From Basidiobolus meristosporus CBS 931.73 (taxonomy: Eukaryota > Fungi > Basidiobolomycota), in NCBI GenBank assembly GCA_002104905.1, contig MCFE01000215.1:62472-126471 (forward strand): a stretch of 64,000 nt of DNA. The letters run 5' to 3'. Both the position numbers and the translations under genes were made by a program. Each line of letters opens with the position of its first letter. Position 1 is the stretch's first letter. A model generated the notes under the pieces. The model made no database searches and had not been told where the DNA came from. It was given only the letters and a program-made list of their open reading frames with translations. This document shows, piece after piece, positions 1-64,000 of the stretch.

Positions 1-2532
1 TTAGAAGACACCTACCAGTCATGTTCAGCTGCTAAGAAAATGTATCTGAGACAAAAATTCTTTACTACAAAGATGCTGCCAGGAGAAGAAATGAAAAATC
101 TAATTAACAGAATTACCCTGCTGGTAGATGAGATGGAATCTGTGGGCGTACCAACTACTGATGAGGATGTGATAGTTACCATCCTGAATAGCCTGACAGA
201 CAGGTTTCAGGGCCTTGTATCAGCCCTAGAGTCCAGAACTGAAGATTTGACCTTAATTACATATATGGAAGGCTCCTGGATGAAGAATTAAGAAAATCAA
301 GCGCCAATAAGAAGGAAGAAGAAAATGCTTAATAAGCAATGATAACCAACAAAGGAGGTACCCAAGACCCTACAAAGGCAACAGCAACCTGTTTTGCAAC
401 TACTGCAAAAGGAAAGGACACACATCAGACCAGTGTCTCAAAAAGAGAGATAATCAGCAAAAGAAGCCTGAATATGGAAATGCTGCAACAACTGAAGATA
501 GACTATTCATATCTGCACTAAATATGACCACAAACAAGGATTCTCAGACGTGGTATATTGACTCTGGAGCATCTCAACACTTTACACACCAAAAAGAACT
601 TTTTACCCAATATCAAGAAATTCCAATTAAGAAGGTTTTCATGGGTGACAATAGAACACTTGATGCAGTGGGAGAAGGAACTATCCAAGTAAACCTTAGA
701 AGCAGTGAAGGAAGCCATACACTGACCTTTAAAGAAGTACTCTATGTACCAGAAATAGCCAAGAACCTACTATCTGTAAGCAAGGCCACAGCAGAAGGAC
801 TCAGTTTCAGTTTTGACAATTCTGGATGCAGGATCACTGATCAAAATGGTGCTCATATTGCTTTGGGTATCAGAGATCAGAATCTATACAAGTTGACTTA
901 TATTCCATCATATCTGGAAGCCAATATAAGTAACTTAAATGAAGAAACACCAATGCTTTGGCACAGGAGATTTGGGCACATCAATTTTGATTATTTGCGT
1001 AAAATGATCAAAGATCAGCTAATTTCTGGAGTGAAAATTGAATCTCCCAGCTAATTTGGAGCACTGTGAAGCCTGCATATATGGGAAACAAGCCAGACAA
1101 CCATTCAAGAGCTCTGGGTTAATCAAAACTAAGAAAAAATTAGATCTAATTCACTCAGATCTGTGTGGACCTATGCAAAATATATCCTTAGGCAGGATGA
1201 AGTATTTAATCACTTTATTGATGATTATACAAGATACACATGGGTCTACTTCATGGAGAGAAAGGAAAGAAGCTCTGTCTAAGTTCAGGGAGCTTAAAGC
1301 CATGGTAGAGAGAGAAACTGGTGAAAAAATCAAGAAAATAGCTCTGACAATGGTGGAGAATATACCTCAAAACTCTTCATCCACTTCTGCAAAATTCATG
1401 AGATAAAGCAAGAGACTACTGTACCATACTCCCCACAGCAAAATGGAGTAGCAGAACATGCTAACAGATCAACAATTGATATGGCAAGATCTATGATCCA
1501 TGATCAAAATTATCCTATGATTTTCAGGCAGAATCAGTTGCCACTGCTGTATACCTTAAGAATAGGAGTTATAACAGAATACTTTGTGATTCTACTCCAT
1601 TTGAAGCATGGTATGGATACAGACCAAGTGCAGAGCATCTAAGAATATTTGGGTGTACAGCATATGCCAAGAAACTGCCGGAAATCAGTCAAAATTTGAG
1701 CCAAAAAGTGTAAAATGCATATTTTTGGGTTACTGCAATGAGAGTAAGGCATACAGACTCTACAATACCAAAGCAAAGAAGCTAATCAAGTCCAGTGGAT
1801 GTGTTGTTTGATGAAAATTCAAAATTTTCACAAAAAATGACATCAGATGATGACAAAAATCTGATCTCAAGTCCACCAATTGTCAGGATTGAATCAGAGC
1901 AAAACAATGAAGATTTTTTCACTCCAGAGGACTCTACAACTGTGGTTCAGCCAGAATCAGTGCCCAGGAATATCCCAGAAGTGATCATTCCAGTATCAAA
2001 TGCCCGGAGATCTAATCGGACAAGAAATAGCCCAAATTACTATATCAATGAGGGTGCAAACTTAGCCTATGCCTATTCAGTCCATATTGATGAACCCCAG
2101 ACTGTAAAAGAGGCCCTAAATAGCCCTCAGACAAAGTTTTGGAGATCTGCAATGACTGAGGAATATCAGGCCCTGATGGAAAATCAAACTTGGGACTTAG
2201 TCAAATTACCAATCAACCAAAAATCAATTGGATGCAGATGGGTCTTCAAGACAAAATACAAGGCTGATGGTACAATCAAAGATACAAAGTAAGACTTGTG
2301 CCAAAGATACTCTCAAACAAAAGGACTTGACTATACTGAGACCTTTGCACTGGTGCCAGTTTAATTCCACTGATTAATATTGGCTATTGCAGCCAAATAT
2401 AAGTTTTTATTCATCAAATGGATGTAAAAACTGCATTTTGAATGGAAAATTATGAGCATGTGTATATGGACCAGCCTGATGGTTTGCTGACCAAGATAAC
2501 CTCCATTTGGTCTGAAGCAAAATAGTCTCTAT
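1..2532 (+). mobile_element. Ty1/copia element A, 5' part (gag-protease-integrase-start of RT), frameshifted; begins upstream of the window
   Basis: ORF fragments match the intact copia ORF (WYIDSGASQH protease, LWHRRFGH/CEAC, IHSDLCGP integrase, RWVFKTK RT). Many 1-bp indels. Interrupted at the LYGLKQ codons by element B. Confidence 0.9.
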
Positions 2533-2880
2533 TGCTGTAAGAGTCTTGGAGATATTGGAAGTGATTTGGAGAACAAGTAGATTATGTGGTTTTCACTTAA
2601 TGATTTATTGAATGTAAAAGTAGTATTTATACTTTTACCATGTCTTGGCATATACAAACACGTAGAATAGGTTAAGGAAGGTCCCAAGAACATGTGTGCA
2701 AAGTTTGGGGCTGTTTGGACAACTTTGAGAATTTACATGTTCTGGGTACCTGGTATTTTGGTGAAAATATTCTAAGTAAATCCCGACAAGGAATTTGGTC
2801 AGTATTCTCTAGGATTTGAAGGTAATGATCTAAGTGACTAAGTTAGGTGAATATTTAGGTGGAATACAATTTTTACAACA
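2533..2880 (-). repeat. 3' LTR of copia B
   Basis: Direct repeat of 6868-7218 with a few small indels. Confidence 0.92.
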
Positions 2881-2891
2881 CTCCCACTCAG

Positions 2892-5800
2892 CTAAATGTT
2901 CATACTGACTAGTCCTAATTTTGACCTAAGATATTCAAACTTGTCTCTAGCTAATGGTTTGGTAAGTATGTCTGCAATCATTTCATCTGTAGGACAGTAA
3001 ACTAAGCTAACTAAGTTATTCTCTATAGCTTCACGTATGAAATGATGTCTAATATCTATGTGCTTGGTTCTAGCATGAAAAGTTGGATTTCTACCTAATT
3101 GTATACATCCTTGATTATCTTGAAATAAAGTAATAGGCATTTTTTGACATAGGCCTAAATCTGTAAAGAGCTTTCTTAACCACATTGCTTCTTTTGTAGC
3201 TTCACAGGCTGCCATATACTCTGCCTCTGTAGTAGAAAGTGCTACGGTTGGTTGCTTTCTTGAATTCCATGAAATTGCTCCTTTACAGTAAAGAAAGGTG
3301 TATCCTGTGGTGGATCTTCTGTCTTCTAAATTTTGTCCCCAATCAGCATCAGAGTATCCCACAAGATCCTGTTCTGAATCCTTATAAGTGTATCTTAAGC
3401 AGATATCAGCAGTTCCTTTTAGGTATCTAAAAATCCGCTTAACTGCTGCAATATGATCAGATCCATAATTCTGATTATGTTGGCTGACAACTCCCACTGA
3501 ATATGAGATATCTGGACGTGTTCCAAGCATGATATACATCAGACTGCCGACCATAGATTGATAAGGAAAGTCAGGGCTTTCAGATGGCACCAAGCTCTCT
3601 TGATTTGGTTGAGTTTTGACCAAGTTAAGGTTTGTCTCCATTGGGGTAGCTGCTGGTTTACAGTCTTCCATTTGGTACTTCTTTAGTATATCTTGAATAT
3701 ACTTGGATTGGCTTAGGGTGATAGTCTGGGTACTTCTGTCTATGGAGAACTTAATCCCTAAGTAGTAACTAAGTTCTCCTAGATCAGACATCTTGAACTC
3801 CTTAGATAGGCTGGATTTAGTCTCTTCCAATGTTTCTAGGTTATTGGCGGCTATAATAAGATCATCCACATATAGAGCTAATAGAACTGGATTTGCTCTA
3901 TCTGGCTTATAGTATATACTATAGTCAGCATTACTCCTTTTGAAACTCAAAGATTCCAAATAAGAATCTATCTTGCAATTCCAGGCTCTTGGTGATTGTT
4001 TGAGACCATATAGTGACTTTTTAAGCTTGCAGACCAAATGGGGGTTATCTTGGTCAACAAACCCATCAGGCTGGTCCATATACACGTCCTCATCAAGTTC
4101 TCCATTCAAAAATGCAGTTTTTACATCCATTTGATGAATAAAAAACTTATATTTGGCTGCAATAGCCAATATTAATCTGATGGAATTAAACTTGGCTACC
4201 AGTGCAAAGGTCTCAGTATAGTCAAGTCCTTTTGTTTGAGAGTATCCTTTGGCTACAAGTCTTGCTTTGTATCTTTCAATTGTACCATCAGCCTTGTATT
4301 TTGTCTTGAAGACCCATCTGCATCCAATTGATTTTTGGTTGATTGGTAATTTGACTAAGTCCCAAGTTTGATTTTCCATCAGGGCCTGATATTCCTCAGT
4401 CATTGCAGATCTCCAAAACTTTGTCTGAGGGCTATTTAGGGCCTCTTTTACAGTCTGGGGTTCATCAATATGGACTGAATAGGCATAGGCTAAGTTTGTA
4501 CCCTCATTGATATAGTAATTTGGGCTATTTCTTGTCCGATTGGATCTCCGGGCATTTGATACTGGAATGATCACTTCTGGGATATTCCTGGGCACTGATT
4601 CTGGCTGAACCATGGTTGTAGAGTCCTCTGGAGTGAAAAAATTTTCATTGTTTTGCTCTGATTCAATCCTGACAATTGGTGGACTTGAGATCAAATTTTT
4701 GTCATCATCTGATGTCATTTTTTGTGAAAATTTTGAATTTTCATCAAACAACACATCCCTGGACTTGATCAGCTTCTTTGCTTTGGTATTGTAGAGTCTG
4801 TATGCCTTACTCTCATTGCAGTAGCCCAAAAATATGCATTTTACACTTTTTGGCTCAAATTTTGACTGATTTCCGGCCAGTTTTTTGGCATATGCTGTAC
4901 ACCCAAATATTCTTAGATGTTCTGCACTTGGTCTGTATCCATACCATGCTTCAAATGGAGTAGAATCACGAAGTATTCTGTTATAACTCCTATTTTTAAG
5001 ATATACAGCAGTGGCAACTGATTCCGCCCAAAAATCATAGGATAATTTTTGATCATGGATCATAGATCTTGCCATATCAATTATTGATCTGTTAGCTTGT
5101 TCTGCTACTCCATTTTGCTGTGGGGAGTATGGTACAGTAGTCTCTTGCTTTATCCCATGAATTTTGCAGAAGTGGATGAAGAGTTTTGAGGTATATTCTC
5201 CACCATTGTCAGAGCGTATTTTCTTGATTTTTTCACCAGTTTCTCTCTCCACCATGGCTTTAAACTCCCTGAGCTTAGACAGAGCTTCTTCCTTTCTCTC
5301 CATGAAGTAGACCCATGTGTATCTTGTATAATCATCAATAAAAGTGATTAAATACTTCATCCCGCCTAAGGATAAATTTTGCATAGGTCCACACAGATCT
5401 GAGTGAATTAGATCTAATTTTTTCTTAGTTTTGATTAACCCAGAGCTCTTGAACGGTTGTCTGGCTTGTTTCCCATATATGCAGGCTTCACAGTGCTCCA
5501 AATTAGCTGGGGGATCAATTTTCACTCCAGAAATTAGCTGATCTTTGATCATTTTACGCAAATAATCAAAATTGATGTGTCCAAATCTCCTGTGCCAAAG
5601 CATTGGTGTTTCTTCATTTAAGTTACTTATATTGGCTTCCAGATATGATGGAATATAAGTCAACTTGTATAGATTCTGATCTCTGATGCCCAAAGCAATA
5701 TGAGCACCATTTTGATCAGTGATCCTGCATCCAGAATTGTCAAAACTGAAACTGAGTCCTTCTGCTGTGGCCTTGCTTACAGAGAGTAGGTTCTTGGCTA

Positions 5801-6863
5801 TTTCTGGTACATAGAGTACTTCTTTAAAGGTCAGTGTATGGCTTCCTTCACTGCTTCTAAGGTTTACTTGGATAGTTCCTTCTCCCACTGCATCAAGTGT
5901 TCTATCGTCACCCATGAAAACCTTCTTAATTGGAATTTCTTGATATTGGGTAAAAAGTTCTTTTTGGTGTGTAAAGTGTTGAGAAGCTCCAGAGTCAATA
6001 TACCACGTCTGAGAATCCTTGTTTGTGGTCATATTTAGTGCAGATATGAATAGTCTATCTTCAGTTGTTGCAGCATTTCCATATTCAGGCTTCTTTTGCT
6101 GATAATCTCTCTTTTTGAAACACCGGTCTGATGTGTGTCCTTTCCTTTTGCAGTAGTTGCAAAATAGGTTGCTGTTGCCTTTGTAGGGTCTTGGGTACCT
6201 CCTTTGTTGGTTATCATTGCTTATTAAAGCATTTTCTTCTTCCTTCTTATTGGCGCTTGATTTTCTTAATTCTTCATCCAGGAGCCTTCCATATACGTAA
6301 TTTAAGGTCAAATCTTCAGTTCTGGACTCTAGGGCTGATACAAGGCCCTGAAACTTGTCTGTCAGGCTATTCAGGATGGTAACTATCACATCCTCATCAG
6401 TAGTTGGTACGCCCACAGATTCCATCTCATCTACCAGCAGGGTAATTCTGTTAATTAGATTTTTCATTTCTTCTCCTGGCAGCATCTTTGTAGTAAAGAA
6501 TTTTCTTCTCAGATACATTTTCTTGGCAGCTGAACATGACTGGTAGGTGTCTTCTAATGCTTTCCAGGCATTCTTTGCCGTTTTTGCTCTTGAGCATTGA
6601 ATTAGCAATTTGTCCTTGACATTAAGGCAAATGCAGTTAAAGGCACTTTGTTCTTTCTTCTGGTACTTTAAGGCTTCCTCTCCCACGTTTTTAGGAGGGC
6701 ATTCTTCTCCCATGACAATATCCCAAAGGCCTCTTTCTTGTAGCAGCATCTTCATCTTCACCTTCCACACTTGGTAGTTAGATCCATCCAACTTTTCAGC
6801 AGAGGGAAAAATTCCAGTAATAGCAGTAGTAGACATTGCAGAGAGTGACAGCTTGGGGCTCAT
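2892..6863 (-). CDS. Copia gag-pol polyprotein (1323 aa from the first ATG; alternative ATG at 6836)
   Basis: CCHC knuckle CNYCKRKGHTSDRC, protease DSGAS, integrase HHCC and D-D-E, RT YVDD, RNase H YSDADW. The track start at 6911 is a non-ATG codon inside the LTR. Confidence 0.95.
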   Translation of the reverse strand: MSPKLSLSAMSTTAITGIFPSAEKLDGSNYQVWKVKMKMLLQERGLWDIVMGEECPPKNVGEEALKYQKKEQSAFNCICLNVKDKLLIQCSRAKTAKNAWKALEDTYQSCSAAKKMYLRRKFFTTKMLPGEEMKNLINRITLLVDEMESVGVPTTDEDVIVTILNSLTDKFQGLVSALESRTEDLTLNYVYGRLLDEELRKSSANKKEEENALISNDNQQRRYPRPYKGNSNLFCNYCKRKGHTSDRCFKKRDYQQKKPEYGNAATTEDRLFISALNMTTNKDSQTWYIDSGASQHFTHQKELFTQYQEIPIKKVFMGDDRTLDAVGEGTIQVNLRSSEGSHTLTFKEVLYVPEIAKNLLSVSKATAEGLSFSFDNSGCRITDQNGAHIALGIRDQNLYKLTYIPSYLEANISNLNEETPMLWHRRFGHINFDYLRKMIKDQLISGVKIDPPANLEHCEACIYGKQARQPFKSSGLIKTKKKLDLIHSDLCGPMQNLSLGGMKYLITFIDDYTRYTWVYFMERKEEALSKLREFKAMVERETGEKIKKIRSDNGGEYTSKLFIHFCKIHGIKQETTVPYSPQQNGVAEQANRSIIDMARSMIHDQKLSYDFWAESVATAVYLKNRSYNRILRDSTPFEAWYGYRPSAEHLRIFGCTAYAKKLAGNQSKFEPKSVKCIFLGYCNESKAYRLYNTKAKKLIKSRDVLFDENSKFSQKMTSDDDKNLISSPPIVRIESEQNNENFFTPEDSTTMVQPESVPRNIPEVIIPVSNARRSNRTRNSPNYYINEGTNLAYAYSVHIDEPQTVKEALNSPQTKFWRSAMTEEYQALMENQTWDLVKLPINQKSIGCRWVFKTKYKADGTIERYKARLVAKGYSQTKGLDYTETFALVAKFNSIRLILAIAAKYKFFIHQMDVKTAFLNGELDEDVYMDQPDGFVDQDNPHLVCKLKKSLYGLKQSPRAWNCKIDSYLESLSFKRSNADYSIYYKPDRANPVLLALYVDDLIIAANNLETLEETKSSLSKEFKMSDLGELSYYLGIKFSIDRSTQTITLSQSKYIQDILKKYQMEDCKPAATPMETNLNLVKTQPNQESLVPSESPDFPYQSMVGSLMYIMLGTRPDISYSVGVVSQHNQNYGSDHIAAVKRIFRYLKGTADICLRYTYKDSEQDLVGYSDADWGQNLEDRRSTTGYTFLYCKGAISWNSRKQPTVALSTTEAEYMAACEATKEAMWLRKLFTDLGLCQKMPITLFQDNQGCIQLGRNPTFHARTKHIDIRHHFIREAIENNLVSLVYCPTDEMIADILTKPLARDKFEYLRSKLGLVSMNI

Positions 6864-6867
6864 AACC

Positions 6868-7218
6868 TGTTGTAAGAGTCTTGGAGATATTGGAAGTGAT
6901 TTGGAGAACAAGTAGATTATGTGGTTTTCACTTAATGATTTATTGAATGTAAAAGTAGTATTTATACTTTTACCATGGTCTTGGCATTACAAACACGTAG
7001 AATAGGTTAAGGAAGGTCCCAAGAACATGTGTGCAAAGTTTGGGGCTGTTTGGACAACTTTGAGAATTTACATGTTCTGGGTACCTGGTATTTTGGTGAA
7101 AATATTCTAAGTAAATCCCGACAAGGAATTTGGTCAGTATTCTCTAGGATTTGAAGGTAATGATCTAAGTGACTAAGTTAGGGGAATATTTAGGTGGAAT
7201 TACGAATTTTTTACAACA
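6868..7218 (-). repeat. 5' LTR of copia B
   Basis: TGTTG...CAACA ends; followed on the minus strand by the PBS. Confidence 0.92.
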
Positions 7219-7223
7219 TCTAT

Positions 7224-8702
7224 TTGGTCTTAAACAATCACTGAGAGCCTGGAGTTGCAAGATAGATTCTTATTTGGAATCTTTGGGTGCCAAAAGGAGT
7301 AATGCTGACTATAGTATATACTATAAGCCAGATAGAGCAAACCCAGTTCTATTAGCTCTATATGTGGATGATCTTATTATTGCTACCAAATACCTAGAAA
7401 CATTAGAAGAGACTAAATCCAGCCTATCTGAGAAGTTCAAGATGTCCAATCTAGGAGAGCTCAGTTACTACTTAGGGATTAAGTTCTCCATAGGCAGAAA
7501 TACCCAGACTATTACCTTAAGCCAATTCAAGTATACTCAAGATATACTAAAGAAGTACCAAATGGAAGACAGTAAACTGGCAGTTACCCCAATGGAGACA
7601 AACCTTAACTTGGACAAAACTCAACCAAGTCAAGAGAGCTTGGTGCCATCTGAAAGCCCTGACTTTCCTTGTCAATCTATGATTGGCAGTCTGATGCATA
7701 TCATGCTTGGAACATGTCCAGCTATCTCATATTCAGTGGGAGTTGTCACCCAGAGTAATCAGAACTATGGATCTGATCATATTGCAGCAGTTGAGAAAAT
7801 TTTTGGATACCTAAAAGGAACTGCTGATATCTGCCTAAGATACACTTAAAATGACTCAGAACAAGACCTTGTGGGATACTCTGATGCTGATTGGGAGCAA
7901 AATTTGGAAGACAGAAGATCCACCACAGGATACACCTTTCTTTACTGTCAAGAAGCAATTTCATGGAACTCAAGAAAGTAACCAACCATAGCACTTTCTA
8001 CCACAGAGGCAGAGTATGTGGCAGCCTGTAAAGCTACAAAAGAAGCAATGTGGCTAAGAAAGCATTTTACAGACTTAGGCCTATGTCAAAAAATGCCTAT
8101 TACTTTATTTCAAGATAATCAAGGATATATACAATCAGGTAGATATCCAACTTTTCATGCTAGAACTAAGCACATAGAGATTAGACATCCTTTCATATGT
8201 GAAGCTATAGGGAATAACTTAGTTAGCTTAGTTTACTGTCCTTCAGATGAAATGATTGCTGACATATTTACCGAACCATTTGCTAGATACAAGATTGAAT
8301 ATCTTGGGTCAAAATTAGGACTAGTCAGTATGAACATTTAGCTGAGTGGGAGTGTTGTAAAAACTTGTAATTCCACCCAAATATTCACCTAACTTAGCCA
8401 CTTAGATCATGATCTTCAAATCCTACAGAATACTGACCAGATTCCTTGTTGGGATTTACTTTGAGAATTTTCATGTTCTGGGTACCTGGTATTTTGGTGA
8501 AAATATTCTAAGTTGTTCAGACAGCCCCAAACTTTGCACACATGCTCTTGGGACCTTCCTTAACCTATTCTATGTGTTTGTTATGCCAGGACAGTGTAAA
8601 AGTATAAATACTACTTTTACATTCAATAAATCATTAAGAGAAGATCCTTATAATCTACTTGTTCTCCTAATCACTTCCAATATCTCCAAGACTCTTACAA
8701 CA
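7224..8702 (+). mobile_element. Copia element A, 3' part (RT/RNase H with stops) and 3' LTR 8353-8702
   Basis: Resumes at ..FGLKQS after the TSD; YVDD motif; ends MNI* at 8341; PPT GAGTGGGAG, then TGTTG LTR ending CAACA at 8702. Confidence 0.9.
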
Positions 8703-8811
8703 GCAACTGAGTTCTCCTAGTTCAGACATCTTGAACTCCTTAGATTGACTGGATCCAGTCTCTTCCAATGTTTCTACATCATTGGTGGCTATAATAAGAT
8801 AACCCATATAT

Positions 8812-9332
8812 TGTTATGAATAGACACAAGGCAGGAGGAAAAGCTAGGCACGGCAGGAAAGGACTTAGGTGTGGACCATCAAGGCAAGGCAGGATTCAAG
8901 GCAAGGCTGTTTATTCAAGACCTGTGTTTATCAGACTGAGGAATACTTAAGGGGGGATAGGACTATATATACTTTTTGGCTATATTGATGCCGAGAGATG
9001 TTAGCTAATACTAATGGGGTTGTGGGGTGAGGCACAGCAATGGTGCTGGGGATAATGACATAGATGACACGGTACTGAGACAGGATGGGAAAATGGATTG
9101 GGTCACCTGATCATGTGACTAAGTCATGTGACCTGGTATTTCCATATATGGTACTGGACTATAAAAAATACGATGGAAAGCTTCCATGGAATGTTCCATT
9201 GTGTAACAATGGTTTGGAATGGTCAGGAACTTTCTGGAAGGTGGTAGAAGGTTCCGGAAGGAATCTCTTAGAAATTGAGCTGGGAAGCTGAAACTTGGCA
9301 TGGGTGTTCATGGTTGTCATGTGATCATGACA
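8812..9332 (-). repeat. 3' LTR of chromovirus
   Basis: Direct repeat of 14193-14713. Confidence 0.95.
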
Positions 9333-12300
9333 CTATTCTCCTCTTCCAGGCGGAGCTCTGTTTCCCTTTGGGGCAGGTTTTGCAGGATATTGTTGGTGGA
9401 ACTGGGTAACTAGTTCTTGACAATTAGTGAGATGTGTAGCTGGTTCCCATGTTTGGTCACTTGGGCCATAACCAATCCAGTCTACTAAGTAGTACAGCTT
9501 TGACCGGATATACTTGGAGTCTAGAATCTGTTTAACTTCAAATTCTTGATGTTGGTCAACCTGGATAGCTTGGGGCTTTGCTTCTTGCCAGTTTGGCAAT
9601 GTGTTCCTACAATACGGCTCCAGGAGGGACACATGGAAAGTATCATGGATTTTCATACTTGCTGGTAACTGTAGCTGATATACTATAGGGCTAAGCTTCT
9701 TCTTGATCTTGAAGGGACCAAGTTTCTTGAAATCCAACTTGTCACAAGGGCGGTTGGTGCTGATGTTTCTTCTGAGCAACCATACAGAATCTCCTTCATT
9801 AAGATCAGGGCTGGGATGCCGTTTTAGATTGGCAAATTTCTTGTAGCTTTCCTGAGCTAAGGATAGCTCTTCCTTGAGGGTGTTCTGGATGTCCTGGATT
9901 GCTTGGGCATGTTCAGCCGCATGTGGGCTCATTGGGTTTGTTGGAATCTGGATATCAAACTGAGGGTGGAATCCATAGTTTGCATAGAATGGTGTAAAAC
10001 CGGTTGCACTATGGCTTGAGTTGTTGTAGGCAAACTCAGCAACAGGGAGTAGATCAACCCAATTGTCTTGCTGGTAATTGATATAGCACCGGAGGTATTG
10101 CTCCAGAATCTGGTTGATTCTTTCAGTCTGGCCATCAGACTGTGGATGGAAGGCAGTAGAGAGCTTGACTTGAACACCAAGGTATTGCATGAAGTGTTTC
10201 CAAAACTTGGACACAAACTGTGGGCCTCTATCTGACACAATATCACTGGGGATACCATGAAGGCGGAAAATATTCTTCAGGACTAAAGCAGCAGTTTCTT
10301 TTGCATCAGTGTTCTTACAGCAAGGGATGAAGTGAGCCATCTTGGTCAGCCGGTCAGCCACTACAAGTATAGTATTGAAGCCACATGACTCAGGGAGGTC
10401 AGTAATGAAGTCCATAGATATAGATCTCCATTGGTGTTCTGGGATAGGCAGGGGTTGAAGAAGTCCATAGGGCTGGTGTCTGGCTGGTTTTGCACGGTTG
10501 CAAATATCACAAGTCAGAATGTACTCTTTGATAAGAGTTATCATTCTAGGCCACCAGAAATCTCTTTTGATAGCATTCAAGGTTTTGGCAGTACCAAAGT
10601 GGCCTGCAGCCATTGAATCATGCCGAGACTTAATGATGTCTAGCTGGGTGGCAAGGTCTGGGACATAAAGCTGCTGCTTGTGGTAGATGAGGTTGTTTAC
10701 CAAATGCAGGTTCTGGATGTTTGGGAACTTGGGAGGGGGCCCAACTGGGGATTCCAGATATTTCTTGATGGTGCTGGAAGTCATATCAGAGGCTTGGGAT
10801 TCTGATATCCTTACTAGGAATGAAGGGATGACAAGACTTGAGGACTGGGTGGCAAGAATCTCAAAATGTTTCTTGCTCAGCAATGGGTGTTCCATTTGCC
10901 GACAGGCATCATCTCCCTCTTCCAGGGCATATTCCTTTTTTCTGGACAGGGCATCAGGCTTTCCTTGCTTTGCACCAGGTCTATAGGTGATAGTAAAGTC
11001 AAAGCTGGACAGGAAGAGTGACCATCTGGCTTGTCTCCGGTTTAGTACTTTGGAAGTTGTAAAGTACTCAAGGTTCTTATGGTCACAGAAGACTTTGATA
11101 TTGTGTTTTGCACCGTCCAGGTAGTGTCTCCATTGCTCAAAGGCTACAATGATGGCAAGCAACTCCTTATCATAGATATCATAGTTGATCTCTGCAGGGG
11201 AAAACTTCCGAGAGTAGAATGCAATGGGGTGCAACACATTGTCCTCATCATACTGGGAGAGTATGGCACCAAGGGCAAAATCAGAAGCATCAGTCTCCAC
11301 TATGAATTGCTTCTCAAGGTCAGGGTGGGCAAGCAGGGGGGCCTTCAGGAAAGATTTCTTGAGTTGGTTGAATGAGCTGGATTGCTCCTCATTCCAGGCA
11401 AAAGGTGTGTTCTTCTGGGTAAGCTTTGTCAGAGGGGTGACTATCTTGGAGTAGTTGGCTATGAACCTGCGATAGAAGTTGGCAAATCCCAGGAAGGATT
11501 GTACTTCCTTGACTGAGCTTGGAGTTTTCCAGGACTGGACTGAGTCAACTTTCTCTGGGTCCATTCTTGTTCCCTCAGGGCTGATGAGGTAACCCAGAAA
11601 TTCTACTTCTCTCTGGTCAAATTCACACTTCTCTAACTTGGCATAGAGACCGGCAGAGTCTAGTTTTCTCAATACTTTCTTGACATGTTCATCATGTTCA
11701 TCTTGGCTCTTGGAGTATATGAGAATATCATCAAGGTAGATTACCACAAACTGGTCAAGGTATTTGCGGAATATGTCATTCATGAGGTGTTGAAACACAG
11801 CAGGGGCATTGGTGAGGCCAAATGGCATTACTTTGTACTCAAAGTGACCATATCTTGTGCGAAAGGCAGTTTTCCATTCATCACCAGGCTTGATTCTGAC
11901 AAGATTGTAAGCTCCTCTCAAGTCTATCTTGGTGAAGACTTGGGCAGCAGATAGCTGATCCAACAGTGTGTTGATCAGGGGCAGGGGGTAGCGGTTCTTG
12001 ACTGTGATCTTATTCAAAGCACGGTAGTCCACACACATTCTGAGGGTGCCATCCTTCTTCTTGACAAAGAGGATTGGGGCTCCAGCAGGTGATTTGGAGT
12101 GCTGAATAAAACCCTTCTGGAGGTTTTCTTGAATATAACCATGGAGTTCTTTCAACTCCGGCTGGGAGAGGTTATATATTGGGCCAAATGGAGGGACTTT
12201 TCCATCTTCAAGGTCAATAGGGCAGTCATAAGGCCGATGGTCAGGGAGGAGTTCTGCATTCTTCTTGTCAAAGACATGGGCAAACTCTTGGTACTTGGCT

Positions 12301-12881
12301 GGTATAGTTGCTGAGGGGGCTCCTTCAGCTGGCAAGGTATCTTGGGCTGTTGAACTGTTGGCAACCGTCTTTTCACGGTTATCAGGGTCTGGAGATTTCA
12401 TGGAGTTGACTTGGTGGGATCTGGTGAATGACAGGATCTTGGATTTCCAATCAATACTCGGATTGTGGTAGCTCAGCCATGAGCTTCCAAGCACAATAGG
12501 ATAGTGTGGTGAGTTGATGATGTTGAAGGCGATTCTTTCTTGGTGGGCAGTACTGGATAGCTGGAGTAAGCATGTTTCATGGGTAACAGCACCAGAGGAG
12601 AGTGATCTTCCATCAATAACTTCTACTTGGACTGGACAGGATTTCAAGGTAACAGGAATAGAGTGCTTCTGGACAAAGGCTTGGTCAATGAAACAGGATG
12701 AAGCACCGGAATCAATCAGGGCTAGGGCTGGGACAGGACTGGAGTCAGGGATCTGGATTTTGACAGGCATTCTCAAGGACTGGATAGATTTTGTGGCAAA
12801 GGAAGATTCTTGTATATGCTGGATTTTCATGGGTGGGTCCAGTTGCAAGCCTGTCAGTGCAACTGGACATTGGAGTTTCCC
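9333..12881 (-). CDS. Pol: protease, RT, RNase H, integrase, chromodomain (expressed by -1 frameshift from gag)
   Basis: [24 protein letters not shown], and C-terminal FEVKQILD...YLVDWIGY...TWEP chromodomain. Confidence 0.95.
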
Positions 12882-13786
12882 GACAGATCTGGATCAGGTT
12901 GGTTGCTGGAGGACTGCATCAGCTTGAAGCTGGACTTCTTGTTGGGGCAGGACTTGGCAAAGTGACCTGGTTGGCCACAGTATAGACAGAGGTTGGCTTG
13001 TTGACATCTGGACTTTTCACTCTTTGATAGTTTCCTGTATTTGGCACTATCAATCTGCATAGGATCTTCTGGAGTGACTTGGGGAGCAGGAGGGGCTGGG
13101 ACTGCAACAGGAATGTGTCTTTGACGGTTCTTTTGCTTCTTCTGGAATAGTCTGTTATCACACCGGATTGCTTGGTGCATAGCTTCAACCAATGTATCTG
13201 GATCTGGGAGTGTGAGTAGCAGATCACAAACTTCATCATTGAGGCCATCTTGGAATTGGCTAATCAAGGCTGCTTGACCCCAGGAGCTGAGGTCACTGGA
13301 GAGTTGTCGGAATTCTGAGGCATAGACTGATGCTGGTTTGTTCCCTTGCTTGAGGGTCTTGATCTTGTTGGCAGCAGTTCTGGCTTGGTCAAGGTTACCA
13401 AATGTTAGCTCCATTTCAGTGAGGAAAGCTTGGTAGTCTCTGAGGAGGGGAGAGTTGGTCTCCACTAATGGGGAGAACCACTTGAGAGCTGTACCAGTAA
13501 GCAGGTTGGAGATGAAACCAACTTTGGCCTGGTCAGTGGGGTACCGGTTGGGCTGGAGTGCAAGATTGTTCTTCACCATGTTGATGAAGCCACGGAATTC
13601 ATTCTGAGAGCCATTGAACTTGGTAGCAGGAGTATACTTGGGTTCTTGGTAGACTGGGACATGGCTAGTTTGCTGGACACTTTGGTTCTGGAACTGAGCA
13701 AGAGTGTTTCTGAGGTCTGCATGGTCTTGCTGCAGTTGGGTAAAGGCAGCCATGAGCTGGGCAAAGTTCAGCTCTAGGTTGGACAT
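12854..13786 (-). CDS. Ty3 Gag (310 aa)
   Basis: Retrotransposon gag-like capsid (LKQG...VYASEFR) and CCHC knuckle [14 protein letters not shown]; first ATG at 13786. Confidence 0.92.
12875..12881 (-). promoter_or_regulatory. -1 ribosomal frameshift heptamer G_GGA_AAC
   Basis: Lies in the gag frame (S-G-N); the -1 frame is open into pol (..LQLDPPM). Confidence 0.8.
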
Positions 13787-14180
13787 GGTAGCAGAGGAAG
13801 GCGGATGAACTTGCAAGGAATACTGGAATATACTAAACTAGATTGTGGGTTTGTAAAGCCACTAGTATGTCAAGAATACAACTATTGAGCCACAATCCCC
13901 AACTTAAATAAGTTAGCGTCACTTCAGAAGGTACTGGTTTCAATGTCCTTTGATAGAGTATTGTACTAAAGCTTCCAATACTGTAACAACTGTAAACTCC
14001 ACCAGCAGGGTAATAAAGTGAATGCAGCTTTGACCAATAGTTTTACAAAGATAAAGTATCTTTGCCTTTATAGGACAAGACTAGGGAAAGATGATGGGTG
14101 ATACTTATGGTGAGTATTCCTTTTACAAGTTTTCTTCAAACTTTGGGCAGAAGGCAGGGATCCACAGGTAAGTCAGGGGA

Positions 14181-14190
14181 GTCTGATAAA
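14181..14190 (-). promoter_or_regulatory. Self-priming PBS, complementary to LTR 14308-14317
   Basis: No TGG tRNA PBS. GTCTGATAAA is the exact reverse complement of TTTATCAGAC, which lies 28 nt downstream of the TATATATA box (14345-14352). Confidence 0.75.
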
Positions 14191-14192
14191 AC

Positions 14193-14713
14193 TGTTATGA
14201 ATAGACACAAGGCAGGAGGAAAAGCTAGGCACGGCAGGAAAGGACTTAGGTGTGGACCATCAAGGCAAGGCAGGATTCAAGGCAAGGCTGTTTATTCAAG
14301 ACCTGTGTTTATCAGACTGAGGAATACTTAAGGGGGGATAGGACTATATATACTTTTTGGCTATATTGATGCCGAGAGATGTTAGCTAATACTAATGGGG
14401 TTGTGGGGTGAGGCACAGCAATGGTGCTGGGGATAATGACATAGATGACACGGTACTGAGACAGGATGGGAAAATGGATTGGGTCACCTGATCATGTGAC
14501 TAAGTCATGTGACCTGGTATTTCCATATATGGTACTGGACTATAAAAAATACGATGGAAAGCTTCCATGGAATGTTCCATTGTGTAACAATGGTTTGGAA
14601 TGGTCAGGAACTTTCTGGAAGGTGGTAGAAGGTTCCGGAAGGAATCTCTTAGAAATTGAGCTGGGAAGCTGAAACTTGGCATGGGTGTTCATGGTTGTCA
14701 TGTGATCATGACA
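14193..14713 (-). repeat. 5' LTR of chromovirus
   Basis: Direct repeat of 8812-9332. Confidence 0.95.
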
Positions 14714-17177
14714 TATATAGAGCTAATAGAACTGGATTTGCTCTATCTGGCTTATAGTATATACCATAGTCAGCATTACTCCTTTTGACACTCAAAGATT
14801 TCAAATAAGAATTTTTCTTGCAATTCCAGGCTCTTGGGTATTGCTTAAGACCTTATAGTGACTTTTTTAGCTTTCAGACCAAATAGAGGGTTATCTTGGT
14901 CAACAAAACCATCAGGCTGGTCCATATAGACATGCTAATCAAGCTCTCCATTCAAAAATGCAGCTTTTACATTCATATGATGAATAAAAACTTATATTTG
15001 GCTGCAAATGCCAATATTAGTCTGAAGGAATTAAACCTGGCTTCCAGTGCAAAGGTCTCAGTATAGTCAAGTCCTTTTGTTTGAGAGTATCCTTTGGCCA
15101 CATGTCTTACTTTACATCTTTCAATTGTACCATCAGCCTTGTATTTTGTCTTGAAGACACATCAGCATCCAATTGATTTTTGGCTGCTTAGTGACTTGAC
15201 TAAGTCCCAAGTTTGATTTTCCACCAGGGCCTGATATTCCTCAATCATTGTAGATCTCCAAAACTTTGTCTGAGGGATATTTAGGGTCTCTTTTACAGTC
15301 TGGGGCTCATCAATATGGACTGAATAGGCATAGGCTAAGTTTGTACCCTCATTGATATAGTGATCTGGGCTATTTCTTTTCTGATTAAATCTACAGGCAT
15401 TTGATACTGGAATGATCACTTCTGGGATATTCCTGGGCACTGATTCAGGCTGAACCACAGTTGTAGAGTCCTCTGGAGTGAAAAAATCTTCATTGTTTTG
15501 CTCTGGTTCAATCCCAACAACTGGTGGACTTGAGATCAGATTTTTGTCATCATCTGATGTCATTTTTTGTGAAAATTTTAAATTTTCATCAAACAGCACA
15601 TCACTAGCCTTCATTAGCCTCTTTACTTTGGTATTGTAGAGTCTGTATGCTTTACTCTCATTGCAGTAACCTAAAAATATGCATTTTACATTTTTTGGCT
15701 CGTATTTTGACTGATTGCTGGGCAGTTTCTTGGCATATGCTGTACACCCAAATATTCTGAGATGTTCTGCACTTGATCTGCACCCATACCATGCCTCAAA
15801 TGGAGTAGAATCACAAAGTATTATGATAAAACTCCTACTTTTATGGTATACAGCTGTGGAAATCAATTCCGCTTAAAATCATAGGATAATTTTGATCTTG
15901 GAACATAGATCTTGCTATGGCAATTACTGATCTGTTAGCCAATCCTGCTACTCCATTTGCTGTGGGGAGTATGGTACTGTAGTCTCTTGCTTTATCCCAT
16001 GAGTTTTGCAGCAGTGGTTGAAGAGTTTTGAGGTATATTCTCCACCATTGTCAGAGAGTATTTTCTTGATTTTTTCACTGGTCTCTCTCTCCACCATGGC
16101 TTTAAGTTCCCAGAGGTTGGACAGAACTTCTTCCTTTCTATCCATGAAGTAAACCCATGTGTATCTTGCATAATCATCAATAAAAGTGATGCAATGCTTC
16201 ATCCCACTTAAGGATAAATTTTGCATAACTCCTCACAGATCTGAGTGAACTAGATCTAATTTTTTCTTAGTTTTGATTAATCTAGAGCTCTTGAATGGTT
16301 GTCTGGCTTGTTTCCCATGTATGCAGGCTTCAAAGTGCTCCAAACTAGCTGGGTGATCAATTTTTACTCCAGAAAATAGCTGATCTTGGATCATTTTGGG
16401 CAAATAATCCAAATTGATGTGCCCAAATCTCCTGTACCTAAGTATAGGTGTTTCTTCATTTAAGTTACTTATATTGGCTTCCAGATATGATGGAATATAA
16501 GTCAACCTGTATATATTCTGATCTCTGATACCCAAAGCAATATGGGCTCCATTTTGATCAGTGATCCTTCATCCAGAATTGTCAAAGCTGAAACTAAGTC
16601 CCTCTGCTGTGGCCTTGCTTACAGATAGTAGGTTCTTGCTATTTCTGGTACATACAGTACCTCTTTAGAGGTCAGTGTATGGCTTCCTTCACTGCTTCTA
16701 GGTCTACTAGGATAGTTCATTCTCCCACTGCATCAAGTGTTCTATCATCACCCATGAAAACCTTCTAGATTGGAATTTCTTGATAGTGGGTAAAAAGTTC
16801 TTTTTGGAGTGTAAAGTGTTGAGATGCCCCAGAGTCAGTGTACCACATGTGAGAATCCTTGTTTGTGGTCATACTCAGTGCAGATATGAATAGTCTATCT
16901 TCAGTTGTTGCAGTATTTCCATATTCAGGCTTCTTTTGCTGATTTTCTCTCTTTTTGAGACACCAGTCTGATGTGTGTTCTTTCTTTTGCAGTAGTTGCA
17001 AAACAGGTTGCTATTGTCTTTGTAGGGTCTTGGGTACCTCCTTTGTTGGTTCCCATTGCTTATTGCAGCATTTTCTTCTTCCTGCTTATTGGCACTTGAT
17101 ATTCTTAATTCTTCATCCAGGAGCCTTCCATCCAACTGTCAATGATTCTGGTGATATAGTTGTATCAATTCTCTGAT

Positions 17178-17997
17178 TCATCTTTTCTGCATTTGAGATA
17201 CTTTGGCCTGTGCTTCTTGACAACTCTGTTCCAGCTGCAGGTGTCTACTTGGCTGACCAAGTTCATCTTCTAAGGTTTCTGTAAGCTTTGGTTGTGTGAG
17301 ATCTCCTGGAATCCTTGGTTCACATCCATACACTATGTAAAATGGCAATTGTTGGGTGGTGTTGTGTATTTTTACTCTGCATGCAAAGTGTGCTTGGTCT
17401 ATATACTCATCCCATCTACTGATAGCTCCATTTGCATACTTGGTCAGCATTTTTCCAAATAGCCCATTAAATTGCTCAGTGACTCTATTAGCTCTAGGGT
17501 GATATGCCAAGGTTTTCAAGTGTATGATGTGCTGCATTTCCAGGTAAGCTTGCAATGCCTTTGCTATAAAGTTTGCTCCTCTTTTGGATGGAATCTCTAT
17601 TGGGCACCCAAACTTCATAAGGATCTTATGGTAGATGAAACTTGCAACTTCTTTTCACTGGCTACAGGTACTGCTTTAGCCACTTGCCATTTAGTTGCAT
17701 GGTCAATTGCTACTAGGATCCAACAGTTGCATTTCCTGGTAGTTGGCAGTCTTCCAATAAAGTCAATTCCCCATCTTTCAAATGGTCTTACAGGCTCTAA
17801 GCAAAAGAGGTCAGCAGTTCTCTGTGGTTGACCTTGGTTGATTTGGCCATTGGGCATGTTTTCACTAGCTTCTCAATGTCTTGTTTCATTCTGGGCCACC
17901 ATGCTCTGGTTTTCTCAAGGCTAGAGGTTCTTTCAGTTTCAAGATGTGCATATCCATTGTGAAGCTTATAGACTTGATCTGTTGGATAGTGCCACAT
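17178..17997 (-). pseudogene. Degenerate Ty3 integrase fragment
   Basis: WWPRM..DI..LVKTC, ERWGIDFIG, VAIDHATKW, TLAYHP motifs spread over three frames. Confidence 0.8.
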
Positions 17998-18154
17998 AGT
18001 GCCAGCCTGTTAATAGTGCCAGATTGATCTGCACCCTACAGCACTATCTGGCACTATAACTTCTACCATGATGCCAGTGGTATGATACAATTACTGGTAA
18101 TTTTACTCAATCTTACTTATGTTGCTCCAAATAGTGCTTTCCTTGCTTTATTTA

Positions 18155-18940
18155 CTATTCATAATGCTCCAGACACATTTCTCTCAGTGGATGTCTTCTT
18201 GTATGAGCATACTGTGCATTAATAGATATCTTAACTATTTTACCTATTCTGCTGTTTTCTCCTATATATGACTTTCCTTTGTATTTACCTGCCAGTATGC
18301 TGAATCTCTTCAGATATTCAAGTATGTGCTCTACCCTCACTCTGAAATGATTAAATATCTCATTGTAGAGCTTCTGCTTCCTGCTGAGCACACCATTCCT
18401 TGGCTTCCTATCAGCTGTAATACAACCTAATCTGTGACAATCCTCTCCTATATAGGCTAAGTCTGCCATACATTTCTCTCCTCTACTGAATTCAGGATGA
18501 TTCTCTACCCAGAGTGCTTTGTCATGCCTACTTCCAGCAAATGGCCCACTAAACCAGATGATGCTACCCTCAATGTCAGACAGTGCATGAAACTTCACAC
18601 AGTGTGCCTTGTGCTTGCCAGAATAAAAGTGCCCCTGTCCTCTAGAAGGTCTGTTAATCCTCACTGGGAAGGTATCCAAAATACTCCGGATATGGGACCT
18701 GTTGCTAAACACTCAGGGATATGGAAGTCTACTGGAGCTTCTGAACCTAGTATTCCAAGCTTGCTCTAAGTCTTTCATACACTCAGCAAGGTGGTTCTCC
18801 ATTGCTGTCAGCTGGGATTGAAAGCTTCTAGGACTTTTGTTGCCATGGATGTTGGGATGAAAGCTTGTAGGGCAATAGTTCTAGTAATAGCAGAAAAGCT
18901 TAACAAGGGATCTCCTTGAGTAGATTGAGGTAGATGGTCC
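18155..18940 (-). pseudogene. DDE_Tnp_4-type (PIF/Harbinger or ISL2EU-like) transposase, 5' part disrupted
   Basis: LDTFPVRINRP, FYSGKHKAHCVK, GSRHD, ADLAYIG, QKLYN...RVRVEH..LKRF motifs in ORF 18155-18712; the upstream extent is approximate. Confidence 0.75.
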
Positions 18941-19298
18941 ATAGTACTTGGAATAGATCCCCTCTAGTGTGTCAAAAGGAAATCCAGTGGTAGTGATGGG
19001 ATTGATGAGAAAAGACCATTCAGATGAGCAAGTCATATTCAAATTGGTGGATGATTGTATGGAGGTGGATTAAATTGATTTGGTGCAATCTGCATTATTT
19101 ATCTGACTTTTAATGCATTATGATTAAATCTCCATCAATTGCCATGTATCCCATCATTATGTTGCAAAAATTATCTGCAAACAATGCCTTGGTACTTTTA
19201 TTAATGCTTTACTCCTAGGTCTATAATCAAATAGGAAATCTGCAACTGATGTGATCTGGTCCGTGTCAACATGATCTGAGATGCATCATGCATAATAT

Positions 19299-20641
19299 AT
19301 GGAAAATTCAACAATCACATTAGTTTTCATATTTATTTCATATAAGACCAGGTTTATGCCAATATACTGCTGTATAAGTATCCAAATCTGTTGCTATGGT
19401 CCCCATACCAAGTCTCAACTCATCTTTAGTACAACCCAGACAAAACCCATCCCCAGCTCACAAGCGCGGTCCAGACCAGAAAAGTCAATGTTGGATCTGT
19501 TCAAGTTCTTGCCAAATGATTTTAGTATAGCCCAGGTGTCTATGATGAGCCTTCATACAAATATTTGGGCACTACTGATTAATCTAGCAGATCTAGATAC
19601 CCCAGTGAGTCAACAAAGATGGAAGAATTTGAGTAGAAAGCTGTGGCATGAGTTTTACATCAAGATGCAAGCCAATGTATGCAAGAAGATATATAACAAG
19701 ACAAGTATTGAAATCAAGAATGAGCTCAGAGTGAAGGAATTTGATGAAGAAGCCGCATGGGAACAATTTTGTGTGCAATTTGCACAGTACAGGCTGGACG
19801 TGTCTGTTTGTGCCTCAACTTTGGGAACCAAAGAGATTTTGAATGAGTTTTTGCCTCATATGACTAATGTACGACATGATATATTAGTAGAGCTAAGTGG
19901 CTTCCAAGAGCAATATACACAGGTCTCATCCAGGCAACAGCTCCAAAGTATCAAACACAGGGTAAGTGAATACCTTGAGGAATCAGATGGTGAGCCTCAG
20001 GAGGAAGAATACAGACCGCAAGCAACATTGTCCAGATTGTGCCAGCATGCCTTGCTGGATTCCTTACCATCTCTTGCAATACAGCGTGCCAGCGTATGTC
20101 AGTCCAGACTACACCAACACCCTTTACCAGAACAACCCGCATTGAGTCAATGCGCGTTGGGTCAATGCATGTGCTTCAGAGCAAAACTACCAGAACTTGC
20201 CAAACTGCTCATTTAGACACAAGTTCATTGGAGCAGACCAAGTTGCATCAACATGCAGCATCACATTGAACTCAGCCAAGGGCCATCTCAATGTGTCAAG
20301 TTGCGCCTGCACATGCTGTTTTGTCTGACCATCAGCAAGTTACTTTTGGTGAACTGACTGATGATGACCAACATGAAGTGCCTCAATCACCAGAGCCCTT
20401 GGCAAGTAAAAGAACGTGTCAGCGCGTGGCACTCCAGGCTGGCTCAGTTGGTTCAGTTGGAGCAATTCAGCACGGCCAAGCTGCAGCATTGCACTCATCA
20501 ACTAGGAGGCAAAATACTGACTACAAATACACAAGTAGCCAAGATGATAGTCAGCCAGGAAGTAGTATAGGTGTGCAAAGCGAGTCACTACCAAATGCTT
20601 CAGTAGTAATCCCTGTGAGAAAAAAACCCAGGAGAAGATGA
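19299..20641 (+). CDS. Unknown protein (ORFs 19299-20216 and 20291-20641), possible transposon partner gene
   Basis: 305-aa open frame with QRWKNL (MADF/Myb-like flavour); the second ORF ends in the basic RKKPRRR. Gene structure uncertain. Confidence 0.35.
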
Positions 20642-20888
20642 TGCAATTGCTTTGAATTGCTATTATTTGTAATGATCCCTACAACCCATTTTTTTTGCAA
20701 TCTGAATTAAGCCATTGCAAATCAGTGATCATCGAATTTTTGATATAAGTAATATCAAGGTTGTCTCACATTTGAGACAGAACCCCTATAAATAAACACC
20801 CTGCATATATATACATCATCTGTAATACCAGTGCAGCTATTGGATCTGTTTTGCACCTACCCAATTGCTTGCGTGCTAGCTATGACGC

Positions 20889-21966
20889 TGTGGTGGTGTA
20901 TAAGTCCAAAGGGCAAAATACGGCCAACACTTCTCAAGTGTGAATGTGTGTGGGGTGTTCACTGGGTGCGATAACCTCTGGCAAAAGCTTGCTAGGAATA
21001 CTGGGTCTTTTATCTAATCTAATGTGATGGGGGATAAAGCCTCAAGCTTGTCAAGGGAAAACTATTGAACTACAATCCCCAACTTAGTTGGCGTCTTAAC
21101 AAAAGTTTATAATGGCTTCGACGTCCTTTGAGATGACAATGTACTAAAGCTTCCAAAGTCAAAACAACTGTAAACTCCACCAACAGGGACTTGATAAGAA
21201 TGCAGCTTTGACCAATAGTTACAAAGACTGAAAAGTATCTTTGCCTGTACAAGAACAAACTTGGGAAAACAAACAATATAATAAAATATACCTACTCTGA
21301 GTATTCCTCACAAGTAGTGCCTCCAAGGTCAGTTGGCTGTCAGCGCGGTTTCCTGGGAGTATCGTCAGGTCTGAGTCAGAAAATAGTGGTAATAGGTAGC
21401 GGTGATCTCACTAATCAATAAGTTGGAATATTGGAAGAGGGATGATTTATTTTAAGGGATAGCCTCCCTTATATACTTTTTTGCTGCTCAATTTCTTGCT
21501 AGAAAATACTTTCCGGAAGTTTCCAGAAGGTAGTAGACAACCAATCATGTCTTTGTGTACTAAAAATAGCGCAAATTCTTGGCGGATTGTTCCATGAGAC
21601 ATAGTAGTACCTAGCCAATCAGGTATTGGTAACATGAAACCTCTGTGTCATGTGGTTGCCTCTTATGGTAGTGAGATGGGGGATTATGAAACCAGGATGG
21701 TCACGTGACATGGGCACTGTTGGGGTACTTGCCTTATAAGGTAACTATCTTATCTTGGCATCTCGGCAAGGAATAAGAATAGCTTGTGCAATGGGTTAAT
21801 AGGGACAAATAGTTTGTCAGGTTGCATAGTAATAATCACATAGACAAAAATAGGAAATATTGCAAATTTGGGATGATAATAATATGGGCGGGGTAATCCT
21901 TTTTAGGGAAGTGAATGCATAAGAATGAGCACATCTGCCTGTGGGTGTCACTGTGACCCCACTACA
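20889..21966 (-). repeat. 3' LTR, Ty3 family 2
   Basis: Direct repeat of 26998-28074. Confidence 0.93.
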
Positions 21967-22005
21967 TCCACCCCCCTCTCAGCTTTGAACTCAGGTCAAA
22001 GCAAA

Positions 22006-25000
22006 CTAAATGTGATGTGCGAAATTCCGGTGCTTGAATAGCTTAAGTCGGTTTCCTGCCACAGGTGCTCTTAGCGGTGTTCCATCAAGTTCAGACAGGT
22101 AGTAGCTTCCATTTCCAATCACCTTAGAGACAATATATGGGCCAGACCACTTATTGTCAAATTTGCGACTCCACTGCTTGTCTAAAGTGGAATCATAGAG
22201 CAGTACTGGATCTCCTTGCAGTAATGGCTTTGGTCTAAGGCTATGTGACTTGTCAAATGGTTCCTTGTTCTGAAGTCTTGTCTCTTTGAGTTTACAGCTG
22301 CTTGGGTAATATCAAGTTCATGGTGATCAAGCTGTTTGATGCGTGTAGTCAGTAGTTCTTCTGTACTCATTGTAGTTCTCCACTCTAGCATGTTCCAGGA
22401 TATTGAGTCAAGCTCTATGGGAAGAACGCAATCATGTCCGTAAAGCAATTTGAATGGAGATAGACCTGTGCTGCGCTTTGTAGTGATTCTATCTGCCCAG
22501 AGTGCTAGATGAAGTTGTGTAGGCCACTGTAGTGTCATGTTGTTGCAGCTCTTGACCAGGGAGTTAACTAACGGGCCATGGCCTCTTTCAACCATTCCAT
22601 TGGCCTGTGGGTGATAAGCGGTAGTGAAAGCAATATGAATCTTGTATTGTGAGCAGAGTTCCTGGATCAAATTTGAAGTCATTTCTCCTCGGTCAGCAAC
22701 AAACTGGCTGATGCAGCCAAATCTGCATATTATATCTTCAAGAATAAATCTCCATATGGTGTGGCTTTTGTTATTGGGTAGGGCTCGAGCTTCTACCCAC
22801 CCACTCAGATCATCTCTGGCAACAACAAGGTACTTCTTGGTTCCAGCAGTTGGCATGTGGACCAGGTCAATGCCAACCTTCTGCCATAGACAAGGTGTGT
22901 AGGTTGGATGGAGCGGCTCCTCATATCTCTTGGTTGACCTTCTTTGGCAAATGTCACAAGATTCAACAAAGTGTTGGACATCATGATACATATGCTCCCA
23001 GTAGTATCTACTGGAAACAACATTGTAAGTGGCATCTCTGCCTCTATGACCACCGGGTCTTCCTTCATGAAGGCTTGACATAATAGTCAGTTGTTCTTGG
23101 GGCTCAACTATAACTCTTCTTGGTGTCTGTCCAGGCTTTACTCGTTTGAAGAGGAGGCCATCTTTTATGTAGAAATGATGGGCCTTCTTCCTGAGCTTTC
23201 TGAAATCATGTGGGCTCATTCCTGGTGGCTTCTCTAAGGTTCTCAGATAGTCTTGAATGGTGTTCCACGTAGAGTTGCTGGGCTTCTTCACGTGTAGTTG
23301 CCGGATTTCTGCATCAATTATGTCATCAAAGTCAGGGTCCATATCTTCAGACAACTGTGGTCCCTTCCTGGAGAGTGCATCAGCCACAACATTTGTCTTG
23401 CCAGGGATATGTCTGACCTCAAAGTCAAACATTTTCAGCCATGCCATCCACCGATTTGTGGCATCATCAGGTAGATCAGGTTTGTTGATCATTCCTATAA
23501 GTGGCTTAGCATCTGTCTCCAGGATGAAATGTGTCATGTAGAGTTGTGACTTCAGCTTTCTCAGCATCTTCACAACTCCTAGTAGCTCTCTCTTAATCTG
23601 TGAGTATCTTTGTTCTCTAGGAGAGAAGAGGCAGCTCTCATATCTGCAGGCATAGCGGTTACCATCTTCATCATCTTGGCCAAGTAGTGCTCCAGCTCCT
23701 ACAGGGCTTGCATCCACCGTCAAGATAGGTGGGCATTCAGTGTTCTGATAGTCAAGAGGTCTCAGAACTGGTGGAGATATTAAGGCCTCTTTTAGTAATT
23801 GCATGGCTTCTTCTTGCTCTTCTCCCCAGTTAAATGGGGCATTCTTTCTCTGTAGTCGGTAGATTGGTTCTGCTATCTCAGAAAATCTTGGGATCCAGAT
23901 CCTAAAGAACCCACAAGCTGCCACAAAGCCACGAGCTTGTGTTAGATTTGTGGGGGTAGGCCAGTTGCATATCTTTTGTGTCTTGGAGTCTCCGGGTGAA
24001 CGGCCAAAGGTGTTGCATTTTTGTCCAACAATGGATATCTCTGATACACCAAAGCTGCTTTTCTCACCACTGATGGTGAGTCCAGCTTCTTCAATGGCTC
24101 CTAATATGGCATCATTGTCTGAAATATGGTCATAGACAAACTTTCTTACTCCAGGCATAACTTCAGTTGTGTCCCGGAGTTTTGGTCCTTTGATGCCTAT
24201 GTCATCAACAAAGACAGCAAGTTTCTCAGGTATAAACCGGTAGAGCACATTTACCATGCACCTCTGGAACTGAGCCACGGAGTTTGTTGCCCCTTGGCTA
24301 AGTCTTGTCATTCTTAACAGTCCAAATGGTGTCTGGAGTGCAAACATATCTCTTGATGTCTCATCTAGGGGAATCTGGTCGTATCCTGAGTAGAGATCAT
24401 ATGTTGAGTAGATGGAGTGACCACTAAAGCTTTCTGCAAAGTCATCAATAGACGGAGGTATTGCGGCATCTCTGATAGTGACGGCATTTGCAGGTTGCAT
24501 GTCTTGAATGAATCGGAGCTTCCCATTCTTCTTTTTGGTCACAAACCATCTGTTAGCATAAGGTCCATGGCAAGGTTCTAGGATACCAGCTTCAATCTTC
24601 TTCTTAAGTAGGTCATGCACATCAGCTTGGAGTCCTCTAGGCAGTGGGTAAGGTTTAAATGACCAGGGTGTGTGGGGCACTGTATGAATTTTGATAGGTT
24701 TTTCAACTGATGTCTTTAAGAGTCCCATCTCCTTGTCATTATATGAGAAAACCTTATCATGCCTTTTCAGGGTTTCTTCAAATAGTAAGATCTCCTCCGG
24801 TGTTAGGTTTCCATCACCAATGATAAGTTGCTTAAGTCTCTCAGGTGTAAGTCGTATATCTTCTGGTGTTCCTTCTGGTGGTCTGATGTAATCAGCAGGT
24901 CGAGACCCATCAGTTAAAGGCGTAAGTGATGGTCTAATCTTCTGTTCCACTGTCTTGTATTTTGTGCGAACCATAGCTGTCTGCTCCTGTATACCTAATG

Positions 25001-26857
25001 AGTAGCTCCAACTGTTAGGGTGTATACTGTCAGGCTCCTCATCTTCTTCTATAACAAGATGTGTCTTCTGGCAAGCGGTATGTGTCCTCTTATTGTTGGG
25101 TGTTACCCCACAAAATGTTGACTGTAGTCCTGGGTTGGATCCTTGTATAGTGTACCACACTGACCCATCAGAATAGTTGGTAGTTGTAGCCTTAGTACTG
25201 GTCTCCCATGGTCTGCCTAACAGAAGGTCAAAGTTTGCCTTCTGGCAGATAAAGAGGGGAAGCCAGACCTTGATTCCTTGTACCTCAATAGGGAACTTGT
25301 GCACTACACCATAGAGTGGGCTAGACCCTGAGTTTGCATCAGTCATGTTCCATCCAATATCTCTATCAACAGGCAGTAGCTCCTTGCTTCTAAGTGTCTT
25401 CCAGAAGTCTAGCGGCATAACACAAATCTCTGAACCACTGTCAATATGGCAGTCAACAGGGTCATCATATATATACCCTTTCACCACAGCAGTTGCAACT
25501 GAGTAAAAGGTCTTGTATTTGGTAGCGGTGTCATCCTTTTTGTGGTCTTCATGGTTTGTCTGGATTATATGGGTGTCCATATGTTCAACAGCTTGTCTTC
25601 TTGTTCTAAGCTGCTCATCAAAGGTCTTCCTAACAGACGGTGATACACTCATGATTTCTCCAACTGACAAAGTGAGGTTCTGCTTCAGTAGTTTCTCAGT
25701 AATCAATTGGGGGCTTGAGTAGCCAGCTATCTTTGAGGTCATCTGAAAGTGAGGTAATGGGTCTTGAGTAGGCAGTGTTCCAGGCCTCTTGTCAATAATA
25801 ACCTCAGGCTCTTCAAATCGTGGTCTTCTAAGGATGGGTTTGACAGGTTCTTCAGGAAGGTGTCTCTTAGTAGCAAAGGTGTCTACTTCGTATTTTCTGT
25901 TGTCAGGGCTGTTTGGACTCACTGTATGAGTCTCAATAGGGGCATCAACAGTAATCTTTCTAGTTGCTGAGTCAGACTTCTGGAAAAGGGCTCTCATTCC
26001 GCCTCTTCGGAAATTAGTGGGAATCCTTTTTCCTTCCTTATCAGCAAGCATTCCATCAGCATCAAACTGTACTGTTCCTTCTCTAAGTAGCTGGCTAAGC
26101 TCTGAGCATTCACGTCTGGCATGCTGAGTAGAGTCACACCAAATGCAGTGTCTAGGCAAAGCTCTTTGGCCCTCAGTAGCTACCTCAGCTGAGCCGTTAA
26201 CCTTGAGGGCTAGCTTTTGTAGCTGTTCAGCAAGTTGGTCAATTCTGTCGGTAGTGTAGGTCTGATTGTCAGCAACAGCACTCTTTAGCTCCTTGGTTGG
26301 CTGGTCTGGCAGATTAGATGTCAAGAGTCTCATAAAGGTAGAAGTTTGCTTTGCCTCTAGGAGTACACGTTTCATCTCTGCAAAGCAAGGAATGCCAGAC
26401 TTGTCATCCTTGGCTGCATGTAGGTCAACTTTCCTTGCCAACTCCTGGGGAAGCCCTTGTGCAAGGTAAAGTGTCATGGTAAACTCAGTTATTGCCTGGG
26501 ACTCTAGGAGTGGCTTGGCCATATCTTCATATTGTTGAATGAACTCTTCAAGTGGTAGCTTGGAGAGTCCCATCCTTCCAAAGTGTCTGAGGTCCTCAAT
26601 TCCATAGTATATCTGGGGTCTGCCATACTCGGTCTGAAGGTAGGTCTTCATTAAGGTCCAGTCAGTCAGAATGTCTCCTTGTCTGAGAAGCTTAGTAGTA
26701 ATATCATCGTGCAGTAGTAGGGGAAGTCTTCAGCCATTTCTTGTTCAGATAGGCTGCACATCTTGCAGAGCTTCTCCCATTTGTATATGAAGCTCTCCAC
26801 ATTCTTTCCATCAAACTGTGGGGCTCCATGTGAGAGTGGTAACGGCATAGAGTTCAT
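22006..26857 (-). CDS. Ty3 gag-pol polyprotein with two 1-bp frameshifts (~26705 and ~22270)
   Basis: CIWCDSTQHARREC knuckle, IDSGS protease, FVDD RT, VDAS RNase H, integrase. Repairing single-base losses joins ORF 26666-26857 to 22182-26651 and extends the C-terminus (KWSGPY) to TAG at 22006. Confidence 0.88.
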
Positions 26858-26976
26858 TTTGGGTAGGTAGGTTGGTGTTGTAGTCTTGATAATATTGGTA
26901 GTCTTGTTTCAATAAATGGGTAACGGCTCAAATCTTCAGGTAAATCTTGTAGGGTCCTAGGGAGCTTGTATGAACC

Positions 26977-26993
26977 CCCCACGTTGGGTGCCA
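26977..26993 (-). promoter_or_regulatory. PBS, tRNA-Lys type
   Basis: TGGCACCCAACGTGGGG 4 nt after the LTR; matches the known Lys PBS TGGCGCCCAACGTGGGG with one CpG transition. Confidence 0.8.
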
Positions 26994-26997
26994 AATA

Positions 26998-28074
26998 TGT
27001 GGTGGTGTATAAGTCCAAAGGGCAAAATACGGCCAACACTTCTCAAGTGTGAATGTGTGTGGGGTGTTCACTGGGTGCGATAACCTCTGGCAAAAGCTTG
27101 CTAGGAATACTGGGTCTTTTATCTAATCTAATGTGATGGGGGATAAAGCCTCAAGCTTGTCAAGGGAAAACTATTGAACTACAATCCCCAACTTAGTTGG
27201 CGTCTTAACAAAAGTTTATAATGGCTTCGACGTCCTTTGAGATGACAATGTACTAAAGCTTCCAAAGTCAAAACAACTGTAAACTCCACCAACAGGGACT
27301 TGATAAGAATGCAGCTTTGACCAATAGTTACAAAGACTGAAAAGTATCTTTGCCTGTACAAGAACAAACTTGGGAAAACAAACAATATAATAAAATATAC
27401 CTACTCTGAGTATTCCTCACAAGTAGTGCCTCCAAGGTCAGTTGGCTGTCAGCGCGGTTTCCTGGGAGTATCGTCAGGTCTGAGTCAGAAAATAGTGGTA
27501 ATAGGTAGCGGTGATCTCACTAATCAATAAGTTGGAATATTGGAAGAGGGATGATTTATTTTAAGGGATAGCCTCCCTTATATACTTTTTTTGCTGCTCA
27601 ATTTCTTGCTAGAAAATACTTTCCGGAAGTTTCCAGAAGGTAGTAGACAACCAATCATGTCTTTGTGTACTAAAAATAGCGCAAATTCTTGGCGGATTGT
27701 TCCATGAGACATAGTAGTACCTAGCCAATCAGGTAGTGGTAACATGAAACCTCTGTGTCATGTGGTTGCCTCTTATGGTAGTGAGATGGGGATTATGAAA
27801 CCAGGATGGTCACGTGACATGGGCACTGTTGGGGTACTTGCCTTATAAGGTAACTATCTTATCTTGGCATCTCGGCAAGGAATAAGAATAGCTTGTGCAA
27901 TGGGGTAATAGGGACTAATAGTTTGTCAGGTTGCATAGTAATAATCACATAGACAAAATAGGAAATATTGCAAATTTGGGATGATAATAATATAGGCGGG
28001 GTAATCCTTTTTAGGGAAGTGAATGCATAAGAATGAGCACATCTGCCTGTGGGTGTCACTGTGACCCCACTACA
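26998..28074 (-). repeat. 5' LTR, Ty3 family 2
   Basis: Direct repeat of 20889-21966. Confidence 0.93.
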
Positions 28075-28379
28075 GCGGTGTTGTATAAGTCCAAACTGAG
28101 CTATAAGAGCTACTAGGAGATAAACTTGGGCAACTTAAGTCTGAACTTGCAAAAGATGATATATAACAGAGAGTATTTTTGTGTCATGTGAACTATATAG
28201 ATTCAAGACAAAAAAAGATGTAGTAGAAGCCCATGCAAAAGGTATGCACAAAGATAAACAAAAGCTGTATAGCAATGTTGTTGAACTACTCTCCCAACTG
28301 CAGTTGCAACTGAGTAACAGGTCTTATACCTAGTACCCTCATCATCCTTTTGGTGGTGTTAGTGGCTTGTTGGAATTAT

Positions 28380-30913
28380 ATGAGTATCCATGTACTCAAT
28401 GGCTTGTTGTCTTGTTCTAAGCTGCTCATTAAAGGTCTTCCTAATAGATGGGGATACACTCATGATCTCTCCAACCAGCAAAGTGGAGGTTTTGTTTCAA
28501 CCACTTTCTCAATGATCAGATGAGGGCTTGAGTAGCTTGCAATCTTTGAGGTCATCTGAAAGTGAGGTAATGGTTCTTGGGTGGTCAGCATACTGGGCCT
28601 CATGTCAATGGCAACTTCAGGCTCTTCAGATTGTGGTATTATGAGGATGTGTTTGACAGCTTCTTCAAGAAGGTGTCTTTTGGCAGCAAAGGCATCAACT
28701 TCATATTGTCTGTTGTCAGGACTGCTTGAGCTCACTGTAAGACTCCCAATAGGGGCATCAACTGTAATCTTTCTGGTTGCTGAGTTGGAAATCTGGCAAA
28801 GGGCTCTCATACCTCCTCATTGGAAATTGGTGGGGATCCTTCTTCCTTCCATGTCGGCAAGCATTCCATCAGCATCCAACTGTACAGTTTCTTCTTTGAG
28901 CTGTTGACTAAGCTTAGAGTATTCTCTTTGGGCATGCTGAGTGGAATTACACCTGATGCAGTGTCTGGGCCAAGGTTTTTGGCTCTCAGTAGTTATTTCA
29001 ACTGAGCCATCAATCTTGAGGGCTAGCTTTTGCGGCTGTTTGGCAAGTAGGTGATTCTTTTGGTAGTATAGGTTTGTTTGTCAGCAACAGCACTCCTTCA
29101 CTCCTTGCTCAGCTGGTCTGGCAGATTAGACTTCCGGAGTCTCATAAAGATGGACATCTGTTTTGCTTCTAGGAGAACATGTCTCATCTCTGCAAAGCAT
29201 GGAATGCTGGGCTTGTCACCCTTGGCTGCATGTATGTCCACTTTTTTTGTCATGTCTTGGGGAAGTCCTTGTGCAAGGTAAAGTGCCATGGTAAACTCAG
29301 TAATAGCTTGGGAATCTAGGAGTGGCTTGGCCATGTCTTCATACTGCCAAATGAACTCTACATGTGGTTGCTTGGAAAGTCCAGTTCTTCTAAAGTGGCT
29401 CAGATCTTCAATTCCATAGCTTATTGGGGGTCTACCATACTTGGCTTGTAGGTAGATCTTCATTAAGCCCAGTCAGTGAGTATTTTCCCTGTCTGAGAAG
29501 CTTGGTGGTATCTTTAGTGCAGTGGTAGGGAATTCTTCAACCATTTCTTGTTCAGAGAGGCTGCACATCTTGCAGAGCTTCTCCCACTCAAATAAGAAGC
29601 TTTCCACATTCTTCCCATCAAACTCTGGGGCTCTGTGTGAGTGTGGTAATGGCACAGAATTCATTCTGTGTAGGTAGGTTGGTGTTGTAATCTTGATAAT
29701 ATTGGTAATCTCCTTACAATAAGTGTGTAATGGCTCAAATCTTGGGGTAAATCTTGTTGGGTCCTAAGGAGCTTGTATGGGCCCCACATGTTGGGTGCTA
29801 AATATGTGGTAGAGTATAGTGTAAAGGAGAAATATCTCATATGTTGTAGAGTATAAGTGTAAAGGAGAAATATCTCCAACACTTCTCAAGAGTTTTGTGT
29901 GTGGGGTGTTCACTTGGTGCAATAACCTCTGGCAAAAGCTTGCCAGGAATACTTTGGTTCTGTCTCTAATCTAATGTGATGGGGAATAAAGCTACAAGCT
30001 TGTCAAGGGAAAACTATTGAGCTACAATCTCCATGTTAGTTGGCATCTTAACAAAAGTATTAGCTGGGTTCAGTATCCTTTGAGATGACAGTGTACTAAA
30101 GCTTTCAAAGTCAAAACAGCTGTAAACTCCTCCAGCAGGGACTTTATTAGAATGCAGCTGTAGTCAATAGTTACAAAGACAGAAAAGTATCTTTGCCTGT
30201 GCAAGAACAAACTCAAGAAAGAATCAAATACAACAAAACATACCTAATCTGAGTATTCCTCACAAGTAGTGCTTCTATGGTCAGTTGGCTGTCAGTGCAG
30301 CTTCCTGGGAGTGTCCTGTAGTCTGGAATTGGAAGTTCAGGTAGCAGTAGGTAGCAGTGATCACACCAATCAACAAGTTAGTATACTAATAATAGGGATG
30401 ATAATTTATTGTGGAGGGATTGCCTCCCTTATATACTTTTCTCACTGGTTAGGTGATTACTAATCAAGGTATTCCAGAAGGTTCCAGTGGTCAAATAGAA
30501 ATATTATTGACATCCAAATGAGCTAAGAATGCTCTAAGTAGGTGCCAGAAGGTTCTAAGAGGCACAGCACCCCCAACCAATCAGGGATCAATATATTGGA
30601 GCCTGTGTAACATAGGAATACCATATATGGTATCAAAATGGTAAGGATAGTGACACAGCTTGATCATGTGTTACAGGTACTGGTTTGGATACCTGCCTAA
30701 CATAGAAGCACTTACATCCAGTAATCTAACTTAAAGTGAGGGACAACTTATGCAATAAGGTAAGCAGGTGTGATAGTCAGCCAGCTTATGGGATAATACT
30801 GATCAAGTAAGACAAATGGGATAAAACTAATATAAGGGTAGTAGAAAAATAGGGAAGTAGAAACTATGGGAATGAGCACATCTGTCAGTGGATGTCACTG
30901 TGACCCCGCTTCA
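28380..30913 (-). mobile_element. Older, truncated relative of Ty3 family 2 (gag remnant, PBS, LTR 29805-30913)
   Basis: Broken ORFs 28460-29664 homologous to family 2 gag; LTR ends similar (TGTGGT..., ...GTCACTGTGACCCC). Confidence 0.85.
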
Positions 30914-31430
30914 ATGTCCTCAACTCATCTGTTAAGCTGTTCCATTGATTAGTCATCTGAGATCTATCCAACTACTTAGCAGTTTCCAAGACATCAGCTG
31001 ATTATTGAAGCAATTTCTCATTTATCTTATGCACCTATGAACACCCCAACATATTCAATGAGTCCAGTCACTTGGTGCTTACTAATTCAACTTGATCAGA
31101 AAAGTATTGATAAAGTTTACTGAACCTTTTGGTTTAGTGAGTGTCTCAACGAAAACAAGATTGTGCCTCAGCAAAATTAAGAATTCAACAACTCTGGTTT
31201 AGTTTCCATCCAAGTCTAGTATATCTAGCACTCCCAAGAAACCAAGCCTAGCCTACATAGCTAACCAAATCTGTTGCCTTTATAGCCCAGCTTGGCTATA
31301 TACAAGACTATTATTAGACCAGAGCTTCTCTGGTAATATTTCTGTCACTCTTGACAATTGTAAGATTTTACGCTTAGTTGCTACTTAGGCACAGTTAACT
31401 CATTCAAGAGTTTATTACACTTTTATCTTG
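30914..31430. repeat. Diverged ~510-bp direct repeat, copy 1 (copy 2 at ~34195-34720)
   Basis: Colinear similarity, e.g. TGTCCTCAACT.ATCTG.TAAGC...GATTAGTCATCTGA.ATCTATCCAAC. Confidence 0.7.
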
Positions 31431-31519
31431 GAAACAACAAAGTGACCTTCTGAAGCCATTTCAACCAGGAGTACACTGGAAGCATTGGGAATCATATGTA
31501 GACCTTATAAGAATATTTA

Positions 31520-34000
31520 TCCAGAAGCAGATCACCAATACCAACTTGACACATCCAGAGCTTTTGAGTAAGGAGTCTGTGATGTGATTTTAGTGGCAAT
31601 ACCTCAAATATAAAGCTGAATGCAGAGATCTCTGCTGCTACTATATCCATTCTCTATTCTATCTTGCTAGGTGTGTAGAGAATACTGGCCATTGCTTCAT
31701 CTTTTGAGAGTTTCCTATGGAGCAGATGTGTGGGGAGATCAGTAGACAAGTCAAGTTGCAGGTACTACCATATCCCAATCTCATCACAAAGATACATGGA
31801 ATTCATTAAGGAAGACTTAGAAAATACTGAGGAGATATATGCACATGGCAACACCTATACCATGGCAATAAGAAGCTAAGCAGCCGCAATGCCTGGGTAA
31901 TCAGTTAAGTAATGCAAAGTTGAGCTAGCAGCAACTGGCAACTAATTTACATTAGAAACACTCTACCAAAGTATGCAGGGTTTCTCTTGGTTGCAAGCCA
32001 GTTTCTACATCATTGAATATGAAATTTACACAAACAAGTGGCAGAGCGCACCTTTAAGGGGGACTAGAATCTGGCAGGGAGAAGGAATATATTGGCTCAA
32101 TTCCAAAAAGCTCTTTTTGGATATTTGGGAGGAATTCATGGCATCAGTGACAGTAACCAGGCATATGTTTGCAAGATGCATATGTTACCAGCAATACAAG
32201 GTCTATGGTAACTTTTGAAGTACCATATTGAGCAGATACATAGGTAAGGTGATAGAAGTGTGCTAGTTGTAACAGGTGTGCATGTTTGTAGAGGTTAATA
32301 AGCAGGAGGCCATAGTTTATTTTTTGATTTGAGCTATTTGTGGCATACCCAAGGTAGTGGTGGGTAGGCAAATAAACAGGGGTGATTATACAATGGAATA
32401 TATTAATTGCATATGGGGAGATACATAATAGTAAATTGGTATGGTAGCATTATACAGAGCTAGCTGTAGGCCACCATACTGCTGTAATAATATCATCAGA
32501 GGCTTGCAATGAGGCCATCAAGATACTATCAAGTTTTTTGCCATATATGGCAATGGGATGTACTAGCTGGTTAGATCCACTCAAATAGCTATAAAGTGCA
32601 GTAAGACTGCAATAATGCTATGCCACCCTTGGCCAAATACCACCCAAACACCATAGTGTATTTGAGCATTGGTTGGCAGTAAAATTGGCCAAACACTGTT
32701 GTGATCCCATCTTAAGACTACATAGAGTGTCATGCATTCTAAGCTACTAGTATAAGTAGTATTCAACAATGACAATGCAAGTACTGGATGCACTGGATAT
32801 GTATTTGGACAAGTGGCCTTTATAAGCATTTCTACCCAGAGTACATTGGAAGCATTGGGAGGCATACATTGACATTGTAGGAATAATTATGCCAATGCAG
32901 ATCACCAATGACAACTTGATCATCTGCAGCTTTTATGCAAAGGGCTTGTGACATGATTTGCGTAGCTATACTGCAAGCACAAAGCCAAACATGCAGATCT
33001 CTGCAACTACTGCATTCATACTCTAATCCATCTTGCTTAATGTGCAGTGAATATTGGACCTTATTTCACCTTTTTGGAGTCTCTTATGGATTGGATGTGT
33101 GTGCAGATAGGTAGACATGTCAACTGGCGACTACTACCAGATCTCAATCTCATTACTAATGTGACCTTCAATTTTTTTATGCGTATGATGAGTTTGCACT
33201 TGGAGGACACCCTGGAAGAGTTGGAATACATTGGGGAGCAATGTGCACATGGAGACACCTATGCCATTGGCATTAAGAAGCTAAGCAGCCCCAATGCATG
33301 GTGGAATAGTTAAGTATTGCAAAGTTGGGTTGGACATAACAAGCAACTAGTTTTTATTGGGAAAACTTTGCCAAAGTATACTGGGCTTCAATTGGGTATA
33401 AGCTGATTCTACACTATTCAATATTGAACTAATACAAACAAGAACCAGAGTGTACCTGGAAGTGGGAGTTAGATCTAGAAGGGAGAAGGGATATATTGGC
33501 CAAGTATGAGAAAGCTTTATGAGGATATTACACAAGTGTTCATGGCAAAAGTGGTGGCAACCTAGCATACCTTTGCAAGATGAATATGTAACCAGCAATA
33601 CAAGCTTTATAGCAACTTTGGAAGTACTATGCTGAACAGATATATAGTTGAGGAGATAAAAGTGTGTCAATTGCAGCAGGTGTGTTCTTATGTTGGGGTT
33701 AGTAGGCAGGAGGCCATATTTGATTTGATTTAAGCTATACATGACATACCCATGGTAGAGTGGGTAAGCAAATAAATTGGGATGATTCTGCAATGGTGTA
33801 TATGAATGGTGTAAGGGGAAGTTGCTAATGGAAGTACCATTTGGTAAATTGGTAAAGTAGCATTATACAAAATTGGCTGTAGGCTGCCATACTGCCATTT
33901 TAGTAACAATAGATGTCTGCAAGAGGGCCATCAAGATACTATCAGTTGTTTTCCATATATTTTAATTGGATGTACTAGCTGGCTGGAACTGCACAAACAA
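31520..34000. repeat. Diverged ~1-kb duplication (31520-32480 versus ~32890-34000)
   Basis: Shared blocks such as GCAGATCACCAAT..CAACTTGA, AAGAAGCTAAGCAGCC, GTAGCATTATACA; stop-ridden. Confidence 0.6.
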
Positions 34001-37000
34001 GTATAGGCCAACATGGAACCATGTGTTGTGCATCAACATTTAACACTTAGCCAACTTCACTCCATTACAAAATCTAGTACTCTAACTGATTTTCCCTAAC
34101 CCAAACATAACTAATCCCTGTTATGGTTTATTTTATCACTTCTCAGAAGCTATTTTTAGCTGTCAAACCTGATCAATTTTTGAGTGGTCATTATGTCCTC
34201 AACTGATCTGCTAAGCCTTTCCAAAGGATTAGTCATCTGATATCTATCCAACCACTTAGTAATTGTCAAGATATTAGCTGATTAATGATGCAATTTCTCA
34301 TTTATCTCACGCACCTATCAACACCCCAACAGATTTCATTTAGTCCAGTCTCTTGGCACTTACTAATTCTACCTGATTAGAAAAATATAAATAAAGATTA
34401 CTGAACCTTTTGGTTTAATGTGTGTCACAATAAAATTAAGATTGTGCCTCAGCAAAATTAAGAATTCAGCAATTCCATTCTGGTTTCCACCCAAGCCTAG
34501 CATATCTAGCATTCCCAAGAACATAAAGCCTAGCCTGTTTAGCAAACCAACCCTGTTGTATTTATATCCCAACTTAACTATATACAAAACCAATATTAGA
34601 CCAGAACTTCTCTGCTGATATTTCTGTCGCCCTTGACAATTCTAAGATTCTGTGCTTAGTTGTCACATAGGCTCAATTAACTCATTCAAGAGTTTTATTA
34701 CACTTTTCTCTTAGATACAACACCATGTAAATACTATCAGAACCCTGTTGCAGGACCATTATAATGCCATTAAATTTACTTACCTATTTAGCAGTAGTCT
34801 CAGCTATACACCATCACAATCTCATCATATGACTGTAATGAGGGTTAATGATTCCAAGCTGCAGGCATTATGCTGGCCTCATAATGAGATAATCATCAAG
34901 GTTGCCAGGCATGTACTTAGTCATAACAGTACTGATCATTGCAAGCTTATCACCAGGCTTGTAAGTTTTTGGCATTCCAGATTTGGCTAAGACCATACAT
35001 TTTATATCAAATGCCATAGCTGTTGGGAAAGTGGGCTTGTTATCATTGATGGGTGATATTTCTGCTGAGTGAGAAACATGTTGGGTTGGGAGTTGGGTAA
35101 TGGAGCTTTCAGGTGTGGTTTATGCATATTTAATCTGGACCCAACCAACAAAGCTGAGGTTGTATTTAGATGTAAAAATTGGAATACATTCAGGTTTGCA
35201 CATATAACATAAAAATGGGGTAGCATGTTGAACAAACTCTTTCAGGTGCAAATAGTGTATGTAAGTAATTTTAATAAGAGATTTTTAATTTAATGGCAAG
35301 AGATGTTGGCATGTAAACTTTTTGGATGTAAAAATAAGTATTGCTTTGATATTGGCAGATGTCTTTAATTTTGGCATGACAAAGATCAACATAACACTAA
35401 GGTTTAAACCCATGAATAGCAAGTAAAATTGCTTGGCTATTATATTTAGCATATCTGTAAATAACTACAGGAGCATCAGAAACCAATTGCAGATTGTATA
35501 AAAGCAGTCAATGACTAAAAAACATAGAGAGCAAAGTAACAAGAATTGATACTAAACAATATAGTAAAATAATAATACACTAGCAATGCATAAGTAAGAC
35601 AAGTAGTTATAATAAATAAAGTTTTAAAAAGTATATATCAATTACTCCAACTTGAACGTTTGAAAACTATTTGTTAATTACAACCAAATTTCACCATTCA
35701 AGAATATTTAATTAATATGAAGTCAAACCTGGTGTTTGAACTTGTTTTGTAATTCAAAATTAAATATCCAACATCAAAAATCAAACATCAGATATCAAAT
35801 TTTAAACTTAAGTATCAAACATCAAATATCATATATAATACTTAAAACTTTTTGAAAGTAACCTAAATATATAATACAAAAACACAACTCCTGTAATATA
35901 TAGTATAATGTATATATTTTATATCATAGGTGTTTGGTTTATTAACTCTCTGATCTTTTTGGCATTGCATTTTTAATTATAACCCAATTCCTATCTAACA
36001 TATTTTGTTCTTTAATAATATCAACATATGGATCTCAAGATGAACAATACATTTGCATTAATTTTTTCCATATAACATCCTTTTTTCTTTAACCTCAAGA
36101 TGTGTAGACAGACTGTTATTAAGTCTTTCCACAAAGTTTGTAAAAGCGCCAATATAACAGCCAAACACATCTTTTAAAAATGTTAAACTTCTTCCATGTC
36201 AATCCATTCTTCTACCTTCATCGGAATGTTTTTGCATATATCCAACTTTAATGTGCATTTAATTTCTAATATAGATATAAAACTGAACAATGGATACTTA
36301 GAACTGTCACATTTTGAATTATTAAACCTAATAGTAAAAACCTCCATTATTATTTTCTTGTCCTCTCTGTCTAAATTCACCCACTTACCATTCCTTTCTT
36401 GTAGCTACTGCAAAAGCAAAGGACACACACCAGACCATTACTTTGCAATGATATATAATCAGCAAAAAAAGCATGAATATTGAAATGCTACAACAACTGA
36501 AGATAGACTGTGCATATCTGTACTGAAAATTGCCACAATCAGGGAATCTCAGATGTATATTAACACTGGAGGATCTCAACACTGTGCATACCAAAAAGAA
36601 CATATACCCAGTATTAAGATAATCAAATTAGGATGGTCATGAGTGATTACAGAGCACTGGATGTATTTGGAGAGGGTACTATTCCAGCTAACCAAGGAAG
36701 CAGTGAAGGAAGCCACATACTTATCTTCATGGAGGCACTCTATGTGCCAGATATAGCTAAGAACCTACAATCTGTAAGCAAGGTCACAGCACAAGAATTC
36801 AGTTTCAGTGCTGACAATGCTGGTTGCCAGATCACAAATCAAAATGACACCTGAATTACTTTGGGTTTCAAAATAAAATCTATACAAGTTGACTTATATT
36901 TGATTATATCTGCAAGCTAGCATGAATATCTTAAATGAAGCAACACCAATGAACTGGCACAGGAGATTTGGACACACCAATTATGGTCAATTGTGCTTAA

Positions 37001-37207
37001 TACTCAAAGATCAGCTAATATCTGCAGTAAAAACTGATCCCCAAGCAGATTTGGACATCAAGGAAGCCTGTGTATATGGGAAGTAAGCAACACAATTGAT
37101 CAAGTGCTCTGGGCTAGTTTAAATTGAACATAAATTAAATCTAAATCAATCAGAATCATGTGGATATATGCAAAATATATTCACAGGTTTGATTATAGAC
37201 TTATTTT

Positions 37208-37911
37208 GTTGGATGGTGCAACATCCAGCCATGAGTGCCAAATGATGCCAAAATGTGCCAGGGAGGCCAAGTGAGCCTATAGTTGGCCACAGAGTGTAAA
37301 GCATGCTCTTCATCTTCATGCAAAGCAGCTCCTGTGTTTCACCCATTGTGCTGGAGAAAATCCATTTTTGACATTTTTTTAGATCAATGTTGTGCAGGAT
37401 GTGTAAGAGCACATCAGGATTGAAGACATGCATCTGGTACTCAATACCTATGGCACTTTGAATCCAGCTCCTGTGGCTTTTGTCACCTCACAAGAATGCA
37501 TGGCACTATATTGGTTCACTGGTAATATCTGGCACTATAAGTGCGTTATATAGGTTTTACTTAAGGGCTAATATTTAAATATGGTACCAGATAGAATCAG
37601 GGCACCAGGATAGTGCCAATCATTTTAATGACAGGATACAAGCCACAAAAGCTAGATTCAGAGGGCCGTGAGAATGGAGAATCAGATGCATGTCTTCAAT
37701 CCTGAAGTGTGCTTACACATCCTGCACAACATTGATCCAAAAAAAGGGTCAATAAATAGATTTTGCCAGTACAATGCAGGAAGCACAGGGGCAGCTTTGC
37801 ATGAAGATGAAAAGCTATGTTTCACACTCTGTGGCCAAGTTTAGGTCTAGTATACCCCACTAGTACACAATGCACTATTTTGCACTCATGGCTCAATGTG
37901 GCACTATCCAA
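37208..37911. mobile_element. Foldback/palindromic element, copy 1
   Basis: ~320-bp imperfect inverted arms, e.g. GATCAATGTTGTGCAGGATGTGTAAG / CTTACACATCCTGCACAACATTGATC. Confidence 0.75.
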
Positions 37912-39010
37912 TGAAACCAGTTTAATGTATTTAATCACTTTTATTGATGGCTAACAAAATACAAGTAGGTTTGGCTCAGCACAAGAAAAAAAGTGGCTCT
38001 GTCTTAGTTCTGGGAGCTTACAATCAGAGTGGAGCAAGAAATTGGCAAAAAAATCTAGTAAATAGGCTCTGTCAACTGTAGGGAATATACCTCTAAACAC
38101 CTCATTGACTTCTGCATGATTTGTAAGGTAAAGCAAGAGACTTCTGTACCATGCTCTTCATATCCAAATGCAGTGGCAGAATGTGTAGACAGATAAATCA
38201 CTGATATAGTAAGATCTGTGAGTCATGACCAAAAATACTCCAGTGATTTTTTGCAGAATCAGTTACTGTAGCTGTATATGTCAAAATTGGAGCTATAGCT
38301 GAATCCTTGTAATCCTGCTCCACTTGAGGCATGGTACATATATCAGATGTATTGCATTGAATGGTGCTACATTGAGCTACCTGTGCCAAATAATGCCATA
38401 GTGTGACAGCAAGGCATAGCATACCTATATTAGGCCACAGAGTGTCAAAGATATCTTAACATCATCATGCAGAGTAGCCCTTGTGTTTCACCTTCTGTGC
38501 TGGATAAAATCTGTTTATGGCCTTTTTTTTGTATCAATGCTGTACAAACTGTGTTAGAGTACAGAGGGCCTTATTAGATGCTTTTTAAAGCTATAGACTT
38601 TTGTCAAAAAGCACCTGTTATTTATTTCAAAAAAATGAAGGACCTATTTCAATGGCTGGAAACTTACCTTTTCATTCTAGAAGTATGCATATTGATATTA
38701 GACATCATTCCATATATAAGGCCATAGGGAATATCTTAGTTAACTTAGCTTAACAAGAAGGAAGAAGATGACTCTTGAATCAGCAGTGAAAACCAGCAAA
38801 GGACATACCTAATACCAACTAATGGCAGGAGCAACCTTTCTTGGAGCTACTTCACAAGGAAAGGACTCACATCAGACCAGTGCCTCAGAAAGAGAGATTA
38901 TCATCAGAAAAAGGATGATTAAAGAAACACTGCAATAAGTCAAGATATACCATACATACTTGTACCAAAGGTGACCAAAAGAAAGTATACACAGTCATGA
39001 GACTTGTTTG

Positions 39011-39705
39011 GTTGTATAATGCAACATTGAGCCATGGATGCTAAGTAGCGCCATAGTGTGCCAAAGAGGCATATCCAACCTATACTTTAGCAAACAATGT
39101 GAAACACAGTTCTGCATCTTCATGCAAAGTAGCCCTTGTGTTTAATCCATTATGCTGGCAAAAATCCACTTTTTAATCTGTTTCTTGGGATCAGTGCTTA
39201 TGTCCATGTGTAAAAGCACCAAGGGTCTAAAGACATTCAACTGGTATTCAACACCCTTGGCACTCAGAATCTGACTGCTGGGGTTTATGCCATGTTGCAA
39301 ATATGCTTGATACTATCTTGGTCCACTGGTACTATCTGGTGCTATATTTAAGCATTATACCTAAAGTTAGAACCATATAAAGCACTTATAGTGCCAGACA
39401 GTGCCTGTAATAACTAAGTGACATATTACAAACCTCTGCAGCTAGATTCAGATTTCCATAGATATTGAGTACCAAATGCATGCTTACAGTTCTTCTGTGC
39501 TCAAGCACATCATGGACTGCATCAGTCTCAAAAAAAATGTTAACAAAAGGATTTTCTCCAGCACAGTAGACAAAACACAGGGGCTGCTGTACATAAAGAT
39601 GTAAAACTATGCTTTAAACTCTGTTGCCAAGTACAGGTCAACTTTGCCTTTTTGGGACACTATGGCACTATTTGTAACTAATGGCTCAATGTAGTACTGT
39701 CCAAC
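39011..39705. mobile_element. Foldback/palindromic element, copy 2, inserted in a copia
   Basis: Ends CATTGAGCCAT / ATGGCTCAATG; arms homologous to copy 1; copia sequence resumes after 39705. Confidence 0.7.
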
Positions 39706-42700
39706 AGAGCAAGTCTATGGTTTATCAACTCTGGAGCATCTCAGTACTGGGCATTTAGAGAGAACCTTTCACCCAATTTCAGAGATCTGAAGTAAAAAGG
39801 CTTTCCTGGGTAGTAATAGAACACATGACCAAGTTGTAGATGGTACTATCAAGGTAAATCTCAGAGTAGTAAAGGAAGCCTCATACCTACTTTTATAGAG
39901 GCTCTTTAAGTACCAGAAATAGCCAAGGACCTATTATCTGTGAGCAAGGCCACAAAAGAAGGAGTCAGTTTTGTTTGACCATTCTGAATGAAGGATCACA
40001 AATCATCACTGTGAGCTTGTTGCTTAGGGTATTTAGATCACAACCCCACAGGCTTACTTATGTTGCATCAATACAGGAAGCAAATATTAGTAACTTAAGT
40101 GAACACCAATGCTTTGGCCCAGGAAATTGGCAAGCATCAATTTTGATTATTTGCACAAAATGATCAAGGATCAGTGAATTTCTGGAGTAACCTCATTCCC
40201 ACAACTGGTTTAAAGCACTGAGAAGCCTGTATATATACTGTTGAAGAGCTGTGGGCCAATCAAACTCAGCAAAATTCTGATCTAATTTACTCAGTTTTGT
40301 GTGAACCTATGCTAAGAGTAAATTTACACAGAGTGAGGTATTTGGTTATGTTGGAAGATACTTATGCAAGTTACATGTAGGTGTACATCATTGGAAGAAA
40401 GGAAAAAGCTCTCTAATCTCAAGGATATCAAAGCCATGGTGGAGAGAGAAACTGGCAACAAATATCAAGAAAAAACACTATGATAGAGGTAGAGACAACA
40501 TATCAAAGCATTTGGGATAAAGTAAGAGACATCTGTTCCATGTTCCTCACTCCAGAATAGAGAGTCAAAGGTGCAACAGGATTAGAAACTGGCACAGCAA
40601 CCCCTGTGATCCATGAGCAGATATTATCCAATGATTCTGGGCAGAAACAGCTGCTACAGCGGTATATCTCAAAAGTAGGAGTTATAGCAGAGTACCTTGT
40701 GATTGTACTCTATTCTAGGCACTGCTTGAGCATAGATCAAGTGCAGAGCACCTATTTGTATTGGGATGCATAGCATATGCCAAGAGCCTGCCTAGAAATC
40801 AGTCAAGACTTGAACCAAAGAGTGTAAAGTGCATAGTTTGGGCTACTGCAACAAGAGTAAGGCATACAGTATCTACAATACCAGAGCAAAGAGGTTGATC
40901 AAATCAAAGATGAAGGGATGAATGAATGATCACATTTCTCATAATACATCTCATCAGACAATGACAAGATGTGGACCCTAATTTCACCAATAGTCAGGAT
41001 TGAACAAGAGTAAAACAGTGAGATTATTTCATTCCAGAGGACCCTGCCAAAGTGGCTCATCCTGAATTAGTGTTCAGGGACATTGAGAAGTGACTACTTT
41101 AGTACCGCAAGGCAGGAGATCCAAATGGATCAAAAATAGCCAAAATTGCTATATCATTGAGGGTTCTAGCTTAGCCTCTGCCTTGTTGGTATACATTAAT
41201 GAGCTCTAGTTTGTAAATGAGGCCCTTGATAGCCCTTGGACAATTTTTTGGAGATATGCATTGACTAAGGGGTAGCAGGCCCTGATAAAAATTCATACAT
41301 GGGACTTAGTCAGGTTGCCAATCAACCAGGAATTGCCTGGATCCAGAGAGGTGCTCAAGACAAGATACTAGGCTGATGGTATAATTGAGAGATATAAAGC
41401 AACACTTTTGGCCAAAGGATACTCTCAAATAAATGCTCTGGACTATGCTAAGACCTTTGCACTAGCTGCCATATTTGATTCCAGTGGACTATTATTGGCT
41501 GTTGCAGCCAAACATAGGCTTTCTATGCATCAAATGGATGAAAAAGCTGCATTTGCAAATGGATAAGTTGATGAGGATATGGATATGGATCAGCCAGATG
41601 GGTGGTTTGGCTAAGATAGCACCTATTTGATCTACAAGCCTAAAAAGTTGCCATATGGTCTCAAACAATCATTAGGAGCCTGGAAATGCAAGACAGATTT
41701 TTTTATGGTTTCTTTGAGGCTCTAAAGAAGTCCTGCTAGCTATATTAATGACTATAAGCCAGGCAGAGCAATTGCAGCTCTAGGAGCTGTATATGTGGAT
41801 CATCTTACTGAAGCCTCAAAAACCAAGAACCTTTGGAAGAGACTAGGTCCAGCCTGTCTAAGTACTTCAAAATGTCCAATCTAAGAGAGCTCAGATACTA
41901 TTTAATGGTAAGATTCATTACAGATGGAATTACCCAATCCATCAGCCTAAGCAAGTCAAGTATATTCAAGATATACTCAAGAAGTACCCAAGGACAACAG
42001 TGACCAGTAGTCACCCAAACAGAGACAATGCTTTACTTGATCAAAACTCAACCAAATGCCAGCCAGCATAATCAGAACTACGGATCTGAAAATACTGCAG
42101 TAGTTAAGTAGATTCTTGATACTTAAAAGGAACTACTAGTATTTGCGTAAGGTACACCTACAAAGACTAAGAATAGGATCTTGTGCAATATTCTGATGCA
42201 GACTGGGGGCAAAATTTAAAAAACAGAAGATCCACCACATGATACACATTTCTTTACTGTAAAGCAGCAGTGTCATGGTACTCAAGTGAGCCTTGAACTA
42301 TGGCACTTGCTGCCACAGAGGCAGAGTGTATGGTGGCATTTGAAGCTACAGAAGAAGCAATGTAGCTACAAGGGCTTTCCAAATACTCAGGCTTATGTCT
42401 AAAAGCCCCCATTACAATATTTCAGCATAATAAGCATATATAAAATTAGGTAGTAGTTCAACTTTTTATGCTCAAACTAAGCATATAGATAGTAGACATC
42501 ATGTGATATGTGAGGCCACAGCAAATTGGTTAGTTAGCTAAGTTTACTGTCCTACAGATGAAATGATTGCGGACATATTTGGCAAACCATTGGCCAGAGA
42601 TGAGCCTGAATATCTTAGATCACAATTGACACTGATTAATATTGATATCTTGTTCAGTGTGAGTATTGTGAAACTTTATGATTCAACCTAAACACTCACC

Positions 42701-45211
42701 TAACTAAGTCATTTAAATCATCCCCAAGAAATCCTACAGGTTACTGGCCAAATTGCCTGTTGGGCTTTATTCCAACTTCTTTGCCAAAACATCATCTACC
42801 CAGAACACAACAATTCTCAAAGTGGTCCAAACAGTCCCTGACTTTGCACATATGCTCTTGGGACCTTCCTAGGTATATTCTACATGTTTGTCTCACCAAG
42901 ACCATATAAATATACATGTACTACTTTGATATTGAATATATCATTAGATGAAAACCACATACTTTACTTGTTCTCCAAATCACTTCTGGTATCTCCAAAG
43001 CTCTTACATCAGGAAGCTCCCTGGCCATCACCATTGGCTACTCTGAGTATATTTAAGATGTACAGGATTTTTTGGGATACTGTGGTGTGGAGACTGGAAA
43101 CAAGATCTGGAAGATGGGAGATTCACTGTGGGATGCACCTTTCTTCATCACCAAGGAGGATTCTCATGAGATTCAAGAAAACAACCAGCTGCAGTACTTT
43201 CCATCACCATGGCAGAGTATATGGCTGCCTGCAAGGCTATGAAAGAAGCAATTTGGTTAGGAAAATTCAGTAGACTTAGGTTCTTGTCAAAAAAGACCCT
43301 ACCACTATATATTGAGATGCTCAAGGAAGTACCCAGTTGGTGGAAACCCAACTGTTCATGCTAGAACTGAACACACAGGTATTAGGCTTAGTTTCATCAA
43401 CTGAGCCATGAAGAATAGCTTTGGTAACCTAGTTTACTCTCCAACCAACAAAAGGATTGTGGCTATATTCACCAAACCATTGGCCGGAGACCATACAAAT
43501 ATCTAGTCGGGTGGGAGTGTGAAAAACTTGGTAACCACACCCAAATACTCCCTCAACTTGGTCACATAGATCATAGTCTACATGTCACTGAGAATTCTGC
43601 CCAATGGCATGAAGCAGGGGAAACCACTGGCCAAAGTGGCCGCTCACTTTTGCTTACCTGTCCGTGGTCCATCCAAGAAAGCACCTTCGCACACACATGG
43701 ACCACCAAACCCCTTGGACACCAGCACCCAAACAAAAAATGTGGGGTGCCACGGAAGGTGGTTTGCGAAGCGGCAGGCAACACGGAGATCTTGACGACTT
43801 ATGTGTGGAGAGAAATACCCTAGCCACCCTGTTGACAAGGAAAGCCGAGGAACCCCGTCGCCAGCCACCTGTCACTGAAGGTTGACCGCGTCGGTAGGAA
43901 AACGGTGCGGAGGTATGTAGGAGGCGCGACCGGTCGCCAGATATCCCGTGCCGTCCCTTACAGCAGTGCTCCCCAACGGGCCAGGCCCTCGGTTGCCAAC
44001 CAAGATAAAGGTCAGTTCTTGCATACGGGTGAGCTCTTGAGCGAGTGGTGGTGGCGGAATTTCCAGCGTTCACGTCCCCAACTGACTCAACAATCCGTTC
44101 CATCACCTCAGAAATCGGTCTCGATTGGTCGGCCCACTTGAAGTTCGAGGCCACCAATAACTCCAGGCGAATCCCATCCCACCAGTGAATAACTGAACCC
44201 TCCCCATCCGGTGACGTCATCATCCCAGCCCCCTTAGCAGTAAGTGTCCATCCAAATTCGAGATCTGGAAAGGCGATAATTTCTTCGGACCACCGCATGG
44301 CCCGAGCTAGCGGCGACCCTTCACCCAACCCACGCACCAGGGGAAGGTCGGTCGCCGCGAGAGGTTCAGCCGACCAGTACCCCGAACGCCCGCCACCTAG
44401 GAAGAGTTGGAAGCCAGGGTCCCAGACTTGACGGGGAATAGAGCCGGTGGAAGGGCGCTAAGCTTCCCCCTTTTTCACCTCTCCCATAACCTCGTTATCA
44501 CACGCGTCGGTGGTCCGATTGAAGTCTGGGGAGGTACGGTGGGAAGCAAATGCCGACCGTCACCACCCGCTCCGCGTTTACGGAGGTGGGCCGTCATGAA
44601 AGGTCCGCGCGTACCTCGAAAGCCGCGTCCTTTCGGACCGGAAGCCCCATGAAAGCGGGCCACCTGTATGACGAACCAAGACCGATCGGTTATTGACCAC
44701 CTGGTCCGCACGACCAATCCCTTCGAAAACTTTCGTACCTTTATGCCATACTCCGTGGGACCAGTGTCGACCTGAAGAAGTTCCCCCTCCCCCTCCACCT
44801 CCCTCACCACCAACCACCATATTTCAAATTTCTCCGGAGGCCTGACTACCTCGAGGTTCACCCCTCACGCGCGCCCAGATTCCTGACCGATGTGAGCTAT
44901 ATGTACAGACGACACGCAGGTTTATTTATCCGGAAGGTCGATAGGAAATGAATCGTGGAATACCCGGTAATCTAATTGCAACGGGGGGGGGCTCGATGGC
45001 GACACATGGTAGCCTTGGAACTTCAATAGGATTTCCACACCGTCACATAAACGATCTATTGGTGTAGGTGGGGTTGGGATTGGGATTGGGATTGGTAAGT
45101 GAAAGGGATATCAATATTGGTATGCGGGTAAGTATGCTGGAGGTGGACCCCAAGGGACCTGGGTATAGTGGTTATGTACGTGATGAATCCACGAAGGTGT
45201 CGGTACGGTCA

Positions 45212-46999
45212 TTACTCGGATTTGTCGGTGATGGGCTTGTAGGTCGGCTCCCACATGCTTTTCTCCACGTATTTCAGCAGCTCCTCCCATGCGGGTGTGC
45301 CCACCTTGCTGGACGAACCGGAGGGCAAGATGGAGAGGATTCTGGGATCCGTGGCGAGGTTCTCCTTGACTGCTTGGCGGCACACCGCGGCTGCTACCAC
45401 CGCGGAGACCTCCCGAATCCGCTCGATTCTGGGGTAAAGAAGGTGTGACTTTCGCTCGTCCTCCGTCAGCGAGTCGGCCAGTGCCGCGGCCGAGGCGTAG
45501 ATGATCGTGTCGGTGATGCGCGAGGGTCTGGAGAGGATGGCTCCGAGGCCAAGTCCTGGGAAGATGTACATGTTGTTGCCTTGGCCGGGGACATGCTCCT
45601 TCTTGTTCTCATCGACGTAGCGTGGGAAGGCAGTGCCTGACGCGAAGAGCACATTTCCATTGGTGTGGATCATGGCCTGTTCAAACGAGCATTCGGCTTG
45701 GGTGGCGGGATTCGAGAGGGGGAACACGATTGGTCTTTCGTTGATGTCCGCCAAGAGCTTCAACACCTCCGCGTCGAACACCCCGCCCTGCGAGCTGAGG
45801 CCGATCAGGGCGGTGGGCTTGACGTATTCGATCGTCTCCTTCAGGTCCTTGAGTTGACGGCCCTCGTTGTCGTCTCTGGCGAAGTACACCTTGTGCTGGG
45901 CAAGCTTGTCCCCTCTGTCCTGGGTCACAAGGCCCTTCGAGTCGTTCAGCCAGAAGAGCTTCTTGGCCTCCTCCTCGGTCATGCCGTGCTCCAGCACGAA
46001 GTAGTCCATGATCTGCTTGGCAACCCCCACCCCTGCCGACCCGGCCCCGAAGAAGAGCAGTCGATGCTGCTTGGCCGGGATCCCGACCTCCCTCACCGCA
46101 TTGATGAACCCGGCGAGGATGACCGCCCCGGTGCCCTGGATGTCGTCGTTGAAGCTGAGGTAGCGGTTGCGGTGACGCTCGAGGAGCTCGAATGCGTGCT
46201 CCGAGGAGAAGTCCTCGAACTGGATCAGCATCTTGGGGAAAGCCTTGTTCAACGTGGCCAGGACCGAGTCGACCGCCTTGTGGAACTCGTCCCCCTCCGG
46301 CCTCTTTCTGCGCAGTCCGAGGTAGAGCGGGTCGTCCAGGTTCTTCTGGTTGTTCGTGCCGAAGTCGAGGCAGATCGGAAGCGTTCTTCTGGGATCGAGG
46401 CCTGCCGCCGCCACGTACAGCTGCAACTTCCCGACTGGGATGCCCATGCCTCCAACCCCCAGATCGCCAAGTCCGAGGATGCGGGATCCGTCGGTGATGA
46501 CGGCAATATCCGGAGTGATGGAAGGGTCGGGGAGGGCGTTCTTGTAGTTCTCGATGAGTTGGTCGAGGACAGGGATGTCATCGATGGAGATGAACAAGCC
46601 GTCGAACGATCCGTTAGGGGCTAAGAATGGATAGATGTGGGAATAATTGGCGCAAGCGGTGCCAACGGTGGGGGTGTAGATGAGTGGCATCAACTCCTCG
46701 GGGGAATCCAGAACCATCCTGTAGAACAGGTTCGAGTTGGTGTTTCTCAGCCAGGCCAAGAAGATGTACTTCTCCAGGCCAGTTGTCTTGCCACGCAGTT
46801 GCTCGAATGCTCTCGATACCTGCTTGCCCATCGTCTCGAGGGCAGGAGGAAGAAGACCTCGCAACTGTCGGCTATCCCGCTCGGTAAGGGATGTGGCCGT
46901 TCCTTTGGCATAGAAGGGAGAGCGGATGTTGTAGGACATCCGTCTGCATTGGGTAGACCTAGCTAGTCGGGTGGATGCTAAACGTAATGCAGTGAACAT
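45212..46999 (-). CDS. Malic enzyme, probably NADP+-dependent, with mitochondrial presequence (595 aa)
   Basis: TDGSRILGLGDLG, QFEDF, FNDDIQGTG, GAGSAG, DSKG, PLSNP, GQGNN motifs. N-terminus MFTALRLASTRLARSTQCRR. Intronless; TATATA at 47061-47066. Confidence 0.93.
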   Translation of the reverse strand: MFTALRLASTRLARSTQCRRMSYNIRSPFYAKGTATSLTERDSRQLRGLLPPALETMGKQVSRAFEQLRGKTTGLEKYIFLAWLRNTNSNLFYRMVLDSPEELMPLIYTPTVGTACANYSHIYPFLAPNGSFDGLFISIDDIPVLDQLIENYKNALPDPSITPDIAVITDGSRILGLGDLGVGGMGIPVGKLQLYVAAAGLDPRRTLPICLDFGTNNQKNLDDPLYLGLRRKRPEGDEFHKAVDSVLATLNKAFPKMLIQFEDFSSEHAFELLERHRNRYLSFNDDIQGTGAVILAGFINAVREVGIPAKQHRLLFFGAGSAGVGVAKQIMDYFVLEHGMTEEEAKKLFWLNDSKGLVTQDRGDKLAQHKVYFARDDNEGRQLKDLKETIEYVKPTALIGLSSQGGVFDAEVLKLLADINERPIVFPLSNPATQAECSFEQAMIHTNGNVLFASGTAFPRYVDENKKEHVPGQGNNMYIFPGLGLGAILSRPSRITDTIIYASAAALADSLTEDERKSHLLYPRIERIREVSAVVAAAVCRQAVKENLATDPRILSILPSGSSSKVGTPAWEELLKYVEKSMWEPTYKPITDKSE

Positions 47000-47060
47000 G
47001 TGACAATCGAGGTAAATGAGATACCGTAGCAAGCAATGAGGGATTCGGAAGTGGTTGGAG

Positions 47061-47066
47061 TATATA
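47061..47066 (-). promoter_or_regulatory. Putative TATA box of malic enzyme 1
   Basis: TATATA ~60 nt upstream of the ATG at 46999. Confidence 0.5.
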
Positions 47067-50000
47067 TGTAATCGGCCAATGCCACATGGAGTGGTCAACA
47101 TGACTAACCCACCAGTCTAATCGTATCATGGTTACGAAAAGCCACATCTCTCGCGAAACATCAAGGGCAGCGTCAGGCCTTGATGTACCAACCCTAACAA
47201 TCCATTAATCATCACCACTTGCCTAATCTGGCCGGACGCCACCGAATCTTCGAATTGCGGGCGAACCATGCGATCCATCATTTGGTAAAGAGTTAGTGAG
47301 CAGCATTCGGTCGCATTCCCAGTCAATGAGCGGTCGCCATTGGAATCGAGCCTCGTAGGAATCAGCAATCTACATCACTAAACCAATAATTCATTGTGGA
47401 ACGAGACAAACTATAAGCCATCTCAGATTGCGTTGGCCCTGAAGATTATCAACGGCATTTGGCAAGTTATCGATTGGCGGCAGATCAATCAGTGGAGATG
47501 AGCACTTGCTGATGGTGATGCTCACGCAAGAGATGACTGCCGGTGGGCGCGAGGTCCCGTGCCTTGCCTAAGCACGACTTCTCCCTGGATGGCTGATGCT
47601 GTGTACCACATGGCAACGCTGATTATCTTGGGTCAGAAGTGCACTTGATGCAGCCGCACAAGTCCCTACCTCTCCGGAACCCCAACCAGCCCGAGCCTCC
47701 AAATCCTACCGGCATGGCGGCCAGGGACTCAAGCAGACCAACAATTCAGAGCGAGCGTTTCCCTGGGAATATCCCTTCCAGGCTGCAGAGGCGGTGGTGG
47801 TCGTGTTGCGACTCCGCTGCCAACCATGCAGACGTTGATAATCGCGGATGCTCATGCCCCCATCTGTAGATAACCAGGCATCCCAAAAGATATCGCAAGA
47901 TCATACCACTCCGTGTCCAAAATCAACCGCTGACCTAGGTGCTTCCCGACGCCACACATGTCTAGGTTGACTTCCCAGGGGCCAGCTGCAGGAGGCAGCC
48001 CGCCGGCGCCGCGGGTGGGGATTCTCGGAAACCAGCGGTTTGTTTGTTCAAGTCCCCGAAGCAGACATAAGAGCAACCATGGGACTCTCTCATTCACGAA
48101 TGCGTGGGACTCAGCATGTGTAGGAACTTCCCTGCCGCCACACCATTGGCGTGTCGGATTGCACACCCATTTGATCCCATGCTGGTTAAATGATGCGCAT
48201 GTAGGTGGGTAAGTCAGAATGCCATTATTGGCCATGAGAAATACCATAGGATGCAAATGGGCTACAGCGATGCACAAATGAAGAACGAGTCCCCCTGGTA
48301 CATTGTGCGCCGATTTCCAGTATCTGACGACACGGGAGGATTACGTTAATTACCTCTGGACACTCTGCTTGGACGAAGCATACCTTGAGGCGAGGCACTG
48401 TGTTCCCAGCGCCGTTCATTATCGGCTCCATCAACACTCGGGTGAAGCGTGGCTCTACTTAATGCCATCACCAATACCATTCGTCCAGCGTGCTCCGGAA
48501 ATCCCCGAGCAGACCCAGGCTTTGCGAGCCAATTAATTAGAGTTTCATTAGCAGTGGGGGTACAGCTGGCATTAGGCAGGATCGCACCTTCCTCTAGGAG
48601 AATTTTGTTTACAAATGGTACGTCGATCCGGATCCAGGTGGGCACCTCGATCTATCATGAGCTCGACTTACGGAACATGCACCGAGAGTAGAAAACGGAT
48701 GGGGATTCCCAACCGCTCCGAATCAATCCGTAGCGCAGGATGCAGGACGAGGGGAAACCGAAATTTCGGAATATGAAACCTCTCTACTGATCCGCCCCTT
48801 CCCACGAATGCACAAACCTCCTCAGAACTCAGATCCACGCCTCGGTGGCACTTTCCTCTAGAGTCTTGTCCCTCATCGCAGTCGACCCATCATGCCTAAC
48901 CAGCATGCGGAGGGCTCGCTTCCCACCAGCGGCTCTAGCACGACTTGCTGGAACCAACAAGGTTTGGCGCGTGAGCAAGATAGGCGATGCTGATTCGGTG
49001 CGGGGCCATCCGAGATAGGATCCCATTGCTATCAGGATTCCCACCTGGGGATGCATTTGGAATGATTGCGACAAAAGTGTGCTCTGCCATCCCAAGAAGG
49101 AATGCGACGGTGGGATTGCACAGTGGGACGATCTGGTGGGAGCAGGACGCAGCGTGTGCGGAGAAACCCACTGCTTGCGGGTGGAGCGCCTCCACCAGCT
49201 AGCTCCATGCCAACTGGAGGCCATTCCGGTTTCCAGCGCGGTGGCTGGATGACGGTTGTGCTGCTTGGAAAACGCGGGCGGGTGGCCAGCAAAACGGTTC
49301 GCTTATAGATTTCCCCTGAGCCACGACTATGGTCGCAATTGGAAAGTGTGGTAATGGAACCAAATATGGCAGTGGGTTAGAGGTGATTTGGGGTGGCGAC
49401 GAAATGTGTCAGGCTTGCCGCTGTCGACGCTGGCCAACCAGCGTCGCCCATTCCGTGTACCGGGTTGCACTATTGGGAATTTCAGCTGCGTGATATAGTT
49501 GGTGAGAGCATGGCTGCAGATGTTCGTGTGGGAAGCAATGGTGGGAGCCATAAGTGGCGATTGAGGGGCTGGTATTGCATATGGCGAGTGGAACTGTGGG
49601 GAAGGGCTGCTGCAATGCAGGACGAGCAGTTCGAGGTGGGACCACTTGCGAGAACCACGATCGATCTCGTTCTGTGCGGACACCCAGCCAGCCTTGACCA
49701 ATAAGTTCGTGGGCATGTCGAAAGGGGAAGAGCGCAATAGAGGGCACCCCGCTGCCGCATCATTTTGGGAATCGATGGTAGCATAGAGGGAATGAGGATC
49801 ATTAGCCTTGTTATACTAACAATTTGCTGCACCGCCTTTTTTTAGCATGCCACCGACGAAAATGCTCGATTTGTTTTGATCAGCCTATTGGATCACGCTG
49901 CTCATAGCTGATTCAATCACCTCTCTGCATTCTCCGCAAATGGTGCATGTACCAGACGGCGATTCCCGGAAACTCGCTGCACATTCATTCTGTTGGACTA

Positions 50001-50938
50001 GTCGCAGCTTCGTCGTCCGCTGGACGCGCTGCTGCAGCAGGATGGGCCCCTCCGCGAGACCTAAGCACCAGTGCCCCATCCTCCAAAGCCCTCTCCACAC
50101 CGCGCTCCCCTCATGGCTGGTGCTCGGAATGCTGCCCGTCCTCTGAGGATCCCCACTCTGGCTGATCAGCATGGATCGGTGGCGCCCGTGCTGGCTGTCT
50201 CTCTGAATTGAAGATTGGGTGATTGTCTGCCTTGGGCTAGAAGGGGATTTCGTCGTGGCGCCTAATTTAGACTCAATGGACGACCTCGGGGGATTCCGGA
50301 GGATGGCCTGCTGAAGGTAGTAACCGTTGGTTCCGTAAAATCTCGAGAGACGAGCCTAGCAGCAGGAATAAGAATATCTGGATTTTATTGGCTTGTGCGA
50401 CGTCCACTCCCCCATCGAGCAAACACCAGTTGCTCAACTTGAGATGAAGCTGCATGCCGTCATTCATCTCAGTAGAGCATTGATAGCTTGAATTAGATCT
50501 CCGTTTCTTGAAATAGAAATGCCAATCGAATCTAGTCTCCAGAATCACTGGAAAATCATGGACACGGCCATCACTGCTGTCGAGGTGGTAGACAGCTTCA
50601 TGCTTCCCTTCGTGAGGAGCCCCTCGCTCGCCCCCGACAGTGTGTTCCGCGTTGAAACCCAGGCCGAGTGGACAAGTGGAGCCGGCCAACTCTTGGAACC
50701 AGATTGGCCCACTGATGGGAAAAAGCCCCGATTTATGCCCACTCCATACACCAATACGTACCCTCTGCTGCACTGAATAAATCAATCCCTTCGCCAATAT
50801 AAACAAACGAGATACTGGTTCGGAAGCACGATATTTGCCCAGCTATGACAAATAATGTCCAATCAGGTTTCCCTTTTTGTGGCAATTCATGGATTTGTCA
50901 CCTGCTATCAATTTGGGTTGAGTCACTCCCGTACGAAG

Positions 50939-50945
50939 TATAAAA
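50939..50945 (+). promoter_or_regulatory. Putative TATA box of malic enzyme 2
   Basis: TATAAAA ~80 nt upstream of the ATG at 51027. Confidence 0.55.
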
Positions 50946-51026
50946 GCGGCCAGCCTCGGCCGCTGAACAACTCATCAGTTCGTCGACTGGATTGTATTCA
51001 GCAGTCTGCACCAAATCAAAAGCACT

Positions 51027-52751
51027 ATGCCCAACATCCGATCCTCTTTCTTATCCCAAGGAACCGCCACCAATGAATCCGACCGGGATGCGTTCAAGCT
51101 ACGTGGCCTGATGCCTTCCGTGGTGGAGTCCATGGAGAAGCAAGTTGCTCGTGCCTTCGAGCAGCTTCGTAGCAAGCCCACCGACTTGGAAAAGTACATC
51201 TTCCTCGCCTGGATGAGAAACACCAACACCCGGCTCTTCTACAAGATGATCCTGAGCTCCCCTGCTGAGCTGATGCCACTCATCTACACCCCCACCGTGG
51301 GCGCTGCCTGTGTCAACTACTCTCACATCTATCCATTCCTCGCTCCCAATGGAACCTTTGACGGGCTGTTCATCTCCATCGATGACATCCCTGTCCTCGA
51401 CCAGATCCTTGAGAACTACAAGAGCGCCCTCCCCGACTCCTCCTTAACACCTGATATCTCGGTCATCACCGACGGATCCCGCATCCTCGGACTTGGCGAT
51501 CTCGGGGTTGGAGGCATGGGCATCCCAGTCGGGAAGTTGCAGCTGTACGTGGCGGCGGCAGGCCTCGATCCCAGAAGAACGCTTCCGATCTGCCTCGACT
51601 TCGGCACGAACAACCAGAAGAACCTGGACGACCCGCTCTACCTCGGACTGCGCAGAAAGAGGCCGGAGGGGGACGAGTTCCACAAGGCGGTCGACTCGGT
51701 CCTGGCCACGTTGAACAAGGCTTTCCCCAAGATGCTGATCCAGTTCGAGGACTTCTCCTCGGAGCACGCATTCGAGCTCCTCGAGCGTCACCGCAACCGC
51801 TACCTCAGCTTCAACGACGACATCCAGGGCACCGGGGCGGTCATCCTCGCCGGGTTCATCAATGCGGTGAGGGAGGTCGGGATCCCGGCCAAGCAGCATC
51901 GACTGCTCTTCTTCGGGGCCGGGTCGGCAGGGGTGGGGGTTGCCAAGCAGATCATGGACTACTTCGTGCTGGAGCACGGCATGACCGAGGAGGAGGCCAA
52001 GAAGCTCTTCTGGCTGAACGACTCGAAGGGCCTTGTGACCCAGGACAGAGGGGACAAGCTTGCCCAGCACAAGGTGTACTTCGCCAGAGACGACAACGAG
52101 GGCCGTCAACTCAAGGACCTGAAGGAGACGATCGAATACGTCAAGCCCACCGCCCTGATCGGCCTCAGCTCGCAGGGCGGGGTGTTCGACGCGGAGGTGT
52201 TGAAGCTCTTGGCGGACATCAACGAAAGACCAATCGTGTTCCCCCTCTCGAATCCCGCCACCCAAGCCGAATGCTCGTTTGAACAGGCCATGATCCACAC
52301 CAAGGGCAAGGTGCTCTTCGCATCAGGCACTGCCTTCCCAAGTTACATTGATGAGAACAAGAAGGAGCATGTCCCCGGCCAAGGCAACAACATGTACATC
52401 TTCCCAGGACTCGGCCTCGGAGCCATCCTCTCCAGACCCTCACGCATCACCGACACGATCATCTACGCCTCGGCCGCGGCACTGGCCGACTCGCTGACGG
52501 AGGACGAGCGAAAGTCACACCTTCTTTACCCCAGAATCGAGCGGATTCGGGAGGTTTCTGCGGTGGTAGCAGCCGCGGTGTGCCGCCAAGCAGTCAAGGA
52601 GAATCTCGCCACAGATACAGAAATCCTTTCCATTCTCCCAGTCAATGCGTCAACGGAAGTAGGCACACCAGTATGGGAAGAGCTGATCCAACATGTGAAG
52701 ATGAACATGTGGGAGCCGGTTTACGAATCGGAGATCGCCAGCAAGATGTAA
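51027..52751 (+). CDS. Malic enzyme, probably NADP+-dependent, cytosolic (574 aa)
   Basis: Same signature motifs. No upstream in-frame ATG before the TGA at 50964, so no presequence. Intronless. Confidence 0.95.
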   Translation: MPNIRSSFLSQGTATNESDRDAFKLRGLMPSVVESMEKQVARAFEQLRSKPTDLEKYIFLAWMRNTNTRLFYKMILSSPAELMPLIYTPTVGAACVNYSHIYPFLAPNGTFDGLFISIDDIPVLDQILENYKSALPDSSLTPDISVITDGSRILGLGDLGVGGMGIPVGKLQLYVAAAGLDPRRTLPICLDFGTNNQKNLDDPLYLGLRRKRPEGDEFHKAVDSVLATLNKAFPKMLIQFEDFSSEHAFELLERHRNRYLSFNDDIQGTGAVILAGFINAVREVGIPAKQHRLLFFGAGSAGVGVAKQIMDYFVLEHGMTEEEAKKLFWLNDSKGLVTQDRGDKLAQHKVYFARDDNEGRQLKDLKETIEYVKPTALIGLSSQGGVFDAEVLKLLADINERPIVFPLSNPATQAECSFEQAMIHTKGKVLFASGTAFPSYIDENKKEHVPGQGNNMYIFPGLGLGAILSRPSRITDTIIYASAAALADSLTEDERKSHLLYPRIERIREVSAVVAAAVCRQAVKENLATDTEILSILPVNASTEVGTPVWEELIQHVKMNMWEPVYESEIASKM

Positions 52752-53799
52752 GGCAACGCTTCTCGTGAATGGCCCCTTAGTCACCTGGAAACGACTCCTA
52801 GGACCTCGACAATACTACGTTAATTTCCCCAACCACTGTATTCCTAGCTGAAAACTTGGCCTTGTTCCTGTATATTGATGTCGATATCAATACTATCTCT
52901 TGATTCGGCATTCCATATGACCGGGCCATGTATTTGTGAATAAATCGAATTTAATTTTCCAACAAACCGCCAGGTATGTTGTGCCCAATGCGTGTCTCAG
53001 ATGGAACTTGACCACCCATACGATCCTATGATGCACTCCGTCCCAGGTCAGGATTCGTGTGGGGTGCAGAATGGTGATACTTCCCCTCGTTAATGATCAT
53101 TCAAGCCCGCATCCGGCCAGTTAGTTTCAAAAGCTGGTATGTCTGCTTACAATCCACCGTCATACGATGTCACATGGTGCGGATTGGCCTTCTTTGGGAC
53201 ATCCTAAGCATGACTACGTCAATAGGGTTCTCTAATCAGGTATGGTTTCCACGATCTACTGTTGAGAGTTGTGCAGCAACTTGGCGCCCCTCACATCGTG
53301 TGAACCAACCACATATTCAGCTGAAGCATGCGGTAATATTGCAGTTGGACTTTTGTTGCTGGTTAATGAGCGGGTGGAGTACTCAGTACTAAGTCAAATG
53401 CCCCTCCAATATGATGCTTCAAAAACAAGTGGGAAATGTTGACGCATCCTATAACAGAATTGAAGTACTTGGTGGTTGCTATAGTATGAGATTGATCTAC
53501 TGGAATCTCAAAATCGGATTCTTCTTATTACTTCAGTACCTTCAATGAGCTCTTGGGGGAGACTGATTTGTAGGCTGCTAGGATAAGTCAATTCCAATTA
53601 CCCTATGCGCTATATGTGCACCACAGCATACTTGTTTAAATATACAATGGAAAAATGGTACGAGTATAGATGTTTTATCAAACATTACAAAAGGCATGAA
53701 AAGTTGGAAATTGTCTGTAAAAATTGTACTTGGGAAACAAGTGTTGTTGAAATGGAATTGAGTATACTGGATTCTCTGATAACCTTAAAGAATAATATC

Positions 53800-55567
53800 A
53801 CCCTGTTGCAAGAGTTTTGGAGATATGAAAAGTGACTGGGAGAGCAAGCAGATTATGTGGCTTTCGCTTTATGGTTTGTTGAATATGGAAGTAGTATCTT
53901 TAAATTTGCATAATCCTGATATCAAAAACATAAAATTTGCCTGGGAAAGTGTCAAGAATTGCTGTGCAAAGATTGCAACTCTGTGGAAAACTTGAAGTAT
54001 TTCCACAAAATATCCAGTACCCAAACATGAAAAATTTCCCAGTAGCTCAAAATAAAATCTAATCAGGTATCTGGCCAGAGTTATGTAGAGATTTTAAGCT
54101 AAGATTTAAGTTGCCAACTTCACAGAATATCATGGGTAATTACCCTACCTACAATACTCCCGCTCAAATCAATACCATTCTAACTGTTGTAAGAGCTTTC
54201 AAGATACTGCTAGTGATTGGTAGAACAAATTGATTAGGTGGTTTTCACTCAATGATTTATTGAATGTAAAAGTGGTATTTATACTCTTGCATGATCTTGG
54301 CAAGAGAAGCACATAGAGTATGTCTTGAAAGGTCTTTAGGGCATGTGTGCCAAGTTTTGGGCAGTTTGGACTGTTTTGAGAATATGTATATACTGGGTAA
54401 CTGACTTTTTGGTGAAAATATGAGAAGAAATCCAGACAAGGAGCATGGTTGGTATTCTCTAAGATTTGTAGGTAATGATGTAAGTGACTAGTCAGGCAAA
54501 TACTTAGGTGGAATTACAGATTCCACAATACTCCCATGCAACTAAATATCCATATTAGTTAATCTTAATGTGATCTAAGATATTGAAGTTTGTCTCTAGC
54601 AAATGGTTTTATGAATATGTGTGCAATCATTTCATATGTAAGCAGTAAATCAAGCTGATTTATTTTCATAGCTTCATATATGAAATTGTATTAGATATAC
54701 ATGTGCTTAGTTCTTGCATGAAAAGTCAAATCTCTACCTAATCTTATACATTTTTGATTTTCTTGAAATGATGCAGTAGATGCTTTTTGACATGATCTAA
54801 AGTATGTAAAAGGCTTTCTTAGCAACATTACTTTTTTCTAGCTTCACAGGCTGCCACATACTCTGCCTCTGCAATGGAAAGCACTTTGACTGGCTGCTTT
54901 CTTGAATTCTATGATACTCATGCTTTGCAGTAAAGAAAGGTTTATCCCATGGTAGATCTTTTTTTTGAGTTTTTTCCCCAATAAGCATCAGGATATCCCA
55001 CAAGATCTTCTTCTGAATCATTTTAGGTGTACCTTAAGCCAATAACAACAGTTCCTCTTAGGTATCTAAAAGTTGGCTTAATGCTGCAATATGATCAGAT
55101 TCATATTTCTAATTATGCTGGCTGGCAACTCCCACAGGATAAGAGAAATCTGGACATGTTCCAAGCATATCTGATTCAGACTGCCAGGTATAAATTGGTA
55201 AGGGAACTCTGGGCCTTCAGAAGATACCCAGCTCTCTTGATTTGGCTGAATTTTGACCAAGCTAAGGTTTGTCTCCATTACAGTAGCTGCCAGTTTACAG
55301 TCTTTTATTTGGCACATCTTAAATATATCATTGATATACTTGCACCGGCTTAGGATGACAGCATGGGTACCTCTTTCTATGGAAAATGCTATCCATAGGC
55401 AGTATTTGAACTTCCCCAGATTGGATATTTTGAGCTGCTTAGATAGGCTGGATTTAGTCTCTATCAATGTTTATTAGTTATTGGTGCCTATATTGATATC
55501 CTTCACATAAGTATATAATAGTGCCAGATTTTCACCATCCAATGTATAGCATATACTATAGTCAGGC
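53800..55567 (-). mobile_element. Degenerate copia (LTR remnants, RNase H, part of RT), cut off at 55567
   Basis: Similar to copia B 2533-3930. The sequence stops after ATATACTATAGTCAG, where the telomeric array starts. Confidence 0.8.
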
Positions 55568-55676
55568 TTAGGGGAGGGAAAGTCCCCAAGGTAGGTGAAA
55601 TCTTTATTTGATTTCAGACAAGTCTAACTACAAATAAAGAAGCCAGCTGGGAAAAGTAGATTCCCAAAGTAAACAT
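55568..55676 (-). mobile_element. Telomeric array unit A: 109-bp 3' terminus of a retroelement
   Basis: TTAGGGG junction, degenerate hairpin, GGTGAAATCTTTATTT and AAAGAAGCCA motifs; closest to unit C. Confidence 0.75.
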
Positions 55677-56146
55677 TTAGGGTAGGGGGGGGGAGACAGT
55701 CACCAATAGGTGAAATCTTTATTTCAGTTGAAACAAAGAAGCCAGCGCTACTGTTGTAGCTTTGATACAAGAGTGTGTAGCTGAGGGGAATTTGTAGGTA
55801 AGTTAATAAGAAGTGATGATAGTTCTTCAGTGCTCAAGACACTGTTCAGTGGGAAGGGGGGTAGCAAGAGAGGTAAGAATGACTTGTGAACAACATTAAT
55901 GAGGGGAATGTGATAAGGATTGATATTCATCAGAAAGGGAGTGTGCTGCTGCAGATATTGCTGCCAAAGGTCTGTCAAGTACTTCAGGTAGGCCAGCTTG
56001 GGTTTTTCTGACTGCAGAATATAGTGGGCAAACTTCTTGACTTCAGGATCTCCAAGTATAGTTCTCCAGCAGGAGTCAGGTGTTGTATGGTGTGTTCTCT
56101 TCCAGGCCTTAATCAGTGGGTTGTTGCAGTTGTGAAGTCTGAGGTA
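55677..56146 (-). mobile_element. Unit B: 5'-truncated copy of LINE subfamily 1
   Basis: Only a handful of substitutions versus 59184-59649; encodes the ORF2 C-terminus. Confidence 0.92.
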
Positions 56147-57055
56147 GGGGAGGGAAAGTCACCGAGTTGGTGAAATCTTTATTTGAGTTAAGAACTAATC
56201 TAAGTACAAATAAAGAAGCCAATTCAGAGGTCTAGAACCTCTCTAATAAGTAATCTAATTTATGTTTTGTTTCATCTCTAATATTTTTTTTAATAAAGTA
56301 AAGCTCATTAGGGGTAAATATAAAATTCAGGGGTTTTGGGGGAAGTACAAATTGTAGATGTTTCTGATCAATATAATCCAAGACTGGAACCCAGCCTGGG
56401 ATTAGGTGCAGTAGGAAAGGTGTATGGACTTGTAAGTAGCTCTGCCACATAGATCTTAGATGGTCCTGAGCCAGTAGTCTTGGTTTCTCAGCTTTTTGAA
56501 GTTTTGAAGCAAGCTCTGTTACTACAGCAGAGCCAACCAGGGTGTGCCAGCAAGAAGATTTCAGGGAGGAGTTAGATTGAAGCCATTGTTTGATGGAGGG
56601 GTTATGTGATTTCTGAAGTTTGACTAGGAAGGAAGCACGGAGATAGATCATTCGGATTTGGTATGGGTAGAACCCAAAGGCTCCATTAGTTGCATGGATA
56701 TAGGGAGATACTGGAGATAAGGTACCAAGGATCTGATACACTGATGGAGAAATTTATCCAGGCGGTGAAGTTCTCTGGAGGTTAGGGGTATAATGTGGAG
56801 ACCAAATTGAAGTACTGGCAGCACATACTGCTTCAGAAGTATAGGGATCTTTTGAATTGGAGTGTCTGGAGTGACTACTACCGGAAGCTTTTTGAGAGCC
56901 TGTTGGGCAAGATGGATCCTATTATTCAGGTGGAGCTTGGAGTCAATCCCATGTTGACAAAACAGCAGACCTAGATATATTGCAGTTTGTTGTGGCAGAA
57001 TGCTAGTGTTCTGTATAGTTGTAGTGCATCCTATTGGGACTGTCTTGGAAATTGA
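56143..57055 (-). mobile_element. Unit C: 5'-truncated copy of diverged LINE subfamily 2
   Basis: IYLG...LKQYVLPVLQFG...LDKF, then after a frameshift near 56710 GAFGFYPYQIR...HTPF, colinear with ORF2; same 3' module. Confidence 0.88.
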
Positions 57056-57555
57056 GGGTAGGGGGGAGGAAAGTCACCAAGTGGTGAAATCTTTATTTAC
57101 TTATGACAAGTATCTAAAGAAGCCAAGTTAATCTGAAGTAATTCCTAGAAAGCTAGGTCTGAGAGTTGACAAGCTGAGTGGTACTATATTTCCTAGTTAG
57201 CTAGGTCTGAGAGAGGTTTCCTGGAAAGCCAGGCCTGAGAAGTGAGAATCTGAATATATCTGAGCTAAGTTATACTGGTTTGCGGTAGCTGGATTGTGGC
57301 CGGAATGGCCAGTAGACTGGGGGAGCTGAGATGAATTTCTGGGCGATCACTGGCCAAATTTACTAGGCAAATCTGGCCATTAGCATTTCAAGGATTTCAG
57401 CCAATCAGAGCCTTTACTTTGCCCGATGGTTGATCAAGCCATCTCCCAATGAGCACACATCAATTTATTAATCAAATTTTGCTGGATCCAGGATTTGAAC
57501 CCACAACCATGGGTATGGAAGGGTTAGGGATAACCACAAGGCTAAGTGTTCTTGG
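57056..57555 (-). mobile_element. SINE unit 1 (tRNA-derived head, LINE-type 3' module)
   Basis: A box TAGCCTTGTGG (57534-57544), B box GGTTCAAATCC (57491-57501), non-coding body with no T4 on the transcribed strand. Confidence 0.82.
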
Positions 57556-58004
57556 TTAGGGGGAGGAAAGTCACCAAGTGGTGAAATCTTTATTTACTTA
57601 TGACAAGTATCTAAAGAAGCCAAGTTAATCTGAAGTTATTCCTAGAAAGCTAGGTCTGAGAGATATCTTCCTGGTAAGCCAGGTCTGAGAGTTGAGAAGC
57701 TGATTGGTACTACATTTCCTAGTTAGCTAGGTCTGAGAGAGGTTTCCTGGAAAGCCAGGTCTGGGAAGTGAGAATCTGAATATATCTGAGCTAAGTTATA
57801 CTGGTTTGCGGTAGCTGAATTGTGGCCAGAATGGCCAGTAGACTGGGGGAACTGAGATGAATTTCTGGGCGATCACTGGCCAAATTTACTAGGCAAATCT
57901 AGCCAATTAGCATTTCAAGGATTTCAGCCAATCAGAGCCTTTACTTTGCCCGATGGTTGATCAAGCCATCTCCCAATGAGCACACATCAATTTATTAATC
58001 AAAT
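57556..58004 (-). mobile_element. SINE unit 2, lacking the tRNA head
   Basis: Near-identical body; ends at ATCAAAT and is followed by TTAGGGTTAGGG. Confidence 0.82.
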
Positions 58005-58538
58005 TTAGGGTTAGGGGGGAGGAAAGTCACCAAGTGGTGAAATCTTTATTTACTTATGACAAGTATTTAAAGAAGCCAAGTTAATCTGAAGTTATTCCTA
58101 GAAAGCTAGGTCTGAGATATATCTTCCTGGTAAGCCAGGTCTGAGAGTTGAGAAGCTGAGTGGTACTATATTTCCTAGTTAGCTAGGTCTGAGAGAGGTT
58201 TCCTGGAAAGCCAGGCCTGAGAAGTGAGAATCTGAATATATCTGAGCTAAGTTATACTGGTTTGCGGTAGCTGAATTGTGGCCGGAATGGCCAGTAGACT
58301 GGGGGAACTGAGATGAATTTCTGGGCGATCACTGGCCAAATTTACTAGGCAAATCTGGCCAATTAGCATTTCAAGGATTTCAGCCAATCAGAGCCTTTAC
58401 TTTGCCCGATGGTTGATCAAGCCATCTCCCAATGAGCACACATCAATTTATTGATCAAATTTTGCTGGATCCAGGATTTGAACCCACAACCATGGGTATG
58501 GAAGGGTTAGGGATAACCACAAGGCTAAGTGTTCTTGG
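58005..58538 (-). mobile_element. SINE unit 3, full length
   Basis: A box 58517-58527, B box 58474-58484, four hairpin modules, 3' module. Confidence 0.82.
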
Positions 58539-59183
58539 TTAGGGGGGATGATAATCACCACAGGGTGAAATCTTTATTTAAATTGTAAATAAAGAAGCCA
58601 AGTTTGAATATGAATATCTGAGATAAAATAAGCCTACAAGATAAACTTGGACTTTGCTGTATCCCAGATATCCTCAATATCAAAGTTTAGAGGAGAATGT
58701 AGCAAAACTGCTTGTTCACTGTAGTATTTCTTGAGGAAGTTTGTGACTTGAAGGGAAGGAGAGTTTTTCAACAAGCTGGTAAACCTTTTGAGGAGTTCTT
58801 TTTCCAGAGAGAATGGTACAAAGAGTGGAATGTCTAAATGATGTCTGAATATATGCTCTGAGAGCTCCCAATCCAGCATATTTTTGACTTCCTCTGTAAA
58901 ATCTTCCACAATATCTTTGTCAAGAATGACTTCCAAGAGATCCCTGGCAATGTACTGAATGTTAATAATCTTGGGCATATGAATACCTAGGTCCTTGAGG
59001 TAGTTTCTTTGTTCTGAAATTGGAAGATAGCCAGCATTTCTGAAATAGCAAACAGCCCAATTGGCAGTGGGAGGAGTATCAGGGCTGACAGGGAATCTTC
59101 TTCTGGCTTTAGGGTGCACTGGCTTAGGTGGCTGTCTTATTGGGAGAACAGTGGACTTTGGATGAGCTTGAAGTGCTTGGGAA
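58539..59183 (-). mobile_element. Gag-only retroelement, 5'-truncated
   Basis: ORF1 homologue stops at 58634 and is followed within ~90 nt by the shared 3' module and TTAGGGGGG. Confidence 0.8.
58634..59183 (-). CDS. ORF1/Gag-like protein C-terminal fragment
   Basis: W.V.Y...PIS..R..LK...I...I.N......LEVILD..I...F...V...L.W aligns with LINE ORF1 (25/69 identical by eye). Confidence 0.8.
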
Positions 59184-59250
59184 GGGTTAGGGGGGGAGAC
59201 AGTCACCAACAGGTGAAATCTTTATTTCAGTTGAAACAAAGAAGCCAGCG

Positions 59251-60843
59251 CTACTGTTGTAGCTTTGATACAAGAGTGTGTAGCTGAGGGGAATTTGTAG
59301 GTAAGTTAATAAGAAGTGATGATAGTTCTTCAGTGCTCAAGACACTGTTCAGTGGGAAGGGGGGTAGCAAGAGAGGTAAGAATGACTTGTGAACAACATT
59401 AATGAGGGGAATGTGATAAGGATTGATATTCATCATAAAGGGAGTGTGCTGCTGCAGATATTGCTGCCAAAGGTCTGTCAAGTACTTCAGGTAGGCCAGC
59501 TTGGGTTTTTCTGACTGCAGAATATAGTGAGCAAACTTCTTGACTTCAGGATCTCCAAGTATAGTTCTCCAGCAGGAGCCAGGTGTTGTGTGGTGTGTTC
59601 TCTTCCAGGCCTTAATCAGTGGGTTGTTGCAGTTGTGAAGTCTGAGGTATAATCTGGTTCTAAGGTAGAGAAGTCTGATCTTATAGGGCATAAACCCAAA
59701 AGCACCAAGAATAGCATGTCTGTAGGGGCATTCAGGCAAATGAGGCACCAAGGAGGTAATGCACCATACTGCAAACTTGTCAAGCTTAGTGCAGTCTCTA
59801 GAAGTAAGAGAGAGAAGTGGTAAGCCAAATTCCAGGACAGGGAAGACAAACTGCTTGAGTAGAAGGAGGCAGCTGGGAGCTGAAGTTGTAGGAGGAGTAA
59901 CAGCCAGTAGCTTGTGGAGTGCCTGTCTTGCTAGGATAATTCTCTTCTTCAGGTGTGCTCCAGAGTCTAGTCCAGTAGGCAGGAAAGGAAAGCCAAGATA
60001 TGTAGCAGAAACCTGAGCAGGTAGAGTGGAGTTCTCCAAGTTGATGGGAGAGCCCAAAGGTACTGTCTTTGCAATGGAAAGCTGGAGATTATTCTTCTGC
60101 AGATACTGGTGGATGGTCTGGGAGTCTTGTTGCACATTGGAGGAGGATATTCTGATGTCATCAGCAAAGAGAGTAACCAGGCAGTCAGCTGAGAGTCTTG
60201 GGAAATCATTCAGGAAGATGGCAAACAGTATAGGACCAAGCACAGAGCCTTGAACCACTCCATTAGGAACTGAGAACACAGCTGATTGCTCACTTGGGTG
60301 CAGAATTCTTGCTTGTGGATCCAGAAACAGAGACCTGACAAGGAGGGTGAGAGAGGTACTGGAGAAGCATTGCAACTTGGACCAAAGCAGATTTCTGTCA
60401 ACTGAATCAAAGGCCTTGGTAATATCAAACAGAACAGAGGGATACTTGCACTGGAGAGAGTGATCTTGGCTAAGTATGACTGCATATTCCAAGGAGAGGC
60501 CAGGAACAAAGCCAAACTGTGCAGGATGAAACTTGAGGGAGTCAGAGTAGAGCTCCTGAGCAAGCAGAAGCTCAAACACCTTTCTGCAGGTGGGCAGCAG
60601 AGATATTGGCCTGTAGGAGCTAGGATCCAGGTGCTTTCCTTTACCCTTGTACAGTGGCAGAACATTTGCAAAGGACCATTCCTCAGGAGTAGAAAGCTGG
60701 GCTGAGCATTGCTGAAACAGTGGAAGCAGAAGTGCAGACATGGCCTTGGTACTAGTCTTCAGAAGCTCATAAGAGATTGTGTCCACACCTGGAGCAGTAG
60801 AGTTGGGAAGCCTCTTGAGCACATTATGGATTCTCCTTTGATC
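59251..60843 (-). CDS. ORF2 reverse transcriptase part
   Basis: TAPGVD.I, YRPISLL, QFGF, DITKAFDSV, GVVQGSVLGPILF, LFADD, YLG. Frame open from 60966; no RNase H or CCHC seen. Confidence 0.93.
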   Translation of the reverse strand, partial: DQRRIHNVLKRLPNSTAPGVDTISYELLKTSTKAMSALLLPLFQQCSAQLSTPEEWSFANVLPLYKGKGKHLDPSSYRPISLLPTCRKVFELLLAQELYSDSLKFHPAQFGFVPGLSLEYAVILSQDHSLQCKYPSVLFDITKAFDSVDRNLLWSKLQCFSSTSLTLLVRSLFLDPQARILHPSEQSAVFSVPNGVVQGSVLGPILFAIFLNDFPRLSADCLVTLFADDIRISSSNVQQDSQTIHQYLQKNNLQLSIAKTVPLGSPINLENSTLPAQVSATYLGFPFLPTGLDSGAHLKKRIILARQALHKLLAVTPPTTSAPSCLLLLKQFVFPVLEFGLPLLSLTSRDCTKLDKFAVWCITSLVPHLPECPYRHAILGAFGFMPYKIRLLYLRTRLYLRLHNCNNPLIKAWKRTHHTTPGSCWRTILGDPEVKKFAHYILQSEKPKLAYLKYLTDLWQQYLQQHTPFMMNINPYHIPLINVVHKSFLPLLLPPFPLNSVLSTEELSSLLINLPTNSPQLHTLVSKLQQ

Positions 60844-62020
60844 AAGTGCAAGTGGGATGGGCAGAAGTCTTGAAGTCAGGATGAAAGCCAGGAGTTGAGT
60901 ACTGCTTTGTAGAGAAGAAGATGTTAGCCAGCTGTTCTGTTGAAGGTAACTTCCTGGAAGAGGGCCTCATTGCCCTGTAGAGTCTTGATACTGTTCTTGT
61001 TATAGAGTTGGAAGATTGCAGAGGCAAGGAACTCATAATATGATCCCAGAGCTGAGTATGCAGAGTGTGGTGAATTGCCTTGGAGTGGTGTATTGCTGTC
61101 AGGAGGAGTTTCTCTGTTTTTGGGTTAGGGAAGCTCAGGTAGCTTTGTTGCAGGGCTGAAACAATGGATTCCCATTTTCTTGAGGTAACAGCAGTAGTCT
61201 TGCATGGCAGTGAGAGGGAGGCAGACACCAGAATCAGATGCTTCACAAAGAGCCAGGCAAAGTTGAGATCATCTGGCAGAGAAAGTAGCAAACTGGCAAG
61301 CTTCAAGTAGTTCCCAAAGTCATTCTTCTGATTCTTGGTAGCTTTGTGGGTGAGCACAGTAAGTTTTGGCAGCTTCTTCTTCACAACTGGTTGCATAGAA
61401 AGGGACCAGGCTGGGTGGTCAGAGGCTCTCAAGGATCCTAGCTCAGCTCCAGAGAATTGCTTAACTTCATTCACAAAGTAGAGGGCAGCAGCAGAAGGGC
61501 AGATCCAGTCAACACATCTTTTCTCAGATTGAGCACCTAGTGCTAGCAGGTGGCTTTCTCTCAGGAAGTTCAGTAGGAATGTAGACCTTGGCTTCATTCT
61601 TGCAGTCAGAGTAGTCTTGTTCTCAGGATGGGGAATGTTGAGATCTCCAAGCAAGATAACAGGTGTTGATATAGATTGTTGGTATTGCTGAACCTTCTGG
61701 CATATAACTTGCACTTCCTGAAGGGCTAGACTTGGAGGCAGATAGCAGAGCACCAGACTGATAGTTGGCAACTGGAGAGCAGCACAGTAAGGGGAGTAAA
61801 GAGGAACACAGAGCTGAGGAGTATTGATGGTAGAAGAGATGAAGCAGATAGAGGAGGTATTCTTTGTTCTAGGAGTAGAAAAGCAATATAGATTAGTCAA
61901 AAGTATAGAGGGTAGCTGGACATCAATCAAACACAGGAGGGAAAATCTTGACAGAAGTCTCTCTAGAGTTGGTCTTGATGGCTGTATGCTGTTGCAGTTA
62001 AGCAACAGAACTTCAGGTAG
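60842..62020 (-). CDS. ORF2 APE/EEP endonuclease part
   Basis: LNCNS, YLPP, ILLGDLN, VDWI, SDH. No ATG before the catalytic residues; begins right after the in-frame ORF1 TGA. Confidence 0.85.
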   Translation of the reverse strand, partial: LPEVLLLNCNSIQPSRPTLERLLSRFSLLCLIDVQLPSILLTNLYCFSTPRTKNTSSICFISSTINTPQLCVPLYSPYCAALQLPTISLVLCYLPPSLALQEVQVICQKVQQYQQSISTPVILLGDLNIPHPENKTTLTARMKPRSTFLLNFLRESHLLALGAQSEKRCVDWICPSAAALYFVNEVKQFSGAELGSLRASDHPAWSLSMQPVVKKKLPKLTVLTHKATKNQKNDFGNYLKLASLLLSLPDDLNFAWLFVKHLILVSASLSLPCKTTAVTSRKWESIVSALQQSYLSFPNPKTEKLLLTAIHHSKAIHHTLHTQLWDHIMSSLPLQSSNSITRTVSRLYRAMRPSSRKLPSTEQLANIFFSTKQYSTPGFHPDFKTSAHPTCT

Positions 62021-63529
62021 TCAGGCAGAGGTTGTAGCTTCTTCAGAGGCAGCATTAACAATGTGACCTGCAGAGTCCCAGAGCTCTTCAAATGGTGCAT
62101 CACTTAAGTCAGCAAGGAGGGAAATGGCATGGTTCTTGAGGAAGTATGCCACATCATAGGAGGGGGCTTGTCTCTTGATGGCAGCAAAGAAAGACAGAAT
62201 GGCAACATGGGCTGGAGGCTTGTTGAACAGTAGAGAGTCAGAGGATTCAGATTCTTCAGGCACTATCTTGAAGTCAGTTTTCAGCCAGTTAAGGTTCTTC
62301 TCCACAAAGGCAACAAATGGGTCAGCAATGTTTTGGTCTAGGATAACCTCCAGAATCTTCCCTTTTCTCCAGGCCAGGTTGACAATTCTTGAGAGCTGAA
62401 TATTGCATGCCTTGAGTGCTTTCCTGATGTTGGAAATGGGGGTCCAGGGAACTTGCTTCAAGTACACCACAGTCCAGGTAGAAGCTGGTGGTAGGTTTGC
62501 TGGGGGCTTGTAAGTCCTTCTGTGTTGCAATGGAGCTGCAGTAGTCAGATTGGAGTCCACATTCTCAGTAGAAGGTTTTCTTGATGTGTCTTGCTGAATA
62601 GTACTGGAGCTGGATGTGCTGATAATTCTTGCTAGAACCTTGCCTGCATAAGTCTGAGGTATAGCTGAGGTGACTGTAGAGGTGGTGGCAGCTGGTGCAG
62701 GTGGAGAGGCAGAGACTGAAGCAGGAACTGAGGTCACCTGGGAGAAGGCAGTAGAAGCAGGTTTTCTGGGAGGAACAGAGTTCACTATCCAGTTGTTCTG
62801 TAAAACACTGGAGTAGCTTTTCTGTGGAACAGGATCTTGCTCTTGAACAGGAACAGAAGCAGGAGGCTGGGGCTGAGCAGTAGTGGTAAGGCAGTGGCAC
62901 TCCAAGGAAGCTTTTTGCAAGGCATCTCTGGCAGTTTTCAGGGCAGTATTGGCTTCATTCTTGAGCTTCTTGCATTGGGCATCCAGTCTCTTGTTTTCAA
63001 TAGCCAGGGCAGTATTGGCAGCCTCTAAATCAGCAATTCTCTTCTCAATTGCAAGGAATCTCTGAAGAAATGCATCAGTAGAAGTGCTGGCATCTGGGAG
63101 AGCAGTGGCAGGAATAGAGTCCATTGACAGTGGGCTTCTTGGAGGCAAGGAAAGTGGACTGGCAGATTCAGGCACAAAAGGAGATATCCTGGCAGGAGGA
63201 GAAGGAGTATCCAAGGCAGTAACAGAGGCAATTCTTGTTGGTGAAGCAGCAGCAGGGGAGGCAAGCCTGTTCAGAAACTGGGCAGGAGAGAGTGCTTGAG
63301 GAGAGGGAGTCTTCAGCTTGCCAAGCATGTCTTCCATCAGAGTGATACCAATATTCCTGGTGCATTTGCAGAGAAAAGTAAGCTTCCTGAGTCTGCCAGC
63401 TCTTCCATTCCTTCTGATAGTTCCTTTGTTTCCACAGTTGGGGCAAGAAATCTTCTTGACAGACTTGTCAAAGCAATCAAGAACCTTCCTTTCAGGTGTA
63501 GTGGGCTCCTGTTGAGGTTTTGGTGGCAT
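62021..63529 (-). CDS. ORF1 Gag-like protein (502 aa)
   Basis: First ATG at 63529 (MPPKP). CPNC...CKC zinc ribbon, coiled coil, Pro/Ser-rich linkers and a conserved C-terminal domain. Confidence 0.88.
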   Translation of the reverse strand: MPPKPQQEPTTPERKVLDCFDKSVKKISCPNCGNKGTIRRNGRAGRLRKLTFLCKCTRNIGITLMEDMLGKLKTPSPQALSPAQFLNRLASPAAASPTRIASVTALDTPSPPARISPFVPESASPLSLPPRSPLSMDSIPATALPDASTSTDAFLQRFLAIEKRIADLEAANTALAIENKRLDAQCKKLKNEANTALKTARDALQKASLECHCLTTTAQPQPPASVPVQEQDPVPQKSYSSVLQNNWIVNSVPPRKPASTAFSQVTSVPASVSASPPAPAATTSTVTSAIPQTYAGKVLARIISTSSSSTIQQDTSRKPSTENVDSNLTTAAPLQHRRTYKPPANLPPASTWTVVYLKQVPWTPISNIRKALKACNIQLSRIVNLAWRKGKILEVILDQNIADPFVAFVEKNLNWLKTDFKIVPEESESSDSLLFNKPPAHVAILSFFAAIKRQAPSYDVAYFLKNHAISLLADLSDAPFEELWDSAGHIVNAASEEATTSA

Positions 63530-63598
63530 ATCCAGAGTTTCAGCTTCAAATTTCAATTTTTGAGATTTTTGGGTGATTTTTGATGGGCGGGATCAAAA

Positions 63599-63612
63599 TT
63601 AGGGTTAGGGTT
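63599..63612 (+). repeat. Telomeric repeat (TTAGGG)2TT
   Basis: Directly visible. Confidence 0.9.
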
Positions 63613-63654
63613 GCGCGCTGTGACTGCTTTTTACGATCGCAAGGTCAGATCCTA

Positions 63655-63856
63655 GGAAAAAATAAAAATAGTTAGTAAAGGTGATTTAATGGATGGATGG
63701 ATGGATTCGGAGTCAGATTCAATCAAAAAATCAAATCGTTGACTAATTTAAAGAGGGAAAAAATAAAAATAGTTAGTAAAGGTGATTTAATGGATGGATG
63801 GATGGATTCGGAGTCAGATTCAATCAAAAAATCAAATCGTTGACTAATTTAAAGAG
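63655..63856. repeat. 101-bp exact tandem duplication containing a GGAT microsatellite
   Basis: 63655-63755 equals 63756-63856. Confidence 0.92.
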
Positions 63857-64000
63857 GGGTTAGGGGGGGAGACAGTCACCAACAGGTGAAATCTTTATTT
63901 CAGTTGAAACAAAGAAGCCAGCGCTACTGTTGTAGCTTTGATACAAGAGTGTGTAGCTGAGGGGAATTTGTAGGTAAGTTAATAAGAAGTGATGATAGTT
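63857..64000 (-). mobile_element. 3' end of the next LINE subfamily 1 copy; runs off the window
   Basis: Matches 59184-59327. Confidence 0.92.

What the first reader, a model, noticed from the sequence alone, without database searches (positions are those of the whole stretch)
55568..64000. HeT-A/TART-like retrotransposon telomere array in a fungus
Seen: nine units, all on the minus strand, head to tail, with junctions at 55568, 55677, 56143, 57056, 57556, 58005, 58539, 59184 and 63857. Each junction reads (GGG)TTAGGGG.. or GGTAGGGG.., with at most two TTAGGG units, no TSD and no poly(A); several units are 5'-truncated. Four element types take part: LINE subfamily 1, LINE subfamily 2, gag-only and SINE. 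With the G-strand on plus the chromosome end lies to the right, so each cDNA would be primed from the G-rich 3' end on the C-rich RNA tail. Established: this polarity matches Drosophila HeT-A/TART/TAHRE arrays and terminal Athena/Coprina elements, whereas Bombyx TRAS/SART sit within long repeat tracts. Inference: chromosome ends are extended partly or mainly by retrotransposition. I know of no description of this four-component set in fungi but cannot search.
Basis: partly seen in the sequence, partly recalled or inferred. Interest (0 to 1): 0.95.

Follow-up and report, generated by a model that had tools for sequence, protein, structure and literature searches.

The report
Retrotransposon arrays capping Basidiobolus chromosome ends
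The last 8.4 kb of this Basidiobolus meristosporus contig is a one-way, head-to-tail stack of LINE, gag-only and SINE retroelements that each end in telomere-type repeats. It belongs to an apparently undescribed community of telomere-specialised transposons lying between the genes and the true TTAGGG cap of the chromosomes.

Summary
Nine units, all on the minus strand, lie at 55568-64000. Each ends in the same roughly 70-nt 3' module, a C-run and 0-2 telomere repeats (module 9 times against 0.07 expected by chance, and none elsewhere in the window). The window is the right end of contig MCFE01000215.1 of Basidiobolus meristosporus CBS 931.73, and base 64000 is the contig end. Five other contig ends of the same genome carry the same elements, about 45 units in all, every one with its 5' end pointing outward. 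Two of those ends finish in perfect (CCCTAA)30-33 tracts that directly cap 5'-truncated LINE copies, so arrays of this kind are truly terminal. The autonomous elements are APE-type LINEs of two deeply diverged clades. There are two gag-only families and a SINE with pol III box A/B motifs, and these share the 3' module with LINE1 and LINE2. Related elements with the same tails occur in other Basidiobolus-like assemblies and are under purifying selection. The reading is wrong in that canonical telomere caps coexist with the elements and that fungal telomeric retrotransposon arrays are already known (MoTeR, FoTeR, Cnl1, of another clade). My verdict is a new variant of a known kind. Whether priming uses the natural end or an endonuclease nick is unresolved.

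The parts
55568..55675 (-). Innermost unit: 108-bp 3' stub of gag-only family GAGb. Its tail CCCCTAA is joined directly to a 5'-truncated Copia-like remnant.
   Evidence: 96% identical to the L003 GAGb 3' end. Junction sequence. The flank ORF 55078-55467 looks Copia-pol-like by eye (not scanned against Pfam) and is related (74% DNA identity) to the flank of the L004 array, where an RVT_2 ORF lies (L004 17028-17594).
55676..56141 (-). LINE1 3' fragment (466 bp, 5'-truncated).
   Evidence: 98.9% identical to LINE1 reference positions 3950-4409.
56142..57054 (-). LINE2 3' fragment (913 bp, 5'-truncated). It encodes the C-terminal part of ORF2.
   Evidence: 97.6% identical to the L003 LINE2 copy. 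LINE2 ORF2 is 49% identical to LINE1 ORF2.
57055..57553 (-). SINE, full length (499 bp). It has a tRNA-like head with pol III box A/B-like motifs at 57491-57544.
   Evidence: ARAGORN and Rfam do not call a tRNA.
57554..58003 (-). SINE, 5'-truncated (450 bp), followed by two telomere units.
   Evidence: 97.8% identical to SINE reference positions 75-528. TTAGGGTTAGGG at 58005-58016.
58004..58536 (-). SINE, full length (533 bp), with box A/B-like motifs at 58474-58527.
58537..59182 (-). Gag-only element GAGa, 5'-truncated (646 bp). The ORF at 58634-59209 is homologous to the C-terminal domain of LINE1 ORF1. A 3' UTR of about 55 nt follows before the module.
   Evidence: BLASTP gives 29% identity, E = 1e-17, and the match ends at the same C-terminal position. 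A roughly 1-kb copy with an ATG, a coiled coil and this domain but no RT lies in L012.
59183..63856 (-). Full-length LINE1 (4.67 kb). It consists of a leader (63611-63856, with a 103-bp tandem duplication), an embedded CCCTAACCCTAA (63599-63610), ORF1 (62021-63532), an in-frame TGA, and ORF2 (APE then RT, 59251-62020). ORF2 is broken by one extra T at 60866.
   Evidence: Pfam RVT_1 E = 1e-25 and weak Exo_endo_phos matches. An intact 917-aa ORF2 lies in the sister copy L013. The APE fold is confirmed by AlphaFold plus Foldseek. The same leader-repeat-body arrangement occurs in L012.
63857..64000 (-). LINE1 3' stub (144 bp), cut by the end of the contig. This is the outermost visible unit.
   Evidence: 100% identical to the LINE1 3' end. 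Window base 64000 equals record base 126471, the contig end.
59197..59262 (-). Representative shared 3' module: a CUUCUUU box pairing with AAAUAAAG, then a UCACC-loop-GGUGA hairpin, then the C-run. The module recurs at the 3' end of all nine units.

Best explanation
The region is the inner part of a terminal array built by a community of telomere-specialised non-LTR retrotransposons of Basidiobolus.

The autonomous members are LINE1 and LINE2 and, on other chromosome ends, LINE3 and a LINE3-like relative. They encode an ORF1 protein and an APE-endonuclease/reverse-transcriptase ORF2.

Their RNAs carry no poly(A). Instead they end in a C-run and CCCUAA-type repeats. In LINE1/2, the two gag-only families and the SINE, a conserved two-stem 3' module precedes that tail.

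Inferred mechanism:
1. The C-rich RNA tail base-pairs with the 3' end of the G-rich telomere strand.
2. The reverse transcriptase, recruited by the 3' module, copies the RNA outward from that 3'-OH. This is target-primed reverse transcription on a chromosome end, so each new copy lies distal to the previous one, with its 3' end inward and its 5' end outward.
3. Copies are often 5'-truncated, either by incomplete copying or by later erosion.
4. Telomerase-type synthesis then re-caps the new end with TTAGGG repeats.
5. The gag-only elements and the SINE carry the same module and are mobilised in trans.

Interstitial tracts are 0-3 repeats (once 5-6) while caps are 30-33 repeats. I therefore favour additions happening mostly on critically short or eroded ends, primed from the natural 3' end rather than from a nick inside a long tract. 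This sub-point is the least secure.
For: Shown:
- Nine units with one polarity and one module.
- The window ends at the contig end.
- Five more contig ends of the same genome carry the same families, always with the 5' end outward, and no copy lies in the interior parts of the loci or in window 1-55563.
- Two ends finish in (CCCTAA)30 and (CCCTAA)33, directly capping a LINE1 truncated in ORF1 and a 45-bp LINE1 stub.
- There are at least 14 different LINE1 truncation points, and copies are 94-100% identical, so additions were repeated, independent and recent.
- Each family joins the telomere repeat in a constant register.
- ORF2 has a complete APE fold (pLDDT 81; Foldseek to APE1, ExoA and L1-EN, E about 5e-10) with N, D, Y, D-N, D and S-D-H motifs conserved across lineages, plus an RT.
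- The gag-only ORFs are homologous to the ORF1 C-terminus.
- The SINE has box A/B motifs only at its heads.
- The 3' module is kept in LINEs of other assemblies whose ORF2 is only 63-80% identical and whose synonymous sites are saturated (pS 0.76; dN/dS 0.1-0.25).
- RNAalifold predicts two stems with a few compensatory changes and free loops.
- The LINE3-type tail is also conserved in a relative with 55% identity.

Inferred: priming by the G-strand end, trans-mobilisation through the module, and re-capping by telomerase.
Against: - No experiment or RNA data was available, so the true RNA 3' end is unknown. The junction repeats could come from the chromosome rather than from the template.
- The endonuclease is conserved under selection, which a pure end-priming life style would not require (although Drosophila TART and TAHRE also keep theirs).
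- Microhomology at junctions is no higher than chance (mean 0.6 nt against 0.4).
- One pair of units in MCFE01000244.1 is a tandem duplicate with identical junctions, so recombination also shapes the arrays.
- Only six contig ends could be sampled, through annotated proteins, and a genome-wide scan of the assembly was not possible with these tools.
- The array in this window is not itself followed to a telomere.
Confidence: 0.8

Rival explanations
1. Endonuclease-dependent, site-specific insertion into double-stranded telomere repeats, as in Bombyx TRAS/SART or fungal MoTeR/FoTeR. The APE domain nicks the G-strand inside the tract, the tail anneals there, and the arrays grow by insertion rather than by addition to the very end.
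For: - The APE fold and its catalytic motifs are conserved across lineages under purifying selection.
- Each family keeps a constant register of the repeat at its 3' junction, as expected from sequence-specific cleavage.
- Uniform polarity is also expected under this model.
Against: - Terminal tracts are 30-33 repeats, but interstitial tracts are 0-3 repeats (once 5-6). Random nicking in a long tract should leave many long proximal tracts.
- Some junctions have no telomere unit at all, with the C-run fused to a truncated element (L003 about 7899; window 56141-56143).
- 5'-truncated elements are capped directly by the terminal tract.
Confidence: 0.3
2. The arrays are mainly products of subtelomeric recombination, unequal crossing-over or break-induced replication between chromosome ends. 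Retrotransposition contributed only a few founding copies.
For: - A tandem pair of 499-bp LINE1 fragments has identical truncation points and junctions in MCFE01000244.1.
- LINE3 with its flanking pieces is shared by several ends at 98-99% identity.
- The contigs break at the same LINE3 position.
- Cnl1 arrays in Cryptococcus expand and contract partly by recombination (bioRxiv 10.1101/2021.08.11.455996).
Against: - The order of units and the truncation points differ between ends (at least 14 distinct LINE1 5' ends).
- Every junction carries the element's own tail plus telomere units.
- The ORFs are under purifying selection, and an intact ORF2 exists.
Confidence: 0.1
3. Ordinary dispersed LINEs and SINEs that merely accumulate in gene-poor subtelomeres, or an assembly artefact.
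For: - The window is very transposon-rich (Copia, two Ty3/Gypsy elements, a DDE transposase).
- Four of the six contigs stop inside the repeats.
Against: - No copy lies outside the terminal stretches in about 150 kb examined.
- Polarity is 100% uniform.
- There are telomere-repeat tails in place of poly(A), and no TSDs.
- The same junction grammar appears in independent assemblies from other samples.
- Two ends carry telomere caps.
Confidence: 0.03

Closest known systems
Drosophila HeT-A / TART / TAHRE terminal arrays
   Same: - Head-to-tail terminal arrays with the 3' ends facing the centromere.
- Variable 5' truncation.
- A community of autonomous LINEs plus a gag-only partner.
- A full-length element that carries upstream-derived sequence at its 5' end.
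- The G-rich strand coincides with the telomere G-strand.
   Different: - Drosophila has no telomerase repeats, whereas here perfect TTAGGG caps and short interstitial repeats are present.
- The Drosophila elements end in oligo(A), not a C-run/CCCTAA tail.
- The Drosophila elements belong to the Jockey clade. RT clade was not determined here, and the best solved-structure match is human L1 ORF2p.
- No SINE partner is known to me in Drosophila telomeres (from memory).
Bombyx/Tribolium TRAS and SART (R1-clade, telomere-repeat-specific LINEs)
   Same: - APE-type LINEs specific for telomere repeats in a host that still has telomere repeats.
- 3' UTR structure is important for initiation (SART1; cited in PMC4700185).
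   Different: TRAS and SART are inserted at defined positions inside long repeat tracts and carry poly(A). Here the units are separated by 0-3 repeats, have no poly(A), and stack directly on one another.
Fungal MoTeR (Magnaporthe), FoTeR (Fusarium) and Cnl1 (Cryptococcus)
   Same: - Fungal non-LTR elements confined to chromosome ends.
- Arrays of 5-80 kb with 5'-truncated copies.
- 3' ends followed by a few CCCTAA units (PMC12857005; bioRxiv 10.1101/2021.08.11.455996).
   Different: - Those elements form one clade with CRE/SLACS/CZAR and use a REL-type endonuclease (PMC12857005).
- The Basidiobolus elements have an N-terminal APE endonuclease and two ORFs.
- The Basidiobolus elements also have a shared structured 3' module, gag-only partners and a SINE.
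Athena / Coprina endonuclease-deficient Penelope-like elements
   Same: They attach to exposed G-rich telomere overhangs by means of reverse-complement telomere repeats at the RNA 3' end (PMC8557442). This is the mechanism I favour here. They are found in fungi among other groups.
   Different: - PLE reverse transcriptase is related to TERT.
- PLEs have no endonuclease.
- PLEs carry hammerhead ribozyme motifs. Here the RT is LINE-type with an APE domain, and no hammerhead was found in the window.
Stringent LINE-SINE pairs that share a 3' stem-loop and short terminal repeats (for example eel UnaL2/UnaSINE1; from memory)
   Same: A LINE and a tRNA-derived SINE share a conserved, structured 3' tail that ends in short tandem repeats instead of poly(A). 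This implies that the RT recognises the tail.
   Different: Those pairs insert genome-wide. Here the terminal repeat is the complement of the telomere repeat, and all copies seen are at chromosome ends.
Chlorella Zepp, Giardia GilM/GilT and anole Tx1-1_ACar
   Same: These are further independent telomere-associated LINEs in telomerase-positive hosts (PMC10088271).
   Different: They belong to other hosts and clades. No gag-only or SINE partners sharing a tail have been reported for them, as far as I could find.

Membership tests
Drosophila HTT-type telomeric retrotransposons | Terminal head-to-tail arrays of one polarity, with 3' ends toward the centromere and variable 5' truncation | tested here: met
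   Six contig ends with about 45 units, all 5'-outward. Two ends are capped by a telomere tract.
Drosophila HTT-type telomeric retrotransposons | They replace telomerase: no short telomere repeats at the ends or between elements | tested here: not met
   (CCCTAA)30-33 caps and 0-3 repeats at the junctions.
Drosophila HTT-type telomeric retrotransposons | Oligo(A) 3' tails at the junctions | tested here: not met
   The tails are a C-run plus TAACCC units.
Drosophila HTT-type telomeric retrotransposons | RT of the Jockey clade | not tested
   No reference LINE clade sequences were available. The closest database proteins outside the genus are at most 35% identical.
TRAS/SART-type telomere-repeat-specific LINEs | APE endonuclease plus RT in ORF2 | tested here: met
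   Pfam, AlphaFold and Foldseek.
TRAS/SART-type telomere-repeat-specific LINEs | Insertion at a fixed nucleotide inside long telomere tracts, flanked by the tract on both sides | tested here: inconclusive
   The register at the 3' junction is constant, but flanking tracts are only 0-3 repeats and some junctions have none.
TRAS/SART-type telomere-repeat-specific LINEs | Poly(A) tail | tested here: not met
MoTeR/FoTeR/Cnl1 (CRE/SLACS clade) | REL-type endonuclease domain; single-ORF CRE-like architecture | tested here: not met
   An N-terminal APE fold, two ORFs and no REL match in Pfam.
MoTeR/FoTeR/Cnl1 (CRE/SLACS clade) | 3' end followed by CCCTAA-type repeats; location confined to chromosome ends | tested here: met
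Athena/Coprina EN-minus Penelope-like elements | PLE-type RT, no endonuclease, hammerhead ribozyme motifs | tested here: not met
   RVT_1 LINE-type RT with an APE domain. No Rfam family reached threshold in the window.
Athena/Coprina EN-minus Penelope-like elements | Reverse-complement telomere repeats at the 3' end of the element | tested here: met
   All families end in CCCTAA-type units in a fixed register. Whether these are in the RNA is not testable here.
Stringent LINE-SINE partnership | LINE and non-autonomous elements share a conserved, structured 3' tail | tested here: met
   The module is shared by LINE1, LINE2, GAGa, GAGb and the SINE. Two stems are predicted, with a few compensatory changes.
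Stringent LINE-SINE partnership | Trans-mobilisation of the SINE by the LINE RT through that tail | not testable with these tools
   This needs a retrotransposition assay.
tRNA-derived SINE | Internal pol III box A and box B at the correct spacing in a tRNA-like head | tested here: met
   The pattern is found only at the two full-length SINE heads, with 0 matches in shuffles.
tRNA-derived SINE | Recognisable tRNA cloverleaf | tested here: not met
   ARAGORN and Rfam find none.

The most novel reading that the evidence does not exclude
Basidiobolus represents a convergent, telomerase-positive counterpart of the Drosophila telomere. A co-adapted guild makes up the terminal 10-25 kb of chromosomes: at least four APE-LINE lineages from two clades, two gag-only families and what may be the first telomere-specific SINE. 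The guild adds to ends by pairing a C-run/CCCUAA RNA tail with the G-overhang, preferentially when the telomere tract has become critically short. It would therefore act as a back-up end-healing system alongside telomerase, an evolutionary intermediate between telomerase-only and retrotransposon-only telomeres.
Probability: 0.4. Interest if true: 0.85.

Novelty: new variant of a known kind. Interest (0 to 1): 0.72.

Why it matters
Telomere-specialised retrotransposons are a textbook case of conflict and cooperation between host and transposon, but well-studied multi-family communities are essentially limited to Drosophila and silkworm.

This case adds an independent community in an early-diverging fungus that still makes canonical telomeres. 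It has APE-type LINEs, whereas all fungal telomeric non-LTR elements described so far (MoTeR, FoTeR, Cnl1) use a REL-type endonuclease. It has HeT-A-like gag-only partners and a SINE that share one structured 3' tail.

The system offers a tractable way to test three things:
- How an RNA tail and a 3' stem-loop direct reverse transcription to a chromosome end.
- Whether the endonuclease is needed.
- Whether such elements heal short telomeres.

It also matters practically. These arrays explain why contigs of this genome break at chromosome ends. They sit next to NRPS and possibly horizontally acquired genes, whose evolution subtelomeric dynamics may affect.

Tried and rejected
- A metagenome-wide scan for the module core gave three hits, all unrelated chance matches without tails.
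- Rfam and ARAGORN gave nothing for the SINE head or for hammerhead-type motifs.
- A sequence search of the APE region against PDB chains found nothing. Only fold comparison identified it.
- The ORF1 C-terminal domain folds confidently (pLDDT 80), but the best fold match is an RRM at E = 0.03. 'RRM-like' therefore remains unproven.
- I tested for junction microhomology as a signature of annealing-primed addition. The result is indistinguishable from chance and is confounded by SNPs near the 5' ends.
- I first took the TTAGGGTTAGGG at 63599 as a tenth junction. I rejected this because the same leader-repeat-body arrangement recurs in a second full-length copy with a different upstream neighbour.
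- I asked whether relatives of LINE3 in other Zoopagomycota are telomeric. Two Smittium loci are not; they have A/T-rich ends and no telomere repeats. Telomere targeting is therefore not a general property of that clade.
- An RT clade assignment by phylogeny was not possible because no reference LINE sequences could be obtained from the tools.
- A TERT search was not possible for the same reason.
- A whole-assembly DNA scan was not possible. Loci could be reached only through annotated proteins (12 look-ups, all used).
Full report
**What is in the window.** Reading 55000-64000 shows nine minus-strand units. On the element strand each ends with the same motif series: a CTTCTTT box, AAATAAAG, a small hairpin (TCACC, 4-6 nt, GGTGA), a run of 4-10 C, and then 3-10 nt of TAACCC-type sequence. 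The next unit begins immediately after that. The 16-nt core of the module occurs nine times, always in the same orientation and only between 55594 and 63900, where 0.07 matches are expected by chance. There is no poly(A) and nothing resembling a target-site duplication. BLAST against copies from elsewhere gives this unit map:

| Window coordinates | Unit |
|---|---|
| 55568-55675 | GAGb stub |
| 55676-56141 | LINE1 fragment |
| 56142-57054 | LINE2 fragment |
| 57055-57553 | SINE |
| 57554-58003 | truncated SINE |
| 58004-58536 | SINE |
| 58537-59182 | truncated GAGa |
| 59183-63856 | full-length LINE1 |
| 63857-64000 | LINE1 stub |

The only refinement is that two gag-only families are present, not one.

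**Where the window comes from.** An exact-protein look-up of a malic-enzyme gene places the window on contig MCFE01000215.1 (126,471 bp) of assembly GCA_002104905.1. Window base 64000 is the last base of the contig. Protein names identify the organism as Basidiobolus meristosporus CBS 931.73. The rest of the window holds a Copia element, two Ty3/Gypsy elements, a DDE transposase fragment and an inverted pair of malic-enzyme genes. None of the array families occurs there.

**Are such arrays terminal?** Homologues of the LINE1 RT in this genome, and proteins called on neighbouring elements, led to five more contig ends:
- MCFE01000244.1
- MCFE01000090.1
- MCFE01000243.1
- MCFE01001166.1
- MCFE01000877.1

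In every case the elements lie in the last 9-25 kb of the contig. All units, about 45 in total, have their 5' ends toward the contig end, and the interior parts of the loci are free of them.

Two contigs reach a real telomere. MCFE01001166.1 ends in about 30 perfect CCCTAA units joined directly to a LINE1 copy truncated inside ORF1. MCFE01000243.1 ends in 33 units joined to a 45-bp LINE1 stub, followed inward by about 25 kb containing 15 further units.

LINE1 copies start at no fewer than 14 different positions and are 94-100% identical, so additions were many, independent and recent. One tandem pair with identical junctions shows that recombination also contributes.

**The elements.**

*LINE1 ORF1.* LINE1 encodes an ORF1 of 503 aa. 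It has an N-terminal Cys-rich motif, a coiled coil and a C-terminal domain. The C-terminal domain folds as beta-alpha-beta-beta-alpha plus helices. Its resemblance to RRMs is weak (E = 0.03) and unproven.

*LINE1 ORF2.* ORF1 is followed by an in-frame TGA and, with no ATG, by ORF2. This arrangement is conserved in three lineages. The window copy of ORF2 is broken by one extra T at 60866. A sister copy has an intact 917-aa ORF2.

*Endonuclease.* The N-terminal 210 residues give only sub-threshold Pfam hits and no PDB sequence hit. They nevertheless fold with pLDDT 81 into an APE-type endonuclease (Foldseek to APE1, ExoA and L1 endonuclease, E about 5e-10). The catalytic N, Y, D-N, D and S-D-H motifs are conserved, and an Asp sits where the usual Glu would be.

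*LINE2.* Its ORF2 is 49% identical to that of LINE1.

*LINE3.* A third autonomous family was seen only on other ends. The reference unit as mapped is 11.5 kb, but its first roughly 4.65 kb is a repeated segment whose status as part of the element is unresolved. Its RT is only 27% identical to that of LINE1. It has its own APE-like ORF and a different 3' end that also runs straight into CCTAACCC. A shorter unit (unit C) is the 3' end of a LINE3-like relative.

*Gag-only families.* The two families encode proteins that align with the last 150 residues of LINE1 ORF1 and stop at the same place (E about 1e-17). A roughly 1-kb copy has an ATG, a coiled coil and this domain but no RT.

*SINE.* It is 500-533 bp long and has box A and box B motifs at tRNA-like spacing only at its head. 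No cloverleaf is detectable.

**Conservation.** Contigs from other samples carry LINEs whose ORF2 is 63-80% identical. These are Logan assemblies of several sequencing runs and an ENA assembly. An ORF1 homologue is annotated in Basidiobolus ranarum. They keep the same module and tail, and they are followed head-to-tail by further units with the same grammar. Synonymous sites between these lineages are saturated (pS about 0.76) while dN/dS is 0.1-0.25, yet the 25-nt core of the module is identical. RNAalifold pairs the CUUCUUU box with AAAUAAAG across a loop of free length and sequence. It also predicts the UCACC/GGUGA hairpin, with a few compensatory changes. A LINE3 relative at 55% identity keeps the LINE3-type tail. 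More distant relatives in Smittium have ordinary A/T-rich ends.

**How it most likely works.**

The anatomy is shown:
- terminal position
- one polarity
- 5' truncation
- tails complementary to the G-strand
- a shared structured 3' module
- an APE-RT enzyme
- canonical caps

The rest is inferred. The C-rich RNA tail pairs with the 3' end of the G-strand, and the RT, bound to the module, copies the RNA outward. Non-autonomous gag-only and SINE RNAs use the same module. Telomerase-type synthesis re-caps the new end.

Interstitial tracts are 0-3 repeats (once 5-6), against 30-33 in the caps, and some junctions have no repeat at all. I therefore favour addition to critically short or eroded natural ends. 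The main rival is nicking of duplex telomere repeats by the conserved endonuclease, as in TRAS/SART or MoTeR. Sequence alone cannot decide between them. A microhomology test was uninformative.

**Comparison with what is known.** The architecture is that of Drosophila HeT-A/TART/TAHRE arrays, including the gag-only partner. Three defining features of that system fail or were not tested: telomere repeats are present, the tails are not oligo(A), and the RT clade is unassigned.

Fungal telomeric non-LTR elements are already described: MoTeR, FoTeR and Cnl1, the last with 5-80 kb arrays on nearly all chromosome ends in some strains. All belong to the REL-endonuclease CRE/SLACS clade (PMC12857005; bioRxiv 10.1101/2021.08.11.455996).

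The tail logic resembles that of the endonuclease-deficient Penelope-like Athena/Coprina elements (PMC8557442). The shared LINE-SINE tail resembles stringent LINE-SINE pairs (from memory). APE-type telomeric LINEs are known from insects, Chlorella and a lizard (PMC10088271), but I found none reported from fungi. I also found no paper on Basidiobolus or Zoopagomycota telomeric elements.

**Verdict.** This is a real, robust and apparently undescribed telomere-specialised retrotransposon community. It is a new variant of a known kind rather than a new kind. The claim of partial extension by retrotransposition is well supported by anatomy but not demonstrated experimentally.

Noticed in passing
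window 45245-46866 and 51097-52718: An inverted duplication (1622-nt arms, 92% complementary) of two intronless malic-enzyme genes lies in a 55% GC island within otherwise 38-45% GC DNA. The proteins are 90% identical, with a long central stretch that is identical, which suggests gene conversion.
   Followed up: partly
L003 10790-18266 (MCFE01000090.1): Five tandem genes of 181-231 aa with a CHAP domain (PF05257, typically bacterial or phage cell-wall amidase) lie immediately inside a terminal array. They are possibly horizontally acquired and amplified in the subtelomere.
   Followed up: no
L002 17790 onward; L004 21314 onward: Giant NRPS-type genes lie within a few kb of the inner edge of two terminal arrays. 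One encodes 8158 aa. The other has Condensation, AMP-binding, PP-binding and Thioesterase domains.
   Followed up: no
window 62021-62023; L005 2669-2671; L010 1449-1451: ORF1 and ORF2 of LINE1-type elements are in the same frame, separated by a single TGA, and ORF2 has no ATG. The arrangement is conserved in three lineages, which suggests stop-codon readthrough or reinitiation.
   Followed up: partly
window 63599-63610 and 63611-63856; L012 (reverse strand) positions 2700-2826: Both full-length LINE1 copies carry a leader of roughly 115-245 nt separated from the body by an embedded CCCTAACCCTAA. A related LINE in L006 has a similar leader without the repeat. This may be a relic of a co-mobilised upstream unit, like the 5' tags of HeT-A.
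   Followed up: partly
window 54000-64000: GC skew is about +0.24 on the telomere G-strand over the whole array. This resembles the strand bias reported for telomeric retrotransposons (PMC10088271). Other retroelements in the window show a weaker bias of the same sign.
   Followed up: no
L014 reverse strand 10790-11316 (MCFE01000877.1): Seven copies of an 86-bp tandem repeat lie directly proximal to the 3' end of LINE3.
   Followed up: no
L004 241-4888 and 4889 onward; L013 reverse strand 3172-6793: The first 4.65 kb of the 'LINE3' unit is repeated in tandem, with a diverged extra copy on another end and no telomere junction between the copies. It carries small ORFs of 186 and 100 aa with no family match, and its nature is unknown.
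   Followed up: partly
L002 11029-11494; L003 6614-7067; L004 13116-13319: Unit B is a 466-bp non-coding element with its own 3' end that also abuts CCCTAACCC. It contains an internal inverted telomere-like motif. It may be another non-autonomous family.
   Followed up: no
window 2892-6911, 9333-13816, 22182-26651: The three apparently intact LTR retrotransposons in the window (a Copia, a Ty3 with chromodomain and a Gypsy with DUF4100) are all on the minus strand, like the array.
   Followed up: no
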